Below are positions 1-64,000 of a DNA stretch of 64,000 bases, piece by piece. A model generated the notes under the pieces. It was not told the DNA's origin, did not search any database, and saw only the letters and a list, made by a program, of their open reading frames with translations. The translations under genes were made by a program, and so were the position numbers. Numbering within the stretch: the stretch's first letter is position 1; every line of letters begins with the position of its first letter. This stretch comes from an uncultured Candidatus Saccharibacteria bacterium (GTDB taxonomy: Bacteria; Patescibacteriota; Minisyncoccia; Minisyncoccales; CAZVLR01), in contig CAZVLR010000001.1 of assembly GCA_964628095.1 (NCBI GenBank), forward strand, positions 56,777-120,776, read 5' to 3'.

Positions 1-290
1 ATCCTATTAATGGAAATTTTCAGGCATTTTTGGCATTCGTGCACCAGCATTAATTCTCCCTGTTTTTTCTTTCCGTATTTATCAAGGCCCTCCTGCTTAA
101 AAGTTAAGCCCAAGGGCACCATTTGCCCTTCGCAGATCGCTTTCCGATCGCCCGATTTTTTATCATCCAAATGAAAAGACCACAAACAAAAAGGGCAATG
201 ATTCCGGTGCTTGGTGCCAATATACTTTGAAAACTCCACAAAGCGCTTGCAGTTTGAACATTCAAAGCCGTTTTTTTTCTTCTCTTCCAT
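1..290 (-). CDS. RNHCP domain-containing protein; N-terminal part present, C-terminus beyond the window edge
   Basis: Reverse-strand translation from ATG at 288-290 gives MEEKKKNGFECSNCKRFVEFSKYIGTKHRNHCPFCLWSFHLDDKKSGDRKAICEGQ... This contains the literal RNHCP motif and multiple CxxC pairs. The gene runs off the start of the window. Confidence 0.5.
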   Translation of the reverse strand, partial: MEEKKKNGFECSNCKRFVEFSKYIGTKHRNHCPFCLWSFHLDDKKSGDRKAICEGQMVPLGLTFKQEGLDKYGKKKQGELMLVHECQKCLKISINR

Positions 291-294
291 AAAT

Positions 295-1896
295 TTATTT
301 TATCGGCAATTCAATAAAAAACTTTGAGCCCTTGCCTTTGCCTTCGGATTCGGCCCAAACCCTTCCGCCGTGAAGCTCTGAAAACTTTTTAGCAATGTAC
401 AAACCCAAGCCCAGGCCCGAAGTGTCTTTTTTCTCGCCCGCTTCGCCCCGGGTAAAGCTTTCAAACATCTTTTTAATTTCTTCTTGAGTCATGCCCGCGC
501 CCGTATCTAAAACCTGGATTAAAATAGAGCCGTTTGGATATTTGGAAGAAACACTATTTAATCCGGATTTTATGGTAATTCCGCCCTGATCGGTATATTT
601 TATGCAGTTATCAATAATGTTTAAAATAACCTGGCGCAATTTTCCGGCATCGGCTGAAATTTCGGGCAAAGATGCTAATTTTTCCCATTTGATATAAAGC
701 TTTCTTTGGTCGGCCTTGATCTTCATTTCATCAATTAAAGAAGATATCATACTTTCCAAAGAAACCTTTCTGGCTTCTATTTTCAAGGTACCGCTTTCAA
801 TTCTTGATATATTCAATAAATCATTAATCAAATCAATCAGCCTTTCATTGCTTTGATACACTTTTTCCAAGGGTGGTCGGGGCTTGCCCTTAACCTGCCC
901 ATATGTGCCCTCCAAAAGCATTGATATATAGCCCTTAATAGCCGTAAGGGGCGTTCTTAACTGATGCGAAGCGATGGAAAGAAACTCTGACTTTGCCCGA
1001 GACAGCCTATCAACTTCTTCATAAAGACGTTGAAGCTCGGCCTTTTGCTTAATTTCCCTTACAACACTTTGAATTAATAAATAACCAAAATAAGAAAAAA
1101 CTAAAAATAAAACAACTTTCCATGAAAATTCTAATAAATCTTGCGCGCTAACTGCCTGCAACAATAACAGTATTGCAATAACAAAGACCAACGCCTGTGT
1201 TAAAATAACTCTTATGCCAAAGAATTCTCTTTTAACGATCGCATAAGCGATTAACATAAATAAAGGCAAGGCAGCATAATCTCCAAATTGATAATATTTG
1301 TATGTCCCCATTAAAGGAAAAACAATATTAAAAATTAAGTTCATCAATATAAAAATAAAAGCTCCAATTAAAAAGTAATTAACTCTGGCTTTTTCTTCTA
1401 ACGAAGAAAATCTATAACCCTTAACGAGTAAAATTACAACTAAAAAAGTCAAGATTATTATTCCTATAAAAAATATAAGTGCTAAATCGCCAAAAATAGT
1501 ATTAACCCCCCATTGCTCCATAGAAACATCTTTAATTATAAAAGGAGTAAAAACTGAGAGAATAAAAAATATAAAACTTGAAAAAATTACTAGAATATCT
1601 AAAAAAATAGGCGTTTTATTTTTTTGATATATAAAAATTGAAAAAAAGTAAGCGAATATATAAAAAAGTGAAACCGCTCCAAAGCGTAAACGCATAAAAT
1701 TTAAGGAGCTTGCATTCTGTAAAGAATTAGATAAATAACCAAAAATAATCCAAAAAAGAGAAAGTAGCGCCCAGCCAGCAAAAATTTGATTTATTTTAGA
1801 TTTTCGATCATTCCACAAAACAGAAACAGACAAAAAACCCATGCCAAAAACAATTAAAAAGATCAGGGATTGATTAATAAAGTTATCTGTAAACAT
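295..1896 (-). CDS. sensor histidine kinase with large multi-TM N-terminal domain
   Basis: About 8 predicted TM helices in the first ~260 aa. H-box SHQLRTPLTAIKGY is present. C-terminal HATPase_c motifs are present (DTGAGMTQEE... and GGRVWAESEGKGKGSKFFIELP). No response regulator is adjacent. Confidence 0.8.
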   Translation of the reverse strand: MFTDNFINQSLIFLIVFGMGFLSVSVLWNDRKSKINQIFAGWALLSLFWIIFGYLSNSLQNASSLNFMRLRFGAVSLFYIFAYFFSIFIYQKNKTPIFLDILVIFSSFIFFILSVFTPFIIKDVSMEQWGVNTIFGDLALIFFIGIIILTFLVVILLVKGYRFSSLEEKARVNYFLIGAFIFILMNLIFNIVFPLMGTYKYYQFGDYAALPLFMLIAYAIVKREFFGIRVILTQALVFVIAILLLLQAVSAQDLLEFSWKVVLFLVFSYFGYLLIQSVVREIKQKAELQRLYEEVDRLSRAKSEFLSIASHQLRTPLTAIKGYISMLLEGTYGQVKGKPRPPLEKVYQSNERLIDLINDLLNISRIESGTLKIEARKVSLESMISSLIDEMKIKADQRKLYIKWEKLASLPEISADAGKLRQVILNIIDNCIKYTDQGGITIKSGLNSVSSKYPNGSILIQVLDTGAGMTQEEIKKMFESFTRGEAGEKKDTSGLGLGLYIAKKFSELHGGRVWAESEGKGKGSKFFIELPIK

Positions 1897-1907
1897 AATT
1901 TAATATA

Positions 1908-2750
1908 TTATATCTTATCGGCTAAAAATAAGTAATACTTAACAAATCCCTTTTTAAAAGCACAATATTGGCTAACAACAGCTTTTGTTCCACCATGAGA
2001 TTTTTTAATCTTAAAGATTTCTGTTAATTTAAAAATGGCCCCTAAAAACTTCCCTATTTTAAAATACATTTTTTGAGAAGAAGGCAATATTTCTTTTGTT
2101 TTATCAAAATATTGTATATTTTTAAATCCAGATAATTCTAATTTATTCTTAAATTCATTAAATGTAGAAAGATTTGGCATTTCCCATCCCTTACACCATT
2201 CATCTATTAATTTTCTACCTTCATCGTTTAGGTTATCTGCTATAAAAAAATCTGCTACAAGGACTTTACCCTTAAGTTTTAAAATCCTATATGCCTCTTT
2301 AATAAAATATTCTTTTTTTTCAGCATGACAAACGCTCTCCACTGCAACAACTTTATCGAAATAATCATTTTGAAATCCTGTATCGCAGAAATCTCTAACA
2401 AAAAATTCTACTAAATTATTTATTTTTCTTTTGTTTGCTTCTTCTGTCGCAAATTTAGCCTGTTTTTCAGACAAAGTTATTCCTATTACGTTGCTACCGT
2501 AATTTTCAGCTATCCAAATACTAGTTCCGCCTACTCCGCAACCAGCATCTAAAATTTTATCGTTTTTATTAATATTTAATATTTCTGCTATTGTTTTATT
2601 TTCAGCAATAATCGCCTCGTGTAAATTTTTAATGTTTTTCTCCCAAAATCCATAATGCATACCTAGGTTCTTTTTATTAAGCCAAAAAATATTATATATC
2701 TTTTGCACTCTATCATAATGCTCTTTAATTTTTTCTTTAGATGTTTCCAT
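1908..2750 (-). CDS. class I SAM-dependent methyltransferase (gamma-tocopherol/MPBQ-MT-like fold)
   Basis: Motif I ILDAGCGVGGTSIWIAENYG is present. The downstream acidic motif VLVADFF is present. Length is 280 aa. Confidence 0.7.
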   Translation of the reverse strand: METSKEKIKEHYDRVQKIYNIFWLNKKNLGMHYGFWEKNIKNLHEAIIAENKTIAEILNINKNDKILDAGCGVGGTSIWIAENYGSNVIGITLSEKQAKFATEEANKRKINNLVEFFVRDFCDTGFQNDYFDKVVAVESVCHAEKKEYFIKEAYRILKLKGKVLVADFFIADNLNDEGRKLIDEWCKGWEMPNLSTFNEFKNKLELSGFKNIQYFDKTKEILPSSQKMYFKIGKFLGAIFKLTEIFKIKKSHGGTKAVVSQYCAFKKGFVKYYLFLADKI

Positions 2751-2751
2751 T

Positions 2752-3609
2752 TTAACTAACTTTCTTAATCAATAATAAAAAAATGGGCCAGAGAACAAAC
2801 TCTCCATCAACCAGTGTTGCCGATAAAATTTCCTGATTCTTCTGTTTTTGCGGCAAAACCTTTAAATAATAAAAAACGTAGGGTATGGCCAAAAGAAGTC
2901 CCAAGGAATAAACCGGCAAAAGATTAAAATATACTCCAAGGCCCAAGGGAATTATCGACAGAATATTAATGATATTCAGTAATTTTAACAGTTTTTCCTC
3001 TCCCAAAACAATAGCCAGGGTTTGCAATCTCTCCTTATTATCCCCTTCTACATCGGTAAGGTTTAAAAACTCCTCGTGGATAAAAAGCTTTAAATACACA
3101 AAGATTAACAATAAAAGAAGCGCCCAGGAAAAAGGAAAGGAATAATATAAAACCAAGAAAACCAGCATTAAAGCCCAGATTAAAGAAACGAAAAAGCTTT
3201 TAAAGGCCACAACCTTTCTGGTGAACTTTTTTAAAAACAAGCTGTAAAGAACGCTTAATAAAAATAACAGCAGGCCGAATAAAAGAGCTGGGATCTTATT
3301 CAAATATATTAAAATCGCCACCCCCAGCAGAAAGAAAAAGAAAATTATGTAAGGCAGGCTTTTAATGTTTTTTTTAAGATAGTGCGTCCTTTGGGGATCG
3401 GTAACCACATCCTTGTTTATTTCTTTAAAGCGGTTATACAGATAAACCGCTTCGGTCCATAAATAAACAACGACAAAAAACAATGCATCGGTTTTTATTC
3501 CTAAAACAAAAGCGGCGCCAAAAGTTAGGCCAACCGCGCCCAGAGAAAGCAGATGCCCGCCAAAAATAAAACCCTTTATGATTTTTTTTATCATCTCGCC
3601 AATTCTCAT
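2752..3609 (-). CDS. UbiA-family membrane prenyltransferase (putative)
   Basis: Polytopic membrane protein. The first Asp-rich region is YNRFKEINKDVVTD. The second motif, NLTDVEGDNKERLQTLAIVLG, resembles the UbiA RDxExD...G..TL signature. I place the start at MRIGEM (ATG 3607-3609), immediately after the YjbQ stop. The longer ORF-track start at 3687 would overlap YjbQ. Confidence 0.5.
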   Translation of the reverse strand: MRIGEMIKKIIKGFIFGGHLLSLGAVGLTFGAAFVLGIKTDALFFVVVYLWTEAVYLYNRFKEINKDVVTDPQRTHYLKKNIKSLPYIIFFFFLLGVAILIYLNKIPALLFGLLLFLLSVLYSLFLKKFTRKVVAFKSFFVSLIWALMLVFLVLYYSFPFSWALLLLLIFVYLKLFIHEEFLNLTDVEGDNKERLQTLAIVLGEEKLLKLLNIINILSIIPLGLGVYFNLLPVYSLGLLLAIPYVFYYLKVLPQKQKNQEILSATLVDGEFVLWPIFLLLIKKVS

Positions 3610-3611
3610 TT

Positions 3612-4055
3612 TTATTCGCCAATAATCTGCAATTGGTATTTTCTCGGCCGGGAGCGGTCCAACTCCACAAAAAACACCCGCTGCCACTGGCCAAGCTGCA
3701 AACTGCCGTCAATTATATTAAGCGTAAGATTGGGTGGAAGATAAATGGCTTTGCAGTGGGCGTGGCCATTGGCGCATTCGTTGTTGCACATATTAACCGT
3801 GCGCACTTTGAAATTATCGTGATCGTAAATTACACTTTTGGGCGCCTGCTGTTCCAGATTTTTTTTAATGTCTTCTAATAATAAAGGTTCGTTTTCGTTA
3901 AGCATTAAAGCGGTAGTGGTATGAAGCGTTTGAATATTTAATAAGCCGTTTTTGATTTGGCTTTCTTTAACAAAGCTTTTAACAATATCGGTGATGTCCA
4001 AAAAATCAAATTCGCCTTTTGTCTGATAGCTGATAGTTTTATTGAATGAATGCAT
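3612..4055 (-). CDS. YjbQ/UPF0047 family protein (secondary thiamine-phosphate synthase-like)
   Basis: 147 aa. Conserved LHTTTAL and NGHAHCKA motifs, with family-typical length. Confidence 0.65.
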   Translation of the reverse strand: MHSFNKTISYQTKGEFDFLDITDIVKSFVKESQIKNGLLNIQTLHTTTALMLNENEPLLLEDIKKNLEQQAPKSVIYDHDNFKVRTVNMCNNECANGHAHCKAIYLPPNLTLNIIDGSLQLGQWQRVFFVELDRSRPRKYQLQIIGE

Positions 4056-4073
4056 ACGTTTTTAAAATAATGA

Positions 4074-5108
4074 TTATTTTTGTCTCTCGACTACCAAATC
4101 GGTAATTTCCTCCAATAGCCGATTATATTTATTTTGAGGCAAAAGCTTCAAGCTGGTTTTGGTTTTCTCAACGATTTTCCGGCTGTAATTCAGCGCCCTT
4201 TCTTTGGCATGGGTTTTCTTAATTAAATTAATGGCCCGCTCAAGATTTTCTTTGGTCATCTTTTTCCTCCTAATAATCTGCCAAAACTCTTTCTTGTCTT
4301 TGGGCAAAAACTCCTGATTGGCAAAATAGATTACAATATTACCGCCTTTTCGCTCTTCAATGTCTTTGCCGATTTTCTTGCCAAACTTCTTTTCCTCTCC
4401 GAAAATGTCCAAAATGTCGTCTCTCATTTGAAAAGCTAACCCTAAATTATAGCCGTAGCTCCTAACGGCTTTTAGCTGCCGCGCATTGGCATTACCGCAT
4501 AAGGCCCCGATTTCGCAGCAAGTTTGGAATAAAATGGCGGTTTTTTTGCCCACCATTTCAAAATAATCCTTTTCGGTAATATTACGGTAACGATGCTTTA
4601 AAATATACGGCTCTTCTTCCCGGCCGGCCTGCTCAAAAAGAATATCTAAAATTTCTCCGTCGCTGATTTTCTTAAGAACTTTGGCTAAAAGCTCGGATAC
4701 TTCTACGGGTTTTTTGGAACGATTGGCTTCCTGGAAAATGGCGGCCGCATAATCAATGCTGATACACTGGGCAATGGCCTTGCCGTATTTGGCCCAGGTT
4801 GTTTTCTGCCCACGCCTTAATACGCTATTATCTATTATATCATCGATTATCAAAGAATAGTTGTGCAAAATTTCAAGGGCAGCGGCCAAACCCAAAGCGC
4901 TCCTGATGCTGCCACCGAATAATTGGCTTGATAAAATGGTCAGCGCCGGCCTGATTCTTTTGCCGCCAGACAAAATCTGATAACGCGCCAAATCCTGGAA
5001 CTTTTTATCAACGTAAAGCGTGAGTATCTTTTCGATTTCTGGCTGAATCCCCTTGGAGGTTTTGCTGAAATATTGCTCTAGATTTTTTTTATTTTTTTGC
5101 CCAGACAT
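4074..5108 (-). CDS. polyprenyl diphosphate synthase (trans-isoprenyl diphosphate synthase)
   Basis: First DDxxD motif LIIDDIIDNSVLRRGQ. Second motif FQMRDDILDIFG. Length 344 aa. Confidence 0.85.
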   Translation of the reverse strand: MSGQKNKKNLEQYFSKTSKGIQPEIEKILTLYVDKKFQDLARYQILSGGKRIRPALTILSSQLFGGSIRSALGLAAALEILHNYSLIIDDIIDNSVLRRGQKTTWAKYGKAIAQCISIDYAAAIFQEANRSKKPVEVSELLAKVLKKISDGEILDILFEQAGREEEPYILKHRYRNITEKDYFEMVGKKTAILFQTCCEIGALCGNANARQLKAVRSYGYNLGLAFQMRDDILDIFGEEKKFGKKIGKDIEERKGGNIVIYFANQEFLPKDKKEFWQIIRRKKMTKENLERAINLIKKTHAKERALNYSRKIVEKTKTSLKLLPQNKYNRLLEEITDLVVERQK

Positions 5109-5595
5109 ATTTTAAAGCCGGTTTTAGCCACGGAGCGTATTTTTTAGGATTTTTTGCAATGTCTTTTTTCAACTCATTAGCCCCCACCCATTTTATCGCC
5201 ACCACTTCTTTGGAATTAATTTTAATTTTACCTTCGCAAGCGCCCACAAAAACATCGCAGAGCTCGTGTTCGGCCCCGATGTTTTTATAAGAAACCTGAT
5301 AATAGAACCTGCCTTTCTTTTTTAACTGACACTGCAAACCCAGCTCGTATTTTATTCTTTTCTTAACGGCCTGAAGATTGTTTTCCCCTTTTCCCGGATG
5401 GCTGGAAAAGGAAGCTTCCCAAGAAAGCGGCCAAAGTTTTTTATACTTGCTTCTTTTTTGTATTAAAATCTGCTTTTTATTGTTAATAATAAAAGCGGTG
5501 AAAGCCCGGTGCAATAAACCTGAGTCCTGGTGGCATTTTTCCTTGCTTGCAAAACCCCGAGCCCTATTTTTTTTATCAACAAGAATTAAATTCAT
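5089..5595 (-). CDS. idi: isopentenyl-diphosphate delta-isomerase type 1 / Nudix hydrolase
   Basis: HRAFTAFIINNKKQILIQKRSKYKKLWPLSWEASFSSHPGKGE matches the IDI-1 pattern (HRAFS...LLQRR...K..FPG.WTN.CCSHP). It overlaps the polyprenyl synthase gene by 20 nt. Confidence 0.6.
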   Translation of the reverse strand: MNLILVDKKNRARGFASKEKCHQDSGLLHRAFTAFIINNKKQILIQKRSKYKKLWPLSWEASFSSHPGKGENNLQAVKKRIKYELGLQCQLKKKGRFYYQVSYKNIGAEHELCDVFVGACEGKIKINSKEVVAIKWVGANELKKDIAKNPKKYAPWLKPALKYVWAKK

Positions 5596-5635
5596 TTTCC
5601 AATTCTATATTATTTAACTTTACCTGACAAGATTG

Positions 5636-6283
5636 CTATTTTTTCCTCGGCTTTAAACAATACTTCTTTTCTACTAAGCGGAAAAAATGAAGCAGTTCGG
5701 GATCGTCCAAAACTTCTTTGGCCCGACACACCCATAATTTGTGCTGAATTCTGCCGTATTTTTTCCAGTATTCCAGTCCCTGCAAAAGATTAATCAGTTT
5801 ATCGGCCTGACGAACAAACCGGGCCTCCTTGCTGTACCCTTTTTCGTATTCTAACCAAAGCTGGTTTATTTCCGATTTTAGAGGTGAAGGCAATTTGCAT
5901 AAAAGTTTTTTCATGGCCCTTATTTCCAGCATCTCTTTTATTTTGGCCAGTTTTTTGCGCTGCTTTAAATTGGGCCGGCCGATCACGGGCTTGGAATTGA
6001 GCACTTCTTTTATAGTGCTTCTGCCTTTTTCATCCAGGCCCATAGCGTCGTAAGGCGTAAAATCGGGCGCGTAAACCTCGCAAATATCATGAACTAAGGC
6101 CATTTTTATCGCTTTTTCGGTATTAATATTTTTCTTCTTGCCCAGGGCCCACACTAAAAAAGCCAGCTGGAAAATATGCTCGGCCGTGGTTTCAGGATTC
6201 TTTATCTTATGAATCACCCACCCTTTGCGCGCCTTGCCCTTTAATTTGCCGATTTCCAAAATAAAATTGAGATGGTTTACCAT
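5636..6283 (-). CDS. HD-domain phosphohydrolase
   Basis: His...HD...D motif pattern is present (HIFQLAFLVW ... LVHDICEVYAPD). Confidence 0.55.
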   Translation of the reverse strand: MVNHLNFILEIGKLKGKARKGWVIHKIKNPETTAEHIFQLAFLVWALGKKKNINTEKAIKMALVHDICEVYAPDFTPYDAMGLDEKGRSTIKEVLNSKPVIGRPNLKQRKKLAKIKEMLEIRAMKKLLCKLPSPLKSEINQLWLEYEKGYSKEARFVRQADKLINLLQGLEYWKKYGRIQHKLWVCRAKEVLDDPELLHFFRLVEKKYCLKPRKK

Positions 6284-6303
6284 AAATTTATTCCCCTTTT
6301 TAT

Positions 6304-6843
6304 TTATAAATTTCTTAGCATAATAATTTCATCTAATAATTTTCCCTTGTAAGATATCTGTTTTGAAATCCGCGCCACCGCTTTAAAGCCGTGCAGCCTA
6401 TACAGGGCCCGGGCCGGCTTGTTGTTGGGATAAACGCCCAGGTGGAGAATTTTAACATTGGGCTTCATTTTCTTTTTGGCCAGTTTAATCACCTCGCCCA
6501 TCATAAAAATACCCAGGCCGATGCCCCGGTATTCTTTTTTTATGCTAATGCCAAAATCCCCAATGTGGCTTTTCCGCCATCTGCCGGACTTAATGGTGGT
6601 AATGGCAATAATTTTATTGTTGTGCTCGGCAACCAAAGTAATTCTTTTGCTGGCTTTTGTCTGCTTTAACTGGTCTTGCAAAAAAACTTTCTCTTCTTTT
6701 AAAGATATTTCTTTGTTCATTAAAATCTTCGCGTCTTCTTTTATTAAAGAATTAATGTATTGCTGAAATTCCTTGGCTCTTTTTAGGTCTTTTTTAGAAA
6801 GCTCCCTGATAGTAATTTCTTGCTGGTTGAATGTTTTTTTCAT
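6304..6843 (-). CDS. GNAT family N-acetyltransferase
   Basis: Acetyl-CoA binding motif region RGIGLGIFMM. Length 179 aa. Confidence 0.55.
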   Translation of the reverse strand: MKKTFNQQEITIRELSKKDLKRAKEFQQYINSLIKEDAKILMNKEISLKEEKVFLQDQLKQTKASKRITLVAEHNNKIIAITTIKSGRWRKSHIGDFGISIKKEYRGIGLGIFMMGEVIKLAKKKMKPNVKILHLGVYPNNKPARALYRLHGFKAVARISKQISYKGKLLDEIIMLRNL

Positions 6844-6874
6844 TACAATAATCTTTAATTTATTATATCACTTT

Positions 6875-8182
6875 TTAAAGCGACACTGTTAAATTATATA
6901 TGTCGCCCGCGCCCATAACCATTAGCACCTCTCCGCCTTTTAAATTGGCCTTTAAATAATCTAATATCTTTTCTTTTTTAATATAAAGAGTGTTCTCTTT
7001 TTTAATGCTTTCTACCAACTTCTCCGAACTTACTCTGTTTTTAATTTTATTGTCTTCGCGGCCGGCTACGTCATAAATATCGGTTAAGATTAACTTATCC
7101 AGGGGCAAGCCCTTTAAATTCCTGACAAAGTCCTTGAATAAAAAATATGTCCGCTGGTATTGGTGGGGCTGGAAAACCAGCCAGATCTTTTTGTTTTTGT
7201 ACTTTTCCCTGGCGCCTTCAACCGTGGCTTTCACTTCTGTGGGGTGGTGGCCGTAATCCGAAACCAAGGTTATTCTCTTTCCGGATATCTTTGTCTCCTT
7301 AACTTCAAACCTGCGCCAGGCGCCCTGATATTTGGCCAAAGAGCTCAAAATGGTTTTTTCGGGAATCTTTAAAATCTCCCCCACTCTTTTTACTGCCAAA
7401 GCGTTGGCAATATTGTGCCGGCCCGGAACTTTGAGAACTTTTTGGATCTTTTTTGCATCTTTGTCTTTTTGGGAATAATAAACAATTTTTCCCGAAAAAG
7501 ACTTAATAATCTTTTTAATATTCTGGTCGTCTTTATTAGCCACTAAAATCCCGCCCTCGGGCAAGTGATTGATATATTTTTTATAGGTTTTAATGATACT
7601 ATTCAGGTTTTTGTAAAAATCCAAGTGCTCCCTTTCCACGGTGGTTAAAACAATAATCTGGGGCCAGTAATTCAAAAATGAGGCAAAGTGTTCGTCGGCC
7701 TCAATCGCCAGGTATTTTGACTTACCTACTAAGCAATTGGAGTTATTGAATTCTTTTACTTTGGTGCCAATGATCACGCTCGGATCGAGCCCGGCGCTCT
7801 TTAGTAAAATGCCCAAAAGAGCCGTGGTGGTGCTTTTCCCGTGCGTGCCCGAAACCGCAATAGTAAAATGATTCTTGGTTAGCTCGCCCAAGGCCTGGGG
7901 ATAGCTTTTTAGCTCAACTTTTCTTTTTAAGGCCTCTCGGTATTCAGGATTATTAATTCTGACGGCCGGGCTGAAAATAACCGCATCAACGCCTTTTGGC
8001 AGGTTTTTGGCCCGGTGCGGGCCGATTTTAAGAGCAACCCCCATTTTAAAAAGAGCCTTGGTTATTTCCGAAGGCGCTAAATCTGAACCCGAAACCTTAA
8101 AGCCCTGGCATAAATAATATTTTGCCAAAGCCGAAACGCCAATGCCGCCAATACCGATAAAATATATTTTTTTGTTTTTCAT
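6875..8182 (-). CDS. murC: UDP-N-acetylmuramate--L-alanine ligase
   Basis: N-terminal GIGGIGVSALAKYYLCQGFKVSGSD. P-loop GTHGKSTTT. Length 435 aa. Confidence 0.85.
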   Translation of the reverse strand: MKNKKIYFIGIGGIGVSALAKYYLCQGFKVSGSDLAPSEITKALFKMGVALKIGPHRAKNLPKGVDAVIFSPAVRINNPEYREALKRKVELKSYPQALGELTKNHFTIAVSGTHGKSTTTALLGILLKSAGLDPSVIIGTKVKEFNNSNCLVGKSKYLAIEADEHFASFLNYWPQIIVLTTVEREHLDFYKNLNSIIKTYKKYINHLPEGGILVANKDDQNIKKIIKSFSGKIVYYSQKDKDAKKIQKVLKVPGRHNIANALAVKRVGEILKIPEKTILSSLAKYQGAWRRFEVKETKISGKRITLVSDYGHHPTEVKATVEGAREKYKNKKIWLVFQPHQYQRTYFLFKDFVRNLKGLPLDKLILTDIYDVAGREDNKIKNRVSSEKLVESIKKENTLYIKKEKILDYLKANLKGGEVLMVMGAGDIYNLTVSL

Positions 8183-8739
8183 CAGTCTTTTAAAGGAATT
8201 GATTCTAAGATAAAATATTCCGGACCTTGCGGCCGCAATTTGCTTTCCATGATTTCAATGGAATTTACGGGAAAGCTTAACGATATTTCTTCATTAACTT
8301 CGGGCAATGCCTCCTGGTCCATTTGTTTAAACTGCCACTGTTTGATTCTAGCTAAGGTAATATGTGGCGCATAACCCTTGTTTTCTTTTTGAAAAGAAGT
8401 CTGCTCGATTAAAGCCTTTTCTAAGTCTTTTTGTAGCTGGCCCAATTCCAAGCTTTCTTCTCCTTTTACCCAAACCATTCGGGGTGGCTTTTTAGGCGGA
8501 CCGTAAAGTATGCTTTTTAAAATTAGAAAAAAGGGGCTGTTTTTTTGCACCACCCGCTCGACAATTTTGCAGATTTCGGGAATTTCGGCTTCGGCCACGT
8601 TTCCTAAAAAAACCAGCGTAATGTGCAGGTTTTCTTTTTTGGTCCATTTGGCCGGTATCTCTTCTAACCGTTCCTGGTATAAATTAAGCTTTTGCTTAAT
8701 ATTTTCGGGCAAATTAATAGCGATAAAAATACGATGCAT
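8182..8739 (-). CDS. thpR: RNA 2',3'-cyclic phosphodiesterase (2H phosphoesterase, LigT/ThpR)
   Basis: Two H-x-T-x motifs are present (HITLVFLG and HITLARI). Length 185 aa. Confidence 0.75.
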   Translation of the reverse strand: MHRIFIAINLPENIKQKLNLYQERLEEIPAKWTKKENLHITLVFLGNVAEAEIPEICKIVERVVQKNSPFFLILKSILYGPPKKPPRMVWVKGEESLELGQLQKDLEKALIEQTSFQKENKGYAPHITLARIKQWQFKQMDQEALPEVNEEISLSFPVNSIEIMESKLRPQGPEYFILESIPLKD

Positions 8740-8798
8740 ATCTGTTTGAATCTTATCATAAATTAAGCTAAAATTAAAGGAGAAAAAGCTTTAAATCT

Positions 8799-9821
8799 AT
8801 GCCTGCCAAAGAAGCCCATCTTTACCAAAAATTAACTAATAAGAACGTTCTTTGCCGAAACTGCGCCCATTACTGCAAAATAGTTCCTGAAACCAGGGGC
8901 CTTTGCGGCGTCCGCGAAAACATTAAAGGAAAGCTATATACTTTAAACTACAACCTGGTTGCGGCTTTGCATGTTGACCCGATTGAAAAAAAGCCATTTT
9001 TCCATTTCCTTCCCGGCACCCAAACGCTTTCAGTGGCTTTGGCCGGCTGTAATTTTAAATGCGACAACTGCCAGAACTGGGATATTTCCCAATCGCCCAG
9101 CCTTGATAAAAAAATCGAAGGTGAAAAAATACTGCCCCAAAAGATTGTTAAAACCGCCCTGGAAAAAAACCTGCCCAGTATTTCCTATACCTATACCGAA
9201 CCGACTATTTTCTCCGAATACGCGCTCGAAACCATGAAGCTGGCCAAAGAAAACAATATAAAAAACTGCTGGGTAAGCAACGGCTATTTATCGCCAGAAT
9301 TATTGAATTCAATCTCCCCGTATCTCGATGCCATTAATATTGATTTAAAATCCTTTTCCGACGACTTCTATTTAAAAAACTGCGGCGCCCGGCTTCAGCC
9401 GGTTTTAAACACCTTAAAAGCCATGAAACAAAAAGGCGTTTGGGTGGAAATAACCACCTTGGTAATCCCTGGATTAAACGACACCCGCGCGGTTTTTGAA
9501 AACATTGCCAAGTTTATCAAAAATAATTTGGGAACAGGAATCCCTTGGCATCTCAGCCAGTTTTCGGGCGCCCCTTCCTGGAAATTAAAAAACATCATTG
9601 AAACCCCCGTAGAAACCCTAAAACTAGCCTATCAAATCGGGAAAAAACACTGCTTAAAGTACGTTTACACGGGCAACGTACCGGGCTTGCCCACAGAAGA
9701 CACTTTTTGCCCAAATTGCGGCCAACTGGCTGTTGACCGAACCCCCTATGGCATTAAACGCTACGATAAAAAAGGAAAATGCGAAAAATGCGGGGCCGAT
9801 TTAAAATTAATTTTAGAATAG
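8799..9821 (+). CDS. AmmeMemoRadiSam-system radical SAM enzyme (AmrS-like)
   Basis: N-terminal CRNCAHYC...GLCGVREN. Radical SAM cluster CNFKCDNCQNW. C-terminal zinc ribbon CPNCG...CEKCG. Confidence 0.7.
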   Translation: MPAKEAHLYQKLTNKNVLCRNCAHYCKIVPETRGLCGVRENIKGKLYTLNYNLVAALHVDPIEKKPFFHFLPGTQTLSVALAGCNFKCDNCQNWDISQSPSLDKKIEGEKILPQKIVKTALEKNLPSISYTYTEPTIFSEYALETMKLAKENNIKNCWVSNGYLSPELLNSISPYLDAINIDLKSFSDDFYLKNCGARLQPVLNTLKAMKQKGVWVEITTLVIPGLNDTRAVFENIAKFIKNNLGTGIPWHLSQFSGAPSWKLKNIIETPVETLKLAYQIGKKHCLKYVYTGNVPGLPTEDTFCPNCGQLAVDRTPYGIKRYDKKGKCEKCGADLKLILE

Positions 9822-9836
9822 CGATGAATAAATTTT

Positions 9837-10394
9837 ATGAAGCAAGAAGTTGAAATACAGGTTAAAATTAAAAATCCAAGCGAAGTGGAAAAAAATATAA
9901 GAAAAATTGGTAAATTCAGAAACATCAAAAAACAGATTGATAAATATTTTGTTCTGCCCCAGCGCAATTTTTTTTCTAAAAACCCGCCTATTGAATATTT
10001 AAGAATTAGATACGAAAAAAACAAAAATCACTTAAATTATTCTTTTTTGCACTTTGACGAATCGGGCTGGCTAAAAGCGACCGACGAATATGAAACTATT
10101 ATTGAAAAACCAGAAACCGTTGAGAAAATATTTAAAAAAATCGGCCTTATTTTAACGGTAACGGTGGCAAAAGAAAGAAAATATTTTGATTACGGTAATT
10201 TTGAAATAACCCTTGATAAAGTAAAGGGGCTGGGTAATTTTATGGAAATAGAGGCGAAGAAAAATCTGTCCTCTCTTAAAAAAACAAGAGAGTCTTGTTT
10301 TAAATTATTAAAAAGCTTACGGATTGAATATATTCTCAAAAAAGATTCTGGCTATCCCCGCCTGCTTTATCAAAAATTAAAAAGTAAAAAGTAA
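9837..10394 (+). CDS. CYTH-domain protein (class IV adenylyl cyclase / triphosphatase fold)
   Basis: Begins EVEIQVKI. Carries an EIEAK motif. Length 185 aa. Confidence 0.45.
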   Translation: MKQEVEIQVKIKNPSEVEKNIRKIGKFRNIKKQIDKYFVLPQRNFFSKNPPIEYLRIRYEKNKNHLNYSFLHFDESGWLKATDEYETIIEKPETVEKIFKKIGLILTVTVAKERKYFDYGNFEITLDKVKGLGNFMEIEAKKNLSSLKKTRESCFKLLKSLRIEYILKKDSGYPRLLYQKLKSKK

Positions 10395-10398
10395 ATTA

Positions 10399-11853
10399 AT
10401 GATTTTTGCGAGTTTTGAATTTTTAGTTTTTTTTATTATCGTTCTGGCTTTAAACTGGATATTAAAAATATGGCCGCTCTGGTGGCGGCTTTTTCTACTG
10501 GGCGCCAGCTATTTTTTCTACGCCTTTTGGGATGTTAAATTTCTTCTGGTGTTACTCCTTGTTTCTCTTTTTAATTATTATTGGGCTTTTTTAATAGAAA
10601 AATCGAAAGAGGAAAAAAAGAAAAAGATTGTTTTAGCCGCTTCCATAATCATTAATGTGCTGGTTTTGACGCTTTTTAAGTATTACGGCTTTTTCCGCGA
10701 TTCGGCCGAAGCTCTTTTGAATAAATTCGGCTTTCAGCCCGACTTTTTACTTTTAAACGTGGTCTTGCCCATCGGCCTGTCTTTTTACATTTTAAGGGTA
10801 ATCTCATACAGTATCGACGTTTTCCATAAAAAAATACTGCCGGAAAAATCTTTTATTGATTTTGCGCTGTATGTGGCCTTTTTCCCCCAGCTGCTTTCCG
10901 GCCCGATTGCCCGGGCTAACGATTTCTTACCCCAATTAAAAGCGGGCGGCGCCCAAAAAATAGAAAATCTTGAGCAAAACTTTGTTTTTATCCTAAGCGG
11001 CCTTTTTAAAAAGCTGGTGATCTCAAGCTATTTAACCTTGAATATCGTCAACGATGTTTTTGCCGTACCCCAGAACCATTCGCAGTTAGCCGCGCTTTTG
11101 GCCATGTACGCTTATGCTTTAGTAATTTATTGCGACTTTTCGGGCTATACCGACATTTCCATTGGCGTGGCCGGCTTAATGGGTTTTAAATCCCCTCTCA
11201 ACTTTAACGCCCCTTATTTGGCCCTAGACTTCCAGGATTTTTGGAGAAGATGGCATATTTCATTTTCCAATTGGCTGAGAGACTATGTTTACATTCCTTT
11301 GGGCGGAAACAGAAAGGGAAAAATTAGAACTAATTTAAATTTGCTGGCCACCATGTTCGTAAGCGGCCTGTGGCACGGTTCGGGCTTAAATTTTATTATC
11401 TGGGGACTGCTCCATGGCTTAGGTTTGATTTTAAGCCGCTTTAAAAACGGCTTTTTGGAAAAATCTAAAAATAAAATAAATCTTAAAATTGAAAAGCTGC
11501 TTTCCTGGTTTATTACTTTTAACCTAATCTGTTTTTTCTGGATCTTCTTTGGCAGCCAGAACCTGCAAAACGCCTTTGATATTATAAGGCAAATCTTTAA
11601 CTTTAAAGCCCTGCCCCAGCCCATCGACCTTTATCTAATCTTAATCATTCCTCTTGCCTTTGTAATTTTCGCCCTGGGCAAATACGTTACCAATTCATTT
11701 GTTTATTTGCTAAGCCTGCAAAAGAAATTTCCTTTTTATATTCGCATTATTACCGGCCCCATTTTCTTAGCGTTAATAATAACCTTATTTGCGATTTTAA
11801 TGATAAAGCTGGGCCCGGACATTGTTCCGCCCTTTATCTATTTTAAGTTTTAA
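10399..11853 (+). CDS. MBOAT family membrane-bound O-acyltransferase (AlgI/DltB/PatA-like)
   Basis: Polytopic membrane protein. WRRWHISFSNWLRDYVYIPLGG and the conserved His in SGLWHG are present. Confidence 0.8.
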   Translation: MIFASFEFLVFFIIVLALNWILKIWPLWWRLFLLGASYFFYAFWDVKFLLVLLLVSLFNYYWAFLIEKSKEEKKKKIVLAASIIINVLVLTLFKYYGFFRDSAEALLNKFGFQPDFLLLNVVLPIGLSFYILRVISYSIDVFHKKILPEKSFIDFALYVAFFPQLLSGPIARANDFLPQLKAGGAQKIENLEQNFVFILSGLFKKLVISSYLTLNIVNDVFAVPQNHSQLAALLAMYAYALVIYCDFSGYTDISIGVAGLMGFKSPLNFNAPYLALDFQDFWRRWHISFSNWLRDYVYIPLGGNRKGKIRTNLNLLATMFVSGLWHGSGLNFIIWGLLHGLGLILSRFKNGFLEKSKNKINLKIEKLLSWFITFNLICFFWIFFGSQNLQNAFDIIRQIFNFKALPQPIDLYLILIIPLAFVIFALGKYVTNSFVYLLSLQKKFPFYIRIITGPIFLALIITLFAILMIKLGPDIVPPFIYFKF

Positions 11854-11857
11854 TCCT

Positions 11858-12808
11858 ATGAAAAGCCCCTGGCAAAGCGTCAAAGTAATAATTATTCTGC
11901 TCCTGGTTCTATCTTTTGTGTTTTTTTACGAATCAAAAAGAATCGAAGCTTTTGCCATTAACATGGAAAACGGTGTTTTGCGCTCTTTAGCTTTAAGCCT
12001 AACCTACGCCTCGCAAAACCTTAAATCGGATCTGGGCTTAAACCCCTATTTTGAAGCCGAAGAAAGATTTTGGCAAAGAATAAAAAACTCGCCCAAGATT
12101 TTTAACGCCCAAGCTCCGGTTCAAATAAATAACGAAGTTCCGCTTGTTAATGAAAACATTGAAATTTTACCCCCGTATAATTTTTTGCTGATCGGCGATT
12201 CCTTTATGGCCGAAGCTTTCGGCCCGGCTCTCGAAAAAGAATTAATTCTTTACAAAAACGTTTTGGTATTCCGCAAGGGCGTATATTCTACCGGGCTTTC
12301 CCGGCCTGATTACTTTGATTGGGAAAAAGAAGTTAAAGATTTGATTTTGCAAAAAAAACCGAATTTGGCCGTTGTAATGTTCGGAGCCAACGACGGCCAA
12401 GACATTAGAACCCAGAACATAATAATACGTTACGGCCAGGAAGAATGGAATATAAATTACGGCCAAAAAGTATCTGCTTTTTTAAAAATCTTAAATGATA
12501 ACAATATCTTTGTTTTTTGGATTGGAAATCCGATTGCCAGGAGCAGCTATTATTCCTCAAAAATGGCCAACCTTAACTCAATCTACGAGGCTGAATGCCA
12601 AAAATCGGTTAACTGCCGCTATGTTTCCACCTGGAGCCTGTTAACTGACAGCCAGGGCAAATATTCGGCCTATTTGCCCGACCAAAACAATAAAAACCGC
12701 CTAGCCCGGGCTAACGATGGCATCCACACCACTTCCTTTGGCAGCCAAATTCTGGTAAAAGAAGTAATAAGGAAAATTAAAGAGAAAATCGGTTTGGAAA
12801 AACTATGA
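11858..12808 (+). CDS. SGNH/GDSL-like hydrolase, probable partner of the MBOAT protein
   Basis: N-terminal TM anchor. GDS block LLIGDSFMAE. VVMFGANDGQD is present. DGIHTTSFG (catalytic Asp/His block) is present. Start placed at ATG 11858, just after the MBOAT stop. Confidence 0.6.
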   Translation: MKSPWQSVKVIIILLLVLSFVFFYESKRIEAFAINMENGVLRSLALSLTYASQNLKSDLGLNPYFEAEERFWQRIKNSPKIFNAQAPVQINNEVPLVNENIEILPPYNFLLIGDSFMAEAFGPALEKELILYKNVLVFRKGVYSTGLSRPDYFDWEKEVKDLILQKKPNLAVVMFGANDGQDIRTQNIIIRYGQEEWNINYGQKVSAFLKILNDNNIFVFWIGNPIARSSYYSSKMANLNSIYEAECQKSVNCRYVSTWSLLTDSQGKYSAYLPDQNNKNRLARANDGIHTTSFGSQILVKEVIRKIKEKIGLEKL

Positions 12809-13314
12809 AGATAGCCATTATGTCAGATACCCACGATAATCTGGCCAATTTCAAAAAGGTAATCGCTTTTATAAAAAAAGAAAAGGTTAATCTCACTATT
12901 CATTGCGGCGATGTTTGTTTTGCCGACACTTTAAGGGAAGCCTTAAAAGATTACAAGGGTGATTTTTTAATTTCCAAGGGCAATGGCGATATAGAAAACT
13001 TTTGTTTTGGAAAACTCTGCCCCAAAGAATTCGCCCACGTAAAATTCTTTGAGGATTTCGGGAAAATAACCGCAAACAAGAAAAAGATCGCTTTTACGCA
13101 TATGCCCGAAAAAGCCAAAAAAATGGCTGAATCCCAAAAATATGATTTGGTTTTCTGCGGCCACTACCACAGGCCCTGGGAGGAAAAAATTAAAAAAACC
13201 CGTTTTGCCAACCCGGGAAATGTGGCCGGGCTTTATTACCCCCCGACTTTTGCCCTTTATGATACGACAAACGACAAGCTGGAATTAAAAATCTTAAACC
13301 GGCTAAAAATATGA
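12805..13314 (+). CDS. metallophosphoesterase (YfcE-like)
   Basis: Motifs MSDTHDN, HCGD and GHYHRPW. Overlaps the upstream gene by 4 nt. Confidence 0.7.
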   Translation: MKIAIMSDTHDNLANFKKVIAFIKKEKVNLTIHCGDVCFADTLREALKDYKGDFLISKGNGDIENFCFGKLCPKEFAHVKFFEDFGKITANKKKIAFTHMPEKAKKMAESQKYDLVFCGHYHRPWEEKIKKTRFANPGNVAGLYYPPTFALYDTTNDKLELKILNRLKI

Positions 13315-13790
13315 AGAAAGACGAAAAGAAAGCCAAAAAGCCTTTATCGCCCGAAAAAATAAAAGCAAGGAAAGACGAAGAAACCGCCATCCAGCAGATT
13401 GTTAACCACTACTTTTACACCAAAGGCCTGACTTTGGAACAAATAAAAGAAGATGCTAAAAAGAAAAAGATAATCTACTCGCGCTTTACCCGCCCCGCCA
13501 AGCAGCTTTTGGTTTTAGCCGGCTCGGTAAAAAAGGCCAAAGGCGCCATTGATATTGTGGCCCGCTGGGCCCGATCGCGAAAGCTGGATTACGCCATTGA
13601 AACCGTTTTTAAAAAATGGCTGGAATTGGACAAATTAAAGCCCAAAGAAATCGTTAAAAAGCCCTATTACCAGGGAAACCCCATGATATGGTCGCAAGCC
13701 AAAAGAAAATGGTACGTGATTACACCCGAGAACGACTGGTTAGAGTTTGCGGGAAAAGAAGAAGACCTTGAATGGCGGACGGAAAAGTAG
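13311..13790 (+). CDS. hypothetical basic protein
   Basis: 159-aa Lys-rich ORF that overlaps both flanking genes by 4 nt (ATGA junction). No recognizable motif. Confidence 0.4.
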   Translation: MKKDEKKAKKPLSPEKIKARKDEETAIQQIVNHYFYTKGLTLEQIKEDAKKKKIIYSRFTRPAKQLLVLAGSVKKAKGAIDIVARWARSRKLDYAIETVFKKWLELDKLKPKEIVKKPYYQGNPMIWSQAKRKWYVITPENDWLEFAGKEEDLEWRTEK

Positions 13791-13810
13791 TATAATACAA
13801 TATCAAAAAT

Positions 13811-14374
13811 ATGCTCACCCATTCAGACCTTAGAAAAGGCGCCTTAATAATTTTAGAAGGCGAACCGTATGAAATATTGGAAGCCCAGCCCATGAAAAAA
13901 GCCCAGAGACGGGTGGTAATTCAGGCGCGCATAAAAAGCCTGATTAGCGGCAGCGTAATCTCCCAAAATTTCCACCAGGGCGACACCTTTGAAGAAGCGG
14001 AAATGATTAAATTTACCGCCAAATTCCTGTACAAGCACCGGGACAAGTTTTTCTTTTGCAAAGAAGACAATCCGGCCGAGCGTTTTGAAATGACCGAAGA
14101 CAAAATCGGCGCCCCGGCCCGATTTTTAAAGCCAAACCAAATCGTCCAAGGACTAATCTTTAATGAAAAGATTATTAACATTGCCCCGCCGATTAAAATC
14201 TCCCTGGAAGTAACCGAAGCGCCGCCGGGCGAACGGGGCGGCCGGGCCCAGGCCGGCACCAAACAAGTGGTGTTGGAAAGCGGGGCTACAATAAACGCGC
14301 CCCTATTCATTGAAAAGGGCGATATTATTGAGCTTAATACCGAAACCGGCGAATACGTAAGAAGAGTTGAATAA
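13811..14374 (+). CDS. efp: elongation factor P
   Basis: GALIILEGEPYEILEAQPMKKAQRRVVIQARIKSLISGSV. Length 187 aa. Confidence 0.9.
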   Translation: MLTHSDLRKGALIILEGEPYEILEAQPMKKAQRRVVIQARIKSLISGSVISQNFHQGDTFEEAEMIKFTAKFLYKHRDKFFFCKEDNPAERFEMTEDKIGAPARFLKPNQIVQGLIFNEKIINIAPPIKISLEVTEAPPGERGGRAQAGTKQVVLESGATINAPLFIEKGDIIELNTETGEYVRRVE

Positions 14375-14380
14375 AAAGAG

Positions 14381-14408
14381 AAAACCGCCCAAGAAGAGCG
14401 GTTTTTTT
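14381..14408. terminator. rho-independent terminator (bidirectional) between efp and the convergent gene
   Basis: AAAACCGC / GCGGTTTT hairpin followed by a T6 run. A-rich on the other side. Confidence 0.6.
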
Positions 14409-14413
14409 GATTC

Positions 14414-14917
14414 TTAAGGCTGTAAAATATCCTCTGTTCGGCCGTTAATAGAAATTATTACTTCCTTTACCGTGGGAAATTGGCTTAAAGTCTGGGCTAT
14501 CTCGGCCCTAATGGCCGAAACCCGGCAGGAACCGCCGACTTGAAACTCTAACTCTTCGTTAAAATCTACTTTGGCCGTTCCGTCTTCAACAGTTAAAGAA
14601 TTAATTTTAACTCCAGAATTAATGCTGGTAAAATAGCCTTGAGCTTTCTCTTTTTCTGTGGGGCCCTTTAAAAGCTCTTGGAGAGAGGCCCGGCCGACAG
14701 CTAAAGTTTTAACAATCCTTCTTTCAACCGGAAAAACTTTATTGCAAGAAGCTTCCGGATCCATCTGGCTATTATTGAAAAAAACTTTAACAGTTAAATA
14801 TTCTTCGGGTATAAAATTATTTTCCGAATCTAGCGGGTTTTTAAGCAAATAAAAAACGAGGCAAAGGATGGCCAGTAAAGATAAAACAATTAAAATAGCT
14901 AAATTGGTATTTTTCAT
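14414..14917 (-). CDS. secreted or lipoprotein-like protein (GerMN/Gmad2-like, tentative)
   Basis: N-terminal signal/TM MKNTNLAILIVLSLLAILCLVF. Length 167 aa. Confidence 0.4.
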   Translation of the reverse strand: MKNTNLAILIVLSLLAILCLVFYLLKNPLDSENNFIPEEYLTVKVFFNNSQMDPEASCNKVFPVERRIVKTLAVGRASLQELLKGPTEKEKAQGYFTSINSGVKINSLTVEDGTAKVDFNEELEFQVGGSCRVSAIRAEIAQTLSQFPTVKEVIISINGRTEDILQP

Positions 14918-14918
14918 G

Positions 14919-15191
14919 TTATTTATTTTTCCAAAAGTCGTCCGCTTCTTTTTCCATCAAATCCAAACGGGTATAGTAATCAGGAAATTCGTTTAAATGA
15001 GCCAAAGTAATCTTTCCGGTAATAAGCGGATCATCGTTGCTCACGTTAGTATGAGCCTCTCTTGTGCCGTGTTCTAACTCCACATCCAAACCCATGCGAA
15101 ACTGTTCGATATCAAACTTTAACCAATCGATTCCTAGCTTCTCCCCTATTTCTTTAGCTTCTTCGCCAGAAAAGTGTTTATTTGAAGTCAT
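14919..15191 (-). CDS. hypothetical protein
   Basis: 90-aa acidic ORF, tightly packed with its neighbours. Confidence 0.4.
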   Translation of the reverse strand: MTSNKHFSGEEAKEIGEKLGIDWLKFDIEQFRMGLDVELEHGTREAHTNVSNDDPLITGKITLAHLNEFPDYYTRLDLMEKEADDFWKNK

Positions 15192-15212
15192 ATATTTTTA
15201 TAATTTTATTTA

Positions 15213-15911
15213 TTAAATTGATCTCCTAAAAGTTCCGGCTTTGTAAAGCCATTGGCCAAACTGGCATTCAGAGCTATGCTGGGGCGGTTCGGGCTTCTTT
15301 AACACCGTTACCGCGTCGGTAAATAACTCTAACACGTCTTCGGGATTGGTGTCTATCTCATGCAGCTCTTTTTTAAAGGGCAAACGGTCCTGAAAGCCGT
15401 TTTTCTTATCCACTACGTAAAAGGCCAGATAGCCTTTTCTAGGCGTTTTAAACCCGTTCTTTTCCAATAAATAAGTATAAACATCCATTTGCAGCTGGAA
15501 GCGGTCGTAAACGTTGGGAGCTGAAGATCCCGTTGATTTGTAGTCCAGGGGGGCCAAATCTCCGTTGGCAAACTCCAGCACGTCGTCGACAGCGCCAAAA
15601 AGCGTGGCTTCCAACTGACTGTCATAATGCCGAATGCCTGAAAAATTGCTCCGCCATTGGTTTAAAAGCGATTGATTATGAAAAAGTTTAGCCGGCACTT
15701 GATGCGCGGTTAATAAAGGGTGTGGCTCCCCCGCTGCTCTAAAACTATCAAACTCCTGCTTTAAAAGCACGTCAACGGCCATATTTAAAGCATAGGGAAA
15801 AGGCTGGGGCCGCTTAATGCCCATTTTTTTGTCCAGCCAGAAGCAATGCGGGCATTCTAAGAATAAATTGAGCGAGTTGGGCGATAATTGTATTTTTTGA
15901 GGAAGAGGCAT
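15213..15911 (-). CDS. PD-(D/E)XK-type nuclease (putative)
   Basis: D...D..LDYK (GAVDDVLEFANGDLAPLDYKSTGS) resembles the PD-(D/E)XK core. N-terminal CPHC motif. Confidence 0.4.
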   Translation of the reverse strand: MPLPQKIQLSPNSLNLFLECPHCFWLDKKMGIKRPQPFPYALNMAVDVLLKQEFDSFRAAGEPHPLLTAHQVPAKLFHNQSLLNQWRSNFSGIRHYDSQLEATLFGAVDDVLEFANGDLAPLDYKSTGSSAPNVYDRFQLQMDVYTYLLEKNGFKTPRKGYLAFYVVDKKNGFQDRLPFKKELHEIDTNPEDVLELFTDAVTVLKKPEPPQHSSECQFGQWLYKAGTFRRSI

Positions 15912-15925
15912 AATTTTATCAGCTA

Positions 15926-15954
15926 TTGACTTTTTTATTAAAATATGGTATATT
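15926..15954 (+). promoter_or_regulatory. sigma70-like promoter (TTGACT, 17-nt spacer, TATATT) driving the small ORF at 16017
   Basis: TTGACT at 15926-15931, a 17-nt spacer, and TATATT at 15949-15954. Confidence 0.5.
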
Positions 15955-16016
15955 TAAAGTATAAGAATTGAACATTACCAACAATTAAATATTAACCCGA
16001 TTTGGAGGTAAAGACA

Positions 16017-16181
16017 ATGAAGGAAAAAGTAAAAAGCTTTTTTGGCTGGGTATCTGTATTAATATCTGCGTATGCGGTCATCGGCGGCTGGTCGTTTGTC
16101 GCAATAATTAACGGCGCCGATATTCTGTACATCCCCTTCTGGCACGCCCCCTGGAAACTTCTTCTTTCTCTCTTCTCTTAA
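16017..16181 (+). CDS. small hydrophobic membrane peptide (54 aa), not in the ORF track
   Basis: GGAGG Shine-Dalgarno 7 nt upstream of the ATG. Translation: MKEKVKSFFGWVSVLISAYAVIGGWSFVAIINGADILYIPFWHAPWKLLLSLFS. Preceded by the promoter and followed by the terminator hairpin. Confidence 0.5.
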   Translation: MKEKVKSFFGWVSVLISAYAVIGGWSFVAIINGADILYIPFWHAPWKLLLSLFS

Positions 16182-16473
16182 CTTTTACCCCCCCCAATAA
16201 CAAAAGGCTGTTGAAGCAATTTCAACAGCCTTTCTCTTTTAATGTTTGACTATTGTTAGAGCTTTTTATTCAGCGCCGCCCGGGTTTTGGGCCCCACCGT
16301 CCCCACCGGGCTTATTTTATTAGCCCTTTGGAATTTAATTACCGCCTTCCGGGTTAAAACGCCGTAATACCCGCCAATCTTTCCTGAGTAGAATTTCAAC
16401 TTTTTTAAGAGCTCTTGCAGTTTTTTAACCTCTGGACCCTGGTAGTCGGAATAAAGGTACTTGGTAAATTTAA
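16035..16473. repeat. copy A of a ~390-440 bp duplicated segment (3' end of giant gene + terminator + small-ORF region)
   Basis: Near-identical to 20034..20423, except for a 48-bp in-frame segment present only in copy A (about 16069-16116). Confidence 0.8.
16203..16233. terminator. bidirectional rho-independent terminator (13-bp perfect stem, 5-nt loop)
   Basis: AAAGGCTGTTGAA-gcaat-TTCAACAGCCTTT, T-rich on both sides. It sits between the small + ORF and the stop of the giant - gene. An identical copy is at 20152..20182. Confidence 0.65.
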
Positions 16474-19400
16474 ATGGCGGAGCTGGAATTACGATTTGCC
16501 CTTTATTCTCGCCCATAACAACAAATAGGGTAAGATGATTTACTTGAGCAGATATTTCATTGGTATTGATGTTTAATTGAGAATCTAAAGGGATCCATTG
16601 CTTTGTCTGCTCATTAAAATAGTAGATTTTTAGAGTGCTTTCAATAAAATTTAACACGTCTGATTCCTGATAATGAATATATATGCTTATGGGCTTGGAA
16701 AAGCTGGTAATTTGTTGCCCCCCTGAAACGATTTGGTAGTTAGCAGACAGGCTTGGAACAATATTTAAAGCTTGGGGCAAAGAAGCGCTGTTTGTGATTT
16801 GACTTACTTGGTTTTGGTCTTTTGTTTGAATTTGGAAAGAATAAACACCTGCTAAGGTGTTTGGCTCAATCTGGGCGCTGACAAAGCTTTGGGAATTAAA
16901 ATATGAAGTAACCGTACCTGTTTGGGAAGGAGAAGCACCACCCGAAGCGCCGCCAGAGCCCTGGCTTGCAACGGTAAAAGTTATAATATAATCATTTGTG
17001 TTTGCGTTTGATAAAGAATCCGAGCAACGGACATAAAAGGTATGAGTTGCGGGACCTAGGCTTGTTAATGGTTGGCTGTGTAAGGTTGAGCCTGTGGTTG
17101 AGAATGTGCTGGTCATTAAAGCATAAGTGGTGCTAGCCGTTGTTGAATATCTACAGGTGGCTGCTTCGTCTGTGGCAACAGAAAGGGTTTGTGAGGTGCC
17201 AAAAGAGGATCCGGTGGGAGAGCCGGCTGAAAGGACAGGCGGAATAGAAACATAAAGTTCAAAAGTGGTAGTACTAGACGGAGTATTTGTGCGTGAGAAT
17301 GATAAATCCCCATTAGCATTGGCTGAATATTTTTGACTAAAAGAACTATCGATAAAAAGATCGTAATTAGAGCTGGAAGTTAAATCAGTAAAATTAAGAG
17401 TCAACTGGCTAAAACTTTGGGCTCTAACCTTGCTGTAGCTACTTCCTAATTCATCGGCGTAAACCGTAACCGGCGCCACGTCTGTGCTTGTAGCTTCAAT
17501 TTCTACCGTATTAATTTCGTCAAAATCCATGGCATAATTGGTGGAAACTTGGCTTCTGTTATTATGCAGCTTTTTACCGTAAACCCAAGCATTGTACCAA
17601 TTAGTAGCCATAATCCCACTGCCAGTTGCATTGGTATGCACCCCATCAAGCAATAAACCAGATTCGTCACTAGTATCTAAATCATAATCCCAACCGTCTT
17701 GTATAAAAGTATTCCAGTGGTCGGCAATAACCACATCTTCTTCCAAGGCCATAGTTCTTAATAAATCATTTAAATCGTCTGTAGAATCATAATCTGCCTG
17801 GGTTCTGCTGTTTACGCCCACAACAATGGGAGAAACTAAACCAAGAATTGGAGTAACGCCCATTGACTTTGCGTACTCTACCATTATTCTTAAATTATCC
17901 CGGGCCACTATTTCATTGGCGTCAGTGCCCAAATCATCAGTATCGTTAGTCCCTTCAAGGATAAAAACAGCTTCTGGAGCCGTTTCTAAAATAGAATTAA
18001 CCAAACGCAAGGCTGCGCTGGCAGAGGTTTCTCCACCCTCGCCCCCATCAACCATATCCGTGCTAGTTGCATAATAAGTTTCCAATTTTCCATCCAAGAG
18101 CACCCTGTAAGCTTCGTAGTTATTGCTGGCAACTCCGGCGGTCAAGGAATCGCCAAAAGCTAGAAATTTTTTGCTAACCGGTTTTATAACGGTTATGGTA
18201 GTTGTTCCACTTACGTTGCTGGAGCCATCAGTGGCTGCAATCTCAAAAACATTGGAACCGCTGGCTAAATTTCCGCTATAGCTCCAGGAGGTTGCCCCAG
18301 CCGTATAAGTTACTCCGGAAACAGAATTATTTACTTTTATGGTTTCGGTGCTGGCACTGGTTGTTCCAGACAGCGAGATAGTTGATTCAGTAGAGGAAAA
18401 ATTCTTTCCGACCCCATTACCGCCGTTGGTGGTAATTATCGGCCGGCTAATTGTATTTTCATATTCATACGCTCCGATATCATAAGCGTTGCCCGCACCC
18501 GCATCGGTCCGCAAGTTGCCGGCATAATCATCCGCCACATCCGCAATGGTCGCACCTGCGTCTATCATGGGGCTATCTTTTTGCAAAGTAAAATCGTATG
18601 CAGCTGCATTGGTAAATAGCGGATCAAGGCTCATATTGGTAGTGTCTATGGCTACTCCGTCTGCCTGATGGATATAACTGACATCTGTTGAATTTTGGTA
18701 TAAATTATTATTTTGAAAAATAACATTGCTGGTCCCCGCTAGATATACCCCATCAGCAACCGCCTCATTAAAAACATTATTTTTTATATCAATGTCATCG
18801 GCACTCGTATGTACCTTAAGCCCGTAGTAATTCTGGTAAAAAGTATTATTATAAACGTTTATTCCATTACCCTGTAAAACAAACAGTCCGCTCCTCATTG
18901 ACAAATAGGAGCTTTGAGTCCCATTTTTATAAAAAATATTGTTTAATATATTAAAAGTGCTTTCTGTGCTGTTGATATAAACGCCCGTTCTTTCATTATT
19001 GTTTAAAATGCTTTTTTCAACTTCATTAGTGCCTGTTGCAAAATAAATTCCGTTTTCAACACTATGATGCGAATGACTATTTATTATACTATTACTGCCC
19101 CCGGATACAAAAACACCTGTTATCCCATTGTCGTATATTTCGCAATTTTCAACGACAACGTTACTTCCCTGCAGATAAACGCTGTAAGCCACGGCGTTTC
19201 TTAATTTTAAATCTTTTAATTTTACATAACTTTTTGTGCTTGTAATGTTAACAACATAATTGGCACGATTGACCTCTATGGCATGGTCATCGGGATTAGT
19301 CCCGTCTGCCGTATGCACATATAAAAGATCGTTGGCAGCATCCAAATAATAGGTTGACGCACTCGCTTCAACTAAAGCAATAGAGGAAGTGGAAGTATAT

Positions 19401-19879
19401 CTTGTATAATTATCGTTTTGCCAAGCAAATGAAATGCTGGCAGCTGTTTCCGTCGCTTGATAAGTATTAGTTTTTCCATCGGTTAAAACAAACCCGGTTT
19501 TTAAAGTTCCGGCTGAAAGAATAACTTCTTCTCCGGTATAAGCCTGGTAAGTTATGTATCCTCCCGCTTCGCTTCCAGTATTCGTGAGAGATATTAAACT
19601 TCCTGTACCAGTGCCACTAACATATCTTCCCGCCCGGATATTTACCGTATCTCCTGCGGCTAAATTTGTGTTGGCCTTAGAAATACTGCACCAAGGCGTA
19701 GTAATAACTTGGGCCTGAGTCGTAGTGTAAGAATCGTTACAGGCGCCCCCCACGCTGTCAACGTCAACATAATAGGTTGTTGCTTGGGCAAAAGAAAAAC
19801 TTCCTAAAAATAGGATGGTTAAAAATAAAAAACAACTGAGAATAAAATACTTTCTTATTTTTCTTTTGGTATAAAACAT
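16256..19879 (-). CDS. giant secreted beta-helix protein with internal SGNH-hydrolase domain and C-terminal peptidoglycan-binding (PG_binding_1) domain
   Basis: 1207 aa. N-terminal signal peptide. Many parallel beta-helix repeats (NN.F..N......). SGNH blocks (FLAFGDSLTAG, ILEGTNDTDD, DGVHTNATG). C-terminal YQGPEVKKLQELLKKLKFYSGKIGGYYGVLTRKAVIKFQRANKISPVGTVGPKTRAAL. Confidence 0.8.
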   Translation of the reverse strand: MFYTKRKIRKYFILSCFLFLTILFLGSFSFAQATTYYVDVDSVGGACNDSYTTTQAQVITTPWCSISKANTNLAAGDTVNIRAGRYVSGTGTGSLISLTNTGSEAGGYITYQAYTGEEVILSAGTLKTGFVLTDGKTNTYQATETAASISFAWQNDNYTRYTSTSSIALVEASASTYYLDAANDLLYVHTADGTNPDDHAIEVNRANYVVNITSTKSYVKLKDLKLRNAVAYSVYLQGSNVVVENCEIYDNGITGVFVSGGSNSIINSHSHHSVENGIYFATGTNEVEKSILNNNERTGVYINSTESTFNILNNIFYKNGTQSSYLSMRSGLFVLQGNGINVYNNTFYQNYYGLKVHTSADDIDIKNNVFNEAVADGVYLAGTSNVIFQNNNLYQNSTDVSYIHQADGVAIDTTNMSLDPLFTNAAAYDFTLQKDSPMIDAGATIADVADDYAGNLRTDAGAGNAYDIGAYEYENTISRPIITTNGGNGVGKNFSSTESTISLSGTTSASTETIKVNNSVSGVTYTAGATSWSYSGNLASGSNVFEIAATDGSSNVSGTTTITVIKPVSKKFLAFGDSLTAGVASNNYEAYRVLLDGKLETYYATSTDMVDGGEGGETSASAALRLVNSILETAPEAVFILEGTNDTDDLGTDANEIVARDNLRIMVEYAKSMGVTPILGLVSPIVVGVNSRTQADYDSTDDLNDLLRTMALEEDVVIADHWNTFIQDGWDYDLDTSDESGLLLDGVHTNATGSGIMATNWYNAWVYGKKLHNNRSQVSTNYAMDFDEINTVEIEATSTDVAPVTVYADELGSSYSKVRAQSFSQLTLNFTDLTSSSNYDLFIDSSFSQKYSANANGDLSFSRTNTPSSTTTFELYVSIPPVLSAGSPTGSSFGTSQTLSVATDEAATCRYSTTASTTYALMTSTFSTTGSTLHSQPLTSLGPATHTFYVRCSDSLSNANTNDYIITFTVASQGSGGASGGASPSQTGTVTSYFNSQSFVSAQIEPNTLAGVYSFQIQTKDQNQVSQITNSASLPQALNIVPSLSANYQIVSGGQQITSFSKPISIYIHYQESDVLNFIESTLKIYYFNEQTKQWIPLDSQLNINTNEISAQVNHLTLFVVMGENKGQIVIPAPPFKFTKYLYSDYQGPEVKKLQELLKKLKFYSGKIGGYYGVLTRKAVIKFQRANKISPVGTVGPKTRAALNKKL

Positions 19880-20033
19880 TAATTTTTTACTGACTGGTAC
19901 GGTTTAACAAAAAATAACCGGTCAAAATTCTTTTTAATAATTGTATCATAAAAAATACGTTTCTGCAAAAATTTAATCGGAGAATAATTATTTATTAATT
20001 ATGTTAATATTTAAAAATTTTAATCGTTCTAAT

Positions 20034-20423
20034 CTTTTTTGGCTGGGTATCTGTATTAATATCTGCATATATTCTGTACATCCCCTTCTGGCACGCCCCC
20101 TGGAAACTTCTTCTTTCTCTCTTCTCTTAACTTTTACCCCCCCCAATAACAAAAGGCTGTTGAAGCAATTTCAACAGCCTTTCTCTTTTAATGTTTGACT
20201 ATTGTTAGAGCTTTTTATTCAGCGCCGCCCGGGTTTTGGGCCCCACCGTCCCCACCGGGCTTATTTTATTAGCCCTTTGGAATTTAATTACCGCCTTCCG
20301 GGTTAAAACGCCGTAATACCCGCCAATCTTTCCTGAGTAGAATTTCAACTTTTTTAAGAGCTCTTGCAGTTTTTTAACCTCTGGACCCTGGTAGTCGGAA
20401 TAAAGGTACTTGGTAAATTTAAA
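20034..20423. repeat. copy B of the duplicated segment; small-ORF remnant lacks start codon, RBS and promoter
   Basis: Identical run from the TTTTTTGGCTGGGTATCTG through the terminator hairpin and into the last ~75 codons of the 20205..23339 gene. Confidence 0.8.
20152..20182. terminator. second copy of the 13-bp-stem bidirectional terminator
   Basis: Same hairpin sequence as 16203..16233. Confidence 0.6.
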
Positions 20424-23339
20424 GGCGGACTCGGAAACTATGGCTGTTTTTTTCTCACCCATTAAAGCAAACAGGCTAAGATGATTTACACTGGCAGCAA
20501 CCTTGTTGTTAACCATATCTAAAAAGTTATTCAACAGGGCTTCCCATTTTTTATCTTGCTCATTGTACCAAAAAATCTTAAGCGTCTCTTCTTTGTAGTC
20601 TTGAACTTCTTGATCGGTATATTGAAAAGTAATCGTTAAGGGTTTTGAAAAAGAAGAAACTGCTATACCGTTGGAAGTTATCGAATAATCCGCCACCAGC
20701 TGCGAAACAATCTGAGTATTTGCACTGAGCATTGACGCATTGTTAGTTAACTGCTGAACCTGAGCAGAATCTTTAGGAACAATAGAAACTATAGCAGAAT
20801 TAATATTCTGAGCCGGAATCTCTATCTTGGTGAAACTTTGATTGGTAAAATTATATAAAGTGCTGGTTGGGCCATTAGAAGATACCGTGGTCGAACCATT
20901 GCCTGTTTCTGGCAAAACAATAGGCGGACTAAAGGTGGTTGCTGAGCCACCGCCACTGCAACCGCTGTTATTTTCAAAACTGGTAATGGTGGTAAAATCG
21001 CTCTCGAAAGCATCCCTATTTTTAGCTTTTACCCGAAAATTATAACTGGCTCCATCCCCGCAGCTAAGGCCCGAAGAAATCCAAGAAGTATCCGTTATCC
21101 AGCCAGAATTAGTGCCTTCGGTTATGTTTTCAACGTAATAATAGGTGCCGGCCGGGTTGGAATTGGCCGACCAAGAAACAGTGGCTCCGTGAGAGGCCGA
21201 GTTAGGGGTTACGGTGACGCTAGAGGGCGTATACACCCTCTCGGTAACCTCAAAGGTTTTGATGGAATATCCCCCGTTATAAGTAAAGGTAATTTGGCCG
21301 GAACCGTTGGAGAGATAATTTCCCAAACTAACACTGTCAACCAAAACCGTATAATAAGTATCTGCCCCAAGATCTCCAATCGTATGAACGGAAACAATAC
21401 TTGAGGTAGCACTGGTTTCAATCCATTTTTTATAATAAGTTGAAGAAGTGCTCCAATTTTTAACAGTAATATCCATCCAACTGCTATAATCGGCTAAGGG
21501 CCAGCCCGAGCTTGGAGCAATATTAAAATCAGCAACCGTGCTGGTAGCGCCAGTACCGGTGGCGCTGGTATAACGGAATTTACCATTAGAATATATTCTA
21601 AGAGGCGAAGAAACGTCAAAGTCGTTGGTGCCAGCAGTATACGGAGGCTGATATTCATAAGCGCCAATATCTGGGGTGCCGTAAATAGGGTTGCCGAGAT
21701 AATCAGCGGTTAAGCCCACATTGGTCCCTGCATCAATAGCCGGCGAAGTTGAAAGCAAGCTTAAAGAATTGGTCGAAGTGCTGGTATAATCGGGATCATC
21801 AATAATTGAATTGGTATCGTAGCCCAAAGCCTGCCAAGTCGCTACCAAACCGGCCTGGTGCCCGTCGGCATTTGCAAAAATATAGCCAGTATCTGTTTCT
21901 GAACCGTTCCAAAAAAGATTATAGTTGGAAACGTGATCAGTGCCAAGGTAAAAATCTACTGGGTGGGCTGAGGCATCCGTATATTCGATGGCATTATTTT
22001 TAATCCATGTTTCGTTGGTTGTCCAGCCGGCAACACTACTAGCCCCGTTAATAATTGAACTGCTGGTTCGATTCTGATAAAAAGAATTATTGTAAATAAT
22101 AGCGCTGTCTTGGCCCTTAGCCGCAATTACTACGCCCTGCTGATTAATAAAAATATTATTATAAATTCCGTATTGATGATTTAAATCAAGATTCAGCCCG
22201 GTTGAATCTTGGTCCCTAAGGCCCATGCCAATACCAAGACCGACAACCTTATTCCGATAAAAAGAAGTTGGGCAATCAAACTGGCCAGCATGATTGCTGT
22301 CATTTTCTGCGCCAAGATAACCGGTAAAAGTATTGTCGTAAACAAGAGCCGGAGAAGCCATATTCCAGGCGCCCAGAATAAGCGCTCCGCCGGCGGCAGA
22401 ATATCCGGTAACTGTAAAAGAATTATCGTAAACCGAAGCTGAAGTAACGGTTGGATAAGACGTACCATTAATTGTTATAATACCAGGCCCGTTATTATCT
22501 TTTGTAAAAATATTATCGTAAACTAAAATATTATCCCAATTAAGAGAATTGCATAAACCGCCGGCCCCGGAATTGGTCCAAATGTTATCGTGGATAATAA
22601 GATCAGAACCGGCCAAAACGGTTGTTCGGTAATTGTTATCTTCATATATTAATGGAGCCACAATATTATTAGAAGTATCGTTTATGTTTTTTATTTCCAA
22701 AGAGTTCAAGGCCGCCCTTATTTGAAAAATGCCATTATTGGCAGCTGTTTCAGCCCAATCATTTATCGTTAAATTATCCAATATAATGCTATAATTGGAA
22801 GAAGTCTGTGGAGAATAAAAAAATCTAGTTGTTGTAGCAAAGTCAGTTGAATTGTTTATGGTGCAGTCTTTAAAATTAATCGTGCCTCCGGATCCTGCTT
22901 CAAGGCTGGTAGTAAATACGTGAGTGATTGTCAGTCCGGCTACATCGGCATCAAATAAAATATCTTGAAAAGTAACGGTGTTTGAGCCGATCGAAGATAA
23001 ATCAACCGTAATAGCAATACTTAAACCATTTGAATTAATTTCTGCCCCGGCCCCATAAGCTATCCAAGTGCCGCCGTTTATAGTTACCAAAGAAGCCGGA
23101 CTAAAAGTGCCAGTAATATAAATAGTGTCACCATTGGTTGTTACTGCTCCGTCGGCATCCTCTAATTGATCAAAGGGGGCGGTAGCGCCAGAACACACTG
23201 AAGTGCTACCATCTCCTGGAGTGGCGCAAGTTGAATCAATATAAAATGTTGCCGCCTTGATTCTTTCAAAAGTAAAAAGACAGTTAAAAAATAATGCTAA
23301 TAAAAAAATAATTCTTAAATATTTAAATTTTAACCTCAT
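20205..23339 (-). CDS. giant secreted beta-helix protein with C-terminal peptidoglycan-binding domain (paralog of 16256..19879)
   Basis: 1044 aa. Signal peptide. Beta-helix repeats (NNIFINQ, NNSFYQN, YDN.FT). C-terminal ~75 aa are identical to the paralog. Confidence 0.8.
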   Translation of the reverse strand: MRLKFKYLRIIFLLALFFNCLFTFERIKAATFYIDSTCATPGDGSTSVCSGATAPFDQLEDADGAVTTNGDTIYITGTFSPASLVTINGGTWIAYGAGAEINSNGLSIAITVDLSSIGSNTVTFQDILFDADVAGLTITHVFTTSLEAGSGGTINFKDCTINNSTDFATTTRFFYSPQTSSNYSIILDNLTINDWAETAANNGIFQIRAALNSLEIKNINDTSNNIVAPLIYEDNNYRTTVLAGSDLIIHDNIWTNSGAGGLCNSLNWDNILVYDNIFTKDNNGPGIITINGTSYPTVTSASVYDNSFTVTGYSAAGGALILGAWNMASPALVYDNTFTGYLGAENDSNHAGQFDCPTSFYRNKVVGLGIGMGLRDQDSTGLNLDLNHQYGIYNNIFINQQGVVIAAKGQDSAIIYNNSFYQNRTSSSIINGASSVAGWTTNETWIKNNAIEYTDASAHPVDFYLGTDHVSNYNLFWNGSETDTGYIFANADGHQAGLVATWQALGYDTNSIIDDPDYTSTSTNSLSLLSTSPAIDAGTNVGLTADYLGNPIYGTPDIGAYEYQPPYTAGTNDFDVSSPLRIYSNGKFRYTSATGTGATSTVADFNIAPSSGWPLADYSSWMDITVKNWSTSSTYYKKWIETSATSSIVSVHTIGDLGADTYYTVLVDSVSLGNYLSNGSGQITFTYNGGYSIKTFEVTERVYTPSSVTVTPNSASHGATVSWSANSNPAGTYYYVENITEGTNSGWITDTSWISSGLSCGDGASYNFRVKAKNRDAFESDFTTITSFENNSGCSGGGSATTFSPPIVLPETGNGSTTVSSNGPTSTLYNFTNQSFTKIEIPAQNINSAIVSIVPKDSAQVQQLTNNASMLSANTQIVSQLVADYSITSNGIAVSSFSKPLTITFQYTDQEVQDYKEETLKIFWYNEQDKKWEALLNNFLDMVNNKVAASVNHLSLFALMGEKKTAIVSESAFKFTKYLYSDYQGPEVKKLQELLKKLKFYSGKIGGYYGVLTRKAVIKFQRANKISPVGTVGPKTRAALNKKL

Positions 23340-23425
23340 TATGTATATAATAACAAATTTTTAATCTTTTTAAAGAGTAAATTATTAACAGCGGGATAAA
23401 ATTTATCTATATATTAAAAAAGCAC

Positions 23426-23468
23426 CTTAACTTCTAAAAAGGGCCCCGACATATTAATAATTGTCGGG
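23426..23468. terminator. rho-independent terminator downstream of the DUF5667-like gene
   Basis: GGGCCCCGACA / TGTCGGGGCCC stem with a 10-nt loop. T-runs on both sides. Confidence 0.55.
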
Positions 23469-23500
23469 GCCCTTTTCTTTAATCTTAAACAAATTAAGAG

Positions 23501-24700
23501 TTAGCTATTGTTTCTATTTCTTTGTATTCTGCTGGCGTTGCCTTCTTCTTTACCGTTCTCTTTGTTATTATTGTACTTATTATTCTCCTCGCCACTATTA
23601 CTATTATCACCTTCAAACCCTTGCTCTTGTATTTTTTCTTCAAAATGCTGAATTCTGTCATTTATAATCTCGATTTTTTCCAAATTAGTAATAATTTTAA
23701 TATTGGTTAGAGATTTGGCAAAAATAGCCAATCTCATAGCAACCTGGCTGGCCCTAAAAGAGTCTTCGTATTTGGATTCTTGATATAACTTTCTCGCCTC
23801 TTCTAGTTTATTTTTGGCTTCCTGCAATTTTAAATTGGCCTTTTCCAAAAGCGCCGGTTCAACCTTTTGCGCTTCTACCTCAATAAATTTTGCGGCTTGG
23901 TCAATTTTATTCTGAACCGAATCAATTTTATTTTGGGCGGCCACCTGAAGGGTCGAACTCGCCACTTCGTCTTTTTCATCTTCGTCTATTTCATCGCTTT
24001 CTGTTTCTTTTTCATCTTCTAAATCTTTAATTTTCTCTAAGGCATTATCGATTCTTTCTCGATTCTGCTCTTTTACCTTCTCGCGATTCTGCTCTAATTC
24101 CGCTTTGTAAACGCTGAGTGCGTTTAACAGTTCGGCGTTTGACTCTAGAGATTTAACCGTTTCTTTTTGCGCCCTGAGCTTTTGAGAATTCTCAGCTGCT
24201 TTTTCTATGTTTTTATTAAAATTATCCAGGGCTTTATCCATTTTTTCCGTTAATTCTCCGCTCGTTGCATTTTGGCTTGCTTCAATTAATTTGTTAATTT
24301 CCTCCATTCTCTTTTGGGCAAATTTAATCCTAAGTTGATTTTTGTTTTCCTCGTTAAAAGACAAAGACACCTGGGCATCTTCTGATAAAATTTTAACCGG
24401 GTACAAGATATCGCCGGGCAAGCTGCCCTGGGAAGCGGCAACAGTACCGACGGTTCCGCCGCCCAACAAAGCAATAATTAATAAAATAGGAATTATAGGC
24501 ATAGTTTTTATTTTAAATATATTAAATATGTTTGACCTTTCTTTGTTTAAAAGACGCTCCCTTTTAACTGCTTTTTCATCAAAAGGATGGCTTTCCATAT
24601 GCGTTACTAAGTTTTTGCGCAAATTAACAATAAAACTGCTCTCTGTTTTAGAGCTTTTTAAAAGTTTAAAGAGTTTTTTAATGTTAATTACCTTTTTCAT
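23501..24700 (-). CDS. coiled-coil membrane protein, putative anti-sigma factor (DUF5667-like)
   Basis: One TM (PIIPILLIIALLGG), followed by DILYPVK. Long coiled-coil. Asn-rich C-terminal tail. Translationally overlapped (17 nt) by the upstream sigma factor gene. Confidence 0.45.
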   Translation of the reverse strand: MKKVINIKKLFKLLKSSKTESSFIVNLRKNLVTHMESHPFDEKAVKRERLLNKERSNIFNIFKIKTMPIIPILLIIALLGGGTVGTVAASQGSLPGDILYPVKILSEDAQVSLSFNEENKNQLRIKFAQKRMEEINKLIEASQNATSGELTEKMDKALDNFNKNIEKAAENSQKLRAQKETVKSLESNAELLNALSVYKAELEQNREKVKEQNRERIDNALEKIKDLEDEKETESDEIDEDEKDEVASSTLQVAAQNKIDSVQNKIDQAAKFIEVEAQKVEPALLEKANLKLQEAKNKLEEARKLYQESKYEDSFRASQVAMRLAIFAKSLTNIKIITNLEKIEIINDRIQHFEEKIQEQGFEGDNSNSGEENNKYNNNKENGKEEGNASRIQRNRNNS

Positions 24701-25217
24701 TTATTTTTTTCTTTAAAAGTTTTACGGCCCGATGCGTTGTATTGTAAACGTATATTAAGCTTTTACCGGTTATCTCTTGCGTTTCTTTAATGGTTAAATC
24801 GTTAATATAGCGGCAGGTTAAAATATCCTTGTAATCCTGGGGCAAAGAATCGAATTCTTGCTTAATAAGGTTAAAATCAATAAGGGCTTCGGTGTTTTTT
24901 AAAAAAGCGTCTTTTAAGTCTTTTTGCTCTTTTAAATCTTCCAAAGGAATGGTTTTGTTCCTGGCTTTCTGGCGGTAATGATCAACAATTAAATTATGGG
25001 CGGTACGGTACAAAAAAGCCTTAAAGTTTTTAATCTTGTCCCCTGTTCTGATATAATTCCAGGTTCTGGTAAAAACCTCCGATGTCAGTTCTTCTGCTGT
25101 TTCTTTGCTGCTAACCCTAAAATAGATATGCTTTAAAATCTTTTCCGCATATTGGTCGTAAGCCAAAAGGAATTTTTTCTCCACTTCTTTTTTTATAATC
25201 GAGTTATCTTCCCACAT
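24684..25217 (-). CDS. RNA polymerase sigma-70 family (ECF-type) sigma factor
   Basis: Region 2 (FTRTWNYI...DHYRQ). Region 4 HTH (LTCRYINDLTIKETQEITGKSLIYVYNTTHRAVKKL). Confidence 0.75.
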   Translation of the reverse strand: MWEDNSIIKKEVEKKFLLAYDQYAEKILKHIYFRVSSKETAEELTSEVFTRTWNYIRTGDKIKNFKAFLYRTAHNLIVDHYRQKARNKTIPLEDLKEQKDLKDAFLKNTEALIDFNLIKQEFDSLPQDYKDILTCRYINDLTIKETQEITGKSLIYVYNTTHRAVKLLKKKINEKGN

Positions 25218-25251
25218 TGTATAAAGACGACGATAAATAAGAGATTTTTCA

Positions 25252-25623
25252 CTAATTAATTATCAAAAGAATCATTAAAAAGCCCAAGGCTATCCCTAAA
25301 ATAGACGTTAAAACATCATCGCGAGTAAAGCTTTTGTCTAATAATTCCTTGCCCAAAGATAAAACAATGCCGGCAACCAAAGCCGCCATCAATGCAAAAA
25401 CACCCGAGGCGCTTAAAAGGTATTTATATAAAGAAAAAATTGCGGCCATAAACAGAATAATGATTACTACCTTAAAAACATAGTGCCAGGGACGGCCCCA
25501 TTTAAAAAAGAAGTTAATGGGCGATGTTTGCTCGTGGATATAGCGATCGGGATCGCTTTTTAAAAACAGCCAACCACACAAAGCAATTAAAATTAAAATA
25601 ACGGATACAATAAGAATGAGCAT
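25252..25623 (-). CDS. hypothetical membrane protein (3-4 TM)
   Basis: Hydrophobic 123-aa ORF. Confidence 0.4.
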   Translation of the reverse strand: MLILIVSVILILIALCGWLFLKSDPDRYIHEQTSPINFFFKWGRPWHYVFKVVIIILFMAAIFSLYKYLLSASGVFALMAALVAGIVLSLGKELLDKSFTRDDVLTSILGIALGFLMILLIIN

Positions 25624-25641
25624 AATTTAAACTTTACAAAT

Positions 25642-25715
25642 TGGCTGCGGGGCTTGGATTCGAACCAAGATTGATGGCTTCAAAGGCCACTGTCCTACCA
25701 TTAGACGACCCCGCA
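25642..25715 (-). tRNA. tRNA-Gln (anticodon TTG)
   Basis: Cloverleaf reading TGCGGGG-TCGTCTAATGGTAGGAC-AGTGGCCTTTGAAGCCAT-CAAT-CTTGGTTCGAATCCAAG-CCCCGCA-G-CCA. U1:A72 and G73 are as expected for tRNA-Gln. CCA is encoded. Confidence 0.8.
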
Positions 25716-26813
25716 AGATTCAATCACTGCCAACTCTAAGGGCAGCTGGATTATGGGCGAATAGCGCATTTTGTTTTCCGCCTCCAAGAATAAATTAATA
25801 ATGTTCTTTAATTGCGCCTCCTGGAAAGCTGCTGAATGGTTTTTTAACCTTAGCAACTCTTCTTTGGTAAAACCGGCGATAATCGAACCGGAAAGCTCCT
25901 GGCCCGCAATCTTTAAAATCAAAACCTGGCGCAGATAGTTTATCAAAGATTTGGCAAACTCCTGCACGTCCTGACCGCCGTTGGTAATTTCGTTTAACAA
26001 ATTAATCGCCTCGGGCGCCTTTTTTTGCGCCAGATAATCGCAAAAATCAGCCACGGCTTTTAACTCTACCAATCCCAGAATGTTTTTAATGTCATTGGCC
26101 TTAATTTCGCCCCCGTTTTCTTTTGAGCCGGCAAAAGTTAAAGCCTGGTCGAACAAGCTTTCAGCATCGCGCACCGAACCGCCCGAGCTAATGGCAATCA
26201 TTTCCAAAGCCTCTTTTTCGACTTTTACTTTCTCTTTTTTCGCAATGATATCTAACCGGTTAATAATTTCAGGCAAAGTTAATTTTCGGAAATCAAACCG
26301 CTGGCAGCGGGAAATAATCGTAGGAATCATTTTATGAACCTCGGTGGTAGCCAGAATAAATATGGCGTGAGAAGGCGGCTCTTCCAAGGTTTTTAAAAGC
26401 GCGTTGGAGGCCTCTTTGGTTAATTGGTGCGATTCGTCGATAATAAAAACTTTGTATTTAGACTTAGAAGGAGCAAACCTTATCCCCTCTTTTAATTCGC
26501 GAATTTCATCAATGCCCCGGTGGGAAGCCGCATCAATTTCAATTAAATCCAACGCTCGCCCCTCGCTGATTTCCAAACACGATTCGCATTTGTTGCAAGG
26601 CTCGAATTCTCCATCCTTGCGGTTCTGGCAATTTAAGGTTTTGGCCAACAATCTGGCGGTGGTAGTTTTACCACAACCCCTGGGACCGCCAAACAAATAA
26701 GCATGGGATATCATACCCATGGAAATAGCGTTGGTCAAGGTTTGCACCACGTGCTCCTGGCCGACCAACTCTGCAAAAGTCTGCGGCCTGTATTTGCGGT
26801 AAATTACCGGCAT
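25701..26813 (-). CDS. dnaX: DNA polymerase III subunit gamma/tau (short form)
   Basis: MPVIYRKYRPQTFAELVGQEHV. Walker A GPRGCGKTT. Zinc module CQNRKDGEFEPCNKCESC. Stop codon TAA lies inside the tRNA-Gln D-loop. Confidence 0.85.
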   Translation of the reverse strand: MPVIYRKYRPQTFAELVGQEHVVQTLTNAISMGMISHAYLFGGPRGCGKTTTARLLAKTLNCQNRKDGEFEPCNKCESCLEISEGRALDLIEIDAASHRGIDEIRELKEGIRFAPSKSKYKVFIIDESHQLTKEASNALLKTLEEPPSHAIFILATTEVHKMIPTIISRCQRFDFRKLTLPEIINRLDIIAKKEKVKVEKEALEMIAISSGGSVRDAESLFDQALTFAGSKENGGEIKANDIKNILGLVELKAVADFCDYLAQKKAPEAINLLNEITNGGQDVQEFAKSLINYLRQVLILKIAGQELSGSIIAGFTKEELLRLKNHSAAFQEAQLKNIINLFLEAENKMRYSPIIQLPLELAVIESCGVV

Positions 26814-26816
26814 AAA

Positions 26817-27413
26817 TTACTTTTTAAAAACAATGAATTTGTAACCAATAAAGTTCCAGGTAAAAACTACTACGGTGGCGGCCAAGGCACCAATCGTACC
26901 CCAGAGTTTTTCGGTAATGCCAAATTTGGGCCCGATCATATTAACCACCACGCTGGCGATAACAACATTAATTACAAAGCCGACAATGGTAACCAAGAAA
27001 AATTGGCCAAATTCCTTGCCCATCCCCTTTTTCTCTGTTTGCTCAAAAGCCCAATACTTATCGACAAAATACTTAAAACAGGTAGCCACGATAAAAGAAA
27101 AACCTTTAAAAACCACGTAATAAAGCCCCTTATCGATTCCGTACTTTTCCATTAAAATGTTAAGCACGCCAATATCGGCGACAGTGGCTAAACCCCCAAC
27201 CAGCAAAAACTTGGCCAGTTGAAACACGAACAAAAACTTCTTTCCGATCAAATAGGCAATAAAAAGGCCAAAGAGCGCCAAAAGAGGCAATAAAATTGCC
27301 AAAGCGGGCAGTAAAGGGGCTATTTTAACCCCGGCGTTTACCAGGATAAAATAAAAGAACAAGGCGACCGCCTCGCCAATGCCCAAACTGAAAATAATGT
27401 CTATTTTTTTCAT
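26817..27413 (-). CDS. GtrA-family membrane protein
   Basis: FLLVGGLATVADIGVLNIL ... KYWAFE, with additional N-terminal TM helices. Confidence 0.5.
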   Translation of the reverse strand: MKKIDIIFSLGIGEAVALFFYFILVNAGVKIAPLLPALAILLPLLALFGLFIAYLIGKKFLFVFQLAKFLLVGGLATVADIGVLNILMEKYGIDKGLYYVVFKGFSFIVATCFKYFVDKYWAFEQTEKKGMGKEFGQFFLVTIVGFVINVVIASVVVNMIGPKFGITEKLWGTIGALAATVVVFTWNFIGYKFIVFKK

Positions 27414-27522
27414 AAGATATTATTCAACTTATTAATTTATTAATTATTCTATTTTAACCTTTAAAAAACCTTAAATCAAGGTTGAGGTTTTATTAAAAAA
27501 AGATTAGAATAAAATAACTGTT

Positions 27523-28917
27523 ATGTTAAATTTATACAACACCATATCTGGTAAAAAAGAAGCTTTCAAGCCAAGATCGGGAAAGAAAGTAAACCTCTTT
27601 GTCTGCGGACCCACGGTTTACGATTATTCCCACATCGGCCACGCCCGAACCTATATCTTTTTTGATCTTTTTACCAAATACTTAAAAACCCTGGGCTATG
27701 GCGTTTTCTATTTGCAAAACATCACCGACATTGACGATAAGATAATAAAAAGAGCTCAGGAAGAAAATATGCCCTGGCAAGAGCTTTCAAAACGCTTTGA
27801 AAAAGAATATTTTAACAATATGAAAACTTTGGGCGTAAACAGCGTTAAAAAATACGCCCGGGCTACCGACCATGTAAAAGAAATAATCGGCCAGGTAAAA
27901 CGACTGCTGAATAAAAAATACGCCTACCAAATTGAAGACGGAATTTATTATAACGTTAAGAAATTCAAGAATTACGGAAAGCTGTCAGGGCGTACCGCCC
28001 AGCAGGCCGAAGACGCGGTTTCGAGGATCGACGAATCAAAAGAAAAGATAAACAAGGGGGATTTCTGCCTTTGGAAGGTTTCTAAAAATAACGAACCTGG
28101 CTGGCCCAGCCCCTGGCAAAAGGGGCGCCCGGGCTGGCACATTGAGGATACGGCCATTACAGAAAAATATTTTGGCCCCCAATACGACATTCACGGAGGC
28201 GGAGGCGATTTAATATTCCCCCACCACGAAGCCGAAATCGCCCAGATGGAAGCAATTTCTAAAAAGAAGCCCCTGGTAAAATACTGGCTGCATACAGGCT
28301 TTTTAACAGTTCAGGGCAAAAAGATGTCAAAATCATTGGGTAATTTTATAACCATCAACGATTTCTTAAAAAACAATTCGGCCCGCACCATCAGACTGTT
28401 TTTCTTAAAAAACCATTACCGCTCCCCCATTGATTACAATGAAAACGATTTAGGAGAAGTAAAAAGCCAACTGGAACGGATCGATGAATTTACGGATAAA
28501 ATAAAAAAGGTAAAAGAAAAGAAAACAAATAATAAAGAATTTAAGGTTTTCTTAATTAAAATTGAAAAGGAATTTAATGAAGCGATGGCTGACGATATAA
28601 ACACCCCAAAAGCGATCGCTTCCATTTTCAAATTAATCAACCAAGGAAATGCACTAATTTCTCAAAATAAAATTTCTAACGCAGAAGCTAAAAAAATAAC
28701 CGAATTTTTAAAAAGGGCTGACCTGTTCTTAAACTTCGTTTTTAACAAAGAAGCAAAAGAAAAAATCCCAGCAAAAGTTCTGGAATTAATAAAAGAAAGG
28801 GCTGCTTTTAGAAGAGAAAAGAACTGGCAAAAATCTGACGAGATCAGGGATGAAATTAAAAAATTAGGCTACTGGGTAGAAGACACCAAAGAAGGAATAA
28901 AGATAAAAAAGCTTTAA
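27523..28917 (+). CDS. cysS: cysteine--tRNA ligase
   Basis: HIGH motif (HIGHARTY). KMSKS motif. Length 464 aa. Confidence 0.9.
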   Translation: MLNLYNTISGKKEAFKPRSGKKVNLFVCGPTVYDYSHIGHARTYIFFDLFTKYLKTLGYGVFYLQNITDIDDKIIKRAQEENMPWQELSKRFEKEYFNNMKTLGVNSVKKYARATDHVKEIIGQVKRLLNKKYAYQIEDGIYYNVKKFKNYGKLSGRTAQQAEDAVSRIDESKEKINKGDFCLWKVSKNNEPGWPSPWQKGRPGWHIEDTAITEKYFGPQYDIHGGGGDLIFPHHEAEIAQMEAISKKKPLVKYWLHTGFLTVQGKKMSKSLGNFITINDFLKNNSARTIRLFFLKNHYRSPIDYNENDLGEVKSQLERIDEFTDKIKKVKEKKTNNKEFKVFLIKIEKEFNEAMADDINTPKAIASIFKLINQGNALISQNKISNAEAKKITEFLKRADLFLNFVFNKEAKEKIPAKVLELIKERAAFRREKNWQKSDEIRDEIKKLGYWVEDTKEGIKIKKL

Positions 28918-29942
28918 TTGCTCTTTTGGGTAGTATTTCCTTTTATTAAAAGGTTGCCAATGGTATTAATATAGCTAGGCAAATCTTCGAGCTGCTTGGC
29001 TAAATTCCGCTCGCTGTTGCAGCGAATGCTTACGTAGCACCCGCCGCATTTGTTTTGGGGCACGAATTTTTCCTGAAGTTCGGGCAAAGTATCGTATCTT
29101 TCGCGCACCATCGAGCAAGGCACAAAAGCGCCGTCGGGCATTACCACCACAAACCTGGTGCCGGCCTGGCAACCGGGCATAAAGCCGGTTTCAAAAAACT
29201 GCAGAATTTCCCTTAACACGCCTTCGGACGTAACAATATTCCTGGCTTCTTTTTTAAGCTCAATCAATTCTTCAATCTTCTCTTTTAACTCAGGTATATC
29301 TTCCTTTTTAAAGGACAAATCGTAGTTTCCCGTTCGCAAGGGCGTATAGGCGCTGTAAGATATCATTACTCCCCATTCTTGGGCTTTTTTGGCAATGGGA
29401 ATAATCTCTTTGTAATTGGCCTTGGTAATAGCCGTATTCATAATAATATCCGAGAATCCGTACTTTGCGAGCTGGGGCATTAAGTTTTCAAGATGCGAAA
29501 ACAGGCCCGGATAATTCCTGAAATCATCGTGGCGCTTATCGGGAAAATCCAAAGAAAAAGAAAACTGGTTCACCCCGGCCTTTTTCAATTCCAAGTATTT
29601 TTTCTCGTTTAATAAAGCGGCGTTGCTTACCAAAATTGCATAAGGCAGCCTTTCAAACTGCTTTACCGCCTTTATTATTTCAACAATGTCTTTTCTCAAC
29701 AAAGGTTCGCCCCCTGAAATCTGGACAAAAAGCGGCTTTAAGTCGCGCACCACTTTGGCATAATCCTCCGGCTTCATTGATTTTTCTTCTTTTTTGGGCC
29801 CGCCCAAATCGCAGTGCTGACAATTACAAACACAAGACAGGGTAACTTCAAAAGAAACCACCAATAAGTCTTTATTAATAATTTTATAGATTCCCTTGCT
29901 GCCCAGTTTTAAGGCATCCAGCAGGGAAAAAATATTGATCAT
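28914..29942 (-). CDS. radical SAM protein with C-terminal Cys-rich (SPASM-like) region
   Basis: CxxxCxxC (CVCNCQHC) is present. C-terminal CGGCYVSIRC is present. Converges on cysS with a 4-nt overlap. Confidence 0.6.
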   Translation of the reverse strand: MINIFSLLDALKLGSKGIYKIINKDLLVVSFEVTLSCVCNCQHCDLGGPKKEEKSMKPEDYAKVVRDLKPLFVQISGGEPLLRKDIVEIIKAVKQFERLPYAILVSNAALLNEKKYLELKKAGVNQFSFSLDFPDKRHDDFRNYPGLFSHLENLMPQLAKYGFSDIIMNTAITKANYKEIIPIAKKAQEWGVMISYSAYTPLRTGNYDLSFKKEDIPELKEKIEELIELKKEARNIVTSEGVLREILQFFETGFMPGCQAGTRFVVVMPDGAFVPCSMVRERYDTLPELQEKFVPQNKCGGCYVSIRCNSERNLAKQLEDLPSYINTIGNLLIKGNTTQKSN

Positions 29943-29948
29943 AAAAAA

Positions 29949-31082
29949 TTAAATGTTTAGAAGTTTTTTGTAATTTTTGCCCACCTGCTCCCAGGTCCAC
30001 ATTTTTTCAACCAATTGTCTCCCTTCTCTGGCCATATCTTTCCTGGCTTTTTCATTATTAAACAAATATGAGATTTTTTCAACCATGCCTTTGTTGTCTT
30101 TTGCCAAAAACCCAACCGGACGATCCTGAAAGATAAAACGGTGGGCGTAAATATCGCTAACAATAGGAACGCAGCCCTTGGCCATGGCTTCGACCAAAGG
30201 TATGCCAAAACCCTCCAATTGCGAAGCGGAAACGTAAAAAGCGGCGCGGTTTAAAACTTTAATCTTTTCTATCTCGCCCAAATAACCGTGAAAAACAACG
30301 CTGCCCTCCAAATTAAGCCTTTTAACCTTGTTTTTAATAAATTCTTCCTTTGGGCCGCTGCCTACCAAATGCAAAAGAACATCGGGAAAGCTTTTCCTCA
30401 ATTCAGCCGCCACCTCAATTAAATCCTCCACCCCCTTTAATTCGGCAATCCGGCCCAAGTAAACCATCTCTTTTAAATTCTTCTCTTCCTGGAAGTTATA
30501 AAAAGACAGATCTACCCCATTGGCCACCACCACGGTTTTTGACTTGGAAAAACCCTTCTTTTCTAAAATCTCAACCACTAAAGGGTTGACCGTGCCAATA
30601 GCATCGAGTTTCAATAAAAAAGGCAGGGCAAAACCCTCCCATAACTTTATTAATCTGGTAGAAAGATTCTGTTTTTTAATTCCAAACAGGCCCGAGTACA
30701 AATGATGGATAATGCCGATTTTTTTAGCTTTAATGGGAAAAAACCGCACCAAAAAAGCGGCGAACAGATTGTTTCCGATCAGAACATCGGGCTTTTCTTT
30801 TTTAATGTATTGCCAAGCTTGCCCAAAGAAAGACCAGCTGCCAAACTGAGCGTTCTTTAGCCACTGGGAACGGCCCAAAGAAACAATTTTTACCCCCTGA
30901 TAGTCAATTTTATTCTCCCCTTTTGCTTTTTGCTGGTTTAAGCATAAAATCGTTACCTGATAGTCGTTTACCAAATGAACCGAAGCCGAAACCGCGTGCA
31001 TTAAGCCGCCCTCCATAAAAACAAGCTTGCCCTCTTTCATTAAAGGGCCGCCGGTTAAATGAATAATAATTATTTTTTTCAT
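29949..31082 (-). CDS. family 4 glycosyltransferase (GT-B)
   Basis: EGFGIPLVEAMAKGCVPIVSD (E-x7-E region). Length 377 aa. Confidence 0.75.
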   Translation of the reverse strand: MKKIIIIHLTGGPLMKEGKLVFMEGGLMHAVSASVHLVNDYQVTILCLNQQKAKGENKIDYQGVKIVSLGRSQWLKNAQFGSWSFFGQAWQYIKKEKPDVLIGNNLFAAFLVRFFPIKAKKIGIIHHLYSGLFGIKKQNLSTRLIKLWEGFALPFLLKLDAIGTVNPLVVEILEKKGFSKSKTVVVANGVDLSFYNFQEEKNLKEMVYLGRIAELKGVEDLIEVAAELRKSFPDVLLHLVGSGPKEEFIKNKVKRLNLEGSVVFHGYLGEIEKIKVLNRAAFYVSASQLEGFGIPLVEAMAKGCVPIVSDIYAHRFIFQDRPVGFLAKDNKGMVEKISYLFNNEKARKDMAREGRQLVEKMWTWEQVGKNYKKLLNI

Positions 31083-31190
31083 TAAAATATCTAATTTAAT
31101 TATTTGTTAATTATAGCAGTCATTTTTCCCAATCGCAATTTAACGCATACTTGCCAGCTCTCTTGCGTTATGATAAATCTAAAATAGATT

Positions 31191-32552
31191 ATGCCAGAAC
31201 AACTTCCCGACAAAATACCGCCTCAGGCTTTAGAAGCTGAAAAATGCCTTCTGGGCTGTTTGCTAATAGATAAAAACGCCATTATTAAAGTGGTGGATTA
31301 TTTGAAGCCCCGAGATTTTTACAAAGATAAAAACCAGGAGATTTATAAAACTGCTATCGAGCTTTTTGAAAAAGGCGAACCGATCGATATTCTTTCCCTG
31401 TCTAACCGATTGCGCGAAAAAGGAACTTTAGATGAAATCGGCGGCCGGGGCTATCTGACTGAAATAATAAACACTGTGCCGACAGCCAGCCACGTTGCCA
31501 ACTATGCCAAGATTGTCCAAAAGAAAAGAATTCTAAGAGATTTAATCGACGCCAGCCAGGATATTGGCTTGGCCGCCTTTAACGAAGCCGAAGACGTTGA
31601 TATTGTTTTAGACCGGGCGGAAAAAAAGATTTTCAGCATCGCCCAAAAAGGCCTAAGCCAGGTTTTCACGCCTGTAAAAGACAGCTTGGCCGACGCTTTT
31701 GAAAGAATCGACCGGCTTTCCAAGCACCAAGGCGGCATGAGAGGCTTGCCTACCGGCTTTTCCGCTATCGACAACATGCTGGCCGGCCTTCAAAAGTCAG
31801 ACCTGGTAATTTTAGCGGCCCGCCCTTCTATGGGTAAAAGCGCCCTGGCCATGAACATTGCTTCTTATGTCGCTATGAATGAAAAAATCCCGGTTGGTAT
31901 TTTTTCTTTGGAAATGTCAAAAGACCAGGTTGTAGACCGCTTAATTTCCACCGTGGCTAATGTTGATTTGTGGCGATTAAGAACCGGCCGGTTATCAAGC
32001 GAGGGCGATGAAAACGATTTTACCAGAATTCAAAGAGCAATTGGCGTTTTGGCTGAAGCGCCCATTTACATTGACGATGCTGCCACTTCCAATATCTTAC
32101 AAATGAGGGCCATGGCCAGAAGGCTACAGGCTGATAAGGGCCTAGGCTTAATCATAGTTGATTATTTGCAGTTAATTGAGCCGCGAATAGAAACCGATAA
32201 CGTGGTTAGGCAGATTACCGAAATTTCCCGCTCTTTAAAGGCGCTGGCCCGGGAATTGAATATTCCGGTTTTAGCGCTCTCCCAGCTTTCAAGAGCAGTT
32301 GAACAAAGAACTCCGCAGATCCCACGCTTAGCAGACCTCAGGGAAAGCGGAAGCTTGGAACAGGATGCCGACGTAGTGTTTTTCATTTATCGGGAAGACC
32401 GCTACCGCCCCGAAACTTCGAGAAAAAACATTGCCGATATAATTGTCGCCAAGCATAGAAACGGCCCGGTAGGAAAAGTAGAGCTTTTCTTTGACGAACG
32501 CATGGTTAGCTTTAAAAACCTTGATAAATCCTACGAAGGATACGAAATGTAA
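31191..32552 (+). CDS. dnaB: replicative DNA helicase
   Basis: PPQALEAEKCLLGCLL. Walker A GARPSMGKSALAMN. Length 453 aa. Confidence 0.9.
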   Translation: MPEQLPDKIPPQALEAEKCLLGCLLIDKNAIIKVVDYLKPRDFYKDKNQEIYKTAIELFEKGEPIDILSLSNRLREKGTLDEIGGRGYLTEIINTVPTASHVANYAKIVQKKRILRDLIDASQDIGLAAFNEAEDVDIVLDRAEKKIFSIAQKGLSQVFTPVKDSLADAFERIDRLSKHQGGMRGLPTGFSAIDNMLAGLQKSDLVILAARPSMGKSALAMNIASYVAMNEKIPVGIFSLEMSKDQVVDRLISTVANVDLWRLRTGRLSSEGDENDFTRIQRAIGVLAEAPIYIDDAATSNILQMRAMARRLQADKGLGLIIVDYLQLIEPRIETDNVVRQITEISRSLKALARELNIPVLALSQLSRAVEQRTPQIPRLADLRESGSLEQDADVVFFIYREDRYRPETSRKNIADIIVAKHRNGPVGKVELFFDERMVSFKNLDKSYEGYEM

Positions 32553-32567
32553 CAACCTTTAATTACA

Positions 32568-33164
32568 GTGTATTCTCCCAAGATCCAAAAACTCATAAAC
32601 TTGTTTTCTAAATTCCCCACTGTCGGTCCGAGAACTGCGGCCCGCTTTGTTTTTTATCTGGCCCAAAAGCCAAAAGAGGAAATCGACAATCTAATCGAAG
32701 CGATTTTGGACGTTAAAAACAATATTAAAACCTGCCCGAGCTGCTTTAAAACGTTTGATTCAAACACCGAGGTTTGCGAAATTTGCCAAAACCCGGGGCG
32801 CAATAAAAAGCTTTTATGCGTAGTGGAAAAAGAGGTTGATTTGGAAACCATTGAAAAAACCAAAAAATACCAGGGCCTGTATTTTATTTTCGGCCCCCTG
32901 GCCTCCCCTTTGAAAAAAAACAGCGAAGATAATTTAAGAATAAACGTGCTGGAAGAAAAAATGAAAAATAATCCTGAGGTCCAGGAAATTATTATTGCTA
33001 TTAACCCAACGGCCGAAGGCGAAGCCACCACCCTGCTCCTAGAACGAAAACTTAAGCCCCATACAAAAAAGATTACGCGCTTGGGCCGAGGCCTGCCCAT
33101 TGGCGGCGAATTGGAATATGCCGACCAAGAAACCCTGGCCTCGGCTTTGGAAAATAGGAAATAA
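32568..33164 (+). CDS. recR: recombination protein RecR
   Basis: C4 zinc finger (CPSCFKTFDSNTEVCEIC), followed by a Toprim region. Confidence 0.85.
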   Translation: MYSPKIQKLINLFSKFPTVGPRTAARFVFYLAQKPKEEIDNLIEAILDVKNNIKTCPSCFKTFDSNTEVCEICQNPGRNKKLLCVVEKEVDLETIEKTKKYQGLYFIFGPLASPLKKNSEDNLRINVLEEKMKNNPEVQEIIIAINPTAEGEATTLLLERKLKPHTKKITRLGRGLPIGGELEYADQETLASALENRK

Positions 33165-33186
33165 TTTTAAATAAAAAGTAAGAAAA

Positions 33187-33210
33187 AATCCGGCTTTCGC
33201 CGGGTTTTTC
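33187..33210. terminator. bidirectional terminator between recR and rplU
   Basis: AATCCGGC-tttc-GCCGGGTT hairpin, flanked by A-run and T-run. Confidence 0.5.
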
Positions 33211-33212
33211 TT

Positions 33213-33524
33213 TTACACTTCAATGCTCTTTATTTCCACCTCGGTAAAGCTCTGGCGGTGCCCCCGTTTCTTTTTATAGCGGGTTTTAGGATGGTATTTA
33301 AAAACAATCACCTTATCCCCTTTTCCTTGGGACAAAACCTTTCCCAGAACTTTGGCGCCAGAAACTCTTGGGTTGCCAATCTCTAACTTCTTGGATTTTT
33401 CCACCAATAAAACATCTTCGAAAACGACTTCCTCGCCTTCTTTTTTATCCAACTTCTCTATTTTTATTTTTTGCCCGGGAGCAACCAAATACTGTTTGCC
33501 GCCGGTTTTAATTACAGCTAACAT
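33213..33524 (-). CDS. rplU: 50S ribosomal protein L21
   Basis: MLAVIKTGGKQYLVAPGQKIKIEKL. Length 103 aa. No rpmA (L27) follows it. Confidence 0.9.
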   Translation of the reverse strand: MLAVIKTGGKQYLVAPGQKIKIEKLDKKEGEEVVFEDVLLVEKSKKLEIGNPRVSGAKVLGKVLSQGKGDKVIVFKYHPKTRYKKKRGHRQSFTEVEIKSIEV

Positions 33525-33545
33525 ATTTTTATTTATATTTTTAAT

Positions 33546-34598
33546 TTATTTATTTTCCACTTCTTCTTGAAGCGGCTTTTCCAATTGCCGAACCGCTATT
33601 TTCGACTCTGTGCCGGTAATTTTAACCACGTCTTTATCGATTTTGCCAAACTCTTTGTAAGCGTGGTTGTAAGCCGATACCGAAGCCGTTAAATTGTTGC
33701 CCAGCTTTTTTAAATATTCGTTGTAACTCAATAAATGTTTTGAAAGTATTTCCACCCGCTTTCTTATTTCTTTAGCCGACTGCTCAATTTGCATCGCCCT
33801 TAAGCCCTGAATAATGGTTTGCAAATAGGCATAAAAAGAGGTGGGAGACACAATATGCACTTTCTTTTCCCGCACCGCGTATTCGATCAAATCCCGGGTG
33901 TTGCTTTTTAGGGCGCCGATTTTATTAACCAACAAATCGTAGTAAATCGCTTCGGCCGGAATAAACATTAAGGCAAAATCCAAGGTGTCTTCGTTGGGCC
34001 TGATGTATTTGGCGGTTTCATCGATCCGGTTCTTCAGATCCTGCTTAAAGGCTTTTTCCAGCTCTTCTCTTTTGCTCGGATCTTTTTCTTCAACAATCCG
34101 GTTGTAATTCTCCAAGGAAAATTTGGAATCCACCGGAATCATTTTGTCTTTAGCCACAAAAATCACCGCATCGACAATATCCCCATTTTTAAAGCTGTAC
34201 TGCAGCTGGTATTGATTGGGAGCAAAAACGTTGCTTAATAGCTCCTCTAAAAAATATTCGCCCAATATTCCCCGCTGCTTGGGATTCTTTAAAATATCCT
34301 CTAAAGACTGAATCTGTTTTTGGTAGTCAATCACCTGCCGGTTCGTTTCTTCCAGCTTGGTTAACTGCTTTGTCATATCGCTGATAATCCTGGTATATTC
34401 GCCCGACTGCGTTTGAAAAGACCTGCTTGATTCGCTTAACTTGGTATCTAATACCCGGTTCATTTCCTGCAACTGCTGCTGGAGCATTAGCAAGGAATCG
34501 TTCGGCTTTAGCTCTTTCTTTCTTAAAATAAAAAAGGCTATCCCCGCCCCCAGTGCTACTGCCACTAATAATAATATAATAAAAAGTGGCTCAATCAT
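33546..34598 (-). CDS. rmuC: DNA recombination protein RmuC
   Basis: N-terminal TM plus coiled-coil, then the conserved RmuC C-terminal region. Confidence 0.75.
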   Translation of the reverse strand: MIEPLFIILLLVAVALGAGIAFFILRKKELKPNDSLLMLQQQLQEMNRVLDTKLSESSRSFQTQSGEYTRIISDMTKQLTKLEETNRQVIDYQKQIQSLEDILKNPKQRGILGEYFLEELLSNVFAPNQYQLQYSFKNGDIVDAVIFVAKDKMIPVDSKFSLENYNRIVEEKDPSKREELEKAFKQDLKNRIDETAKYIRPNEDTLDFALMFIPAEAIYYDLLVNKIGALKSNTRDLIEYAVREKKVHIVSPTSFYAYLQTIIQGLRAMQIEQSAKEIRKRVEILSKHLLSYNEYLKKLGNNLTASVSAYNHAYKEFGKIDKDVVKITGTESKIAVRQLEKPLQEEVENK

Positions 34599-34653
34599 TG
34601 AACCATCTTAACATCTTTTAACTTAATCGTCAATAAAATAATTTAGCCCTTTT

Positions 34654-35610
34654 TTAAGTTAAAATCTCAGTAACTAAAAATAATATGTAAAGCAAGAGCA
34701 AAAATATGCCCTCTTTTTTACTGATCTTGTTGTCGGTTTTTAAGCAGAAAATAAAGAGCAGGGCGGAAATCACCATAAACAGCCGGGCAATGGCAAAGGG
34801 CGAAAAATCAACAATAGTAATCGGGCAGATCAAAGCCACAATGCCCAGCACCAAAGTGGCGGTAATTACCACCCCGCCCATTAAATCGCCCAAAACCATC
34901 CAATCCTGGCCCCTACGAGCTGCCTGGATAGAAAAAAATGCTTCGGGCAAGCAATTACCCAAACCCACCACAAAAAGCCCGATCAAACTTATGGGCAGGT
35001 TTAACAGCTTGGAAAAATAAGAGGCGGAAACCACCACCCCCTCAGAACCCACTAAAAGCAGGATAACGCTTAATAATAAAAAGAATAAATTTTTAGCGAT
35101 GTATTTGGGCTTTGTTTTTTTTGTTTCGTGTTCGTAAATCTTAGAGAACCTTTCGTTTTTAGAAAAAAGCCAGAAGATGTAAATAATAAAGCTTAAAATC
35201 AACACTAAGCCGTCGGGCCTTGAAAGCTTTTGATCAATAATCAAAAACAGGGGCAAAACCGCAATAATAATGGTAAAAATTGACGTACCCTGAACCGTCC
35301 GACTTTCCGAAGACAAGCCGCCCCGCGACAATAAAGCTGCCAAGCCGATTATCAAAGTTAAATCCACAATATTGCCTCCGATCACATCGCCAAAGGAAAG
35401 CTGTGGCACTTTATTAAAAGCCGAAACCAAGCCCACAAAGAAATTTGGAGCTGAGGCGGCAAAAGCCATAATAAAAAAGCCCACCACGAATTCCCGAACT
35501 TTCAAAAAGAACGACACCTTAGAAAGATTGCTCACCAGCCACTTGCTCGAAAAAGAAAGCAGTACAAAAGAAGCAACAAACAATAAAATATGAATTATTA
35601 AAAACAACAT
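34654..35610 (-). CDS. Ca2+/cation antiporter (CaCA/YrbG-like sodium/calcium exchanger membrane protein)
   Basis: Two alpha-repeat regions (GNIVDLTLIIG and GNCLPEAFFSI). About 10 TM helices. Confidence 0.55.
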   Translation of the reverse strand: MLFLIIHILLFVASFVLLSFSSKWLVSNLSKVSFFLKVREFVVGFFIMAFAASAPNFFVGLVSAFNKVPQLSFGDVIGGNIVDLTLIIGLAALLSRGGLSSESRTVQGTSIFTIIIAVLPLFLIIDQKLSRPDGLVLILSFIIYIFWLFSKNERFSKIYEHETKKTKPKYIAKNLFFLLLSVILLLVGSEGVVVSASYFSKLLNLPISLIGLFVVGLGNCLPEAFFSIQAARRGQDWMVLGDLMGGVVITATLVLGIVALICPITIVDFSPFAIARLFMVISALLFIFCLKTDNKISKKEGIFLLLLYILFLVTEILT

Positions 35611-36725
35611 TATTTTATAAAATAAATGATTTCATAAATTATGCCCAGGATAAAAATCAGCATTAAAGGATAGGTTAAAAGCCTGTATTTGGCTGTTTTT
35701 ATACTCTGGTACATTAATAAAATTAAAATGCCATCGATTCCCAGAAAAATACCGCCCACAAAGGAAACAACCCGAATAAAGCTTTGAAAGCCCAAAATAA
35801 ACAGCAATAAAGGAACAAAGCAGGTAAGCGCCCAGGCCAAGCCCTTTTTCAATTTTAAATCGTATTCAAAAATACTTCTTAGTACCAGGCCCGAAGCAAT
35901 AAAAGAAGTAATAATTACCAAAAAGCCGAAAATGGCTGACAGATAAAGAATGTTTTGACCCAGGGCCTGGCCCAAGCCCAAAAAGGCCGATTCGGAAGTT
36001 GAACTCCCGCTGACCCCTAAAACAAAAAAGGTAAAAAGAATAGAGATAATTAAGGACAATATTACCCCCAGCACCACCACCTTTTTTAAAAGCTGCTTTT
36101 GGTCGACAAGCATGGCTTCCAACTCCGGGATAATCGAGGTACCCCACAAAGAAAAAAGTAACGGGCCGTAGGGCAGAAAGAAAAGCTTAAAATTGGCGGG
36201 TACTGATAAATTAACCAACTTTACCGAAAACAAGCTTCTAATTAAAATAAACAGTAAAATGGCGCTGAAAACAATTACGGCCCAGAATTCAAAACGGCCA
36301 ATCGCTTTTAAGCCGCGGTATATAAAAAGGGCGCCGATTAAAAAAAATACGAGAGTGTAAAAAAAAGCGGAGCCGCCAATTATAGGTTCCAACATATTTT
36401 TTAGGAATTCACCGCCTAAAATAACATAAACCAACAGGGAGCCGTAAACCCCTAAAATTAAAGAAATTGCCGCTGTTTTTTCGCCCCAAGGGCCAAGATA
36501 AGTTCGGGCAAAGCCAGTAAACCTTTTCTGATCCGGAGTTCTTATTACCACGTACGCAAACAGCAAATGAACAACTAAAGCCAAAGCGCCGATAATTAAA
36601 AAATAAACTAGCATTAAGGATGTCCCGACCCGAGAGGCGATATAGGGCAAGGAAAAAAGGCCAGCGCCAATAATCGTACCCATTAAGGTTGTTACCGGAT
36701 AAAAGAATTGCTTGAATTTGGACAT
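35610..36725 (-). CDS. amino acid permease-like transporter
   Basis: About 11 TM helices. N-terminal motif GTIIGAGLFSLPY. Confidence 0.5.
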   Translation of the reverse strand: MSKFKQFFYPVTTLMGTIIGAGLFSLPYIASRVGTSLMLVYFLIIGALALVVHLLFAYVVIRTPDQKRFTGFARTYLGPWGEKTAAISLILGVYGSLLVYVILGGEFLKNMLEPIIGGSAFFYTLVFFLIGALFIYRGLKAIGRFEFWAVIVFSAILLFILIRSLFSVKLVNLSVPANFKLFFLPYGPLLFSLWGTSIIPELEAMLVDQKQLLKKVVVLGVILSLIISILFTFFVLGVSGSSTSESAFLGLGQALGQNILYLSAIFGFLVIITSFIASGLVLRSIFEYDLKLKKGLAWALTCFVPLLLFILGFQSFIRVVSFVGGIFLGIDGILILLMYQSIKTAKYRLLTYPLMLIFILGIIYEIIYFIK

Positions 36726-36823
36726 TAATGTATTTTAGCAGAAAAAATAACTATTTTGAATAAAAAAGAGGGCAAGTTAAAAAACAACTTGCCCTTTGCC
36801 CTCCCCTCACGAAAAGAAAATTA

Positions 36824-37300
36824 TTAATCGCACGAGTCGCACTGACATTCGCTGAGGTAGCCGATGAGGCTCAAAGAAAATAAAGATACTGCCATCATAC
36901 AGTAAAGAGAATCCTTGCAGATGCAACCATACGGAATCCAGTAGATAACGCTGGTTGACATGCCGGCAGTATAAACCTCACACCACGATTCGTTGGTAAG
37001 GCCGTACACCAGCAATGGTATAAATACCATGGCTATTACCGGCTGCATACAGGCGGCAACATCACAGAAATTCGGGGAATAATCATAATCTCCAAAGCCC
37101 GCCTTGTTCACCTGCGCCAGAAAATTCTGGATTCTCTGCTCGCTCCAGCCCGCTTCAGCCAGCCTTGTTTCCAGGATTTCTTTTAAAGAAATATTATCCT
37201 GGGGACAGTTCTGGCATTCCTGTTCTGCCCTAACAATGGGCACAGCCGCTGAAACAAAAAGGAAAACAAATATTACTGTTAGCGCGATAAACCTTTTCAT
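36824..37300 (-). CDS. secreted cysteine-rich hypothetical protein
   Basis: Signal peptide with AxA site (IVRAEQE). About 12 Cys in 158 aa. Confidence 0.4.
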   Translation of the reverse strand: MKRFIALTVIFVFLFVSAAVPIVRAEQECQNCPQDNISLKEILETRLAEAGWSEQRIQNFLAQVNKAGFGDYDYSPNFCDVAACMQPVIAMVFIPLLVYGLTNESWCEVYTAGMSTSVIYWIPYGCICKDSLYCMMAVSLFSLSLIGYLSECQCDSCD

Positions 37301-37418
37301 AGTCGTTCCTCCTTTCGAAAAGGCGTTTAAGTTTTCTTCCCGTTACGGGAAATCCTTTATTAGCTTCTTTTATGTACTATGGCCCTATTATAATACCTAA
37401 AATATATTTGTCAATATG

Positions 37419-37491
37419 CGGCCCCAACCGGATTTGAACCGGTGTTCCCACTGTGAGAGAGTGATGTCCTGAACCACTAGACGATGGGGCC
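37419..37491 (-). tRNA. tRNA-Glu (anticodon CTC)
   Basis: GGCCCCA-TC-GTCTAGTGGTTCAGGAC-A-TCACT-CTCTCAC-AGTGG-GAAC-ACCGG-TTCAAAT-CCGGT-TGGGGCC-G. Good 7/4/5/5 stems. CCA is not encoded. Confidence 0.75.
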
Positions 37492-37548
37492 TAAATTAAA
37501 TTCGCAATTTACTGATTTATTTTAAAATGATTTTAATCTTTTGTAAAG

Positions 37549-37580
37549 AAAAAGTCGCCTTTTAAAATGGGGCGACTTTT
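37549..37580 (-). terminator. rho-independent terminator downstream of the small zinc-ribbon gene
   Basis: AAAGTCGCC / GGCGACTTT stem. On the minus strand it is followed by TTTTTCTTT. Confidence 0.55.
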
Positions 37581-37604
37581 GTTTGGATGTTTAATATATG
37601 TGTT

Positions 37605-37766
37605 CTACCAGGCTGTGCAACGGCCTTTGTCGTTTCTTCTGTAATTCACTTTTTTCCCGCAGTGTGGGCATTGTTCGGTATATTTACCTTTCAAATTATT
37701 GCTCCTGACTCGGCGCGGGAAAGTTTTCTTACAGCTCGGATTGGTACATTTTATTCGATGGCACAT
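37605..37766 (-). CDS. small basic zinc-ribbon protein (53 aa), not in the ORF track
   Basis: GAGGAG Shine-Dalgarno 9 nt upstream of the ATG. Translation: MCHRIKCTNPSCKKTFPRRVRSNNLKGKYTEQCPHCGKKVNYRRNDKGRCTAW. Has its own terminator. The + strand track ORF 37587..37772 is its antisense shadow. Confidence 0.55.
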   Translation of the reverse strand: MCHRIKCTNPSCKKTFPRRVRSNNLKGKYTEQCPHCGKKVNYRRNDKGRCTAW

Positions 37767-37964
37767 AATTGAGATCTCCTCAATAGGTACTGGTTATAAA
37801 ACGACAACCCCCTTAACAGAACTTTAATTAAGAATAAATCTGTTTTGAATATAAAACTTGTTCAAGCTTATCACCCCCTTTCAGTTGGAAAAGTACGGCA
37901 ATATTATTTAAAACAACAATATTTAAAAATTATAACAAAAAGCGGGGCTTTGTCAATAATACTC

Positions 37965-38597
37965 TTAAGCGCCGAAATTCCTCAGCGCCTCTGAAATTTC
38001 AACCAAATTCAAATCGAAAATTACGCCCACGCAGGCTGAAGCCAAAACCGCGCAAACCTGCTCGCCTCCGGATTTGTCTTGCAGCCAAAAGGGCACAATA
38101 TTCCCCTTGTAATTGAGTTTAAAATTGGTTCCGCCGTTTGAATGAATGTCGCTGGCCTGAAAGTTAGCGCCCTCTTCAAATCCGAAAGTCAGCGTTTTTA
38201 AATTGGTAAGCTCGGCCACCTCGCCAAAAGCTTTGTCGTCTGAATTAAAAACTAAATATCCGCCCAGGGGCGCGGTTTTTACCAGCTTTCTAATCTTTTC
38301 TATTGTTTTCTTTTCTTCAGTTTTAGCGCCCGAGCTGGCGATTACTAAAATAAGCAAAGAGGAGTTCTTCATTAAAAAATCCAGCTCGGGCAAATTTGAA
38401 AAATCGTTGTCGAAAACAAAAACTTCGCTGTTAATTTTCAAATACGGCTTTAAAACCTGGTTAATCGCTTTTTTGGCAACCAAACGCGAACTGCCGCAAA
38501 CAATAATGGTTTTGGGCTTCTTTAAGGTTATTTTTAATTTAGAAAGTATTCCCAGCATGTTATTGTGTTTGATCTGGCGCAATCTGCCATAAATCAA
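37965..38597 (-). CDS. Mur ligase central-domain-like protein with degenerate P-loop (possible murE/murF remnant)
   Basis: KTIIVCGSSRLVAKKAINQVLKPYL aligns to the Mur ligase V.GITGTNGKTTT...L P-loop region, but GKT is replaced. The C-terminal VCAVLASACVGVIFDL..ISEALRNF resembles the HN..NALAA.A.A..LG block. Only 210 aa. It sits where murE/murF normally follow ftsI. Confidence 0.45.
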   Translation of the reverse strand: MIYGRLRQIKHNNMLGILSKLKITLKKPKTIIVCGSSRLVAKKAINQVLKPYLKINSEVFVFDNDFSNLPELDFLMKNSSLLILVIASSGAKTEEKKTIEKIRKLVKTAPLGGYLVFNSDDKAFGEVAELTNLKTLTFGFEEGANFQASDIHSNGGTNFKLNYKGNIVPFWLQDKSGGEQVCAVLASACVGVIFDLNLVEISEALRNFGA

Positions 38598-40275
38598 TGA
38601 TATATTTGGCCATGTCGCGGAATAAAGGCACGGCTGATTCTTCGGCCGAACTGGTTTTGGGATTGTATACTTTAACCAGAATTACAAATTGCGGGTTTAG
38701 GGCCGGGCCAAAGCCGATAAAAGACTGAATGGTTTTATCCGAATAGCCCCTTTGATTAATGCCCAAAGAAGAATAAGGCACCTGGGCCGTGCCGGTTTTG
38801 CCGGCTAAATAATAGCCGGGAATCTTTGTTTTCCTGCCATAGCCGTTTTCCACCACGCTAATTAGCATGGCGGTTAACTGCGAGGCGGTTTTTTGGGAAA
38901 TAAGATCTGATTTTTGCACCTTGGGCACAATAGTCTGAACGCTGTCCTTTTTGATTATTTTTTCCACCAAATAGGGCCTCATTAATTTCCCACCATTAGC
39001 AATGGCTGAAAAAGCCCGAACCAGCTGAAGCGAGGTGATTTCAATGCCCTGGCCAAAAGAAGCGGTGGCAAAATTAACGTCGCTCCCCTTTTTTAAGCCC
39101 TTGTTTTGAGAAGACACCTCGCCCTGCAAATCAACGCCTGTTTTTTCAAAAAACCCGAATTTTTCAATATAGTCCAAAAAATCCTGATGGCTGATCTGGC
39201 GCTGGGCAAAAACCGCCCCGGTGTTGATCGAATTTTCAAGAACGTTAGTCATGGTTAAAAGCCCGGGCCATTTTTTCTTGTTAAAATTTGAAATAACGTA
39301 CCCGCCAATGCTTTCACTGCCCGGATCAAAATAAGTGGTTTGCGGAGTTATCTTGCCCGAATCCAGGGCCGCCGCCATGGTAATGGGTTTGAAAACCGAG
39401 CCCGGCTCGAATATTTTTTGAATGCTGGAGTTTTGAAAAATATCCAAATTCTTAACGCTAGAATAATTATTGGGGTCAAACCCGGGCCAGGTGGCTAAAG
39501 CCAAAATCTTGCCCGAATTGGGATCCATTACAATAATTTCAGCGCTTTCAAATTCAATATCCTGCTGCGCTTTTTTTAAAACGTTTTCAGCTTGAAACTG
39601 AATATGGTAGTCCAAAGTTAAAACCAGGTCACCGCCTTTGTCGGGCAGACTGGAAGAGCCTCCAGAGTTTTCGCTATCCAAATCAATGTTGCCGCTGATT
39701 AAAAAACCTTTGGGGCCCTTCTCTCTTTCTAAATAAGATTCCTGCCCTCTCAATGCGTCTTCGTAAAAAGCTTCCAATCCGTACTGCCCGGTGTCGTCGC
39801 CCCCCAAAAAGCCTGAAACCTGGGAAGCCAAAGATTCCAAAGGATAGTATCTTAAGGTTTCTGTTTTTAAATAAACGCCGGGCAATTTTAACTCTTCAAT
39901 TTTTAAAGCTTCCTCATCGCTTAATTTATTTTTTAATGTTTCGTAATTGCTTTCTTGCGTTATCTTTCCCAAAATCTCGGCCTTATCCAAATTTAAAACA
40001 AGGCTCAGCTGCTTAGCGGTTTCTTCCTTTTCTTTAATTTCATTGGGAGCCGCATAAACAAAATCGGCCTGCTGGTTAATAACCAGAGGCGACATATTGC
40101 TAAAATAGATTTCCCCCCGTTCGCCCTGGGCCAAATCCATGAATTTTTGCTGGCCAAAGGCCATAGCCCGCCACTCCTGCGTTTTTATTATCTGAAAATA
40201 AACGAGGCGACCCGCAACGATCGCCAATAAAACGCTTAAAAGAAAAAAAACTATATTAATTCTCCATTCCCTCAT
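38560..40275 (-). CDS. ftsI: penicillin-binding protein 2 / FtsI-type peptidoglycan D,D-transpeptidase
   Basis: N-terminal TM. SxxK (GSVFKP), SxN (ENSINTG) and KTG (AGKTGTAQ) are all present. Confidence 0.85.
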   Translation of the reverse strand: MREWRINIVFFLLSVLLAIVAGRLVYFQIIKTQEWRAMAFGQQKFMDLAQGERGEIYFSNMSPLVINQQADFVYAAPNEIKEKEETAKQLSLVLNLDKAEILGKITQESNYETLKNKLSDEEALKIEELKLPGVYLKTETLRYYPLESLASQVSGFLGGDDTGQYGLEAFYEDALRGQESYLEREKGPKGFLISGNIDLDSENSGGSSSLPDKGGDLVLTLDYHIQFQAENVLKKAQQDIEFESAEIIVMDPNSGKILALATWPGFDPNNYSSVKNLDIFQNSSIQKIFEPGSVFKPITMAAALDSGKITPQTTYFDPGSESIGGYVISNFNKKKWPGLLTMTNVLENSINTGAVFAQRQISHQDFLDYIEKFGFFEKTGVDLQGEVSSQNKGLKKGSDVNFATASFGQGIEITSLQLVRAFSAIANGGKLMRPYLVEKIIKKDSVQTIVPKVQKSDLISQKTASQLTAMLISVVENGYGRKTKIPGYYLAGKTGTAQVPYSSLGINQRGYSDKTIQSFIGFGPALNPQFVILVKVYNPKTSSAEESAVPLFRDMAKYIIDLWQIAPDQTQ

Positions 40276-40619
40276 TTGGTTACCACTTGGTTGTCAATTA
40301 ATTGAATATAGTTGATTTTATCTATTTTTTCAAACCCCAGCTCCTGGATTTTTTGTTCAGTAATGTTCAAAGAGTTGCTCTTTAAAGAGCTTACCTCCAG
40401 CCTTTTATTATCTTGGCTTAATTGGGTTAATTTTGACTGATAATCGTTGATCGAATAGCCCTCTGAAATAATGGCATTTACCTGGAAAATATAGAAGCCG
40501 GCCATTAATAAGGCGCTGGCCACGCTTAAAACCAGCAAATATCTCAATTTTAAGACCCTTTTAAGATCAAAAAAACTGACAATTGAGAATGGGAAAGTGA
40601 TCGATAAAGCGTTATTCAT
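40272..40619 (-). CDS. FtsL-like cell division protein
   Basis: Single TM plus coiled-coil, 115 aa, sitting between rsmH and ftsI. Confidence 0.5.
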   Translation of the reverse strand: MNNALSITFPFSIVSFFDLKRVLKLRYLLVLSVASALLMAGFYIFQVNAIISEGYSINDYQSKLTQLSQDNKRLEVSSLKSNSLNITEQKIQELGFEKIDKINYIQLIDNQVVTK

Positions 40620-41496
40620 ATGTTTTTATGGCGCCTCTTAATTTAGCTGATCTTGAACGCGGGTTTGTTTTTACCTCGCTCGCTCCAGCCATAATCGGCT
40701 TTTTATTTATTAATAATATTTTTTTATTATGATAATTTTCCCGAAGGAAATTTTTAATAATCCTATCTTCTAAAGAATGAAAAGAAATTACCGCCAGCCG
40801 CCCCTTTTTATTTAAAACATCCAAGGCTTGGGGCAAAACTTTTTTTAAATTGTTAAGCTCGTCGTTTACCGCCATTCGCAAAGCCTGAAAAGTCTTGGTG
40901 GCAAAATGAATTTTCTGATGATGATACCAGCCGGGCGTTGACGCTTTAATAATTTCTACCAGCTGTAAGGTGCTTTTTACGGGCCTTGTATGCTTTGCAA
41001 TATTCCTGGCGATTTTCAAAGAAAACCTTTCTTCTCCGTATTCTTTTAAAATCTTTTCGATTTCCTGCTCGGGCCATTCATTAATAATTTCCTGGGCTGA
41101 AATTTTCTGAACCTTGGGGTTAAACCGCATATCCAGCTTCTCGTCTTTTTGAAAAGAAAATCCCCTTTTGCCCTCTTGCAGTTGCTCGCTGGAAAGCCCC
41201 AAATCCAGTAAAATGCCGTCAGCCTTTGGAAAATTATTTTTCTCAACGATCTCTTTTAAATTTGCGAAATTATCGCAAGCCAGAATTAAATTATTTCCAA
41301 ACTTTCTTTTTTCCTGCTTGATTTTAAAAATAGCTTCTTCGTCCCGGTCAATCGCCAATAATTTTCCCCTTATCCCGATTTTTTCCAAAATTGCAAAAGT
41401 ATGTCCGCCGCCGCCAAGGGTGCAATCGATAAAATTTTCTTTGGGCTGCGGGTTTAAAATTTCCAGTATTTCTTTTTTAAGAACAGGAATGTGCAT
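40612..41496 (-). CDS. rsmH: 16S rRNA (cytosine1402-N4)-methyltransferase
   Basis: MHIPVLKKEILEIL, DCTLGGGGHT and LLDLGLSSEQL motifs. Confidence 0.9.
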   Translation of the reverse strand: MHIPVLKKEILEILNPQPKENFIDCTLGGGGHTFAILEKIGIRGKLLAIDRDEEAIFKIKQEKRKFGNNLILACDNFANLKEIVEKNNFPKADGILLDLGLSSEQLQEGKRGFSFQKDEKLDMRFNPKVQKISAQEIINEWPEQEIEKILKEYGEERFSLKIARNIAKHTRPVKSTLQLVEIIKASTPGWYHHQKIHFATKTFQALRMAVNDELNNLKKVLPQALDVLNKKGRLAVISFHSLEDRIIKNFLRENYHNKKILLINKKPIMAGASEVKTNPRSRSAKLRGAIKTYE

Positions 41497-41497
41497 T

Positions 41498-41929
41498 TTA
41501 TACGCCTAGCTCTTTTAATCTTTCAGCAATATCCCCCACTTCTTTTTCTGTTTTCTGTTTATAATTGTTCCAGTTATTCTCATCCCAGATTTCAATGCGG
41601 TTATATAATCCAGCCACCACTGTTTTCTTTTTTAACTGACAATAATCTTTTAGATAATCAGGCACTAAAATTCTTCCTAAATTATCAAAGACAACTTCCA
41701 TAGCGCCCGACAACATCATCCTAGAAAATCCCCGGGCATCCGATTGAGCTAGCGGCAGCTGGCTTAACTTTTTGGCTAAAATATCCCACTCTTTTGCCGG
41801 GTATAAAAACAAGCATTGGTCCAATCCTTTGGTGATCACCGCTTTCTTTCCCAAGAGGTGCCTGAATTTTGCCGGAATCGCCAAGCGTTTTTTTTCGTCG
41901 ATTGAATATGAATATTCTCCGATAAACAT
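41498..41929 (-). CDS. mraZ: transcriptional regulator MraZ
   Basis: Two MraZ repeats (DEKKRLAIPAKFR and the second half). Start placed at MFIGEY, conserved in MraZ. The longer ORF-track start at 41992 would cover the operator repeats. Confidence 0.85.
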   Translation of the reverse strand: MFIGEYSYSIDEKKRLAIPAKFRHLLGKKAVITKGLDQCLFLYPAKEWDILAKKLSQLPLAQSDARGFSRMMLSGAMEVVFDNLGRILVPDYLKDYCQLKKKTVVAGLYNRIEIWDENNWNNYKQKTEKEVGDIAERLKELGV

Positions 41930-41952
41930 AAAAATTAAAATATCTTTTTTAC

Positions 41953-41993
41953 TTATCCCCAGAAAAGCCGAGTTATCCCCATAGTTATCCACT
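41953..41993 (-). promoter_or_regulatory. probable MraZ operator: three direct repeats TGGGGATAA / TGGGGATAA / (A)GTGGATAA upstream of mraZ
   Basis: On the minus strand: AGTGGATAACTATGGGGATAACTCGGCTTTTCTGGGGATAAG. MraZ operators are arrays of TGGGN-type direct repeats at roughly one helical turn spacing. Confidence 0.45.
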
Positions 41994-42115
41994 CTTTCCC
42001 ACCTATATACACTTTATCTCACATCAACCTACCTGGTCAACACAATTAAACACCCGCTTAAAATAAAGCTAAAACCTGGCTTTATCCACAAATAATCCAC
42101 AAGCCTTAAAACTAA

Positions 42116-42147
42116 AAACCGCCTTTTTTTAATAAAAAGCGGTTTTC
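42116..42147. terminator. long palindromic terminator hairpin upstream of the mraZ promoter region
   Basis: AAAACCGCCTTTTTTT-aat-AAAAAGCGGTTTT. Confidence 0.55.
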
Positions 42148-42175
42148 GTTCTTAAGCGCCCTGCTTAAATAACTC

Positions 42176-43837
42176 TTAATCTAGGCCTGAGCCACCCGGG
42201 CACTTGTAACTTGAACCCGAACAGTAACCTGCTTGGCCCGGATTAATATTGATTTCGTAACTGTTAAAACTGCTGTCTATGCAATACCAAGTTTTTTTGT
42301 CGCCCTCTTTAGCTGGCAATAATTCAGCAAAAGCGCAATATGCCTTACTAGACGTACGTAAGGTTGGATATTTTCCAAGTAAAGATTTCATGTCGTCTAA
42401 TAAAATTTTTATATCTTCGTCTTTATAGGTAACTTTTGAATAATTTCCGTTTTCTGAATAAATTGTTTCTGCCGCACTCATCATCTGCATTAAATCTGAT
42501 TTGATATAGGCATTTGTTTGATTGGTCTGAGCACCTATTAAAGAAGCCCCGATAATACTGGTCAAAATATCTCCTAGATCCTGAGCGTCTTTTGGTTCCT
42601 CGATATTTACCACTTTGCCATATTTTGAAAAATTAACAGCGAGGTTAATATTGGCCGCGCCGCTCATGGTTGGATCAAGTTTTCTAAAATCAATCTCTTT
42701 ATCAATTTTAATCCGGTAAATTAAATTATCTTTTTTGCCCACCCAAATTTCGCCACTTATCTCGCCAAGATTCTTAAAAGAATCTGTTATTGCTTTTTCA
42801 GTATCCTGCAATTCCTGAGCCGAAGGCATTTCTTCACCCAAGCCCGTAGCTACGTTAACCAAAAATTGAGTCATTGATTTTGCAAGCTCGTCATTATTTA
42901 AAACAATTAAATAATGATAGGCTTTTACATCATTGATGTTCTCGTCCGGCTTTTCTTCTTTTACAAAATATATTTTTGCGTTTTCCAAAAATAATTTTTT
43001 CAGATTATTAAGAATTAATTCTTGAGCCAGGCTAAATTTTTCCGTTAAATCGGATGAGTCCAGCAACGGGCTTGCTGAAGAAAAAAGGTTGTTGAGGCTC
43101 TCTTTATCTAATTTATACCATTGGTTCTGGATCTGACTTAGATCAATCCCCGACTCTTGAAAAATTTGTTCGGTCAGCAAAGAAGGCGCAGAAGTAATTT
43201 TTAAATAAAAACTCGGTCCGATTATTCTGCTTTCATAGCCAAAAGAAGAGCTGACTCCTTCAAAAGAAAAATCGATCGTGGTGGCGCCCGAAGCTTTCAT
43301 TTTCTTTTTATCCGTAGCGTCAAAGTCTCCTATTGTTTTGCTGGTTAATTTAATTTGCTCCCCGCTCTGGGCAGAAAGTTCAGCAGCGCTTTCGTAATGA
43401 AAATTTTTCACCGCGCTCATTTTCGCTACCGCATTAGCTATTATTTTTTCTGGCGCGGGCCTGAAAGGATTCCATAAAGGATCATAAATTTGAAAAGCTA
43501 AAACCGCACCAAGGCCCAAAACTAAAACCAAGACAACGGCCAAAGCAACGAAAACGGCTTTTAAAGGCGACTTTTTAAGCTTTGAAGGCGGAATTTCCGA
43601 TGTTTTATGGCTCGGAATAGCCGGTGGCAACGGTGGCGGAGGTGAAGGCGGCGTAGAGGGTTTTGGCGGCTCGTAAGAGGGCGCTTGATAAGCCGGTTTG
43701 GGCGTTTCGGGAACAAAAGAGGGCTCCGAGGGCAGGTTTTCCGGAGGCGCAGGCGGCTCCGTGTTAGGATTTATAGTTGGAGGCGTATAATTTTCTCCGT
43801 TCATTTTTTTGCCCCTTCCCCAAAAAAGCAGATTCAA
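42176..43837 (-). CDS. membrane-anchored protein with proline-rich cytoplasmic N-terminus and large extracytoplasmic domain
   Basis: Pro-rich low-complexity region (PPAPPENLPSEPSFVPETPKPAY...PPPPLPPAIP), then a TM (AVFVALAVVLVLVLGLGAVLAF). The C-terminus has a pilin-like segment (SAAETIYSENGNYS) and a Cys pair (CSGSSYKC). Confidence 0.5.
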   Translation of the reverse strand: MNLLFWGRGKKMNGENYTPPTINPNTEPPAPPENLPSEPSFVPETPKPAYQAPSYEPPKPSTPPSPPPPLPPAIPSHKTSEIPPSKLKKSPLKAVFVALAVVLVLVLGLGAVLAFQIYDPLWNPFRPAPEKIIANAVAKMSAVKNFHYESAAELSAQSGEQIKLTSKTIGDFDATDKKKMKASGATTIDFSFEGVSSSFGYESRIIGPSFYLKITSAPSLLTEQIFQESGIDLSQIQNQWYKLDKESLNNLFSSASPLLDSSDLTEKFSLAQELILNNLKKLFLENAKIYFVKEEKPDENINDVKAYHYLIVLNNDELAKSMTQFLVNVATGLGEEMPSAQELQDTEKAITDSFKNLGEISGEIWVGKKDNLIYRIKIDKEIDFRKLDPTMSGAANINLAVNFSKYGKVVNIEEPKDAQDLGDILTSIIGASLIGAQTNQTNAYIKSDLMQMMSAAETIYSENGNYSKVTYKDEDIKILLDDMKSLLGKYPTLRTSSKAYCAFAELLPAKEGDKKTWYCIDSSFNSYEININPGQAGYCSGSSYKCPGGSGLD

Positions 43838-43935
43838 TTAACATTGAAAATCTTATCGGGAACCAAGGCTGTTATTTGTATTAATCTATTCTAGCACTAT
43901 TAAATATAAAAAATATCCCGCCTGTGGAAAACTAG

Positions 43936-46491
43936 CTATTTTAAAACCAGACTGAAATCACCGGGATTAATCTCAAAGCGGCTGCCCCGAATTAACTCGC
44001 CCTTTAACATGGACTGGGCAATTACGTTTTCCACCTTATCCTGGATCACCCGCCTCATTTCCCGGGCGCCAAAAACCGGATTATAGCCCAATTCAATTAT
44101 TTTTTCCTTTAAAGCCTGGCTAACGATAAAATCAATTTCTTTTTCATTCAAATTCTTCTTTAATTTATTAAAAAGCAGATCCGCAATCTGCAAAAGGTGC
44201 TCCTTGCTCAAGCCTCTAAAAACCACCACCGCGTCAAAACGATTAATCAGCTCGGGCCTAAAAGCGCCCTGCTTAAAAAGAAAATCTAACAATTCTTCTT
44301 TTACCCCGGGCATGGGCTTTCCTTTTTTAATCGCTTCTAAAATAACCTGGTAGCCGGCGTTGCTGGTGGCGATGATAATCGAATTCTTAAAATCTACTTT
44401 CCGGCCCTGGCCGTCGGTTAAATGCCCTTCGTCAAAAACCTGCAAAAACAGATTTAAAATATTAGGATGCGCTTTTTCAAACTCGTCGAGCAAGACCAAA
44501 GAAAAAGGATTTTCCGTTACCGGAGTGGTTAATAAACCCTCTTGGCCCAAAGAGCCGATTAAGCGCGGAATATCGGAAACAGACTGGAATTCGGACATAT
44601 CCAACCTGATCATTTTTTCTTCCGAGCCAAAATAGAATTCGGCCAAAGCCTTGGCGGATTCGGTTTTTCCCACGCCTGTGGGCCCCAAAAACAGGAAAAC
44701 GCCCATCGGCCCTTTTCTTACTGTAATATTGGCCCGCGCCCGCCGCAGGGCCGAAGCGATTTCCTTTACCGCCTCTTCCTGATTAACAATTCTTTGGTGA
44801 ATCAGCTTTTCCAAATTAAGCAGCACTTCTTTTTCTTCGGTTTTTAGCTCGCCAATGGGAATCTGGGTTTTCTGGGTTAAAACTTGGGCCACGTGCTCGG
44901 GCAAAACCGCGCTAATCTCTTTTGAGCTGGCCGCAAAAATCATGGTTTCGTCCAGAATATCCAAAGCTTTTTCGGGAAAATGAAGAGCGGGCAAATACTT
45001 TCCGGTTAAAGTAATAATTCCCTTTAAAGCGTTGTAGGTAACCATTTTTTTGTACTTTCTTTCTAAAATTAAAACCTGGCGCTCTAAAAGCATTAAAGTT
45101 TCGTCTTCAGATATCTCTGAAACTTCCACTTTCTTAAAAAGATTCAGCAAAGAAGAATTCGGTTCGATATTCCGGTGCAACCCTTCGTAAGTAGTTAGGG
45201 CCACTATCTGGAATTGGGGGTTTTTTAAATAAGAAGCGATCTGGCCGGAAATATCGATTACGCCGGGCTTTCGGCCCTGGCCCACGTAATTGTGGAAATC
45301 GTCGATGAATAAAATAACGTTGCCGGCCATGAAAACCTCTTTTAAAACAACTTCCAAGGTGGCTTCGGCCTCTTCGAGCGAGGGCTGGCCGGCCAAAAGC
45401 TTTTGCAAGTCCAGCTGCACCACTCTTTTGTGGTTTACCGTCGGCAAGCTCTGGCCCAACAAGCTTCTTAAGGCCAAAGCCAAAACAATGCTTCGCCGCC
45501 CCGTGCCCGGATCCCCCACCAGCAAAACGTTTTTATTGTCGCTGCGCGATAAAATCCGCTCCACCTCTTCAACTTCGTTTTTGTGGCCGATAACTTCAGG
45601 AAAGCTTCTTTTTACAATCTCGGTCCAATCGACTGAAAACTGATCCAGGTAAATGGTATAACCGGCTGTCCATTCTTTAGCCAAGCTTCCCAACCTGATT
45701 AAGTTGGTCCACTCCCAGAATTTTTTGCTGAATTCAATTCTTTTTTCAATCGATTCTAACCACCAAACCAGATTGCCAATGTCTTTGGGCTTTAAATTAA
45801 CTTCAATAAGAATATTTTTAAAAATCGGGTCTTCCTGGGCCAGGGCAAAAATCAAATCGCCCGTTTCAATCCGATCGTGCTTTCTTTCTTTAGCAATTTT
45901 TAAAGACGAAATTATCGTTTTTTGAAAGTCTGGCGAATAAACTTCCTGAAACCGATCTCTTTTTAAGGTTTCGAAATATAATTTTAAAGATTTTTCAACA
46001 ATCCTTGTGTCTATCATCGCCCGAAAAAGCACCGCATCCAGCTTGGGATTGTGCAAAAGCAGAAAATAAAACAGCATTGAGGAGTTAGCCTCTAAAAAAC
46101 CCTTGTCTTTAGCCAAGGCCAAAGAATTAGCTACGGCTTTTAGCGAATCAAAGCTTAAAAGCTCGGCTAAATTCAAGCTTAAAGTGTGCTCGGCAAAATC
46201 AGGGAATTTAAGCGAAGGCCTCTTTAATTTTAGATTGAAAAAAAGATCGCCCTGCCAGAAAGCAACCGACAAGGAAAAGCATATTACGGCCAGGCCCAAA
46301 AAAGAAGAAATTAAATCCTGGGAAAAGCTTTTCTCAAAAAAACCGTAAAAGCAAAGCGCCAAGAATATTAAAAAAGCGACAAAGAAGAGCTTTTTAAAAA
46401 TTTTGGCGTATTTGAACAAAAAAGCTTTCTCCCAAAAAAGCGAGGGCCAAAGCGCGGTTTTTCTCGGATTAAAATAAAAGCTTGAATCCAT
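43936..46491 (-). CDS. membrane-anchored ClpC/ClpB-like AAA+ ATPase with degenerate first nucleotide-binding domain
   Basis: N-terminal TM helices plus Clp_N-like repeats. NBD1 Walker A is GDPGTGRRS (canonical GxPGVGKT) and Walker B is FIDDFH (Glu replaced by Asp). NBD2 is intact (GPTGVGKTESAKALA and LLDEFEKAH). Sensor ATSNAG is present. Confidence 0.75.
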   Translation of the reverse strand: MDSSFYFNPRKTALWPSLFWEKAFLFKYAKIFKKLFFVAFLIFLALCFYGFFEKSFSQDLISSFLGLAVICFSLSVAFWQGDLFFNLKLKRPSLKFPDFAEHTLSLNLAELLSFDSLKAVANSLALAKDKGFLEANSSMLFYFLLLHNPKLDAVLFRAMIDTRIVEKSLKLYFETLKRDRFQEVYSPDFQKTIISSLKIAKERKHDRIETGDLIFALAQEDPIFKNILIEVNLKPKDIGNLVWWLESIEKRIEFSKKFWEWTNLIRLGSLAKEWTAGYTIYLDQFSVDWTEIVKRSFPEVIGHKNEVEEVERILSRSDNKNVLLVGDPGTGRRSIVLALALRSLLGQSLPTVNHKRVVQLDLQKLLAGQPSLEEAEATLEVVLKEVFMAGNVILFIDDFHNYVGQGRKPGVIDISGQIASYLKNPQFQIVALTTYEGLHRNIEPNSSLLNLFKKVEVSEISEDETLMLLERQVLILERKYKKMVTYNALKGIITLTGKYLPALHFPEKALDILDETMIFAASSKEISAVLPEHVAQVLTQKTQIPIGELKTEEKEVLLNLEKLIHQRIVNQEEAVKEIASALRRARANITVRKGPMGVFLFLGPTGVGKTESAKALAEFYFGSEEKMIRLDMSEFQSVSDIPRLIGSLGQEGLLTTPVTENPFSLVLLDEFEKAHPNILNLFLQVFDEGHLTDGQGRKVDFKNSIIIATSNAGYQVILEAIKKGKPMPGVKEELLDFLFKQGAFRPELINRFDAVVVFRGLSKEHLLQIADLLFNKLKKNLNEKEIDFIVSQALKEKIIELGYNPVFGAREMRRVIQDKVENVIAQSMLKGELIRGSRFEINPGDFSLVLK

Positions 46492-46867
46492 ATAGGAAAA
46501 TTAAAACTAAAATAAGGGGCAAAAGCAACCAGCATAAAAAAACAATTAAGCCCCCGATAAACACTAAAATTTCGGCAATGGCGCCGATAATAATAAAAAA
46601 GGTGCGCAAAAACGCCCCGATAATCCGCGACATCATATTTAGGGTAAAGGTTTCGGCCCAGCGCTGGAGATTTAAGCCCCGGCCGTAAGAAGCCTGGTAG
46701 CGCCGCCATGGGGAAAAGAAGGTTTTTAACAGTGTGGGCAGAGAAAAATAATTCAAATTAAAGATAAGGAAATTCTTCCAGGCCTTTAAAATATCGCCGG
46801 GTGCGTTAAAAAACTGCCACTCCAAATACTGGCTAAGAATGTTTTTCTTTGGGGAGAGTTCTGCCAT
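46469..46867 (-). CDS. small membrane protein preceding the ClpC-like gene
   Basis: 132 aa with a strongly hydrophobic C-terminal half. Overlaps the ClpC-like start by 23 nt. Confidence 0.4.
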   Translation of the reverse strand: MAELSPKKNILSQYLEWQFFNAPGDILKAWKNFLIFNLNYFSLPTLLKTFFSPWRRYQASYGRGLNLQRWAETFTLNMMSRIIGAFLRTFFIIIGAIAEILVFIGGLIVFLCWLLLPLILVLIFLYGFKLLF

Positions 46868-46941
46868 TGGTTTATTATATCAAAAGCCAAATCTTTGAGC
46901 AAAACATTTGGAGGATAGAGAAAATCGTATATAATTAAGTA

Positions 46942-49005
46942 ATGCGAATATTTGAATTCCATTTTAATCCCAAAGCTAAAACCGAAATGATTTTCGACAG
47001 CTTTTGCTACGAGCCTGAAAACCTGTACGAAAAAAAACTCGGTTCGCTTTATCTGGCCGGCGAGTTAAAAAATGCCCTGCCCCAGAATAATAAGTTTTTG
47101 GATCATCTGTCCGAATTCCTAAAAAAAGAGTTTTATTCTTCCATCAAAAGATCTTCTGAAAACTCCTTAAAGGACAGCTTAAAAAAAAGCAACGCTTATC
47201 TGGGAGAAATTGGCAAAAAAGGCGACGTTTCGTGGCTGGGCAATCTAAGCTTGGCGGTTTTGAACTTTAAGGATTACAATTTGAACTTTGCCAAGGTAGG
47301 CGATTTTAAAATCGTGCTTTTAAGGTCGGGCCAGATAATCGATATTGGCAAAAGCCTGGATTTGGCCGAAATCGAGCCCTACCCCGTAAAAATCTTTGGC
47401 AATATTTTAACGGGAAAGCTGGCGGAAAAAGACGTGGTGCTGGTGATGACCAAAAACATTTTCTCGCTTTTTTCCCAGGGGGCCAGAATAAAAAGAATTT
47501 CCAAAGAAACCAATAAAAAAGAAAAGGTTTACCTGCCCAGCATTCTTGAAAAAGTGGCGAGATTAGCCGCCTTTGAAAGCAAGGAAAACCCCTTTTCAGA
47601 AAAAAAGCTCAAGGAAATATTAAAAAACAAGGAAAAAGAGCTCTTAATAAATTCCGGGCTTTGCTTGATTTGCTATTTAACAAAAGAGCAGGAAAACAAA
47701 AAATCAAAGCCCTTTACCTACCAAAAAGAACTGGAAAGGTTTTCCCCGATAAGGGCGGTTCAAAATATCTTCTCCCCTGTTCTTTCAAAAATTACCCCTT
47801 GGCTAAAAAAGCTCAAGGATTTTATCAAAAAACAGCCCTTTAAAAAAGAAAGCAAAGAAACGCCAAAGGAACAGCAAAAATTAAAGCTGGCTTCCCCCAG
47901 AATTATTTTTAAAAAACCCCATCTTAGTTTTCCTGAAAAAATCAGGAAAAACGCCATACTACTGTCTTTGTTTATTTTAATCCTAGCTGCTGGCTTCTTT
48001 ATTTTCAAAAAAGAAGAGCAAAGCCGACTGGAAGAATACCGGGCCACCTTAAACAGTATCCGCCAGGATGTTGATAAGGGCGAAAGCTATCTGATCCTTA
48101 GCGAAAACAAAAAGGCTTTTGATCTGTTTAAAAAGCTATTAGAAGATATCGTGCCTTTAAAAAATGAGAAGAAAATCCAAAAAGAAGCTTTAGAGCTTGA
48201 AAGCATAATTGAAAAAAACCTTAAGGAAATAAGTAAATTTACCGTGCTGGAAAATCCTAAGCTCTTTTACGAATTCAACGCCCAGGAATTCATCCCGCAA
48301 AAAATCGCCTACTTTAAGGGCGCCCTGTATGTATTCAGCCCGGTGAACGAGAATGTGTATAAAATAAGCCAGCAAAAAGATCAAACGAAAATTGAAATGA
48401 AGGAATTGCTCAGCGACGCCGCCGGCCTTGATAACTCCCTGGTTTTCCTTAAAAAACCGAATTCGGTGTATCTTTTGGAAAACGATAAGTTTGATATAAA
48501 CTACGTTTTAAACGACCCCTACCCTGATTTTACTCTTAAAAAAATCGTGGCTTTTGGCTCTAATCTTTACGCTTTTGACGAAAAAAACGGCGAGGTGATA
48601 AAATACCCGGGCCCCTTAAAAGAAGGCAAAGACACGCCGCAAATCTGGCTAGAGGTTGCCGGTCCCAAAGCCAAAGAAGGATTATCCATGGCGATCGATA
48701 CTTCTGTTTGGATTTTAAACAAAGACAACACTATTTCGCGGTATTACAAAGGAGCTTTGAAAGAAAAATTTGAACCGAGCATTTTTCCTTATCCCAAGGG
48801 CTTTTCTGAAATTACCCTTTCAACCAATTACGTTTATCTGCTCGAACCCGGCCAAAAAAGAGTTGTGATTTTAAACAAAGCCGGACAGGTTGTTAAGCAG
48901 TTCCAAAGCGAAAAATTCGACAACATTAAAGATTTTACCGTTTCAGCAAACGGTACCGTCTGGCTGTTAAACGGCACCCAAATTTACCAGCTGCCGCTCT
49001 TTTAA
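46942..49005 (+). CDS. large hypothetical membrane protein (possible degenerate PP2C-like N-terminal domain)
   Basis: 687 aa. Central TM (ILLSLFILILAAGFFIF). N-terminal AKVGDFKIVLLRSGQI is loosely PP2C-like but lacks the DGMGG metal-binding block. Confidence 0.45.
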   Translation: MRIFEFHFNPKAKTEMIFDSFCYEPENLYEKKLGSLYLAGELKNALPQNNKFLDHLSEFLKKEFYSSIKRSSENSLKDSLKKSNAYLGEIGKKGDVSWLGNLSLAVLNFKDYNLNFAKVGDFKIVLLRSGQIIDIGKSLDLAEIEPYPVKIFGNILTGKLAEKDVVLVMTKNIFSLFSQGARIKRISKETNKKEKVYLPSILEKVARLAAFESKENPFSEKKLKEILKNKEKELLINSGLCLICYLTKEQENKKSKPFTYQKELERFSPIRAVQNIFSPVLSKITPWLKKLKDFIKKQPFKKESKETPKEQQKLKLASPRIIFKKPHLSFPEKIRKNAILLSLFILILAAGFFIFKKEEQSRLEEYRATLNSIRQDVDKGESYLILSENKKAFDLFKKLLEDIVPLKNEKKIQKEALELESIIEKNLKEISKFTVLENPKLFYEFNAQEFIPQKIAYFKGALYVFSPVNENVYKISQQKDQTKIEMKELLSDAAGLDNSLVFLKKPNSVYLLENDKFDINYVLNDPYPDFTLKKIVAFGSNLYAFDEKNGEVIKYPGPLKEGKDTPQIWLEVAGPKAKEGLSMAIDTSVWILNKDNTISRYYKGALKEKFEPSIFPYPKGFSEITLSTNYVYLLEPGQKRVVILNKAGQVVKQFQSEKFDNIKDFTVSANGTVWLLNGTQIYQLPLF

Positions 49006-49012
49006 GCCAAAA

Positions 49013-49039
49013 GAAAAACCGGCGATTATCGCCGGTTTT
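49013..49039. terminator. bidirectional rho-independent terminator between the 687-aa gene and rplL
   Basis: AAAAACCGGCGAT-t-ATCGCCGGTTTTT perfect palindrome with flanking A-runs and T-runs. Confidence 0.65.
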
Positions 49040-49056
49040 TCTTTTTAGAGTAATAA

Positions 49057-49458
49057 TTATTTTAACTCTACCTTGGCGCCTGCGGCTTCGAACTTCTTTT
49101 TAATGTCTTCCGCCTCTTCTTTCTTGGCGTTTTCTTTTACCATCTGGGGGGCGGCCACGGCGGCGTCAACCAAGTCTTTGGCCTCTTTTAGGCCTTTTTG
49201 GGTGACATCCCGGACCACCTTGATCACTTCGATCTTTTTGTCGCCCACAGATGCCAAAACCACGTTAAAGCTGGATTTTTCCTCAACCGCTTCGGCAACG
49301 GCTGCGGGGGCGGCCATTACGGGAGCGGCCGCTGAAACGCCGAATTTCTTTTCGAGAATTTTAACCAGCTCGGCTAAATCTAAAACCGACATTTCTTCGA
49401 TTTTTTTAACCAGTTCCTCGAATTTTTTAGGAACTTCGATTTTTTCTTCGTCTGCCAT
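49057..49458 (-). CDS. rplL: 50S ribosomal protein L7/L12
   Basis: N-terminal dimerization/L10-binding region, Ala-rich hinge, and C-terminal [13 protein letters not shown]. Confidence 0.9.
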
Positions 49459-49487
49459 ATGTTTGTTTTTTTTATTTATTTAATTAT

Positions 49488-50006
49488 TTATTTTTTATTG
49501 CTTATGGCGTTTAAAGCCAATACCAGACCTTTAATATTTCCCTGTAATACGTTCAAAAATCCTGAAACGGGCGAAGACATGCTGCCCAGCATTTTGGCCA
49601 GCAGCTCTTCTCTTGAAGGCAGTTGGGCCAAAAATATAATATCTTGGGCGCTCTTTAGCTGGTTCTCCATAAAACCCCCCAGAATTTTGAAATTGGGATT
49701 ATTTTTTGAAAATTGGTAAGCGATTTTAGCCGGTAAAATTTGGTCCTGATAGCCGAAAATCAAAGCGATTTCGCCCGAAAGCTTTTTGGCGGCCACCTCA
49801 ATCTTGTTTTCTTTAAAGGCCACGTCCATTAAGGTTTTCTTGGAAATTTTAATTTCGTTCTTGGAACCCTTAAGCTCTTTTCTTAATAAAGACAAATCTT
49901 TTACCTTCAAGCCCGTAAAGTCGGCAAAGATCACCAGTTTTTGCCGGGCTAATTTGTCCTTTAAATCCTTGATAATGCTTTGCTTTTGTGTTTTGGTTAA
50001 TGCCAT
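49488..50006 (-). CDS. rplJ: 50S ribosomal protein L10
   Basis: MALTKTQKQSIIKDLKDKLARQKLVIFADFTGLKVKDLSLLRKEL. Confidence 0.9.
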   Translation of the reverse strand: MALTKTQKQSIIKDLKDKLARQKLVIFADFTGLKVKDLSLLRKELKGSKNEIKISKKTLMDVAFKENKIEVAAKKLSGEIALIFGYQDQILPAKIAYQFSKNNPNFKILGGFMENQLKSAQDIIFLAQLPSREELLAKMLGSMSSPVSGFLNVLQGNIKGLVLALNAISNKK

Positions 50007-50161
50007 AAAAAAAGTCTGCTTCCGCAGACAAAAATGAAATTACAGACTGGTTCTGTATATTTTATCCTCGGCAGGTCTTACAAAACGCCTGCTTTCTGCG
50101 GATTAAAGCTGATATTTAATTGATATCTTATCTTAAGCTGTTCTTAAAAAGATGTCAACCC
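50007..50161 (-). promoter_or_regulatory. possible structured L10 (rplJ) leader
   Basis: 155-nt untranslated region upstream of rplJ. It contains hairpins (e.g. GTCTGCTTCCGCAGAC), which is unusually long for this compact genome. Confidence 0.3.
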
Positions 50162-51301
50162 CTACTGCTCAATGCACAAAAGCTTGGACGGCTGATCGCA
50201 GGACTTTCCAACGGTAACCACAAAGCGCTTGGAAGGGTCTTCCCCAGCCACGCCCGAAGCCAAAGCGCCCAAACCAACCGCGGAAAGGCGCTTGCCTTGA
50301 GCCGTATAACATTCAGGATAGCTGGTAGTTTGGCCGACCGCAGGCGGATAACCCGGAATATTCCTGGACTCCGTGGTCCAATTTTGGCAAGTAGTAGTAA
50401 AACTGTATGATTCTGAAAGATTTAAGGGTACATAGCGCAAAGAAAGAGTGGTGCATTCCCGCTTGCTTTCCTTTGATATTCTTCCCAGCCAAAGATTGCT
50501 CATGTCGTCAAAATATTGGTTATTCAGTATTTTAAGATTAATAACATAAGAATTGGTTAATAGCTTTAAAAAAGAATTGGCGTCCTTTCCTAAAAGCCGA
50601 TGGCAGGTTTTTCCTTCAACAACCGAAGTTTCTGCTTTGGCATCGATAAAAATGCCTTCTAAATTAAGCCGGTCGGTGGCCAGCTTCTGGTCATCTCCCA
50701 AAAAAGCTTTCCAGGTGCCGCCATAATCCAGCTTTTCTGCTTCATCTTGGCATTTACGATCCGCCCCTTCCAAACCCTCTAAATTACCATTGTAACTGCC
50801 CTGGGTTACAAACACCTTTTTCAATTCTGGATAATCGCTGGGCAAATAGGGCCATTCGTTATTCTTTGATAAGGTATCACAAGAGGCAAACTTAGGCCCG
50901 GCAATCGTAAAATAATCGGTGGAATAACTTATCTTCTTTCCCTCCTGCCATGGATATTCATAAATGGCGATTTTGTAATCCTGATCGTAATCTTCGCCCG
51001 CATTCTCCCAAACAAAAACCGAGTAATCGAACTTTCTCTTGCTGGCTGGAATATCCGAGGCAATCACCTTAATTTCTTTCTGGTCCCGGCCCTTTACCAG
51101 CATAATACCAATATTCCCGATGTTTCTGGCGTCCCAGGTAATCTGATAGGTTTTTCCCGCCTGAAAAACCTCTCCCCCTTTGGGCGAAGTTATTTCCAGC
51201 ATTTGCTCTACAAAGTAACGGTTGTAAATCCAAAAACCCAAGAGCGCTAAAAAAATTGTGGCGCCAACGATAATTAAAATGATTTTTGTTTTCTTTTCCA
51301 T
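50162..51301 (-). CDS. membrane-anchored hypothetical protein
   Basis: N-terminal TM (IILIIVGATIFLALLGFWIY). Length 379 aa. Confidence 0.45.
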   Translation of the reverse strand: MEKKTKIILIIVGATIFLALLGFWIYNRYFVEQMLEITSPKGGEVFQAGKTYQITWDARNIGNIGIMLVKGRDQKEIKVIASDIPASKRKFDYSVFVWENAGEDYDQDYKIAIYEYPWQEGKKISYSTDYFTIAGPKFASCDTLSKNNEWPYLPSDYPELKKVFVTQGSYNGNLEGLEGADRKCQDEAEKLDYGGTWKAFLGDDQKLATDRLNLEGIFIDAKAETSVVEGKTCHRLLGKDANSFLKLLTNSYVINLKILNNQYFDDMSNLWLGRISKESKRECTTLSLRYVPLNLSESYSFTTTCQNWTTESRNIPGYPPAVGQTTSYPECYTAQGKRLSAVGLGALASGVAGEDPSKRFVVTVGKSCDQPSKLLCIEQ

Positions 51302-51324
51302 TAGAATTTAAATTATTTTATTAA

Positions 51325-52008
51325 TTATTTAAAAGATTCTATAATTGCTTTGGCAAACTGCTCAGCCGCTTCCGGACCGTTGGCGGTAACAATATTATTA
51401 TCAACCACTACCGCACTGTTTTGATAAACAGCTCCGTTGGCTTCCAAAGTTTTAACCGCTGACCCATCTAGAGAACTGGACCAAACTGTAGCATTTTTCC
51501 CTTTTAACAAACCGGCTTTAGCTAAAATTGTGGGCGCAATGCAAATGGCGGCTAAAGTTTTCCCCTGACTTAAAGTTTCTTTAGCGATATTATATGAAAT
51601 TTGATTATCAAGATACTGCAAAGCGCCCGGGCCGCCAATAAAAACAACTGCATCAAAATCGGCTACGTTCAGATCCGATAAAACTATTTGAACCTGGGCT
51701 TCTCCTCCGTCGGCCCCCAGAGCCGCACCCAATTTAGTCGAAACAGTAGTAATTTGCGCGCCGGACTTTTCCAAGTTTTCTTTGGTAACAAAATATTCGG
51801 CGTCCCGGTAGTTTTTCCAGGCAATAATCATGGCGATTTTCTTTCCCTCAAATGGCATAGTATTTTCTTTGGCTTTATTATTCTCCTGCTGTAAAGATTG
51901 CGAAATCTGCTCCCCTGTTTTATCTCCAACATTCTTTTGCAAAACAAAAACTCCCGCTATTACTATAATAATAACAACTATTAAAATATATGGCAAAAGC
52001 TTGTTCAT
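51325..52008 (-). CDS. DJ-1/PfpI family protein (membrane-anchored or secreted)
   Basis: AICIAP nucleophile-elbow-like motif and FIGGPG are present. N-terminal TM. Confidence 0.6.
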   Translation of the reverse strand: MNKLLPYILIVVIIIVIAGVFVLQKNVGDKTGEQISQSLQQENNKAKENTMPFEGKKIAMIIAWKNYRDAEYFVTKENLEKSGAQITTVSTKLGAALGADGGEAQVQIVLSDLNVADFDAVVFIGGPGALQYLDNQISYNIAKETLSQGKTLAAICIAPTILAKAGLLKGKNATVWSSSLDGSAVKTLEANGAVYQNSAVVVDNNIVTANGPEAAEQFAKAIIESFK

Positions 52009-52011
52009 GTT

Positions 52012-53064
52012 TTAGTTATTGTTTAAGTATTTATCCTGGGCCGCCTGGTGCTCTTTATAAGTTTTGCTAAAAATAGTCTGGCCTTGGGGAGTAGATAAGT
52101 AAAACCAATAGTCGCTACTTTTAGGATATAACGCGGCTTTTATGCTTTCAAGCCCGGGGCTGGCAATCGGGCCCAGAGGCAGGCCTTTGTATTTATAAGT
52201 GTTATAGGGCGAGTCGATCTGGGTTTCCAAAATCGATATGTTAGCGTTGTTTTTATTGGTAATGTAGTTGACGGTCGAACAAAGTTGCAGCGGCATGCCG
52301 GCTTTTAACCTTTTCCATAAAAGACCCGAAACCAATTCTTTGTCTTTTACCGTCATCACCTCCCTTTCAATCAAAGAAGCCATGGTAATTATCTCAAAAT
52401 AAGATTTGCCCTGCTTTTTAATTTCCGCTTTTAATTCCGGCGTTAACTTTTCATCCAGATTTTTAATCATTAATCTCACAATGTTTTCCAATTTCTCCCC
52501 CTTTTTTATCTTGTAGGTATCGGGAAACAAATAGCCTTCTAAGGTAACGTTCTGTGGTTTGTCTTTTAAAATGTCGAATTCCTGGCTAAGGTCCTGGGGT
52601 TTTGGCGCATCGGTTTTTTTTGAATAATCAGTTAAAGGATAGCCGGTTATTTCAAAAAGCTCTTCTGATTGAAACAGGCCCCTTTGCTCAAGATAAGAGG
52701 CAATATCCCTTAAATCCCAGCCTTCGATAATAGTAATAGTTTCTGTCGCCACTTCGCCCCCGGCGATTTTATATACAATTTCAGGAACATTCATTGAAGG
52801 AGAAATTTCATAATCTCCGGCTTTTAATTCTTTGGCTTTACCCGAAATTAAAACATAAACCTGGAAAAACAGCGCCTGTTTTATCAAGCCCTCCTTTTCC
52901 AAGTTTTTGGCAATTTCTGTTCCGCCTTCGCCCTTTTTAACGGAAAATGATTTAAAACCGATATCGTTGGGATTTTTAGCCTGGTAAATCCCCTGCCAGA
53001 AATAAGAAAAAGACAGCACTAAAATAGCTATTAAAATAAAAATGGGGATGAAAGCTTTTTTCAT
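52012..53064 (-). CDS. mltG: endolytic murein transglycosylase MltG (YceG-like)
   Basis: N-terminal TM. Conserved YKGLPLGPIASPGLESIKAAL...YWFYL region. Confidence 0.8.
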   Translation of the reverse strand: MKKAFIPIFILIAILVLSFSYFWQGIYQAKNPNDIGFKSFSVKKGEGGTEIAKNLEKEGLIKQALFFQVYVLISGKAKELKAGDYEISPSMNVPEIVYKIAGGEVATETITIIEGWDLRDIASYLEQRGLFQSEELFEITGYPLTDYSKKTDAPKPQDLSQEFDILKDKPQNVTLEGYLFPDTYKIKKGEKLENIVRLMIKNLDEKLTPELKAEIKKQGKSYFEIITMASLIEREVMTVKDKELVSGLLWKRLKAGMPLQLCSTVNYITNKNNANISILETQIDSPYNTYKYKGLPLGPIASPGLESIKAALYPKSSDYWFYLSTPQGQTIFSKTYKEHQAAQDKYLNNN

Positions 53065-53072
53065 TTAAATTA

Positions 53073-53750
53073 TTATTTGTGGGTTAGGGGCACAAAAACA
53101 AAGCCAGGATATTCGATTTTTTCAAAACCGGCCTGATTGGTGAACTTTTCCAAAAAAGAGGATTTTTTAACAAAAAGCCAAATAGAGCTACTAATGGGCG
53201 CCACAACCCGCCCCCGATCTTTTAACTGCTCCTGCCAAGCCAAAGGCAAGCTTTGTTTTGAAGAAATACTGGCCGAGCATAAAATTTTATCGTAGGGCGC
53301 CAAATTTTGATAACCCTTGGAACCGTCGATGCAAAGCGGCTCCACTATTTTTTTATCTATAAAGCCATATTTGTTAATATTGTTCTTGCCAAACTCCGAT
53401 AATTCCGGAATTATCTCAACCGAAACCACCTTGCCCTTTTCCCCCACAATTTCAGCCAAAAGCGCGCTGGTCCAGCCCGAACCGGAACCCACGTCCAAAA
53501 TCTTATCCCCTTCTTCGGGTTTTAACAATTCCAGCATAAAAGCCACCACCAAGGGCTGGGAAATGGTTTGCCCAAAGCCAATGGGCAAAGCCGTATTGGC
53601 TTCAGCCATGTCTCTCATTTCCTGGGTTAAAAAATCAACCCTTTTTATTTTCTTAAAAGCCTGGATGATTCTCGGTGTTTTTAACCAGTCTTCTTGAATT
53701 AGGCTATCGATAAGCAACATATGTTTATTATAACAAAAAAACCTGCCCAT
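53073..53750 (-). CDS. pcm: protein-L-isoaspartate O-methyltransferase
   Basis: ILDVGSGSGWTSALLAE, ISQP and VEIIPEL motifs. Confidence 0.85.
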   Translation of the reverse strand: MGRFFCYNKHMLLIDSLIQEDWLKTPRIIQAFKKIKRVDFLTQEMRDMAEANTALPIGFGQTISQPLVVAFMLELLKPEEGDKILDVGSGSGWTSALLAEIVGEKGKVVSVEIIPELSEFGKNNINKYGFIDKKIVEPLCIDGSKGYQNLAPYDKILCSASISSKQSLPLAWQEQLKDRGRVVAPISSSIWLFVKKSSFLEKFTNQAGFEKIEYPGFVFVPLTHK

Positions 53751-53784
53751 TGGCAGGCTTTAAAAGAAAAATGCGTTCAATTGC

Positions 53785-54891
53785 TTAACCGGCCCAATAA
53801 TTATTCACAAATAGAATTATATACAGGGCTAAAAGCAGAATTGAAATAATAATCCAGGACATTTTAAGGTATTCGTTCTTAATTTTAGCCAGTATAATAT
53901 AAATTGGAAACAAAACTAAAATATAGCGGTTAATGCTCATTAAGGTGCCCGAGCTCAAGGCAATAGCTACAGTAGAAAGCATGTAAATGCCATAAGACGC
54001 CCTTAACTTTTTAAAAACAAAGAAGATTATTAAAAGAATAAAGGCAACGAAAAAAGCGTCCAAGCAAAAATTAGTTATGGCCGAACTGCTGAAAAACTTA
54101 AAGTGCTCTTTGTTAAGATTAAAGAACCTCCCCCACCAGGCTTCCACCCAAAAAAATAAAAAGAAGTTTTTGAATTTTAGGTAATGGTAAATAAAAAACG
54201 AAAAAAGCCCCAAAGGAATTAAAAAAAGCGGCAGAATTTTCCTGTTTAGCGCTTCTTTTATTTTAAAGTTATAAACTTTCAAATACTCCCAAAGTACCGG
54301 TAAAAACAGCAAAACGCCGGTTACCCTGGATAGCGAACTTAATAAGCCAAAAACGCCGGCCCAGAAAAACTTTTTCTTTAGAGAATAATAAAAGGTGGCC
54401 AAAGAAAGGAAGAGAAACAAGGATTCGGTATAAACGGCGTTTAAGAAAAAAGCGGCCGGGAAAATAAGCAAAAAGAAGATGGGCAAATAGGGATCGACCT
54501 CGGAATGGAATTCCTTAGTTATTTTATAAAGATAAACCAGGGATAAAAACAGAAAAATTACGCTGATCAGCCAGCCGGCCAAAATATAATTACCTAGAGT
54601 AAAAAAAGAAACTACCTTGATCAAAAAGGGATATAAAGGAAAAAAGACTATATTGGACAGCTTTTCAACCCCCTTGTAAGAATAGCCGTTTTGGGCGATA
54701 TCCAAATACCAAAAAGAATCCCATTTGGCGTGAAGGAAAACCGGATTCCAGGTTTTTTCCTGAAAGAATTTAGCCGGATCAATCCAGTTATAAGCCTGAT
54801 CGCCAACAAGATTTAAACGGTTAAGCGCCAATAAACCGAATAAATTAACAACAACCAACCAAAATAATAAAATTAAGGCTATTTTTTTCAT
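53785..54891 (-). CDS. polytopic membrane protein, GT-C type glycosyltransferase-like (PIG-V/mannosyltransferase-like)
   Basis: At least 9 TM helices. HAKWDSFWYLDIAQNGY resembles the PIG-V/DUF2029 signature. Confidence 0.4.
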   Translation of the reverse strand: MKKIALILLFWLVVVNLFGLLALNRLNLVGDQAYNWIDPAKFFQEKTWNPVFLHAKWDSFWYLDIAQNGYSYKGVEKLSNIVFFPLYPFLIKVVSFFTLGNYILAGWLISVIFLFLSLVYLYKITKEFHSEVDPYLPIFFLLIFPAAFFLNAVYTESLFLFLSLATFYYSLKKKFFWAGVFGLLSSLSRVTGVLLFLPVLWEYLKVYNFKIKEALNRKILPLFLIPLGLFSFFIYHYLKFKNFFLFFWVEAWWGRFFNLNKEHFKFFSSSAITNFCLDAFFVAFILLIIFFVFKKLRASYGIYMLSTVAIALSSGTLMSINRYILVLFPIYIILAKIKNEYLKMSWIIISILLLALYIILFVNNYWAG

Positions 54892-55163
54892 TAACTTTTT
54901 CTATAAAATTTCCTTAGCCACCACTTTTTAAAAAGAGGAACGGTTAAGGTGGAAACAACAAAGGCAATTGCCGGAACAATGGCATTAATAAATGGTTTGG
55001 GCAATCGCGCAAAAAAGAAGAATATTACGATAACGATATAAGTAAAAAGCAGAATAATAACTTTTCTCGTCCAGCTTGTTTCCCAGGCCTTATCCGCTTC
55101 CACCCGCTGATTCCGCTTTTTAATCTCGTTTATTTCCAATTGTAGTTCTTCAATTGAGGGCAT
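54891..55163 (-). CDS. small two-TM protein
   Basis: 90 aa. A charged N-terminal helix, then two hydrophobic stretches. Confidence 0.4.
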   Translation of the reverse strand: MPSIEELQLEINEIKKRNQRVEADKAWETSWTRKVIILLFTYIVIVIFFFFARLPKPFINAIVPAIAFVVSTLTVPLFKKWWLRKFYRKS

Positions 55164-55188
55164 AATTAATTTTTATTAAAATAATAAA

Positions 55189-56451
55189 TTACTTTTCTAG
55201 CTCAATAATTACAATTTCTTCAGCCTCATCAAATTTTGAAGGCAACCGGCGAATTTTAACGGCTAAAGCTTTTCCATCCGGACTAAAGCCAAAAGTGGCT
55301 ACGGTTATGCCGCTCAGAGAATACTCTTGATAGCCTGGCACATTAAAATGACTTAACCTCTGCTGATTTGAGCCGTCGGCATCCATAATCCAAAAATCGG
55401 AACGCAAATTATCGCCTACAATATCGCCGTTCTTATCCCGATTTTGAGCCGTATCCTGGCTGGACATAAAAACGATTTTTTGGCCATCTGGTGAAAATTT
55501 AGCAAATTCATCCCATTCCAATGGCGTATTGGTTAATCTAGTAACTTTTTGCGTCTTTAAATCATAGAAAAATTCATCCAAGGCCGTTAACTTTGAATAG
55601 TAAGTTTTCTTATTTTTATCTTCCGGAAAGGCTGAATAGATTATTTTTGAATTGTCAGGTGAAAACCCATTAGTTTCATAAAACTGCATATTGCCCGGTT
55701 TAACCTCAATTATATTTGTAAGCTTCGGCTCTCCGTTTTCCACCATAAAATCAGCAACTTTCATTACCCAACTGCCCCAGGATTCCGGATCGTAGCTGAC
55801 TTTTTCCGCCCAGAGAATTTTTTTGCCGTCATAGGAAAATTTTGGATGAAGCACTCCCATGCGGGCAGCCACCTGGGTTATTTGCCAAAATTGTGATCCA
55901 TCGGCATTGGTTATCCAAAGATTGTTATTCAGCCCGCCGCCCGGAGTCCTGGCAAAGCGTTCTAGAATTTTTAATTTAGAAAATAATTCAGTATCCTCTG
56001 ATTGAAAAGCGATAAATTTACCGGAAGGATGCCAACTAGGATTGCCATTCATCCCTTGCGGTATATTGGATTTATTGCAAGTTAGGCATTTTTCATTCAT
56101 TCCATCTAGATTAATCGTCCAAATATCATAATTGCCGTCTTTCTCCTTACGATCAAAAGCAATGATATTATTCGGTCCCCATTCTACCCGTCCGCCTTTA
56201 TTAGTTAAGGTTCTGACATTTTTAACCTTATAAGTTGTTGAGTCGGGAAAATTTTTTCCGTTATTGGCGTTGCAATCAATCGAACAGCTTCCATTTTTTT
56301 GTTCCCATTTTTGGCAAATACTATCACCACATTTGGATTTTTGATAATTTTTTAGCAATATAAAGCCAATTACTAATAAAATTATAACTATCAAGACAAT
56401 AATTAAAAGTTTTTTGTTTGCCATATATTTAAAATTATTTTTCAAACTCAA
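55189..56451 (-). CDS. TM-anchored PD40/TolB-like beta-propeller protein with N-proximal 4-Cys motif (paralog family member 1)
   Basis: TM (LLIIVLIVIILLVIGFILL), followed by CGDSICQKWEQKNGSCSIDCNANNG. PD40-type repeats (GNPSWHPSGKFIAFQ, WITNADGSQFWQIT, FSPDG). Confidence 0.7.
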   Translation of the reverse strand: MSLKNNFKYMANKKLLIIVLIVIILLVIGFILLKNYQKSKCGDSICQKWEQKNGSCSIDCNANNGKNFPDSTTYKVKNVRTLTNKGGRVEWGPNNIIAFDRKEKDGNYDIWTINLDGMNEKCLTCNKSNIPQGMNGNPSWHPSGKFIAFQSEDTELFSKLKILERFARTPGGGLNNNLWITNADGSQFWQITQVAARMGVLHPKFSYDGKKILWAEKVSYDPESWGSWVMKVADFMVENGEPKLTNIIEVKPGNMQFYETNGFSPDNSKIIYSAFPEDKNKKTYYSKLTALDEFFYDLKTQKVTRLTNTPLEWDEFAKFSPDGQKIVFMSSQDTAQNRDKNGDIVGDNLRSDFWIMDADGSNQQRLSHFNVPGYQEYSLSGITVATFGFSPDGKALAVKIRRLPSKFDEAEEIVIIELEK

Positions 56452-58117
56452 TGATTACGATTTTCTCGTTTTGCCAAAATTCTCCAGGATATGTCCTGAG
56501 CTTGATAACAATCTGTGTGCCGTCAGGATTCCAGCTATGTTCTGCAACTACTGCGCCATCAGCTGTTAATTCCGGATAAACCGTTGAATCGGTGAGCGAA
56601 GAATTAAAATGAGTCAATCTTTTCTTGTTGGATCCGTCTGGATCCATTATCCATAAGTCCTGTTTTTGTTCTCCTGCCACAACATAGCCATCAGCATTTC
56701 TATTTTGCAGAATGTCCAAAGTTGAAGTCCAAATTATTTTGTTTCCATCTGGAGTAAATAGAGCGAATTCATCCCATTCATATTGTGTTCCGGTTAAGGA
56801 AGTCAGCTGCTGAGTATCCAAATCATATATAAATTCATCAAAGCTTTGGGCGGGCAAGTCTTCTTGAGAAGCCGAAAAAGTGATTTTATCATCATTCGGA
56901 GAAAAGCCATGTGTTTCATAAAGCCCCATGTCGCCGGGCTGTATTCCTTGAATATTGCTAATGGTTGGCACACCATCGACAACTGAAAAATCAGCTATTT
57001 TTATTTCCCACTGCCCCCAAAAACCCGAAAAGCAATTGGCGGGAAAGGTCATCCGCTCAGCCCAAATAAGCTTGGTTCCGTCGTGGGAAAATTCGGGATG
57101 CAGCACTCCTTTCCTGTCGGTCATAAAAGTTAGTTGCCAAAATTGGCTGCCGTCTGGATTAGTAATCCAAAGATCATTGTTAATGCCGCCACCGGGACTT
57201 TCAGCAAAGTTTTCACATACAAGATTCGATAAATCAGGATTTTCAGACTGGAAAACTATATAATTGCCAGAGGGATGCCAGCTGGGATTGCCATTCATAT
57301 GAGGATCGCCAGCCTCGGCGCAGGTTAGGCATTTTTTGCCGGAGCCGTCAGGATTCATTGTCCAGACATCATAGAATCCGTCGATTCCCATTCGGTCAAA
57401 GGCAATGATATTATTTTTGCCCCAATTTACTCGTCCGCCGCTTTCGGTTATAGTTGTAATACTTTTTATTTCATAACTGCCCGGTGGCGGTGGCGGATTT
57501 GGTATAAAAGCCAACTGCGAACCACCGCATAAAGGAGTAATCCTTATACCCCCTCTATTATCTTGGTCCAAAATATCACATTCCAAGCCCAAGTCTTCTG
57601 AACAATAACTAATGCCGTAATGGCAGGGACTCTCCTCTGTGCCCAGATTAATAGAAGTATATCCGTAAATATAGCGGTACTTTGAATTATTAACCGGGTC
57701 TTTGGGCGGACCGTCGGGGAACCAATCTTTTAGGATTTCTTTAAAGCTATTACCCCAGTCAGATCCCCCATTAATGCTGCCGTCTCCTACAGAGGCAGCT
57801 GCCAAACAATAAAGATTGTCTGCGTCTTCCAAACAGCTTTGGGTCGGATCGCAAAGAACATTCCAAAATGCATCTGGCCCGCCTTCCCCAAGGCAAGCTG
57901 CCGCTTCAGAACCGTTGGGGTTGGGATAATACCCGTAAAAAGTATAATGGGCGTTAAGCGCCAGCCTTAATTGGTTGGTTTCAGCCGCTCTCTTGGCGTC
58001 TCGGCCCTCCTTCTTGGCGCTATCAAGCACTATGAAAACAATCGTGGTAAGAAGCCCGATAATGCTAATTACTACTAGCATCTCAATTAAAGTAAACCCT
58101 TTTGATCTTTCATGCAT
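56435..58117 (-). CDS. type IV pilin-like N-terminus fused to PD40 beta-propeller domain (paralog family member 2)
   Basis: Class III signal MHERSKGFTLIEMLVVISIIGLLTTIVFIVL (G-FTLIEML). C-terminal domain is homologous to the neighbours (GNPSWHPSGNYIVFQSE, WITNPDGSQFWQLT). Confidence 0.7.
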   Translation of the reverse strand: MHERSKGFTLIEMLVVISIIGLLTTIVFIVLDSAKKEGRDAKRAAETNQLRLALNAHYTFYGYYPNPNGSEAAACLGEGGPDAFWNVLCDPTQSCLEDADNLYCLAAASVGDGSINGGSDWGNSFKEILKDWFPDGPPKDPVNNSKYRYIYGYTSINLGTEESPCHYGISYCSEDLGLECDILDQDNRGGIRITPLCGGSQLAFIPNPPPPPGSYEIKSITTITESGGRVNWGKNNIIAFDRMGIDGFYDVWTMNPDGSGKKCLTCAEAGDPHMNGNPSWHPSGNYIVFQSENPDLSNLVCENFAESPGGGINNDLWITNPDGSQFWQLTFMTDRKGVLHPEFSHDGTKLIWAERMTFPANCFSGFWGQWEIKIADFSVVDGVPTISNIQGIQPGDMGLYETHGFSPNDDKITFSASQEDLPAQSFDEFIYDLDTQQLTSLTGTQYEWDEFALFTPDGNKIIWTSTLDILQNRNADGYVVAGEQKQDLWIMDPDGSNKKRLTHFNSSLTDSTVYPELTADGAVVAEHSWNPDGTQIVIKLRTYPGEFWQNEKIVIIEFEK

Positions 58118-58156
58118 GGGTTAATATATTTTGTGCTTGCTTTTTATATCTCTATT

Positions 58157-59389
58157 TTAATCCTGGTGTTTTTCAAATTCAATAACAATAATTTTTTCGT
58201 TGTCATCAAAATTACCCGGCATTACCCGCGTTTTAACCGCCATCCTACTTCCGTCGGGACTCCAGCTGTAATCAGCCGGATTGGTGCCAGCCGGGTTGTA
58301 TTCCGAATAACCTGGCTCGTTAAAGTGTGTGAGCCGGGCTAAATTTTTTCCATCAGCATCCATAATCCAGAAATCAGATTTAAGCTTATTGCCTTCTATA
58401 ACTCCTTTGGCATTGCGAATTTGATTGATGCCCATGCTCGACATAAGAATTATTTTTTTCTGATTTGGCGTCAACATCGCAAATTCGTCCCATTCCTTGG
58501 GCGAATTGGTAAAATTGGTAAGCTTCTGGGTTTTTAAATTGTAACTGAACTCGTCAAAACTTTGCGACGCTTCATATCTTTTGGAAGCGGAAAAAAATAT
58601 TTCGGAATTGTCTTTGGAAAAACCGTTAACTTCATACAATCCCATATTTCCCGGCTGGATTTCTTGGATATTGGAAATTTTAGGTTCGCCATTGATAATA
58701 TTAAAATCGGCAATTTTAATAGACCATTGTCCCCAAAAATCATTAGTAAAGCTCTTGGAAAGCGCAATTCTTTCAGACCATAATAATTTTGTGCCGTCCG
58801 GTGAAAAATGTGGATGCAAAACACCCAACCGATTGGTCACATGTGTTAACTGCCAGAATTGGCTGCCGTCGCGATTAGTAACCCATAAATTATTATTAAT
58901 CCCTCCGCCGGGATGCGTCGCCCATTTTTCTAAAAAGGGCACGGATAAATTTGGATCTTCCGCTTGGAAAACAATATAATTGCCAGAAGAATGAATAGTT
59001 GGATTACCATTCATTTTCTGAGGGATCCCCGCTTTTTCACAAGTTAGGCATTTTTTATTGGAACCGTCGGGATTCATCGTCCAGATGTCATAAAACTTAT
59101 CATCTCCCTTGCTATCATAGGCAATATAATCGTTGGTCGGAGACCAATCAACCCTACCGCCTTTTTCGGCAATAGTTGTTATGGATTTTATTTTATAATC
59201 GCTTGCTGGGCCATTAGGAATATTTTTACAATCATTGGCGCAGGTTTCATTTTTTTGTTCCCATTTCTGGCAGATATTATCTCCGCATTTTGACTGGCGC
59301 CAGAAAAATAATAAAGCTAATGCAATAAATATTATAACAACAACTATTAAGATAATTTTTGTTATTTTTTTCATATTTTTTATTTCCAC
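58157..59389 (-). CDS. TM-anchored PD40 beta-propeller protein with CGDNICQKWE...C..DC motif (paralog family member 3)
   Basis: TM, then CGDNICQKWEQKNETCANDCKNIPNG, then PD40 repeats. Confidence 0.7.
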   Translation of the reverse strand: MEIKNMKKITKIILIVVVIIFIALALLFFWRQSKCGDNICQKWEQKNETCANDCKNIPNGPASDYKIKSITTIAEKGGRVDWSPTNDYIAYDSKGDDKFYDIWTMNPDGSNKKCLTCEKAGIPQKMNGNPTIHSSGNYIVFQAEDPNLSVPFLEKWATHPGGGINNNLWVTNRDGSQFWQLTHVTNRLGVLHPHFSPDGTKLLWSERIALSKSFTNDFWGQWSIKIADFNIINGEPKISNIQEIQPGNMGLYEVNGFSKDNSEIFFSASKRYEASQSFDEFSYNLKTQKLTNFTNSPKEWDEFAMLTPNQKKIILMSSMGINQIRNAKGVIEGNKLKSDFWIMDADGKNLARLTHFNEPGYSEYNPAGTNPADYSWSPDGSRMAVKTRVMPGNFDDNEKIIVIEFEKHQD

Positions 59390-61584
59390 TCAATAATTTT
59401 ATTTTTATCAACTGGACAGCCCAGAGCTTCAAATTCCTGGATAGTCTGGTAATGCACTATGGGCTGATACGGACCCATAACATTAGATTTATTTTCGCCA
59501 ATTAAGCTTTTGTTATACGTTGTCTGATACCAGGAACCGGTTTTCCAAGGAATGTTTTGGTCGGTCGGTGCATATTCTTTCATATAATTATCAGGATAAA
59601 CATTCATCCACCTCATAATCAATCCTTGCGTAGATTCTGGGCCAATGTTTTGCCAGGTGATGCCGCATTCTGGCCTGGCATTTGAAGGTTTCTCTTTTTG
59701 ACCATAAACAATAATATAATCATTATTATTGTCTCTTACCACATTTTCATCTAGTAAGCAGCCATAAACCAGCCCGTTATACATGTCATCTTGCCCTCCG
59801 CCAGTATGGCAGATTGACCAATAACGCGCTTGAGTTTTTTGAGTTGTGCTTTCTCCATTTCTGGTTTTTGGGGTTGTCGGAATCCGGCCGGTAATTGCAT
59901 AAACATGATTCGGAGTCACAGCAATACTACGGTGGAGATACATATCATACGGGCAGTCCGTGGCACTGTGCCCGATATTGCCCGGAGGAGCTGCATCAGG
60001 GCCCTTATTGGTTTGGCAGGCATATTGTTCTTGGAGCACTTTTTTAACTGTGTTTTCAGGCAACTTGCCAAAGGGTTGGGCTTTTTGGATTGCTGCGCCT
60101 TCGGCCCAAATAAGAAAAATATCAAACATTTTCCACCAACCCATAGATGAGCCAAGAATAGCTGGAACTTTTGCTAATGGTTTTTCCTCATAACCAGGAA
60201 CTATTCTTGCTAGAAGCTGGTCAATTTTAGAAGTATCTGGCTGAATCCAGAATTCTTCGCCAGTTTTTAATTTAAATAGCGCCTTAGGAAGCGAAACTCC
60301 ACCATAGGGATTTTTGCCGTTATCTGGAACATAATAACGCAACCATAAAATTGCTGGCGAAAGCATTCCATTGCCAATAGCGCCAGTGGATGAAAACGGC
60401 CCGCCAACACGCGTATTTCCCTGTGCTCTAAAATATTCGTTTTGCAATACTGGATTTAAATCGACCATGTTGCCTTGCTTTAAATCAAAATAAGCATGAT
60501 AGTGCCGATTAGTTGCGTTTCTGTTTTCGCCCACTCTGAATGGATTTATGTTTCCCGGGTCAGGATTGATATCTGCATCAATCAATGGCACTTCCATCTG
60601 GCCGCGGTTGCCGGCATAAGGAAATTGCGGATCAAAGGGCGGAGAAACTTGCAAGCTCATAAATCGGGCATGCGGAAAATCACCCTCAATAACCAATTGA
60701 GAATCATAAGGCGCGATATAGATTAATTTTTGGTAGGTTACATGAGTAGCGGCATTGTTCATGCGCAGATGTTGCCAATTATCTGAATCTGGCTCTTCTC
60801 GAGCAGGAATTCCATACCATTGTTCTTCTGCTGTAATTTCATCGGGCTTATATAATTTCCAGTGATTGGTTTTTGCATTATCAATATCTTCTCCCAGATA
60901 GCCGGCCGGAATTTCAGCAGGATTTTTGCCAGCCAGCCAGCCCCTGATATAATCTTCTAGTTTTTTTGAAAGTTCTTGGCCGGCTACTATTTGTTTTTTA
61001 TAGAATTCAGAATTTTTAGAATAAGGATCTTCTTTTTTACAAATATCTAAGATTTGATTAGCTGTTAAGCCCGGAAGGTTTACGGTAGAGATTCTGCCCG
61101 CATCTCTGCCTTCGGGCATTTTTGTTTTTAAGGCAACGCTTTTTTCCTGCTTGTTATAGCTGACTGATATTTTGCCCGAGCAAGCGCCGTGGCCGGTATT
61201 CCAAACAATAGCGCTGCCTTGGTTTGATCCTTGAATTGTGCCGCAGCCGGAAACTTCCCATTTGGGAGTGCCAAATTTTGTACATTCAGGATCGTCTTTA
61301 CCATTGGAACATTTAAAATTAACTATTTCATAGAGGCCGAAAACATCATTGGTGTTTTTAGGATTTATTGCCAGGCCTTCTTCTATTATGCCTTCGCAAT
61401 CCGCAGAGCAGGTGCCTTTGTTAAGCTCCCATCTTTGGCAGATATTATCTCCGCATTTTGACTGGCGCCATTTATTTGCAACAAATAATAAAGTTAAAAC
61501 AACAAATATTATTGCCAAAATAATTAAGACGTTTTTTATTGTTTTGTTCATATTTTTAATTTTGCTTGCCGCAGGCGCCGGCAA
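59380..61584 (-). CDS. TM-anchored large hypothetical protein sharing the CGDNICQRWE...C..DC motif (family member 4, non-propeller)
   Basis: TM (VLIILAIIFVVLTLLFV), then CGDNICQRWELNKGTCSADCEGII. The remaining ~650 aa show no motif I recognise. Confidence 0.6.
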   Translation of the reverse strand: MPAPAASKIKNMNKTIKNVLIILAIIFVVLTLLFVANKWRQSKCGDNICQRWELNKGTCSADCEGIIEEGLAINPKNTNDVFGLYEIVNFKCSNGKDDPECTKFGTPKWEVSGCGTIQGSNQGSAIVWNTGHGACSGKISVSYNKQEKSVALKTKMPEGRDAGRISTVNLPGLTANQILDICKKEDPYSKNSEFYKKQIVAGQELSKKLEDYIRGWLAGKNPAEIPAGYLGEDIDNAKTNHWKLYKPDEITAEEQWYGIPAREEPDSDNWQHLRMNNAATHVTYQKLIYIAPYDSQLVIEGDFPHARFMSLQVSPPFDPQFPYAGNRGQMEVPLIDADINPDPGNINPFRVGENRNATNRHYHAYFDLKQGNMVDLNPVLQNEYFRAQGNTRVGGPFSSTGAIGNGMLSPAILWLRYYVPDNGKNPYGGVSLPKALFKLKTGEEFWIQPDTSKIDQLLARIVPGYEEKPLAKVPAILGSSMGWWKMFDIFLIWAEGAAIQKAQPFGKLPENTVKKVLQEQYACQTNKGPDAAPPGNIGHSATDCPYDMYLHRSIAVTPNHVYAITGRIPTTPKTRNGESTTQKTQARYWSICHTGGGQDDMYNGLVYGCLLDENVVRDNNNDYIIVYGQKEKPSNARPECGITWQNIGPESTQGLIMRWMNVYPDNYMKEYAPTDQNIPWKTGSWYQTTYNKSLIGENKSNVMGPYQPIVHYQTIQEFEALGCPVDKNKIIEWK

Positions 61585-63703
61585 ATTTTATTTTATAAAT
61601 ATCTCCGTTGATATGCGGGCCACTGGTTTCTTCGCTGGAAACATGCGACATATAAATGGCTGCGCCGCTTGGATCCCAGCTTTGTTCTTCATTATGTTTG
61701 GCCAAGGTGTCATATTCTGGATAACCAGGAGTGTTGAAATGAGTGATTTGTACCAGATTGCTGCCATCCGGATTCATCAGCCAAATTTCATCATTGGTGG
61801 CTGGGTATTTGTCCATTATTTTGATGGCGATTTTTTTGCCATCAGGAGAATAAGCAATTTCTTCTTCCACTTGCGGGGTATTGGTAATTTGCTTCAAATT
61901 TCCTCCGTTTAAATCAGTGGTATAAATATCCGGCCAAAGTTCGGTGCCATCAGGACTTTTGGTCAAATCAGAATAGGAATAAATAAATCCTTTATTGTCA
62001 AAAGTAAATCCTTCGGGCTCAACCATAGTGAAATTAGCTGGAGGATTAACAGTTTTTATATCAGCGACAATCGGTTTGCCACTGGCGTCATATGTGATTT
62101 TTGTATATTTGGCGCGCCAGATACATAGTTCTTCGCCCTTGCGCAAGGAAAAACTTTCTACACCCCACCAACAACCCGGATGCTTATCTACTCCTGGCTT
62201 GCCATTGGGGTATTTTTCCATCATAAACTCTTCTCCCCAAGTAATCATAGTGCCGTCAAAGGAATAATAAGGTTCAATCATCCCCCAATTGTCCGGATAA
62301 TCAGTAATCTGCCAAAAAGCCGAGCCATCAGCTTTGGCGATCCAAACATTATAATTTCTGCCAATGCCTGGTCGGGCTGTGGTGCCTATGCCTTTTCTGG
62401 GATATTTGGCTGATTCAGCGCCAAAGATAATATATTTGCCATCTGGCGACCAAGCTGATTGGCCGCGATGGCGGGTATTGGCCAAAGCCGCTTTGCCACA
62501 AGTTAAGCATTGAATATTGGAAAAATCTGCATTCATGGTAAAAACTTCGAATTGATCGTTAACTTCATCGGTAAAAGTTATCTTTCCCTGGGGCGAAGTC
62601 CTGGGGAACGAGCCATTAACTGCGGTTTTTTCCACGCTAACAACTTTGCAGGGGTTCTCATTCCCCACCGGTTTTTCGGCTAAAATCCCCGCCTCGTAAC
62701 CCTCAACCTCCTGGGGTAAAGCTGCAAAAGCGCCGTAGATATCGTTTAATTCGTACCAGCACATTTTGGTGTCTTGAGAACATTCCAAGGGCTCGCCCAA
62801 AATGCCAGCGTTCCTTCTTTTGGTAGCATCGCCTTCGTATCCTGGCCAAGTAATGGTTGTTTTATAGGTTACTAATATTTCTTTGCCAATGTAAGAATCC
62901 TTTTTAGAATAATCGTCAAAAGATAAGCCGATTAATCCGGATTCCGGCCCATCTTTGGCGTATTTTACAAAATAGGAGCCGATTTTTTGGTACTGAGCGC
63001 TAGAATCAAAAACCGAGAGCTCGCCCGAAGACCAGGTAATTACGTTGTCGCCCGCCTCAATATTTAATTCGCCCCAAGTGCCGTCCCAAAACATGGGTTC
63101 GATAGTGGACGTGCCCACCAGTTTTTTGCATAAAATAGTCTCGTCTTCCTGGATTAATTTTACGCTTTTACCAATGTCTTCCAAATTAAGCGCCACCTGC
63201 GGAGAACCAATATCGGGATGATATGTAAAAAGGGCAGGCCAGCCAAAAGCCACCATATAGGCGCCCTGTTTTTCAACCGAACCCGAACAGGAGACTTGCT
63301 GGGCTGTTTGAGCCAGAACCGTACCAACGCTTGCCAAGCCAATGCTTGAAGTCTGATTTGTCTGTTTTAACCCTTGAAGTAGTTTTAATTTTATTAATTG
63401 CTTGATCCTTTCGGGGATTACTCTTTTTGAAGAATTTAAGCTGATAATCTGCTCTTTAATGCCCTGGTATTGCTTGAGTTTTTCAATAAGAGCTTGTCGC
63501 CTTTGCTGCATTAGCTCAATCGCAGCATTCTTTCTGCTTTCCAACATTTTCTTTCGAAAATTAGAAAGAAGATAAAGAAACAAAGCTCCTAGAAGAATAA
63601 CAATAAGCACAATAATTAAGGTTTTTTGCCAGGTTTTTAAACTAAATCCTTTTTTAACTTCACCCGAAGTTACGGGTGTTTGAAGATTATTTTCTTGAGG
63701 CAT
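61556..63703 (-). CDS. TM-anchored coiled-coil protein with C-terminal PD40 beta-propeller (family member 5)
   Basis: TM (LIIVLIVILLGALFLYLL), then coiled-coil. PD40 repeats (WSPDGKYIIFGAE, WIAKADGSAFWQIT, YSPDGKKIAIK, WLMNPDGSN). Confidence 0.65.
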   Translation of the reverse strand: MPQENNLQTPVTSGEVKKGFSLKTWQKTLIIVLIVILLGALFLYLLSNFRKKMLESRKNAAIELMQQRRQALIEKLKQYQGIKEQIISLNSSKRVIPERIKQLIKLKLLQGLKQTNQTSSIGLASVGTVLAQTAQQVSCSGSVEKQGAYMVAFGWPALFTYHPDIGSPQVALNLEDIGKSVKLIQEDETILCKKLVGTSTIEPMFWDGTWGELNIEAGDNVITWSSGELSVFDSSAQYQKIGSYFVKYAKDGPESGLIGLSFDDYSKKDSYIGKEILVTYKTTITWPGYEGDATKRRNAGILGEPLECSQDTKMCWYELNDIYGAFAALPQEVEGYEAGILAEKPVGNENPCKVVSVEKTAVNGSFPRTSPQGKITFTDEVNDQFEVFTMNADFSNIQCLTCGKAALANTRHRGQSAWSPDGKYIIFGAESAKYPRKGIGTTARPGIGRNYNVWIAKADGSAFWQITDYPDNWGMIEPYYSFDGTMITWGEEFMMEKYPNGKPGVDKHPGCWWGVESFSLRKGEELCIWRAKYTKITYDASGKPIVADIKTVNPPANFTMVEPEGFTFDNKGFIYSYSDLTKSPDGTELWPDIYTTDLNGGNLKQITNTPQVEEEIAYSPDGKKIAIKIMDKYPATNDEIWLMNPDGSNLVQITHFNTPGYPEYDTLAKHNEEQSWDPSGAAIYMSHVSSEETSGPHINGDIYKIKFAGACGKQN

Positions 63704-63815
63704 AGATTTTTTAATTAATTAGTTATTTTTAATATATTATATAACCATTTAATTTATTATACAATTAAAACGCCCTTTTTAAATGGGGTTAAATTACAGA
63801 AATTCATTATATTTG

Positions 63816-63886
63816 CGGGGGCACAAGGATTCGAACCTCGATCACTTCTTTTGGAGAGAAGTATTCTGCCGTTGAACTATGCCCCC
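63816..63886 (-). tRNA. tRNA-Trp (anticodon CCA)
   Basis: GGGGGCA-TA-GTTCAACGGCAGAAT-A-CTTCT-CTCCAAA-AGAAG-TGATC-GAGGTTCGAATCCTT-G-TGCCCCC-G. CCA is not encoded. Confidence 0.8.
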
Positions 63887-64000
63887 AATATATTAAAAAT
63901 ATCATTTTTAAGATAAATTTTCAACCAAAAAAAGCCCAGGACAAAAGTCCTGGGTTGTTTGCTTTAATATTTTAATTTTCGTCTTTTTTAACCAATTGCG

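Follow-up and report, generated by a model that had tools for sequence, protein, structure and literature searches.

Probable gene conversion of a predicted wall-anchor module at the 3′ ends of two divergent surface-protein genes in an uncultured Candidatus Saccharibacteria bacterium

Surface-gene paralogs with a common 3′ end

In Helicobacter pylori, the 3′ segments of the gene pairs babA/babB and homA/homB are under concerted evolution, with similarity within strains above that between strains (Pride & Blaser 2002, as reported in PMC3960876). We compared these pairs, as described there, with two genes, A and B, in a 64,000-nucleotide stretch of DNA (the window) from an uncultured Candidatus Saccharibacteria bacterium (GCA_964628095.1). 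Both cases involve paralogous surface genes in which the envelope-anchor part is homogenised and the functional, ligand-facing parts are divergent. The H. pylori genes lie at distant loci, whereas A and B are adjacent and directly oriented; the H. pylori anchor is an outer-membrane beta-barrel, whereas here it is a PG_binding_1 domain; and the tract shared by A and B, unlike that of H. pylori, runs past the terminator into a fragment of a neighbouring gene. In that account, RecA dependence and chimeras were shown experimentally in H. pylori and adhesin expression is regulated by conversion, whereas A and B are known from sequence alone.

Tandem or neighbouring paralogs with conserved 3′ wall-association regions and variable exposed parts also occur in Streptococcus pyogenes (mrp/emm/enn) and Lactobacillus acidophilus (slpA/slpB), where recombination between paralogs leads to chimeras, deletions or switching. 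The anchors of those systems are LPXTG or peptidoglycan-spanning regions, or S-layer wall-binding domains, and slpA/slpB are inverted and switch by inversion. A and B are likewise neighbouring, predicted wall-associated surface paralogs with a common 3′ anchor region, but their direct repeats would yield deletion or duplication, not inversion as in slpA/slpB. In bacterial tufA/tufB and rRNA operons, non-reciprocal exchange of the RecA type keeps duplicates identical within a genome; there the whole gene is homogenised, whereas in A and B only the 3′ module of otherwise saturated paralogs is. Partial conversion that homogenises the anchoring end of surface-protein paralogs is well known in pathogens, and A and B probably offer a clean example from an uncultured groundwater organism of the CPR/Patescibacteria, in which intragenomic recombination is hardly documented.

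Two divergent genes and their shared 3′ segment

The two open reading frames called in the first-pass annotation were recovered as given, both on the minus strand (Table 1). Gene A encodes, in order, a signal peptide, a beta-helix (Pel9A-like), DUF5123, an SGNH/GDSL hydrolase domain, an unannotated pre-tail domain and PG_binding_1 (Pfam scores: Beta_helix 70.7 bits, Lipase_GDSL_2 67.5 bits, PG_binding_1 54 bits). Its right-handed beta-helix was above threshold (PF13229, cut-off 25.9 bits), with PF22842, Pel9A-like, added by precomputed annotation, and on reading the sequence the N terminus resembles a Sec-type signal peptide (…SFSFAQA/TTYY). Nonsense alleles of gene A were recurrent. Gene B encodes a signal peptide, a beta-helix candidate, an FN3-like region, the pre-tail domain and a C-terminal PG_binding_1. 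Both genes had been labelled beta-helix genes, which was borne out for A, while the candidate in B was sub-threshold (14.8 bits, E = 0.022, vs the Pfam cut-off of 25.9 bits); gene B gave a 28% BLASTP match to the helix region of gene A (E = 7e-5), and it probably encodes a beta-helix protein. Over its last ~400 aa, gene B is an ancient paralog of gene A (43% amino-acid identity, identical tail counted in).

PG_binding_1 was recognised over the full model in both proteins (positions 1-57; A 54.0 and B 54.1 bits vs a cut-off of 23). The tail resembles the solved PG_binding_1 domains of wall-active enzymes, namely L,D-transpeptidase 4lpq (E = 7.7e-7), CtpB 4c2c (E = 2e-6) and SleB 6tci/4fet (E = 5e-4), with a further match to phiKZ gp144 3bkh; here the domain sits at the C terminus of beta-helix/SGNH proteins of more than 1000 aa in a CPR bacterium, and not on a small hydrolase. 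An AlphaFold2 model of the C-terminal 197 aa, built from a 2-sequence alignment, had a mean pLDDT of 60 and values below 55 across the tail, a confidence too low for use in judging a three-helix bundle fold. A PBP2-type transpeptidase (38560-40275) and a Mur ligase are also encoded in the window. A and B are likely to be secreted enzymes or adhesin-like proteins, predicted to be held at the wall through the C-terminal PG_binding_1.

Self-comparison of the window revealed an exact direct repeat of 355 nt (100% identity), the starts of its copies lying 3,949 nt apart, and a match of this length within 64 kb cannot be of chance origin. Just two copies of the repeat were present in the window (self-blastn and tblastn). 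The distal 35-nt blocks were identical at 34 positions, the lone mismatch being G at 16070 vs A at 20067, and exact-repeat mapping agreed within 1-2 nt with the limits first reported (16035-16473 and 20034-20423). The shared coding part, earlier put at the last ~75 codons, is indeed identical and amounts to 72 codons plus the stop at the 3′ end of both genes. It encodes a linker and the PG_binding_1 peptidoglycan-binding domain, beginning in A at F1136, 11 codons upstream of that domain, and both genes depend on the shared segment for their stop codon. The identical 3′ flank, given as ~215 bp, is likewise present and measures 219 nt in copy A and 171 nt in copy B; a contiguous 136 nt of non-coding flank is identical between the copies. 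The shared segment also contains a bidirectional terminator hairpin, a G8 run and the 3′ portion of a small convergent gene of 54 codons. The hairpin, noted previously for a 13-bp stem, was found as such, with dG values in copy A of −20.5 and −18.3 kcal/mol (z-scores −3.4 and −5.3), and is predicted to serve both gene A and the convergent small ORF. The homopolymer run was 6 to 8 nt long, depending on assembly and copy. An Rfam scan of 15800-20600 gave sok as its sole match, which we rejected as chance level (22.7 bits vs 59).

Table 1 Positions of genes, repeat blocks and signals in the window
Feature	Start	End	Strand	Description
Small ORF (MKEKVKSFFGWVSVLISAYAVIGGWSFVAIINGADILYIPFWHAPWKLLLSLFS)	16017	16181	+	54 aa, predicted single-pass membrane peptide
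Distal repeat block, copy A	16037	16071	.	35 nt, within small ORF
48-nt block	16072	16119	+	Exclusive to copy A; separates 35-nt and 355-nt blocks
Repeat core, copy A	16120	16474	.	355 nt, exact match to copy B
Homopolymer run, copy A	16188	16195	.	C8 on plus strand, G8 in gene orientation; between hairpin and small-ORF stop
Terminator hairpin, copy A (predicted)	16203	16233	.	Bidirectional, intrinsic; 13-14-bp stem, U-rich tail on each strand
Gene A	16256	19879	-	ORF, 1207 aa
PG_binding_1 (PF01471) of A	16271	16441	-	Residues 1147-1203; model positions 1-57 of 57
Polymorphic doublet in tail	16358	16359	-	Twin at 20307-20308
Small-ORF remnant 3′ of B	20034	20130	+	Without start codon, RBS or promoter; 48-nt deletion
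Distal repeat block, copy B	20034	20068	.	35 nt, twin of 16037-16071
Repeat core, copy B	20069	20423	.	355 nt, exact match to copy A
Homopolymer run, copy B	20137	20144		Twin of 16188-16195
Terminator hairpin, copy B	20152	20182	.	Same hairpin as copy A
Gene B	20205	23339	-	ORF, 1044 aa
PG_binding_1 coding region of B	20220	20390	-	Residues 984-1040

The first-pass annotation had described a 48-bp in-frame block as the only difference between the copies. The block is confined to copy A as described, but it is accompanied by the G/A mismatch, and it is in frame for the plus-strand small ORF while lying outside both large genes. Within the small protein it accounts for the core of the predicted transmembrane helix (AVIGGWSFVAIINGAD); it is flanked by 2-nt AT microhomology (AT/AT) and is deleted in copy B. 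The small ORF is convergent with gene A, has an RBS (GGAGG, 16005-16009) and a promoter-like site (15926-15954), and is also called as a 54-aa gene in the JGI and ENA annotations; Pfam gave no match for it, and none of the loci fetched from beyond this species contained a homolog. An intact copy occurs solely downstream of A. Since the remnant behind B is start-less and carries the 48-nt deletion, we infer that the flank of copy A represents the original context and that of copy B the derived one. Homology in copy B ends on the left at 20033/20034, where it joins the unique, AT-rich intergenic region between B and A.

Comparison of A and B by codon position showed that the last 72 codons were identical at all three positions, while the next 24 codons had 59% nucleotide identity, 43% identity at third positions and 52% amino-acid identity. 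Identity was ~50% deeper inside the genes, and the ~50-59% found outside the tail confirms the extensive divergence already attributed to these paralogs. The abrupt stop of identity inside the coding region was also confirmed, the drop from 100% to 59% occurring within one 24-codon window. Both limits of the tract are abrupt, with no gradient, as gene conversion would leave them: 16474/20423 on the gene side, and 16037/20034 on the other, which adjoins unalignable sequence. Synonymous sites beyond the tract are near saturation, and the upstream regions of A and B showed no significant similarity on comparison. This drop, together with the unalignable upstream regions, indicates that the paralogs and their duplication are old and the shared tail recent. 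The tract is far more alike in A and B than the paralogs are elsewhere, even at synonymous and non-coding sites, which is the pattern of concerted evolution.

Outside A and B, the tail had no match above 52% identity among the matches listed from 1.84 billion representative proteins. A word-index search with B returned B alone; one with A missed B and returned solely distant PG-binding or beta-helix matches, and a scan of metagenome contigs gave solely two distant PG-binding matches. A scan of genome contigs with the alignment of the C termini of A and B recovered just pre-tail domains of 27-45% identity, in Levybacteria, Woesearchaeota and Methanosarcinales MAGs, and on inspection we rejected these as orthologous loci. 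Genome- and metagenome-contig searches found no orthologous A/B locus of a sister species for dating.

The repeat in independent assemblies

We found that each of the four repeat junctions (B body to repeat, A body to repeat, repeat to B-A intergenic region, and repeat to small ORF) was present in more than five independent metagenome assemblies. Assemblies containing junctions were JGI 3300009285 (L001), ANAN16-1 (L002), MEGAHIT k127/k141 (L033-L036), SPAdes (L037), JGI 3300009031 (L040) and Logan k31 (L028). The exact A and B proteins of the window had no contig, and members of their clusters were used for this comparison, with differences between window and contigs listed from BLAST alignments. 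L001 was 99.96% identical to the window across 23.6 kb with unchanged architecture, and long contigs of 170 kb and 59 kb agreed on the two-copy layout. Recurrence of all four junctions in independent assemblies indicates that the two copies are not an assembly artefact.

Polymorphism within the tail centred on a doublet whose codon, alike in the two copies of each sequence, was GTT (Val) for the window and GCC (Ala) for L001 and L002. GTT in copy B occurred in the window alone, and the exact B protein of the window had no record in the contig index. Eight substitutions separated the window from L001, and four of these were the GTT/GCC doublet in both copies. This sharing of the doublet would be the signature of concerted evolution, in which similarity is greater within than between strains, though the homogeneous states may be collapse artefacts. 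In the k127 assembly of SRR2177362, A had GTT and B had GCC; the same held for the k = 127/141 contigs L033, L034 and L036, in which A carried a synonymous change as well and the copies differed at 2-3 of 355 nt, so that in some populations, at least, A and B have unlike copies. Since k-mers of 127 and 141 connect each tail with its own gene body, the perfect identity of the window is perhaps slightly overstated by repeat collapse, and the homogeneous states (GTT/GTT in the window; GCC/GCC in L001 and L002) could be bubble-popping artefacts of assemblers run at lower k. The L001 copies differ in the homopolymer run (G7/G8), which implies that they were kept apart there, at least near the repeat exit. 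Short-read assemblers are broken or misled by the repeat: MEGAHIT and Logan contigs stop inside it, k-1 nt past the last difference between the copies, and the L002 scaffold loops (B, A, repeat, intergenic region, A again).

Origin and consequences of the shared segment

We consider it likely that an ancient tandem duplication was followed by gene conversion that keeps the 3′ anchor module identical, or nearly so. The case is real but ordinary, part of one gene copy having probably been overwritten by the other. Recent gene conversion or unequal recombination had been proposed from the start, and the identity cliff, the near-saturated synonymous sites outside the tract and the identical non-coding flank support it. 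The original duplication would have had its distal breakpoint within the small gene, as suggested by the layout, in which a start-less fragment of the small gene, joined to the upstream region of A, comes after B, and the intact gene after A. Elsewhere the duplicated unit would then have diverged to saturation, while a 3′ module of ~390-440 bp (linker, PG-binding domain, stop codon, bidirectional terminator and 3′ part of the small gene) would have been overwritten, repeatedly or very recently, by intragenomic non-reciprocal homologous recombination, resulting in concerted evolution. Homology would now stop at the old duplication junction and, at its other end, at the domain linker. We infer that conversion ran from A to B, and the mechanism is presumably RecA/RecFOR-dependent; the window carries a gene annotated as RecR (32568-33164). 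There are weak indications that conversion is ongoing, as opposed to one fairly recent event.

The alternative with most in its favour, which we nonetheless regard as unlikely, is a single recent replacement in which ~440 bp of the tail and flank of A were copied onto the 3′ end of B by an illegitimate or microhomology-mediated event, with no conversion since; B would beforehand have had its own diverged tail, or none. Both tract ends are abrupt with no usable homology beyond, the 48-nt deletion with its 2-nt microhomology implies that illegitimate events occur at the locus, and the 2-3 differences between copies in phased assemblies are what drift after one event would produce. A point against our preferred reading is that, with just 59% identity beside the gene-internal boundary, classical RecA-mediated exchange cannot have been resolved beyond the tract that is now identical. 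Yet a small-ORF fragment behind the upstream gene, abutting the upstream region of A, is what tandem duplication predicts and would be coincidental after an ectopic paste-in; collinear homology between A and B reaches as far as the boundary (the preceding 24 codons have 52% amino-acid identity), so that B had this architecture already; and the tails of the window and L001 are each internally homogeneous yet mutually different. Mis-assembly is a far less probable explanation, whether of the two-copy structure itself or, in a weaker form, of the perfect identity as a collapsed-bubble consensus. The repeat exceeds the reads and k-mers used, contigs break inside it, and the L002 path may be a loop through a collapsed node. 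Moreover, with 115 nt between the repeat entry and the doublet, the doublet is unphased at k of 100 or less, L001 copies differ in the homopolymer (~70 nt from the repeat exit) and share the doublet, and GTT in copy B is peculiar to the window. Against the stronger form stand the four types of junction from unique sequence into the repeat, recovered by differing assemblers, the agreement of the 170-kb and 59-kb contigs, the distinct exits of the copies (48-nt indel and one mismatch) and the need of both genes for the segment to supply a stop; the weaker form would merely lower identity from 100% to ~99.2% and leave the conclusion unaffected.

DGRs are common in CPR genomes, of which this is one, and the repeats lie where two surface-protein genes end, which could point to a mobile or programmed-variation element (a MITE-like insertion, a DGR TR/VR pair or silent-cassette antigenic variation). 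We judge this highly improbable. Terminal inverted repeats and target-site duplications were absent at the tract ends, the terminator being the sole inverted repeat; the element would have just two copies in the window and a tail that, in the listed public representatives, only A and B carry; and no Rfam family matched. Adenine-specific mismatches were absent, the copies being identical or a T/C doublet apart, no reverse transcriptase (RVT) or recombinase was found among genes called across the pair and ~10 kb to either side (upstream of B, downstream of A), and each gene, unlike a silent cassette, is complete and has its own start. Purifying selection on the anchor domain without any transfer of DNA has next to no probability. 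In its favour, the domain encoded by the tract is functional and has to suit the same peptidoglycan in both proteins, but selection on the protein is insufficient, since the non-coding 3′ UTR (136 nt of flank) and a dead, start-less gene fragment are identical too; with all 72 third codon positions identical, vs 43% beside the tract, identity at synonymous and non-coding sites refutes this reading.

Duplication followed by conversion, our preferred explanation, leaves both proteins with the same predicted wall anchor and the same terminator. In these giant lineage-specific proteins, the predicted peptidoglycan anchor and the terminator would be held constant while the other parts are free to diverge, and the direct repeats provide a substrate for deletion or amplification of gene A. 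A bolder proposal, which we hold to be improbable, is that the direct repeats act as a recombination module through which the population gains, loses or amplifies the gene A cassette and re-assorts wall anchors among surface enzymes. The L002 path would then represent a real tandem amplification or the junction of an excised circle, and the GTT/GTT, GCC/GCC and GTT/GCC states would be products of bidirectional conversion among strains of more than 99.6% identity; added to the nonsense alleles that recur in A, this would amount to rapid, recombination-driven turnover of surface genes in a natural population of ultra-small CPR bacteria. The GTT/GCC doublet and the two repeat exits together provide a marker for conversion, deletion and amplification in Rifle-type read sets.

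Anatomy of the shared 3′ module

Self-BLAST and tblastn identified only two copies of the repeat within the 64-kb window, each ending one of two neighbouring paralogs for large secreted proteins (genes A and B), and comprising a 355-nt core that was 100% identical between copies and a second block with a single difference (G/A at 16070/20067). Between these blocks, copy A alone contained 48 extra nt, flanked by a 2-nt AT microhomology. The first-pass annotation had placed the repeat almost exactly, and its coordinates and sizes for the two genes were confirmed.

Features of the repeat and its surroundings, and haplotypes of the polymorphic tail codon (doublet) at 16358-16359 / 20307-20308
Feature	Position (A / B where paired)	Strand	Description
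Genes A / B	16256-19879 / 20205-23339	-	1207 aa / 1044 aa
Identical core	16120-16474 / 20069-20423		355 nt
Second block	16037-16071 / 20034-20068
Extra 48 nt	16072-16119		copy A only
Pre-tail domain	16475-16760 / 20424-20710	-	~90 aa
Terminator hairpin	16203-16233 / 20152-20182	U-rich tails, both strands	13-14-bp stem in 3′ UTR
G8 run	16188-16195 / 20137-20144	C8 on plus strand	between terminator and small-ORF stop
Small ORF	16017-16181	+	complete downstream of A; 54 aa, one hydrophobic helix
Promoter-like motif	15926-15954		TTGACT-17-TATATT, ahead of small ORF
Nuclease gene	15213-15911		PD-(D/E)XK
DUF5661 gene	14919-15191
Palindromes	23437-23476; 49009-49045		37-41 nt; first between DUF5667 gene and B
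PD40 array	55189-63703	-	five genes
Haplotype H1			GTT; window A and B
Haplotype H2			GTT + A at 16351; L036 A
Haplotype H3			GCC; L001 A and B, L002 A and B, L033-L035 B
Haplotype H4			GCC + G at 16341; L037 A, L040 A

In gene orientation, the shared segment begins with the last 72 codons (FKFTKYLYSDYQGPEVKK…TRAALNKKL) and the stop codon, so that the shared tail first proposed stands at slightly fewer than its ~75 codons, and it ends with the 3′ part of a convergent small ORF. In the tail, a linker of 11 residues leads into a complete PG_binding_1 domain (Pfam, 54 bits vs. a cut-off of 23; model positions 1–57 of 57), which resembles PG-binding domains of solved structures (L,D-transpeptidase 4lpq, E = 7.7e-7; CtpB; SleB; phiKZ gp144). 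Identity to any other protein, A and B aside, was at most 52% among the matches listed from 1.84 billion representative proteins searched. The previously noted 13-bp-stem terminator was recovered as a hairpin (ΔG about −18 to −20 kcal/mol; z-scores −3.4 and −5.3), and its U-rich tails on both strands make it a bidirectional terminator. An Rfam scan of the repeat region returned zero family matches. Two very different secreted proteins thus have one predicted peptidoglycan anchor and one terminator in common.

The small ORF behind A has a GGAGG ribosome-binding site and an ATG start, and was annotated as a gene by JGI and ENA. Behind B only a remnant was found, homologous from about codon 7 and devoid of start codon, ribosome-binding site and promoter, in which a 48-nt deletion takes out the core of the small protein's helix. 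Directly downstream of the small ORF lie the nuclease and DUF5661 genes, which have no evident link to the repeat.

Both proteins start with predicted Sec-type signal peptides. Protein A combines a right-handed beta-helix (PF13229, 70.7 bits; Pel9A-like in precomputed annotation) with DUF5123 and an SGNH/GDSL hydrolase domain (67.5 bits). The beta-helix label previously given to both genes is therefore firm for A but only probable for B, where the signal was sub-threshold (14.8 bits) and BLASTP matched A's helix region at 28%. The proteins can be aligned across their last ~400 residues, including a pre-tail domain (pattern SFSKP…TLKI.YNEQ.K.W…VNHL.LF.MGE) for which Pfam gave no match. Surface-protein-like genes in MAGs of Levybacteria, Woesearchaeota, Nanoarchaeota and Methanosarcinales (loci L004–L026) encode this domain at 27–45% identity, and it may be an undescribed domain common to CPR bacteria and several archaeal lineages (DPANN, Methanosarcinales).

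An ECF sigma factor and a DUF5667 protein are encoded directly upstream of the gene pair, and PBP2, Mur ligase and RecR are also encoded within the window. The nearest named CysS relatives (Candidatus Nealsonbacteria, Pacebacteria, Parcubacteria) were 64–69% identical, which indicates a CPR/Patescibacteria organism without a close sequenced sister species.

Two copies and a cliff in identity

Same-species assemblies came from groundwater metagenomes (PRJNA292723, ANAN16-1, JGI 3300009285 and JGI 3300009031). The 59-kb contig L001 (JGI 3300009285) matched the window at 99.96% identity across 23.6 kb, with the same B–A–small ORF layout. Three MEGAHIT contigs (L033, L034, L035) left the B body and entered the repeat, L036 started in the repeat, crossed the intergenic region and A and re-entered the repeat, and L037 (SPAdes) and L040 (JGI 3300009031) continued from A through the repeat to the small ORF and beyond, while a Logan k31 contig stopped ~30 nt into the repeat. 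All four of the junction types recurred among independent assemblies and contig breaks fell as a genuine repeat predicts; together with the differing exits of the copies, this makes the two-copy structure secure.

Codon-aware alignment in steps of 24 codons showed 100% nucleotide and third-position identity between A and B in all three steps of the tail, falling to 59% and 43%, respectively, in the step just upstream and to ~50% or lower further in, which bears out the abrupt end of identity inside the coding region that had been reported. The regions upstream of A and B could not be aligned with each other. The cliff indicates that A and B diverged long ago, their synonymous sites being nearly saturated, and that the 3′ module is young. 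Purifying selection was ruled out as the cause, because non-coding sequence and a defunct piece of a gene are identical as well. Judged from the sequences, DNA must have been transferred between the two loci.

Probable duplication and conversion, and rival histories

A truncated small-ORF fragment behind B, joined to A's upstream region, with the intact ORF behind A, is just what a tandem duplication would leave. The duplicated unit would have taken in the region ahead of the gene, the gene itself, its terminator and the 3′ part of the small ORF. The rest of the unit has since diverged beyond recognition at silent sites, so a later overwriting of the 3′ module is required, for which gene conversion within the remaining island of homology is the simplest route. 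Conversion would be limited on one side by the old duplication junction and on the other by the linker ahead of the anchor domain, past which exchange would be blocked by divergence and probably by selection on differing passenger domains. The cliff, spanning synonymous and non-coding sites, supports the first-pass reading of recent gene conversion or unequal recombination, and an ordinary mechanism, in which one tandem surface-protein paralog partly converts the other, is supported. The main rival, a one-off illegitimate replacement of the 3′ end, appears unlikely. The A/B repeat lacked the defining features of DGR, MITE and silent-cassette variation.

A grander version, in which the repeats drive real deletion and amplification of A along with bidirectional conversion among co-existing strains, is rather improbable; it draws on contig L002 (ENA scaffold ANAN16-1 scaffold_6195). 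L002:1-7147 corresponds to window 21756-16120 followed by 20423-18557, giving the order B 3′ part, A, repeat, B-type exit, intergenic region and A 5′ part again, with identical SNPs in the two A segments. Unequal crossing-over may have duplicated A in tandem here, or the contig may record an excised-circle junction or an assembler looping through the repeat.

The A/B pair has looser counterparts in tandem emm-like genes and in slpA/slpB. The closest documented parallel to partial conversion here is in H. pylori, where 3′ segments of babA/babB and homA/homB undergo concerted evolution, the envelope-anchoring ends being homogenised within strains while exposed parts diverge (PMC3960876). The present case offers unusually clear tract boundaries in a CPR bacterium, and population data could make conversion measurable.

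Population variation and other repeated segments

The window and L001 differed by 8 substitutions in 23.6 kb, four of which were one doublet in both repeat copies, where the window has GTT (Val) and L001 has GCC (Ala), a pattern that at face value is a classical concerted-evolution signature. However, the k=127 assembly of SRR2177362 gave GTT on the tail linked to A, together with a synonymous change at 16351, and GCC on the tail linked to B; contigs ended exactly k−1 nt past the last inter-copy difference, and the k=141 contig L034 behaved likewise. Assemblers with k ≤ 100 cannot phase the doublet, which sits 115 nt into the repeat, and may have collapsed the bubble so that both copies show a single allele. 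The L001 copies still differed at a homopolymer run near the repeat exit (G7 vs. G8), which fits this scenario. Among the haplotypes observed, B carried GTT in the window only; the contig index held no record of the window's exact B protein (Val form), and the Ala form was recorded on four contigs. A/B run lengths were 8/8 in the window, 7/8 in L001 and 7/7 in L002, and the run in L041 was shortened with an extra G>C change. The two copies were 99.2–100% identical in every population sampled, which is enough to show recent conversion.

Stop codons interrupted A in other same-species assemblies, suggesting that the gene is dispensable or under fluctuating selection. CAG→TAG at codon 1091 (window 16609) occurred in two independent assemblies (L037:3606, L040:2584) and leaves the anchor tail in an ORF of its own (86 aa), and GAA→TAA at codon 331 (window 18889) occurred in L041:1360. 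L037 and L040 also had 15 SNPs relative to the window in 146 nt of the A body (18379-18524), against a background divergence of about 0.1–0.3%, which looks like an imported recombinant patch within the beta-helix region. In L040 (JGI contig Ga0103682_10009718), 247 nt absent from the window (L040:1-247) were joined to A at window 18945, reflecting either a strain rearrangement or a chimeric contig.

Elsewhere in the window, two near-perfect intergenic palindromes are probably bidirectional terminators. The tandem genes with PD40 (beta-propeller) repeats, at least one with a type IV pilin-like N-terminal methylation motif, have segments in common between neighbours at 74–81% nucleotide identity (e.g., 58845-59092 vs. 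57129-57373) and form a paralog family that is older or partly homogenised. In a Levyibacteriota MAG (L007:1456-3883), two neighbouring paralogs in the same orientation (351 and 381 aa) have in common a 242-nt segment that is 90% identical, and may be a further case of partly homogenised tandem genes in a CPR genome.

Follow-up and report, generated by a model that had tools for sequence, protein, structure and literature searches.

We identified, in a window of 64,000 nucleotides from an uncultured Candidatus Saccharibacteria bacterium, a gene for a probably secreted 1207-aa protein that we propose, with about an even chance of being right, to be a peptidoglycan-tethered glycan O-acetylesterase in which a beta-helix serves as a substrate-binding platform. 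How might such a protein work? After export it would be held non-covalently on peptidoglycan, probably that of the producer's own wall, through its C-terminal PG_binding_1 domain, and a stalk of Ig-like and beta-sandwich domains would display at its end the beta-helix along with an SGNH hydrolase whose catalytic residues are intact. There, a triad of Ser578, His748 and Asp745, with an oxyanion hole formed by Gly616 and Asn645, would strip a polysaccharide of its O-acetyl (or other short acyl) groups. The beta-helix and its conserved inserted subdomain would form an extended glycan-binding platform and deliver the polymer to the esterase; the helix would not be a PL9 lyase of the known kind, and binding is a more probable role for it than catalysis. 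The features of the gene and its surroundings are listed in Table 1.

Table 1. Features of the gene, its product and its surroundings (positions in the window; aa, residues of the 1207-aa protein)
Feature	Position	Strand	Basis
Whole gene, 1207-aa secreted multidomain protein	16256..19879	(-)	ORF list and assembly copies
Signal peptide, aa 1-32	19784..19879	(-)	Read from translation
Right-handed parallel beta-helix, aa 33-476, PL9/DUF1565-like	18452..19783	(-)	Pfam, AF2, Foldseek, family profile
Helix insertion after first rungs, aa ~126-204	19268..19504	(-)	Low pLDDT and homolog conservation
C-terminal helix cap, aa 417-474, choice-of-anchor Q	18458..18631	(-)	NCBIfam NF041518
Ig-like spacer domain, aa ~479-565	18185..18445	(-)	Recurrent best stretch in exhaustive search
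SGNH esterase domain, aa 574-753	17621..18160	(-)	Pfam, motifs, alignment, PDB matches, Foldseek
Beta-sandwich module after SGNH, aa ~766-878	17246..17584	(-)	Alignment, BLASTP, low-confidence beta-strand prediction
Second Ig-like repeat domain, aa ~879-974	16958..17245	(-)	Exhaustive search, sub-threshold Pfam Y_Y_Y
Uncharacterised module, aa ~990-1130, ends ...NHLTLF	16490..16912	(-)	phmmer against fetched proteins
PG_binding_1 domain, aa 1147-1203	16271..16441	(-)	Pfam, PDB matches, PHROG
Terminator-like hairpin, 14-bp stem	16203..16233	(-)	23 nt past stop codon
Upstream partial paralog, 1044 aa	20205..23339	(-)	ORF list, Pfam, NCBIfam, BLASTP

The reading frame given in the initial annotation was recovered exactly, and so were the motifs quoted there: NNIFYKNGT, NNTFYQN, NNNLYQN and the C-terminal PG-binding string, together with the SGNH motifs GDSL (aa 576), GTND (aa 643) and DGVH (aa 745). 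Because the same protein is found full-length on four contigs from NCBI, JGI and ENA assemblies, an assembly chimera is unlikely. The samples behind the gene are groundwater metagenomes, and it is surrounded by the housekeeping genes of a cellular genome. In a Pfam search, the three models named earlier, Beta_helix, Lipase_GDSL_2 and PG_binding_1, each gave a match above the gathering cut-off. Their union in one protein is real; it is rare among relatives, and every part of the protein is an already known module. Secretion, also claimed at the outset, agrees with a signal peptide readable in the translation, which has a basic N-region (MFYTKRKIRKY), a hydrophobic core and an AQA cleavage-type motif, and we infer from these residues that the protein is exported by the Sec route.

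In the esterase domain, Lipase_GDSL_2 matches over 175 of its 178 profile positions (1-175; E 2.7e-18, 67.5 bits against a cut-off of 32.9), and alignment with homologs shows that none of blocks I, II, III and V has been lost: GDS with Ser578, GGEGGETS with Gly616, GTND with Asn645, and DGVH with Asp745 and His748. We take the spacing of these five residues to resemble that of E. coli TesA. The SGNH segment of the AF2 model has a pLDDT of 73-91 and the alpha/beta/alpha SGNH fold; in Foldseek it matches the acetyl xylan esterases AlAXEase and Axe2, Bacteroides GDSL proteins and TesA at a TMt of 0.7-0.8, and the PDB sequence matches of this part are GDSL/SGNH esterases. The mid-protein SGNH module of the initial annotation is thus borne out by profile, catalytic set and fold. 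In SGNH-fold O-acetyltransferases such as OatA and PatB, the block II Gly is replaced by Ser or Asn, and most hydrolases keep it (PMC12148441). Gly616 is retained in the protein and aligned with the block II Gly of its homologs, and the domain is, judged on its residues, more probably an esterase than a transferase, so that a de-O-acetylating function, as first suggested, is a reasonable prediction. The fold comparison does not separate carbohydrate esterases from TesA thioesterases/lysophospholipases or PatB; we consider a carbohydrate substrate more probable than a lipid.

The beta-helix had been thought to fill the N-terminal two-thirds of the protein; it exists, but it occupies only aa ~33-476, about 37% of the length. 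This stretch takes in an N-terminal 'TYYVD...GDTV' start and asparagine-ladder rungs, and Pfam Beta_helix matches aa 210-370 (E 1.5e-19, 70.7 bits against a cut-off of 25.9). The AF2 model (pLDDT 79.9, pTM 0.82) has as its top Foldseek match the PL9 enzyme Pel9A (1ru4; E 1.3e-9, TM 0.58/0.64), to which a family profile of the helix aligns over its full length (E 1.3e-33), and this agrees with the earlier assignment to the fold class of polysaccharide lyases and hydrolases. The cap (NF041518; E 5.2e-9, 36.2 bits against a cut-off of 25), with the motif DPLF...DF.LQ..SP.IDAG...YDIGAYEY, aligns with the C-terminal end of Pel9A. Among 59 helix family members, the N-terminal start, the Asn-ladder rungs and the cap hold the invariant or near-invariant positions. 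Where the insertion follows the first rungs, pLDDT falls below 50 (model residues 94-172), yet no other stretch is as well conserved in the three closest homologs, as seen in P0032 and P0121. A scan of contigs of GTDB species representatives, in which the source genome is absent, found only beta-helix proteins of 24-25% identity.

Does the helix itself cut glycans? Pectin- and xylan-degrading systems combine backbone-cleaving enzymes with acetylesterases, and the protein could likewise be a bifunctional depolymerase-esterase, in which the helix cleaves through a non-canonical site that includes the insertion and the SGNH domain strips blocking acetyl groups. This reading, which we regard as unlikely, draws on the nearest structures being true enzymes, since Foldseek and the profile place the helix closest to polysaccharide-active helices (Pel9A of PL9, the GH136 lacto-N-biosidases, XylC of GH120, PL6/PL31 lyases and AlgE), and on the retention of His271-His272 and several acidic residues among the closest homologs. 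Catalysis by Pel9A depends on the Ca2+ ligands Asp209, Asp233 and Asp237 and the base Lys273 (PMC10992409). In an HMM alignment, which is not a superposition of coordinates and in which one-rung register shifts are possible for the PL9 and GH120 residues alike, these positions are Ser259, Glu275, Tyr279 and Tyr301 in our protein and Ala, Arg, Arg and Val in its closest homolog, P0032. Membership of the PL9 pectate lyases is thus rejected; the homology to the Pel9A helix holds, and the catalytic residues are not conserved. XylC has Asp382 as nucleophile and Glu405 as acid/base (PMC3507262). Read by eye across two profile alignments of moderate quality in this region, the Asp382 position is Asn303 in our protein, Asp in P0032 and Val in P0121, and Glu405 falls in a XylC-specific insertion and has no counterpart, so that GH120 beta-xylosidase membership is rejected as well. 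Moreover, the near-invariant acidic residues of the 59 family members are all confined to the cap. Because neither catalytic set is conserved, the 'glycan-degrading' part of the initial annotation, which had proposed a search for lyase residues, is unsupported for the helix. On the other side, a beta-sandwich domain of XylC (residues 76-200), inserted after the first rungs, helps to form its active site (PMC3507262) and is essential for activity, and the ~80-aa insertion of our protein lies at the same topological place. Because this insertion is both the most conserved stretch and so placed, the helix may still be catalytic through unrecognised residues.

After the SGNH domain, three further beta-sandwich modules lead to the anchor. 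PG_binding_1 is a genuine C-terminal domain, as had been claimed, matched over 57/57 profile positions (E 1.9e-14, 54 bits against a cut-off of 23); its PDB sequence matches are the PG-binding domains of 4lpq and CtpB. Its PHROG matches are endolysin wall-binding regions. These cover the PG-binding end only, and a phage origin of the gene was rejected. Outside the SGNH domain, AF2 models aa 476-1207 poorly (pLDDT 56), such that the spacer modules and the domain arrangement cannot be described from it. In the exhaustive phmmer search, the commonest best stretch was query 846-942, the second Ig-like repeat, which has a weak, sub-threshold Y_Y_Y match; query 447-533, the first Ig-like repeat, is abundant in giant surface proteins with Big_13/Glucodextran_B-type matches. 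These two repeats dominate the best 150 of the 12,612 matches, and the search is no census of the architecture. A profile of aa 990-1130 had no match in Pfam or the PDB; phmmer finds this module in the paralog and in proteins with other enzyme heads. The paralog has a beta-helix-like head and a choice-of-anchor Q cap; it shares the C-terminal modules, its PG_binding_1 end is identical to ours, and an identical copy of the hairpin follows it (20152-20182). The initial annotation had called it a paralog lacking the SGNH module; the lack is confirmed by Pfam, and the paralogy is clear over the C-terminal ~400 aa (43% identity), the last helix rungs and the cap, but not elsewhere. An ECF-type sigma factor/DUF5667 pair adjoins the gene; because it is absent beside both the Moranbacteria homolog described below and the relatives sharing the C-terminal cassette, we regard it as a local association only.

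Among the matches listed, the sole relative with the helix-Ig-SGNH core is encoded in a Candidatus Moranbacteria MAG, its gene being divided between two contigs; there, the core, together with the following beta-sandwich (P0039 alignment; BLASTP finds this module in the paralog also), is conserved at 43-46% identity. This conservation suggests that the helix and esterase work as a unit, and because the homolog has a different tail without PG_binding_1, wall tethering would not be obligatory for that unit. When the whole protein was queried in a word-indexed homolog search, all matches other than the protein itself were local and fell in the Ig and PG-binding regions, and scans of metagenome contigs and of IMG/VR viral contigs with an alignment of the SGNH core gave no match. 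In other proteins, the C-terminal modules stand behind S8 protease and BD-FAE (alpha/beta) esterase heads, and this recurrence marks our protein as one shuffle in a modular exoenzyme family.

Could the substrate be the producer's own envelope? The protein might be a functional analog of Ape1, positioned on its substrate by PG_binding_1 and controlling wall turnover by removing the O-acetyls that a nearby MBOAT-SGNH pair would put on peptidoglycan or a secondary wall polymer. A PG-binding domain is indeed fused to an esterase here, and an MBOAT gene (10399..11853) and a DUF459/SGNH gene (11822..12808) lie ~4 kb away, the MBOAT ending in ...FIYFKF, which resembles the acyl-shuttle tyrosine motif FIYANF of PatA. 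We nevertheless hold this to be distinctly unlikely. The genes patA, patB and ape1 make up a single operon in Gram-negative bacteria (PMC12148441), whereas our gene lies on the opposite strand from the MBOAT pair with six ORFs between and shares no operon with it; alginate, cellulose and secondary wall polymers are further targets of acetylation by MBOAT-SGNH pairs (PMC12148441); no solved Ape1 structure is among the PDB sequence matches or the top 50 fold matches; Ape1 has no counterpart of the 440-aa beta-helix; and the Moranbacteria homolog lacks the PG-binding domain. Membership of the Ape1 family itself was rejected on the same lack of specific similarity and of patA/patB linkage.

It is very unlikely, in our estimate, that the protein is mainly a structural surface protein or adhesin, whose helix and Ig-like modules attach to a partner cell or matrix and whose SGNH domain is accessory or acts on lipids, like the lysophospholipase and thioesterase members of the fold. 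Both Ig-like repeat types fill giant surface proteins of up to 4900 aa, the choice-of-anchor cap is typical of surface proteins, and TesA-type enzymes score equal to carbohydrate esterases in the fold search. Against this, the two known members, although just ~44% identical overall, both retain the full SGNH catalytic set, which argues that SGNH activity is under selection, and the protease and esterase heads on the C-terminal cassette fit a family for enzyme display. We think it equally improbable that the protein and its SGNH-less neighbour serve an episymbiotic candidate phyla radiation (CPR) bacterium for docking or as a weapon used on contact, anchored on the symbiont's own wall and perhaps activated by the neighbouring sigma factor pair. 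A tailspike-like helix would then grip a host capsule or wall polymer, and the SGNH domain would remove its O-acetyls and expose the host surface; if true, this would give the deacetylating tailspikes of phages a cellular equivalent.

CPR bacteria have very small genomes, and a life attached to other cells is presumed for them; to our knowledge, almost all of their surface-exposed enzymes are uncharacterised. The gene offers a clean, testable example, with a predicted esterase that has all catalytic residues, a predicted wall anchor, and a helix of the polysaccharide-enzyme fold class from which the known catalytic sets are missing, and it indicates that related genomes use one type of C-terminal stalk for different hydrolase heads. 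The identity of the substrate would show which acetylated polymer matters at the surface of this organism, be it a polymer of its own, as the nearby polymer-acetylating MBOAT-SGNH pair might suggest, or one of a partner; without it, the protein is a plausible but ordinary outcome of domain shuffling.

The proposed tethered esterase resembles several known systems in part. Phage receptor-binding fibres and spikes recognise polysaccharide, and their SGNH domains deacetylate surface glycans (PMC11058221); these receptor-binding proteins, which have pectin-lyase-like beta-helix or SGNH deacetylase domains (e.g., gp41 of Acinetobacter phage Aristophanes), follow the same logic, and phage 'right handed beta helix' proteins are also among the matches of our helix model. 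In contrast to these, the gene has a cellular housekeeping context and no SGNH-core relatives in IMG/VR. With Ape1 and PatA-PatB it shares an SGNH esterase tied to peptidoglycan and a PatA-like MBOAT with an SGNH partner nearby, but the domain architecture is entirely different. The small SGNH carbohydrate acetylesterases AlAXEase (7ddy) and Geobacillus Axe2 (3w7v), and enzymes of the TesA/TAP type, share with our domain a compact SGNH fold of ~190 aa and its blocks I, II, III and V, at 20-26% identity, from which the substrate is not transferable; they are single-domain enzymes, whereas our SGNH domain follows an Ig-like module and precedes a beta-sandwich in a wall-anchored protein. XylC (3vst) and the GH136 lacto-N-biosidases share the beta-helix class; the N-terminal segment of XylC is very similar (family profile 25-100 against XylC 2-79), and both proteins carry an insertion after the first rungs, ours being the shorter. 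Finally, Pel9A of Dickeya dadantii (Erwinia chrysanthemi) is the best solved-structure match for aa 33-480, aligned end to end with the N-terminal start and C-terminal cap included; at 16% identity, our protein has not kept its Ca2+ ligands and Lys273, and adds to this common helix the insertion and ~730 residues of other domains.

How is this protein built? The gene lies where the initial annotation had placed it, at 16256 to 19879 on the minus strand, begins with ATG and encodes 1207 aa, and each of the motifs quoted in that annotation was found in it. The three Pfam domains proposed there all exceeded their curated cut-offs: Beta_helix (aa 210-370, E 1.5e-19), Lipase_GDSL_2 (E 2.7e-18) and PG_binding_1 (57 of 57 profile positions, E 1.9e-14). 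The helix, which had been taken for the N-terminal two-thirds, in fact accounts for about 37% of the protein. Because an identical full-length protein is encoded on four contigs of public assemblies (NCBI, 170 kb; JGI, 59 kb; two from ENA), an assembly artefact is an improbable explanation for this architecture. A terminator-like hairpin of 14 bp is located 3′ of the stop codon.

Features of the protein (aa) and of neighbouring genes (nucleotide positions in the window)
Feature	Position	Strand	Remarks
Signal peptide	aa 1-32		basic N-region, hydrophobic core, AQA directly before 'TTYYVD'; assigned by reading the sequence
Right-handed beta-helix	aa 33-476		AF2 with 59-sequence alignment, pLDDT 79.9, pTM 0.82
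Helix insertion	aa 126-204 (19268-19504)	-	after first rungs
Helix cap, choice-of-anchor Q domain (NCBIfam)	aa 417-474		aligns to Pel9A C-terminus
Ig-like domain	aa ~479-565
SGNH domain (Lipase_GDSL_2)	aa 574-753
Beta-sandwich	aa ~766-878
Second Ig-like domain	aa ~879-974
Ser/Gly linker			between second Ig-like domain and following module
Uncharacterised module	aa ~990-1130 (16490-16912)	-	C-terminal end ...LKIYYFNE...W......NHLTLF
PG_binding_1	aa 1147-1203
MBOAT acyltransferase	10399..11853	+	C-terminal end ...PPFIYFKF
DUF459/SGNH protein	11822..12808	+	overlaps MBOAT gene
DUF5667 coiled-coil membrane protein, 399 aa	23501..24700	-	17-nt overlap with sigma factor gene
ECF-type sigma factor, 177 aa	24684..25217	-	upstream of both large genes

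The SGNH module does sit in mid-protein and carries all four conserved blocks: GDS (Ser578), GGEGG(616)ETS, GTN(645)D and D(745)GVH(748). The solved structures matched by sequence are GDSL/SGNH esterases (best E 6.6e-7). In an otherwise poor model (pLDDT 56 overall, compared with 73-91 here), this part matches the acetyl xylan esterases AlAXEase and Axe2, Bacteroides GDSL proteins and TesA (TMt 0.7-0.8). In the O-acetyltransferases OatA and PatB, the block II Gly is replaced by Ser or Asn (PMC12148441); because this Gly is retained, we read the domain as a putative hydrolase. Judged by entry description, neither Ape1 nor rhamnogalacturonan acetylesterase was among the matches listed for the domain, and thus no specific substrate can be transferred. 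A membership test placed the protein outside Ape1, and that assignment was rejected. The likeliest reading, held with moderate confidence, is that of a secreted glycan O-acetylesterase that would be tethered to peptidoglycan and whose helix would bind the polymer.

Might the helix itself be catalytic? Of the solved structures, Pel9A, a PL9 pectate lyase (1ru4; Foldseek E 1.3e-9, TM 0.58/0.64), comes closest to it, followed by GH136 lacto-N-biosidases, GH120 XylC, PL9, PL6 and PL31 lyases and AlgE epimerases, and the helix-family profile spans the whole length of Pel9A (E 1.3e-33). Polysaccharide lyase catalytic residues were sought, as the initial annotation had proposed, and the PL9 set is not kept. 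The Ca2+ ligands (Asp209, Asp233 and Asp237) and Lys273 of Pel9A, at indices 184, 208, 212 and 248 of the PDB chain, align by hmmalign with Ser259, Glu275, Tyr279 and Tyr301, and with Ala, Arg, Arg and Val in the closest homolog, so that these positions vary even within the close family. The XylC nucleophile Asp382 aligns with Asn303 here, with Asp in the Moranbacteria homolog fragment P0032 and with Val in the homolog P0121, and XylC Glu405 falls within an insertion specific to XylC. Therefore, these known catalytic machineries are absent from the helix, and membership of PL9 and of GH120 was rejected on these grounds. In the 59-member alignment, invariant or near-invariant positions are found in the N-terminal start, the Asn-ladder rungs and the cap, and near-invariant acidic residues in the cap only.

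A bifunctional depolymerase and esterase is nevertheless the strongest of the alternatives, if an unlikely one. The insertion at aa 126-204, the sole part of the helix model without a confident fold (AF2 pLDDT below 50), is the most conserved stretch across the three closest homologs, with the pattern KTGF..T.G.TYTYQ.AETA...YT.YTS.TS...VEAS.S.YY.D...LY.HT.DG..P..H.IE. It occupies the same topological place as the beta-sandwich of XylC, which is essential for activity (PMC3507262), and an unrecognised catalytic site involving it is possible.

The neighbourhood bears on a further alternative, in which the protein would remove O-acetyl groups from the organism's own wall in the manner of Ape1, coupled to a nearby MBOAT-SGNH pair; we regard this as less probable still, Ape1 itself being missing from the matches listed. 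The MBOAT and DUF459/SGNH genes lie 4 kb away on the opposite strand. Such pairs O-acylate envelope polymers, with the C-terminal Tyr motif of PatA, FIYANF, acting as an acyl shuttle (PMC12148441). The MBOAT end FIYFKF resembles this motif, and the two genes make up a complete MBOAT-SGNH pair for polymer O-acylation; the organism therefore probably acetylates a polymer of its own, which is one candidate substrate. That the protein is chiefly an adhesin, or a lipid esterase, is the least probable reading, with the choice-of-anchor cap and the TesA matches on its side and the complete SGNH blocks, kept in the Moranbacteria homolog as well, against it.

On the minus strand, the sigma factor and DUF5667 genes, which may form a sigma/anti-sigma control pair, precede the two large genes, each of which has its own terminator; this arrangement was not found beside the Moranbacteria homolog or the relatives sharing the C-terminal cassette. 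Directly downstream lie a Germane (GerM-type) protein of 167 aa and an adjoining DUF5661 protein of 90 aa (14414-15191, minus strand), and in the same group a PD-(D/E)XK nuclease-fold protein (15213..15911). The locus is flanked by housekeeping genes (EF-P, DnaX, DnaB, CysS, Mur ligase), has a GC content of about 40% and recurs across groundwater metagenomes. The nearest homolog and the gene content suggest that the organism belongs to the candidate phyla radiation.

The paralog (20205..23339, minus strand, 1044 aa) is 43% identical to the SGNH protein over the C-terminal ~400 aa and also shares the last helix rungs and cap with it (hhalign probability 99.4%); as had been stated, Pfam gives it no SGNH module. 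A stretch of ~415 nt is duplicated in the window (16034-16419 and 20031-20368). Within it, 300 nt are 100% identical (16120-16419 and 20069-20368); in both genes this exact repeat takes in the last ~55-64 codons (PG_binding_1) with the stop codon and terminator hairpin, and continues for ~135 nt beyond. A 48-nt indel and then ~38 nt that are 95% identical come next. Recent duplication or gene conversion is the suggested origin, and the stretch is the probable cause of the breaks that several metagenome assemblies show at this point. The stretch downstream of the SGNH gene also contains a small convergent ORF (~16017-16181, plus strand) for a hydrophobic peptide of 54 aa, annotated as a gene on the JGI contig (L001 13698..13862); the paralog-side copy lacks the start codon and 16 codons.

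Two Ig-like repeat types dominated the exhaustive homolog search. Neither an SGNH nor a PG-binding domain is present in any of the 82 helix homologs, and the helix is missing from all nine SGNH homologs, most of which combine HYR with SGNH. P0032 (479 aa, 46% identity) matches the helix, and P0039 (726 aa, 43% identity) the Ig, SGNH and sandwich domains; both come from one assembly labelled Candidatus Moranbacteria (GCA_026396205.1), P0032 at the end of its contig and P0039 at the start of a second, with the junction inside the Ig domain. They are almost certainly a single gene split over two contigs. This gene has the same helix-Ig-SGNH-sandwich core and keeps every SGNH block, but its tail differs, with CHB_HEX_C_1/Fn3_assoc and a Lys/Tyr-rich end in place of PG_binding_1. 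A short reverse-transcriptase (RVT_1) fragment (L006 586-1131) is located near the start of the contig bearing its N-terminal half. The C-terminal modules also occur behind other heads: a beta-helix-like region with a BD-FAE alpha/beta esterase in P0055, and S8 subtilases in P0112 and P0150. The ~140-aa module without a match in Pfam or PDB is common to such proteins and to both large genes, and is a candidate new family of stalk or anchor domains. The picture is of a modular family of displayed exoenzymes, with heads and anchors shuffled, of which this protein is one rare combination.

Every domain of the protein belongs to a known superfamily, and nothing in it is mechanistically unexpected. 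When viral contigs were scanned with the SGNH-core alignment, no phage relatives were found, and PHROG matches were confined to the PG-binding end. The architecture is real and rare, its core is conserved in two genomes, and in function it would resemble, by analogy, phage receptor-binding proteins that join surface-glycan recognition to an SGNH deacetylase domain (PMC11058221).

Follow-up and report, generated by a model that had tools for sequence, protein, structure and literature searches.

Hsp100/Clp proteins are the textbook soluble threading motors. We know of no member of this group that spans the membrane, and of none that lacks pore loops in both rings yet keeps one fully catalytic ring. 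In FtsH and Msp1/ATAD1, an N-terminal membrane anchor holds the AAA+ ring beneath the membrane, with its entry face towards the bilayer. Pex1/Pex6, a complex that is not itself membrane-spanning, keeps its D2 pore loops and threads its substrate. The NBD1 of Pex1/Pex6 is hydrolysis-dead (Walker B Glu replaced by Asn/Asp, Arg fingers absent) and its NBD2 is active (PMC5447069). Torsins, relatives of Clp/Hsp100 proteins (of the Hsp100 D2), have no aromatic pore loops, are membrane-associated, need membrane-spanning cofactors and are thought not to thread (PMC5425593).

Here we describe two overlapping genes on the minus strand of the window (the whole 64-kb stretch of DNA that was analysed), which encode an Hsp100-derived ATPase with a predicted membrane hairpin and a small membrane protein. 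We found no paper describing this two-gene family in the literature.

Results

The larger gene (43936..46491, minus strand, as are all features given below) encodes an ATPase of 851 aa derived from Clp/Hsp100, as revealed by Pfam, NCBIfam and structure-relative matches. Two tandem modules score above the Pfam cut-off, AAA (residues 322-435) with AAA_lid_9 in D1 and AAA_2 (595-754) with ClpB_D2-small (761-839) in D2, which is the feature of class I Hsp100/Clp proteins, and the identical set was found in 40/40 family members tested. The top solved relatives are ClpB (1qvr, E=3e-117) and ClpC (6em8), with SMAX1 (9kkx_D, E=3e-10) as a distant match. The Pfam set and the ClpB and ClpC matches therefore bear out the Hsp100 membership proposed in the first-pass annotation. 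From its N-terminus, the protein consists of a basic cytoplasmic segment, a two-helix membrane hairpin, a predicted Clp N-domain fold, a Trp-rich helix, D1 and D2. Identity within the family is highest in D2 (73%), lower and similar in the Trp-rich helix (57%) and D1 (56%), and lowest in the N-domain (41%); every part is under purifying selection.

The more specific label "ClpC-like" did not hold. Scores were far under the NCBIfam equivalog cut-offs: 454.7 against 1232.1 for TIGR03346 (ClpB), 404.2 against 993 for TIGR02639 (ClpA), 305 against 1350 for PRK11034 and 385.4 against 885 for TIGR03345 (ClpV/TssH). ClpV/TssH was rejected on this score and on its neighbourhood, as T6SS genes were found neither in the window nor in the loci examined. 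An M-domain is lacking: the D1-D2 junction measures 45-46 aa in all of the 63 family members, ClpA aligns without interruption, the D1 alignment stops near residues 517-543 with D2 beginning at 528-529, and ClpB residues ~412-520 have no counterpart. As the M-domain is absent, ClpB-type coupling to DnaK must be missing too. The segment from sensor 1 to FRPE (44248..44376), where ClpA and ClpC carry their ClpP-docking loop, has the ClpB length; it aligns to ClpB with a two-residue gap only, and ClpC requires extra residues. Between sensor 1 and FRPE, the docking tripeptide [ILVMA]-G-[FLIM] occurs in 0/63 family members. With no M-domain and no such tripeptide, the protein can be classed neither as ClpC-like nor as a disaggregase of the ClpB type.

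The N-terminus of the ATPase is predicted to anchor it in the membrane. A conserved basic segment (residues 1-34, 46390..46491; 7 K/R against 2 D/E), placed in the cytoplasm, precedes two membrane helices (residues 35-53, 46333..46389, and residues 60-78, 46258..46314) that are connected by a loop of 8 residues (53-60). Both helices were called from hydrophobicity and from AlphaFold: Kyte-Doolittle means are 2.3, Hessa dG sums are negative, and the hairpin is modelled as helices 29-53 and 58-89 with a pLDDT of ~90-95. The flanks on the N-terminal side and beyond TM2 are rich in K/R. These predictions agree with the transmembrane helices first read in the initial ~80 aa, and with the membrane tethering deduced from them. 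In the family alignment the first 24 residues are conserved among homologues; therefore, the overlapping ATG is the true start of the ORF.

The next region (residues 107-232, 45796..46173) had been described as Clp_N repeats. Pfam detected no Clp_N (PF02861) in the window protein even at E<=5, and the profile-to-PDB match was not significant, with weak precomputed PF02861 matches in some homologues. What stood was the predicted fold: AF2 modelled eight helices (pLDDT >90 for residues 110-250), and Foldseek matched them to the N-domains of ClpC, ClpB, ClpA and ClpV (prob 1.00, TM 0.74-0.88 on target), with the Hsp104 N-domain also among the matches. The N-domain is thus recognised as Clp-like through structure prediction only. 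Between it and D1 lies a family-specific, Trp-rich long helix (residues 233-280, 45652..45795; AF2 helix 235-275), as conserved in the family alignment as D1 itself, with W244, W259, N263, L264, K272, W274, G277 and T279 invariant, and kept in the fused forms described below.

D1 (NBD1; residues 281-527, 44911..45651) aligns as a degenerate AAA+ module. HMMER set its Walker A, GDPGTGRRS (45490..45516), against GEPGVGKTA and its Walker B, ILFIDDFH (45292..45315), against ILFIDELH; both the Lys and the Thr are replaced by Arg, and the catalytic Glu by Asp, the same losses as in the first-pass annotation. Among the 63 species-level family sequences, the Lys position holds R in 49 and K in 13, and the Thr position holds S/T in none. 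An S/T one position beyond is conserved (50/63), and given this residue D1 may still bind nucleotide in an unusual way. At the Walker B Glu position we counted E in 30 sequences, D in 21 and other residues in 12, which suggests relaxed constraint. The Arg-finger region, LLNLFKKVEV (45121..45150, aligned to ALERRFQPVYV), has lost both arginines; in the family the first position is S, N or other (Arg 0/63) and the second is L in 49/63, with Arg in 1/63. In the pore-loop region LLAGQPSLEEAEATL (45355..45399), aligned to LLAGAKYRGEFEERL, the tyrosine is gone (AGQPSLEEAE vs AGAKYRGEFE), and across the 63 sequences this region is variable and mostly non-aromatic. D1 would therefore be a pseudo-ATPase, yet conserved as a fold. 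ClpB itself was rejected as an identity: the M-domain is absent, NBD1 is not competent (K->R, T->R, E->D, Arg fingers lost) and the TIGR03346 score is under the cut-off.

The decay of D1 contrasts with the invariance of D2 in the 63 sequences, and the fused clade shows the same pattern. In D2 (NBD2 with the C-terminal small domain; residues 528-851, 43936..44910), the motifs GPTGVGKTE (Walker A, 44659..44685), LLDEFEKAH (within the Walker B LVLLDEFEKAH, 44467..44499), TSN, NRFD and GAR are canonical, and Walker A K/T, Walker B D/E, the sensor-1 N, the Arg finger and the sensor-2 R are invariant in 63/63 aligned sequences. Such a pattern supports the suggestion of a single active ring, with NBD1 catalytically degenerate and NBD2 probably competent. 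NBD2 had been called canonical as a whole; this is right for the catalytic residues but not for pore loop 1. Pairwise and profile alignments show a truncated loop, GSLGQEGL (44533..44556), where ClpB has GAPPGYVGYEEGGQ, a 6-residue deletion that removes PGYVGY. The loop is short in 61/63 sequences and has no aromatic residue in 62/63, and the motif G[YFW][VIL]G occurs in 0/120 split and 0/96 fused proteins (216 family proteins). The apparent aromatic of the fused forms does not correspond to the pore tyrosine; in the alignment it falls where the GG(Q)LT helix of ClpB starts. Neither aromatic pore loop (the KYRG-type Tyr of D1, the GYVG of D2) is thus present in the window protein, and the same is true family-wide. 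The shortened loop is itself highly conserved, with G646, G652 and L654 invariant and a hydrophobic or aromatic residue (L/I/Y/F) after the conserved Gly in both clades; such a short aliphatic loop could still grip a polypeptide.

The smaller gene (46469..46867), recognised as an ORF and through family and locus searches, encodes a membrane protein of 132 aa with a conserved N-terminal helical part, placed in the cytoplasm, and a C-terminal hydrophobic hairpin. Its most conserved motif is WKNFLIFNLNYFSLPTLLKTFFSPWRRYQASYG (residues 30-62, 46682..46780), and W30, L34, F36, N37, Y40, S42, L46, F51, W54 and Y57 are invariant in the 43-sequence alignment. By hydrophobicity, the C-terminal region (residues 82-128, 46484..46624) probably forms two membrane helices (Kyte-Doolittle mean up to 3.25, Hessa sum -5.6); in the AF2 model (pLDDT 80) it belongs to a helix spanning 67-131. 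The model has no fold match in the PDB and no Pfam domain was found in the protein's 427 homologues; the family comprises 1307 clusters at 50% identity.

Read directly from the sequence, the last 23 nt of the small ORF (...YGFKLLF*) are also the first 23 nt of the Clp-like ORF (MDSSFYFN; 46469..46491), which bears out the overlap noted in the first-pass annotation. The same -23 overlap recurs in 19 other species, 66/73 pairs lie within -37..+58 nt, and in 80/82 loci the small gene immediately precedes the Clp-like one. Moreover, in a sister clade the small protein is fused to the N-terminus of the ATPase (96 proteins recovered); two fusions were confirmed on contigs, one complete fusion retains the ATPase's own hairpin, and the N-domain is dispensable in this clade. 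The small ORF, earlier treated as incidental, is thus better seen as a co-evolving and apparently obligate partner of the ATPase. We propose to define the family by the motif FNLNYFS...FFSPWRRY with a hydrophobic hairpin, encoded immediately upstream or fused, an NBD1 of the form G[KR]x[ST] and a D2 without GYVG; all three are found in the window pair. From these searches, the two-gene module appears to be a large, widely conserved Patescibacteria family and not a one-off.

Downstream of the module, on the same strand, Pfam identified mraZ (41498-41992), rsmH (40612-41496), an ftsL-like gene (40272-40619) and ftsI (38560-40275), a block (38560..41992) that we take as context and not as part of the machine. 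This order follows the module in 56 loci; among loci whose downstream sequence exceeds 2.2 kb, only 2 are without it. Between the module and mraZ, split-clade loci have 0.17 to 7 kb, with variable inserted genes, and 22 loci have <510 nt; in six fused-clade loci, the dcw cluster does not adjoin the gene. Conservation often extends to orf687, the neighbour on the upstream side. Immediately downstream of a complete-fusion gene is a PcsB-like gene, and another fused gene has FtsEX-PcsB-like genes at a distance of ~3 kb.

Discussion

We propose that this overlapping gene pair specifies a two-subunit AAA+ machine of Clp/Hsp100 descent, embedded in the membrane and specific to Patescibacteria, which would depend on neither ClpP nor DnaK, be driven by D2 alone and probably remodel membrane-associated clients without canonical threading; we regard the chances of this proposal as about evenly balanced. 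From what is known of the family, the ATPase would assemble into an Hsp100-type hexamer with its N-terminal (D1) face against the cytoplasmic side of the membrane, and with two membrane helices per subunit and six pairs of subunits, ~24 helices would anchor the ring. The flanks follow the positive-inside rule, and in a fusion it is the C-terminus of the small protein that continues into the cytoplasmic ATPase; the soluble portions of the two proteins should therefore both face the cytoplasm. D1 would act as a structural spacer, possibly binding nucleotide, and D2 alone would hydrolyse ATP. Membrane-embedded or membrane-associated clients would be engaged through the small subunit, the Trp-rich helix and the N-domain, and the work done on them would be conformational remodelling or a non-canonical grip and not tyrosine-driven processive threading. 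The machine would feed no protease, nor would it cooperate with DnaK in the manner of ClpB. For cell-envelope or division proteins as clients there is only a weak hint.

By analogy with Torsins, a bolder version can tentatively be put forward, although we think it rather unlikely as a whole: the module may be a kind of bacterial membrane machine not recognised before, in which an Hsp100-derived ring has given up threading and D2 hydrolysis drives a ~24-helix membrane ring built with the small partner. Such a ring might reshape the membrane, act as gate or assembly factor for an envelope or division complex, or carry a non-protein cargo, as a lineage-defining function of Parcubacteria-type Patescibacteria.

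Among the alternatives, a membrane-tethered unfoldase or extractase, which would use D2 as its sole motor to thread membrane proteins or aggregates out of the bilayer like FtsH, Msp1 or Pex1/6, is a real but unlikely possibility. The N-terminal anchor sets the substrate-entry face against the membrane; FtsH and Msp1, which are extraction machines, have precisely the same arrangement, and this counts against our non-threading reading. In addition, a substrate- or adaptor-binding N-domain fold is predicted to be kept, D2 is predicted to be fully active, the shortened D2 loop is conserved with L/I/Y/F after its Gly, and a dead D1 is compatible with threading in Pex1/6 (PMC5447069). Against it, PGYVGY is deleted and G[YFW][VIL]G is found in none of the 216 family proteins, the D1 pore-loop region varies between members and is largely non-aromatic, and the one aromatic-looking residue of the fused forms belongs to the GG(Q)LT helix start. 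The N-domain, moreover, can be dispensed with in the fused clade, and a protease partner signature is absent. The first suggestion of a disaggregase or protein-extraction machine is weakened by the D2 deletion, the family-wide loss of the D1 tyrosine and the absence of an M-domain.

That the module uses ATP to regulate the divisome or the peptidoglycan machinery, or to chaperone their assembly, appears improbable; such a role would name a client and not another mechanism, so that it can hold together with the D2-driven remodelling machine proposed here. The mraZ-rsmH-ftsL-ftsI genes follow the module in 56 loci against 2 informative ones without them, with <510 nt between in 22, and PcsB-like or FtsEX-PcsB-like genes lie at or near two fused genes. 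However, six fused-clade loci are away from the dcw cluster, the split-clade gap to mraZ varies with its inserted genes, and as orf687 is often conserved too, much of the dcw linkage may be inherited gene order.

Homologues are publicly labelled "ATP-dependent Clp protease ATP-binding subunit ClpC/ClpA", but an ordinary orthologue delivering substrates to ClpP is very hard to reconcile with a docking tripeptide in 0/63 members, scores far under the NCBIfam cut-offs, a dead D1 and the loss of the pore loops; that none of the 44 window ORFs scanned matched CLP_protease is a weak point, as it concerns 64 kb only. An anti-phage defence ATPase (Dodola DolB-like) or a functionless, decaying pseudo-enzyme deserves next to no credence, since although D1 motifs are degenerate and the PADLOC DolB and PDC-M37B models match D2 (E=5e-41), these matches span the generic AAA_2 core only (residues 543-711 for DolB, rejected also because its neighbours here are housekeeping and dcw genes), the housekeeping neighbourhood is conserved in >50 species, both subunits are under strong purifying selection with D2 invariant, and the family is very large.

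Patescibacteria are tiny, uncultivated bacteria whose genomes measure ~0.6-1 Mb, in which a 3-kb module is costly to retain. A remodelling machine that does its work without threading would give the Torsin puzzle a counterpart in bacteria and be a natural test of an Hsp100 ring without pore loops; if it threads, a short aliphatic loop would suffice. The analysis also corrects a widespread annotation, since the label "ClpC/ClpA ATP-binding subunit" that these genes bear in public records wrongly suggests a proteolytic pathway coupled to ClpP.

Comparison with known systems

By sequence, the closest system is ClpB/Hsp104, chiefly through D2 and D2-small, and the N-D1-D2 order, the predicted Clp N-domain fold and the absence of a ClpP-docking loop are shared with it. 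Unlike ClpB/Hsp104, the window protein has no coiled-coil M-domain, hence no DnaK coupling, its D1 is dead, both pore-loop tyrosines are missing with the D2 loop deleted, and it has a membrane hairpin and an obligate membrane partner. As in ClpA, D1 joins D2 directly without an M-domain and the alignment is one stretch, and the predicted N-domain fold matches those of ClpC and ClpA; in contrast to ClpA, ClpC and ClpE, there is no IGL/AGF-type ClpP-docking tripeptide and no GYVG, D1 is dead and the protein is membrane-anchored. Plant SMAX1/D53 (SMXL) proteins are likewise Hsp100-derived and not known as unfoldases, but they are soluble eukaryotic transcriptional co-repressors, whereas D2 here is putatively fully catalytic. 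FtsH and Msp1/ATAD1 share the N-terminal anchor and the ring under the membrane, but their AAA module is single and keeps aromatic pore loops, FtsH has a protease domain besides, and none of them is an Hsp100 protein.

Pex1/Pex6 with Pex15/Pex26 resembles the module in having two rings, the first dead and the second working, held at the membrane through a membrane-protein partner (PMC5447069), but it belongs to the classic AAA clade and not to Hsp100, and is a hetero-hexamer. Torsin with LAP1/LULL1 shares the missing aromatic pore loops, the membrane association and a membrane-spanning partner. Torsins, however, are eukaryotic proteins of the ER lumen with a single AAA+ module, whose own Arg finger is missing and supplied by the cofactor. 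Membership in that family was rejected, as two modules are present and the partner is small and helical without an AAA-like fold; the resemblance is limited to function, and here D2 keeps its Arg finger in 63/63 sequences.

Overlapping genes encode the small membrane protein and the Clp-like ATPase

The small ORF (46469..46867, minus strand, 132 aa) precedes the 851-aa ORF of the Clp-like ATPase (43936..46491, minus strand). Reading of the sequence showed that the ATG of the ATPase precedes the small-ORF stop by 23 nt, the shared nucleotides being read as ...YGFKLLF and stop in the small-ORF frame and as MDSSFYFN in the ATPase frame, in agreement with the first-pass annotation, which had reported a small membrane protein overlapping the ATPase start. 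Homologues conserve the first 24 residues of the ATPase as well as its two membrane helices, which identifies the overlapping ATG as the true start. A public copy of the protein (P0001, 99% identical) is called 24 residues short, at 827 aa, and has lost the conserved N-terminus; avoidance of the 23-nt overlap by gene callers is the probable cause. Scans for promoters and terminators near the module returned fewer sites than shuffled controls.

Adjacency and fusion argue for a complex of the two proteins

A word-indexed search with the small protein returned 427 homologues, all unnamed and none with a Pfam domain, and a profile search over 1.84 billion cluster representatives gave 1307 clusters at E<=1e-3. 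Invariant residues include W30, N37, Y40, S42, W54, Y57, N77, R81, R88, E99, W113 and P117. The protein had no match in Pfam, NCBIfam, PADLOC or PDB sequence searches, its model had no Foldseek match in the PDB, and a paralogous origin from the N-terminal hairpin region of the ATPase was rejected (hhalign probability 0.5%). When one genome per GTDB species was scanned, the small protein was found in 147 genomes, with Nealsonbacteria, Paceibacterota, Wildermuthbacteria, Staskawiczbacteria and Parcubacteria among the record titles.

Of the 82 non-redundant loci, 80 have the Clp-like gene next to the small-protein gene, following it in the same orientation, with a spacing of exactly -23 nt in 19 species and between -37 and +58 nt in 66 of the 73 measurable pairs. 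The profile search also gave proteins of 600-840 aa in which the small protein (residues ~3-121) is followed by a Clp-like ATPase. In BLASTP the ATPase part of these fusions aligns from query residue ~185-224 on, indicating that the small protein has replaced the ATPase hairpin and most of the N-domain. In one homologue, P0435 (888 aa), the fusion is complete, the hairpin and N-domain being retained alongside the small protein. When a fused protein served as query, 110 further long proteins were found, of which 90 have the small-protein domain at the N-terminus (Parcubacteria and Portnoybacteria are among the labels); it is present in 0 of 120 proteins of the split clade, in which the two genes are separate. 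Fused genes are present on several independent contigs; their NBD1 (D1) is of the G[KR]x[TS] type with a badly degenerate Walker B and no Arg fingers, their NBD2 (D2) is intact, and the motif G[YFW][VIL]G was not found in D2 of this clade.

Gene fusion and near-universal adjacency are strong evidence that the small protein and the ATPase act as one complex. As the fusion links the C-terminus of the small protein to a cytoplasmic ATPase, its conserved N-terminal part should be cytoplasmic too.

The ATPase belongs to the Hsp100 family and lacks the hallmarks of its known classes

The ATPase scored above the Pfam cut-offs for AAA, AAA_lid_9, AAA_2 and ClpB_D2-small, and its best solved relatives (HMMER against the PDB) were ClpB 1qvr (E=3e-117) and ClpC 6em8. 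The Hsp100 membership proposed earlier is therefore clear, and by its domain content the protein is a member of the Hsp100/Clp superfamily. None of the NCBIfam equivalog cut-offs was reached (score/cut-off: ClpB 455/1232, ClpA 404/993, ClpV 385/885).

Residue counts were made on the query and 62 sequences, one per species genome (63 in total). D1 ends near residue 517, D2 starts near 528 and the ClpA alignment runs as one uninterrupted stretch, so that the M-domain is absent; accordingly, the D1-D2 junction is short in 63/63 family members. Between sensor 1 and FRPE, the alignment to ClpB has a gap of two residues only, and this stretch is without the insertion that in ClpC carries the ClpP-docking tripeptide, which was found in 0/63 members. 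The ClpC-like label of the first-pass annotation is therefore not supported, nor is it by the ClpA score (404 against 993), and the public ClpC/ClpA labels on homologues are misleading. ClpB is defined by its M-domain and two active rings and ClpA/C/E by the ClpP loop, all missing in the window ATPase. A ClpV identity was rejected on its defining score, and a Torsin identity on its own defining tests. A CLP_protease domain was found in none of the 44 window ORFs scanned, a 64-kb sample that says little on the genome, and no second Hsp100 paralogue occurs within the 84 loci searched (L001-L084), a result for loci and not for whole genomes.

D2 retains its catalytic residues while D1 has lost them

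The HMMER alignments to ClpB and ClpC bear out the proposed degeneration of NBD1: its Walker A GDPGTGRRS lies on GEPGVGKTA, with Lys replaced by Arg and Thr by Arg, and its Walker B ILFIDDFH lies on ILFIDELH, with Glu replaced by Asp. In the same alignments the trans-acting arginines of ClpB (ALERRF) correspond to LLNLFK, and the D1 pore loop AGAKYRGEFE to AGQPSLEEAE, with loss of the tyrosine. Over the 63 sequences, the Walker A Lys position holds R in 49 and K in 13, the Thr position never holds S or T, and the Walker B Glu position holds E in 30, D in 21 and another residue in 12. Arg is absent from the first Arg-finger position in all sequences (S/N or other residues instead), and the second is L in 49/63 and Arg in 1/63. 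Such residues predict a D1 dead throughout the family, in which the window protein (RRS, DD) lies towards the more decayed end. Conservation, as mean pairwise identity, falls from 73% in the D2 large subdomain to 57% in the Trp-rich helix, 56% in D1 and 41% in the N-domain, a pattern suggesting that D1 has been preserved for its structure rather than for enzymatic activity.

We also noticed that the NBD1 P-loop (45490-45516) reads G-[KR]-x-[ST], and not G-K-[ST], in both split and fused clades. A S/T one residue after the Thr position is conserved in 50/63 sequences (split clade), and this late hydroxyl residue is mostly T in the fused clade; nucleotide binding by the shifted P-loop is putative.

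In NBD2 the Walker A Lys and Thr, Walker B Asp and Glu, sensor-1 Asn, Arg finger and sensor-2 Arg are each present in 63/63 sequences. The description of this domain as canonical thus stands for its catalytic residues (GPTGVGKTE, LLDEFE, TSN, NRFD, GAR) but not for its pore loop, which is deleted: in the pairwise alignment ClpB RLIGAPPGYVGYEEGGQLT faces RLIGS....LGQE..GLLT of the query, and the family-profile alignment has an unbroken six-residue gap at PGYVGY. The loop is short in 61/63 and non-aromatic in 62/63 members. The residue after its conserved Gly, aromatic or aliphatic, could face the pore. That it is the retained pore-loop tyrosine was considered and rejected, since both pairwise and profile alignments put G-L-L-T on the G-G-Q-L-T helix start of ClpB and the gap on PGYVGY.

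Overall, the residues show one predicted catalytic ring (D2) and one apparent pseudo-ATPase ring (D1), with no recognizable ClpP adaptor, M-domain for DnaK or canonical pore loops.

A membrane hairpin and a Clp-like N-domain are predicted

The expected N-terminal membrane helices were recovered at residues 35-53 and 60-78 (Kyte-Doolittle means of 2.3, negative Hessa dG sums). With 7 K/R among the first 34 residues, a loop of 8 residues between the helices and another basic segment past TM2, the hairpin is predicted to be N-in, C-in. The sequences show a predicted membrane hairpin in the ATPase and an apparently obligate, probably two-helix partner.

An AlphaFold model of residues 1-290 (40 sequences, mean pLDDT 84.6) contains helices 29-53 and 58-89, a disordered linker, eight helices (108-230) and a long helix (235-275). 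This long helix, before D1, is rich in Trp, peculiar to the family and equal to D1 in conservation. Pfam did not find Clp_N in the window ATPase even at E<=5, so the Clp_N repeats first annotated survive as a predicted fold: Foldseek matched the modeled N-domain to those of ClpC, ClpB, ClpA, ClpV and Hsp104 with probability 1.00 and target TM-scores of 0.74-0.88, at ~15% identity, and it is this model that supports a Clp N-domain.

The module defines a clade of Patescibacteria

A search of 5.8 billion proteins gave 814 ATPase homologues below 1e-20. The best 120 of these are all full-length (~830-900 aa) with 55-62% identity, plus one 99%-identical copy, and belong to Patescibacteria wherever named; lineage names were taken only from specifically named records, as the GTDB titles 'uncultured Candidatus Saccharibacteria' may be generic. 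One fused-type homologue (P0472) bears the NCBI label 'Candidatus Bathyarchaeia archaeon', which probably reflects faulty binning rather than presence in an archaeon. Full-text literature searches gave no description of a membrane-spanning or pore-loop-less Hsp100 of Patescibacteria. We regard the module as a clade-defining Hsp100 derivative, probably of two subunits and embedded in the membrane.

The neighborhood gives a hint at division and cell wall

In the window the module is followed by a 553-aa membrane protein, mraZ, rsmH, an ftsL-like gene and ftsI. In 56 loci the block mraZ-rsmH-ftsL-ftsI (dcw cluster) is found downstream of the module and on its strand; all but two of the 24 loci that lack the block have ~2.2 kb or less of sequence on that side. 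A universal linkage was rejected, as six fused-clade loci are not near the cluster. Considering these six loci, the variable gap between module and mraZ (0.17-7 kb, occupied by differing inserted genes) and the conservation of another neighbor, orf687, we take the link as a lineage-specific hint that may stem from inherited gene order, rather than as evidence of function.

This orf687 (46942-49005, plus strand, 687 aa, central membrane helix) is divergent upstream of the module, has a homologue so placed in 32 of ~80 related loci and is possibly a third conserved gene of this neighborhood. It has no Pfam or PDB sequence match; by eye, its N-terminal half is faintly PP2C-like. Between the Clp-like gene and mraZ, orf553 (42176-43837, minus strand, 553 aa, proline-rich N-terminus, one membrane helix) has homologues at the same position in ~12 loci and no informative Pfam/PDB match, its sole domain match being a faint pilin-like ComP_DUS (E=0.18). 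After ftsI, a 210-aa ORF (37965-38597, minus strand) has a weak Mur_ligase_M match only, while its counterparts in loci L002 and L004 have 348-356 aa with the C-terminal domain present. As the ORF is followed by a tRNA-Glu, the dcw cluster seems cut short in the window.

Other neighbors were also noted. In L090 a PcsB-like gene (9713-11002, CC_PcsB and peptidase domain) is directly downstream of the complete-fusion gene, and at ~3 kb from the fused gene L091 has a PcsB-like gene, a 289-aa gene without Pfam match and an ABC-ATPase gene (12409-15176), which together may be an FtsEX-PcsB set. These two loci give a second, faint hint at cell division or cell wall. Two giant window proteins (16256-23339, minus strand, 1207 and 1044 aa) both end in PG_binding_1 domains, one having additional beta-helix and GDSL-lipase domains; similar PG_binding_1 giants in L089 (8570-15497) directly adjoin the fused-type gene of that locus. 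Five consecutive large ORFs (55189-63703, minus strand), four with PD40 (WD40-like beta-propeller) repeats, one of these with an N-terminal pilin-type methylation motif, and a fifth without Pfam match, may form a pilus-associated or surface protein cluster.

A membrane remodeling machine is the favored model

The module had been proposed to be a membrane-tethered disaggregase or extraction machine with a single active ring. Tethering and the single active ring agree with our results, but the canonical pore loops and the M-domain are missing. As D2 has lost the loop that defines threading motors and the D1 loop shows no constraint, we favor remodeling without canonical threading. By comparison with Hsp100 hexamers, D1 and the N-domain would face the inner face of the membrane, where four membrane helices per protomer pair would hold the ring, and ATP turnover by D2 would be turned into conformational work, which the rigid D1 ring and the Trp-rich helix would pass on to the membrane part and clients. 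To this statement as a whole, in which hexamer state, orientation and client are presumed, we give an even chance. The main alternative, extraction by threading through the short aliphatic D2 loop, would fit the conservation of the shortened loop itself and a topology like that of FtsH or Msp1; we consider it less likely.

Remodeling by the module is made plausible by two precedents. Torsins are relatives of Hsp100 D2 without aromatic pore loops, membrane-associated and in need of membrane-spanning cofactors (PMC5425593). In Pex1/Pex6, NBD2 alone is the motor and NBD1 has lost the Walker B Glu and the Arg fingers (PMC5447069), the same combination of a degenerate NBD1 and a working NBD2 that the family appears to have.
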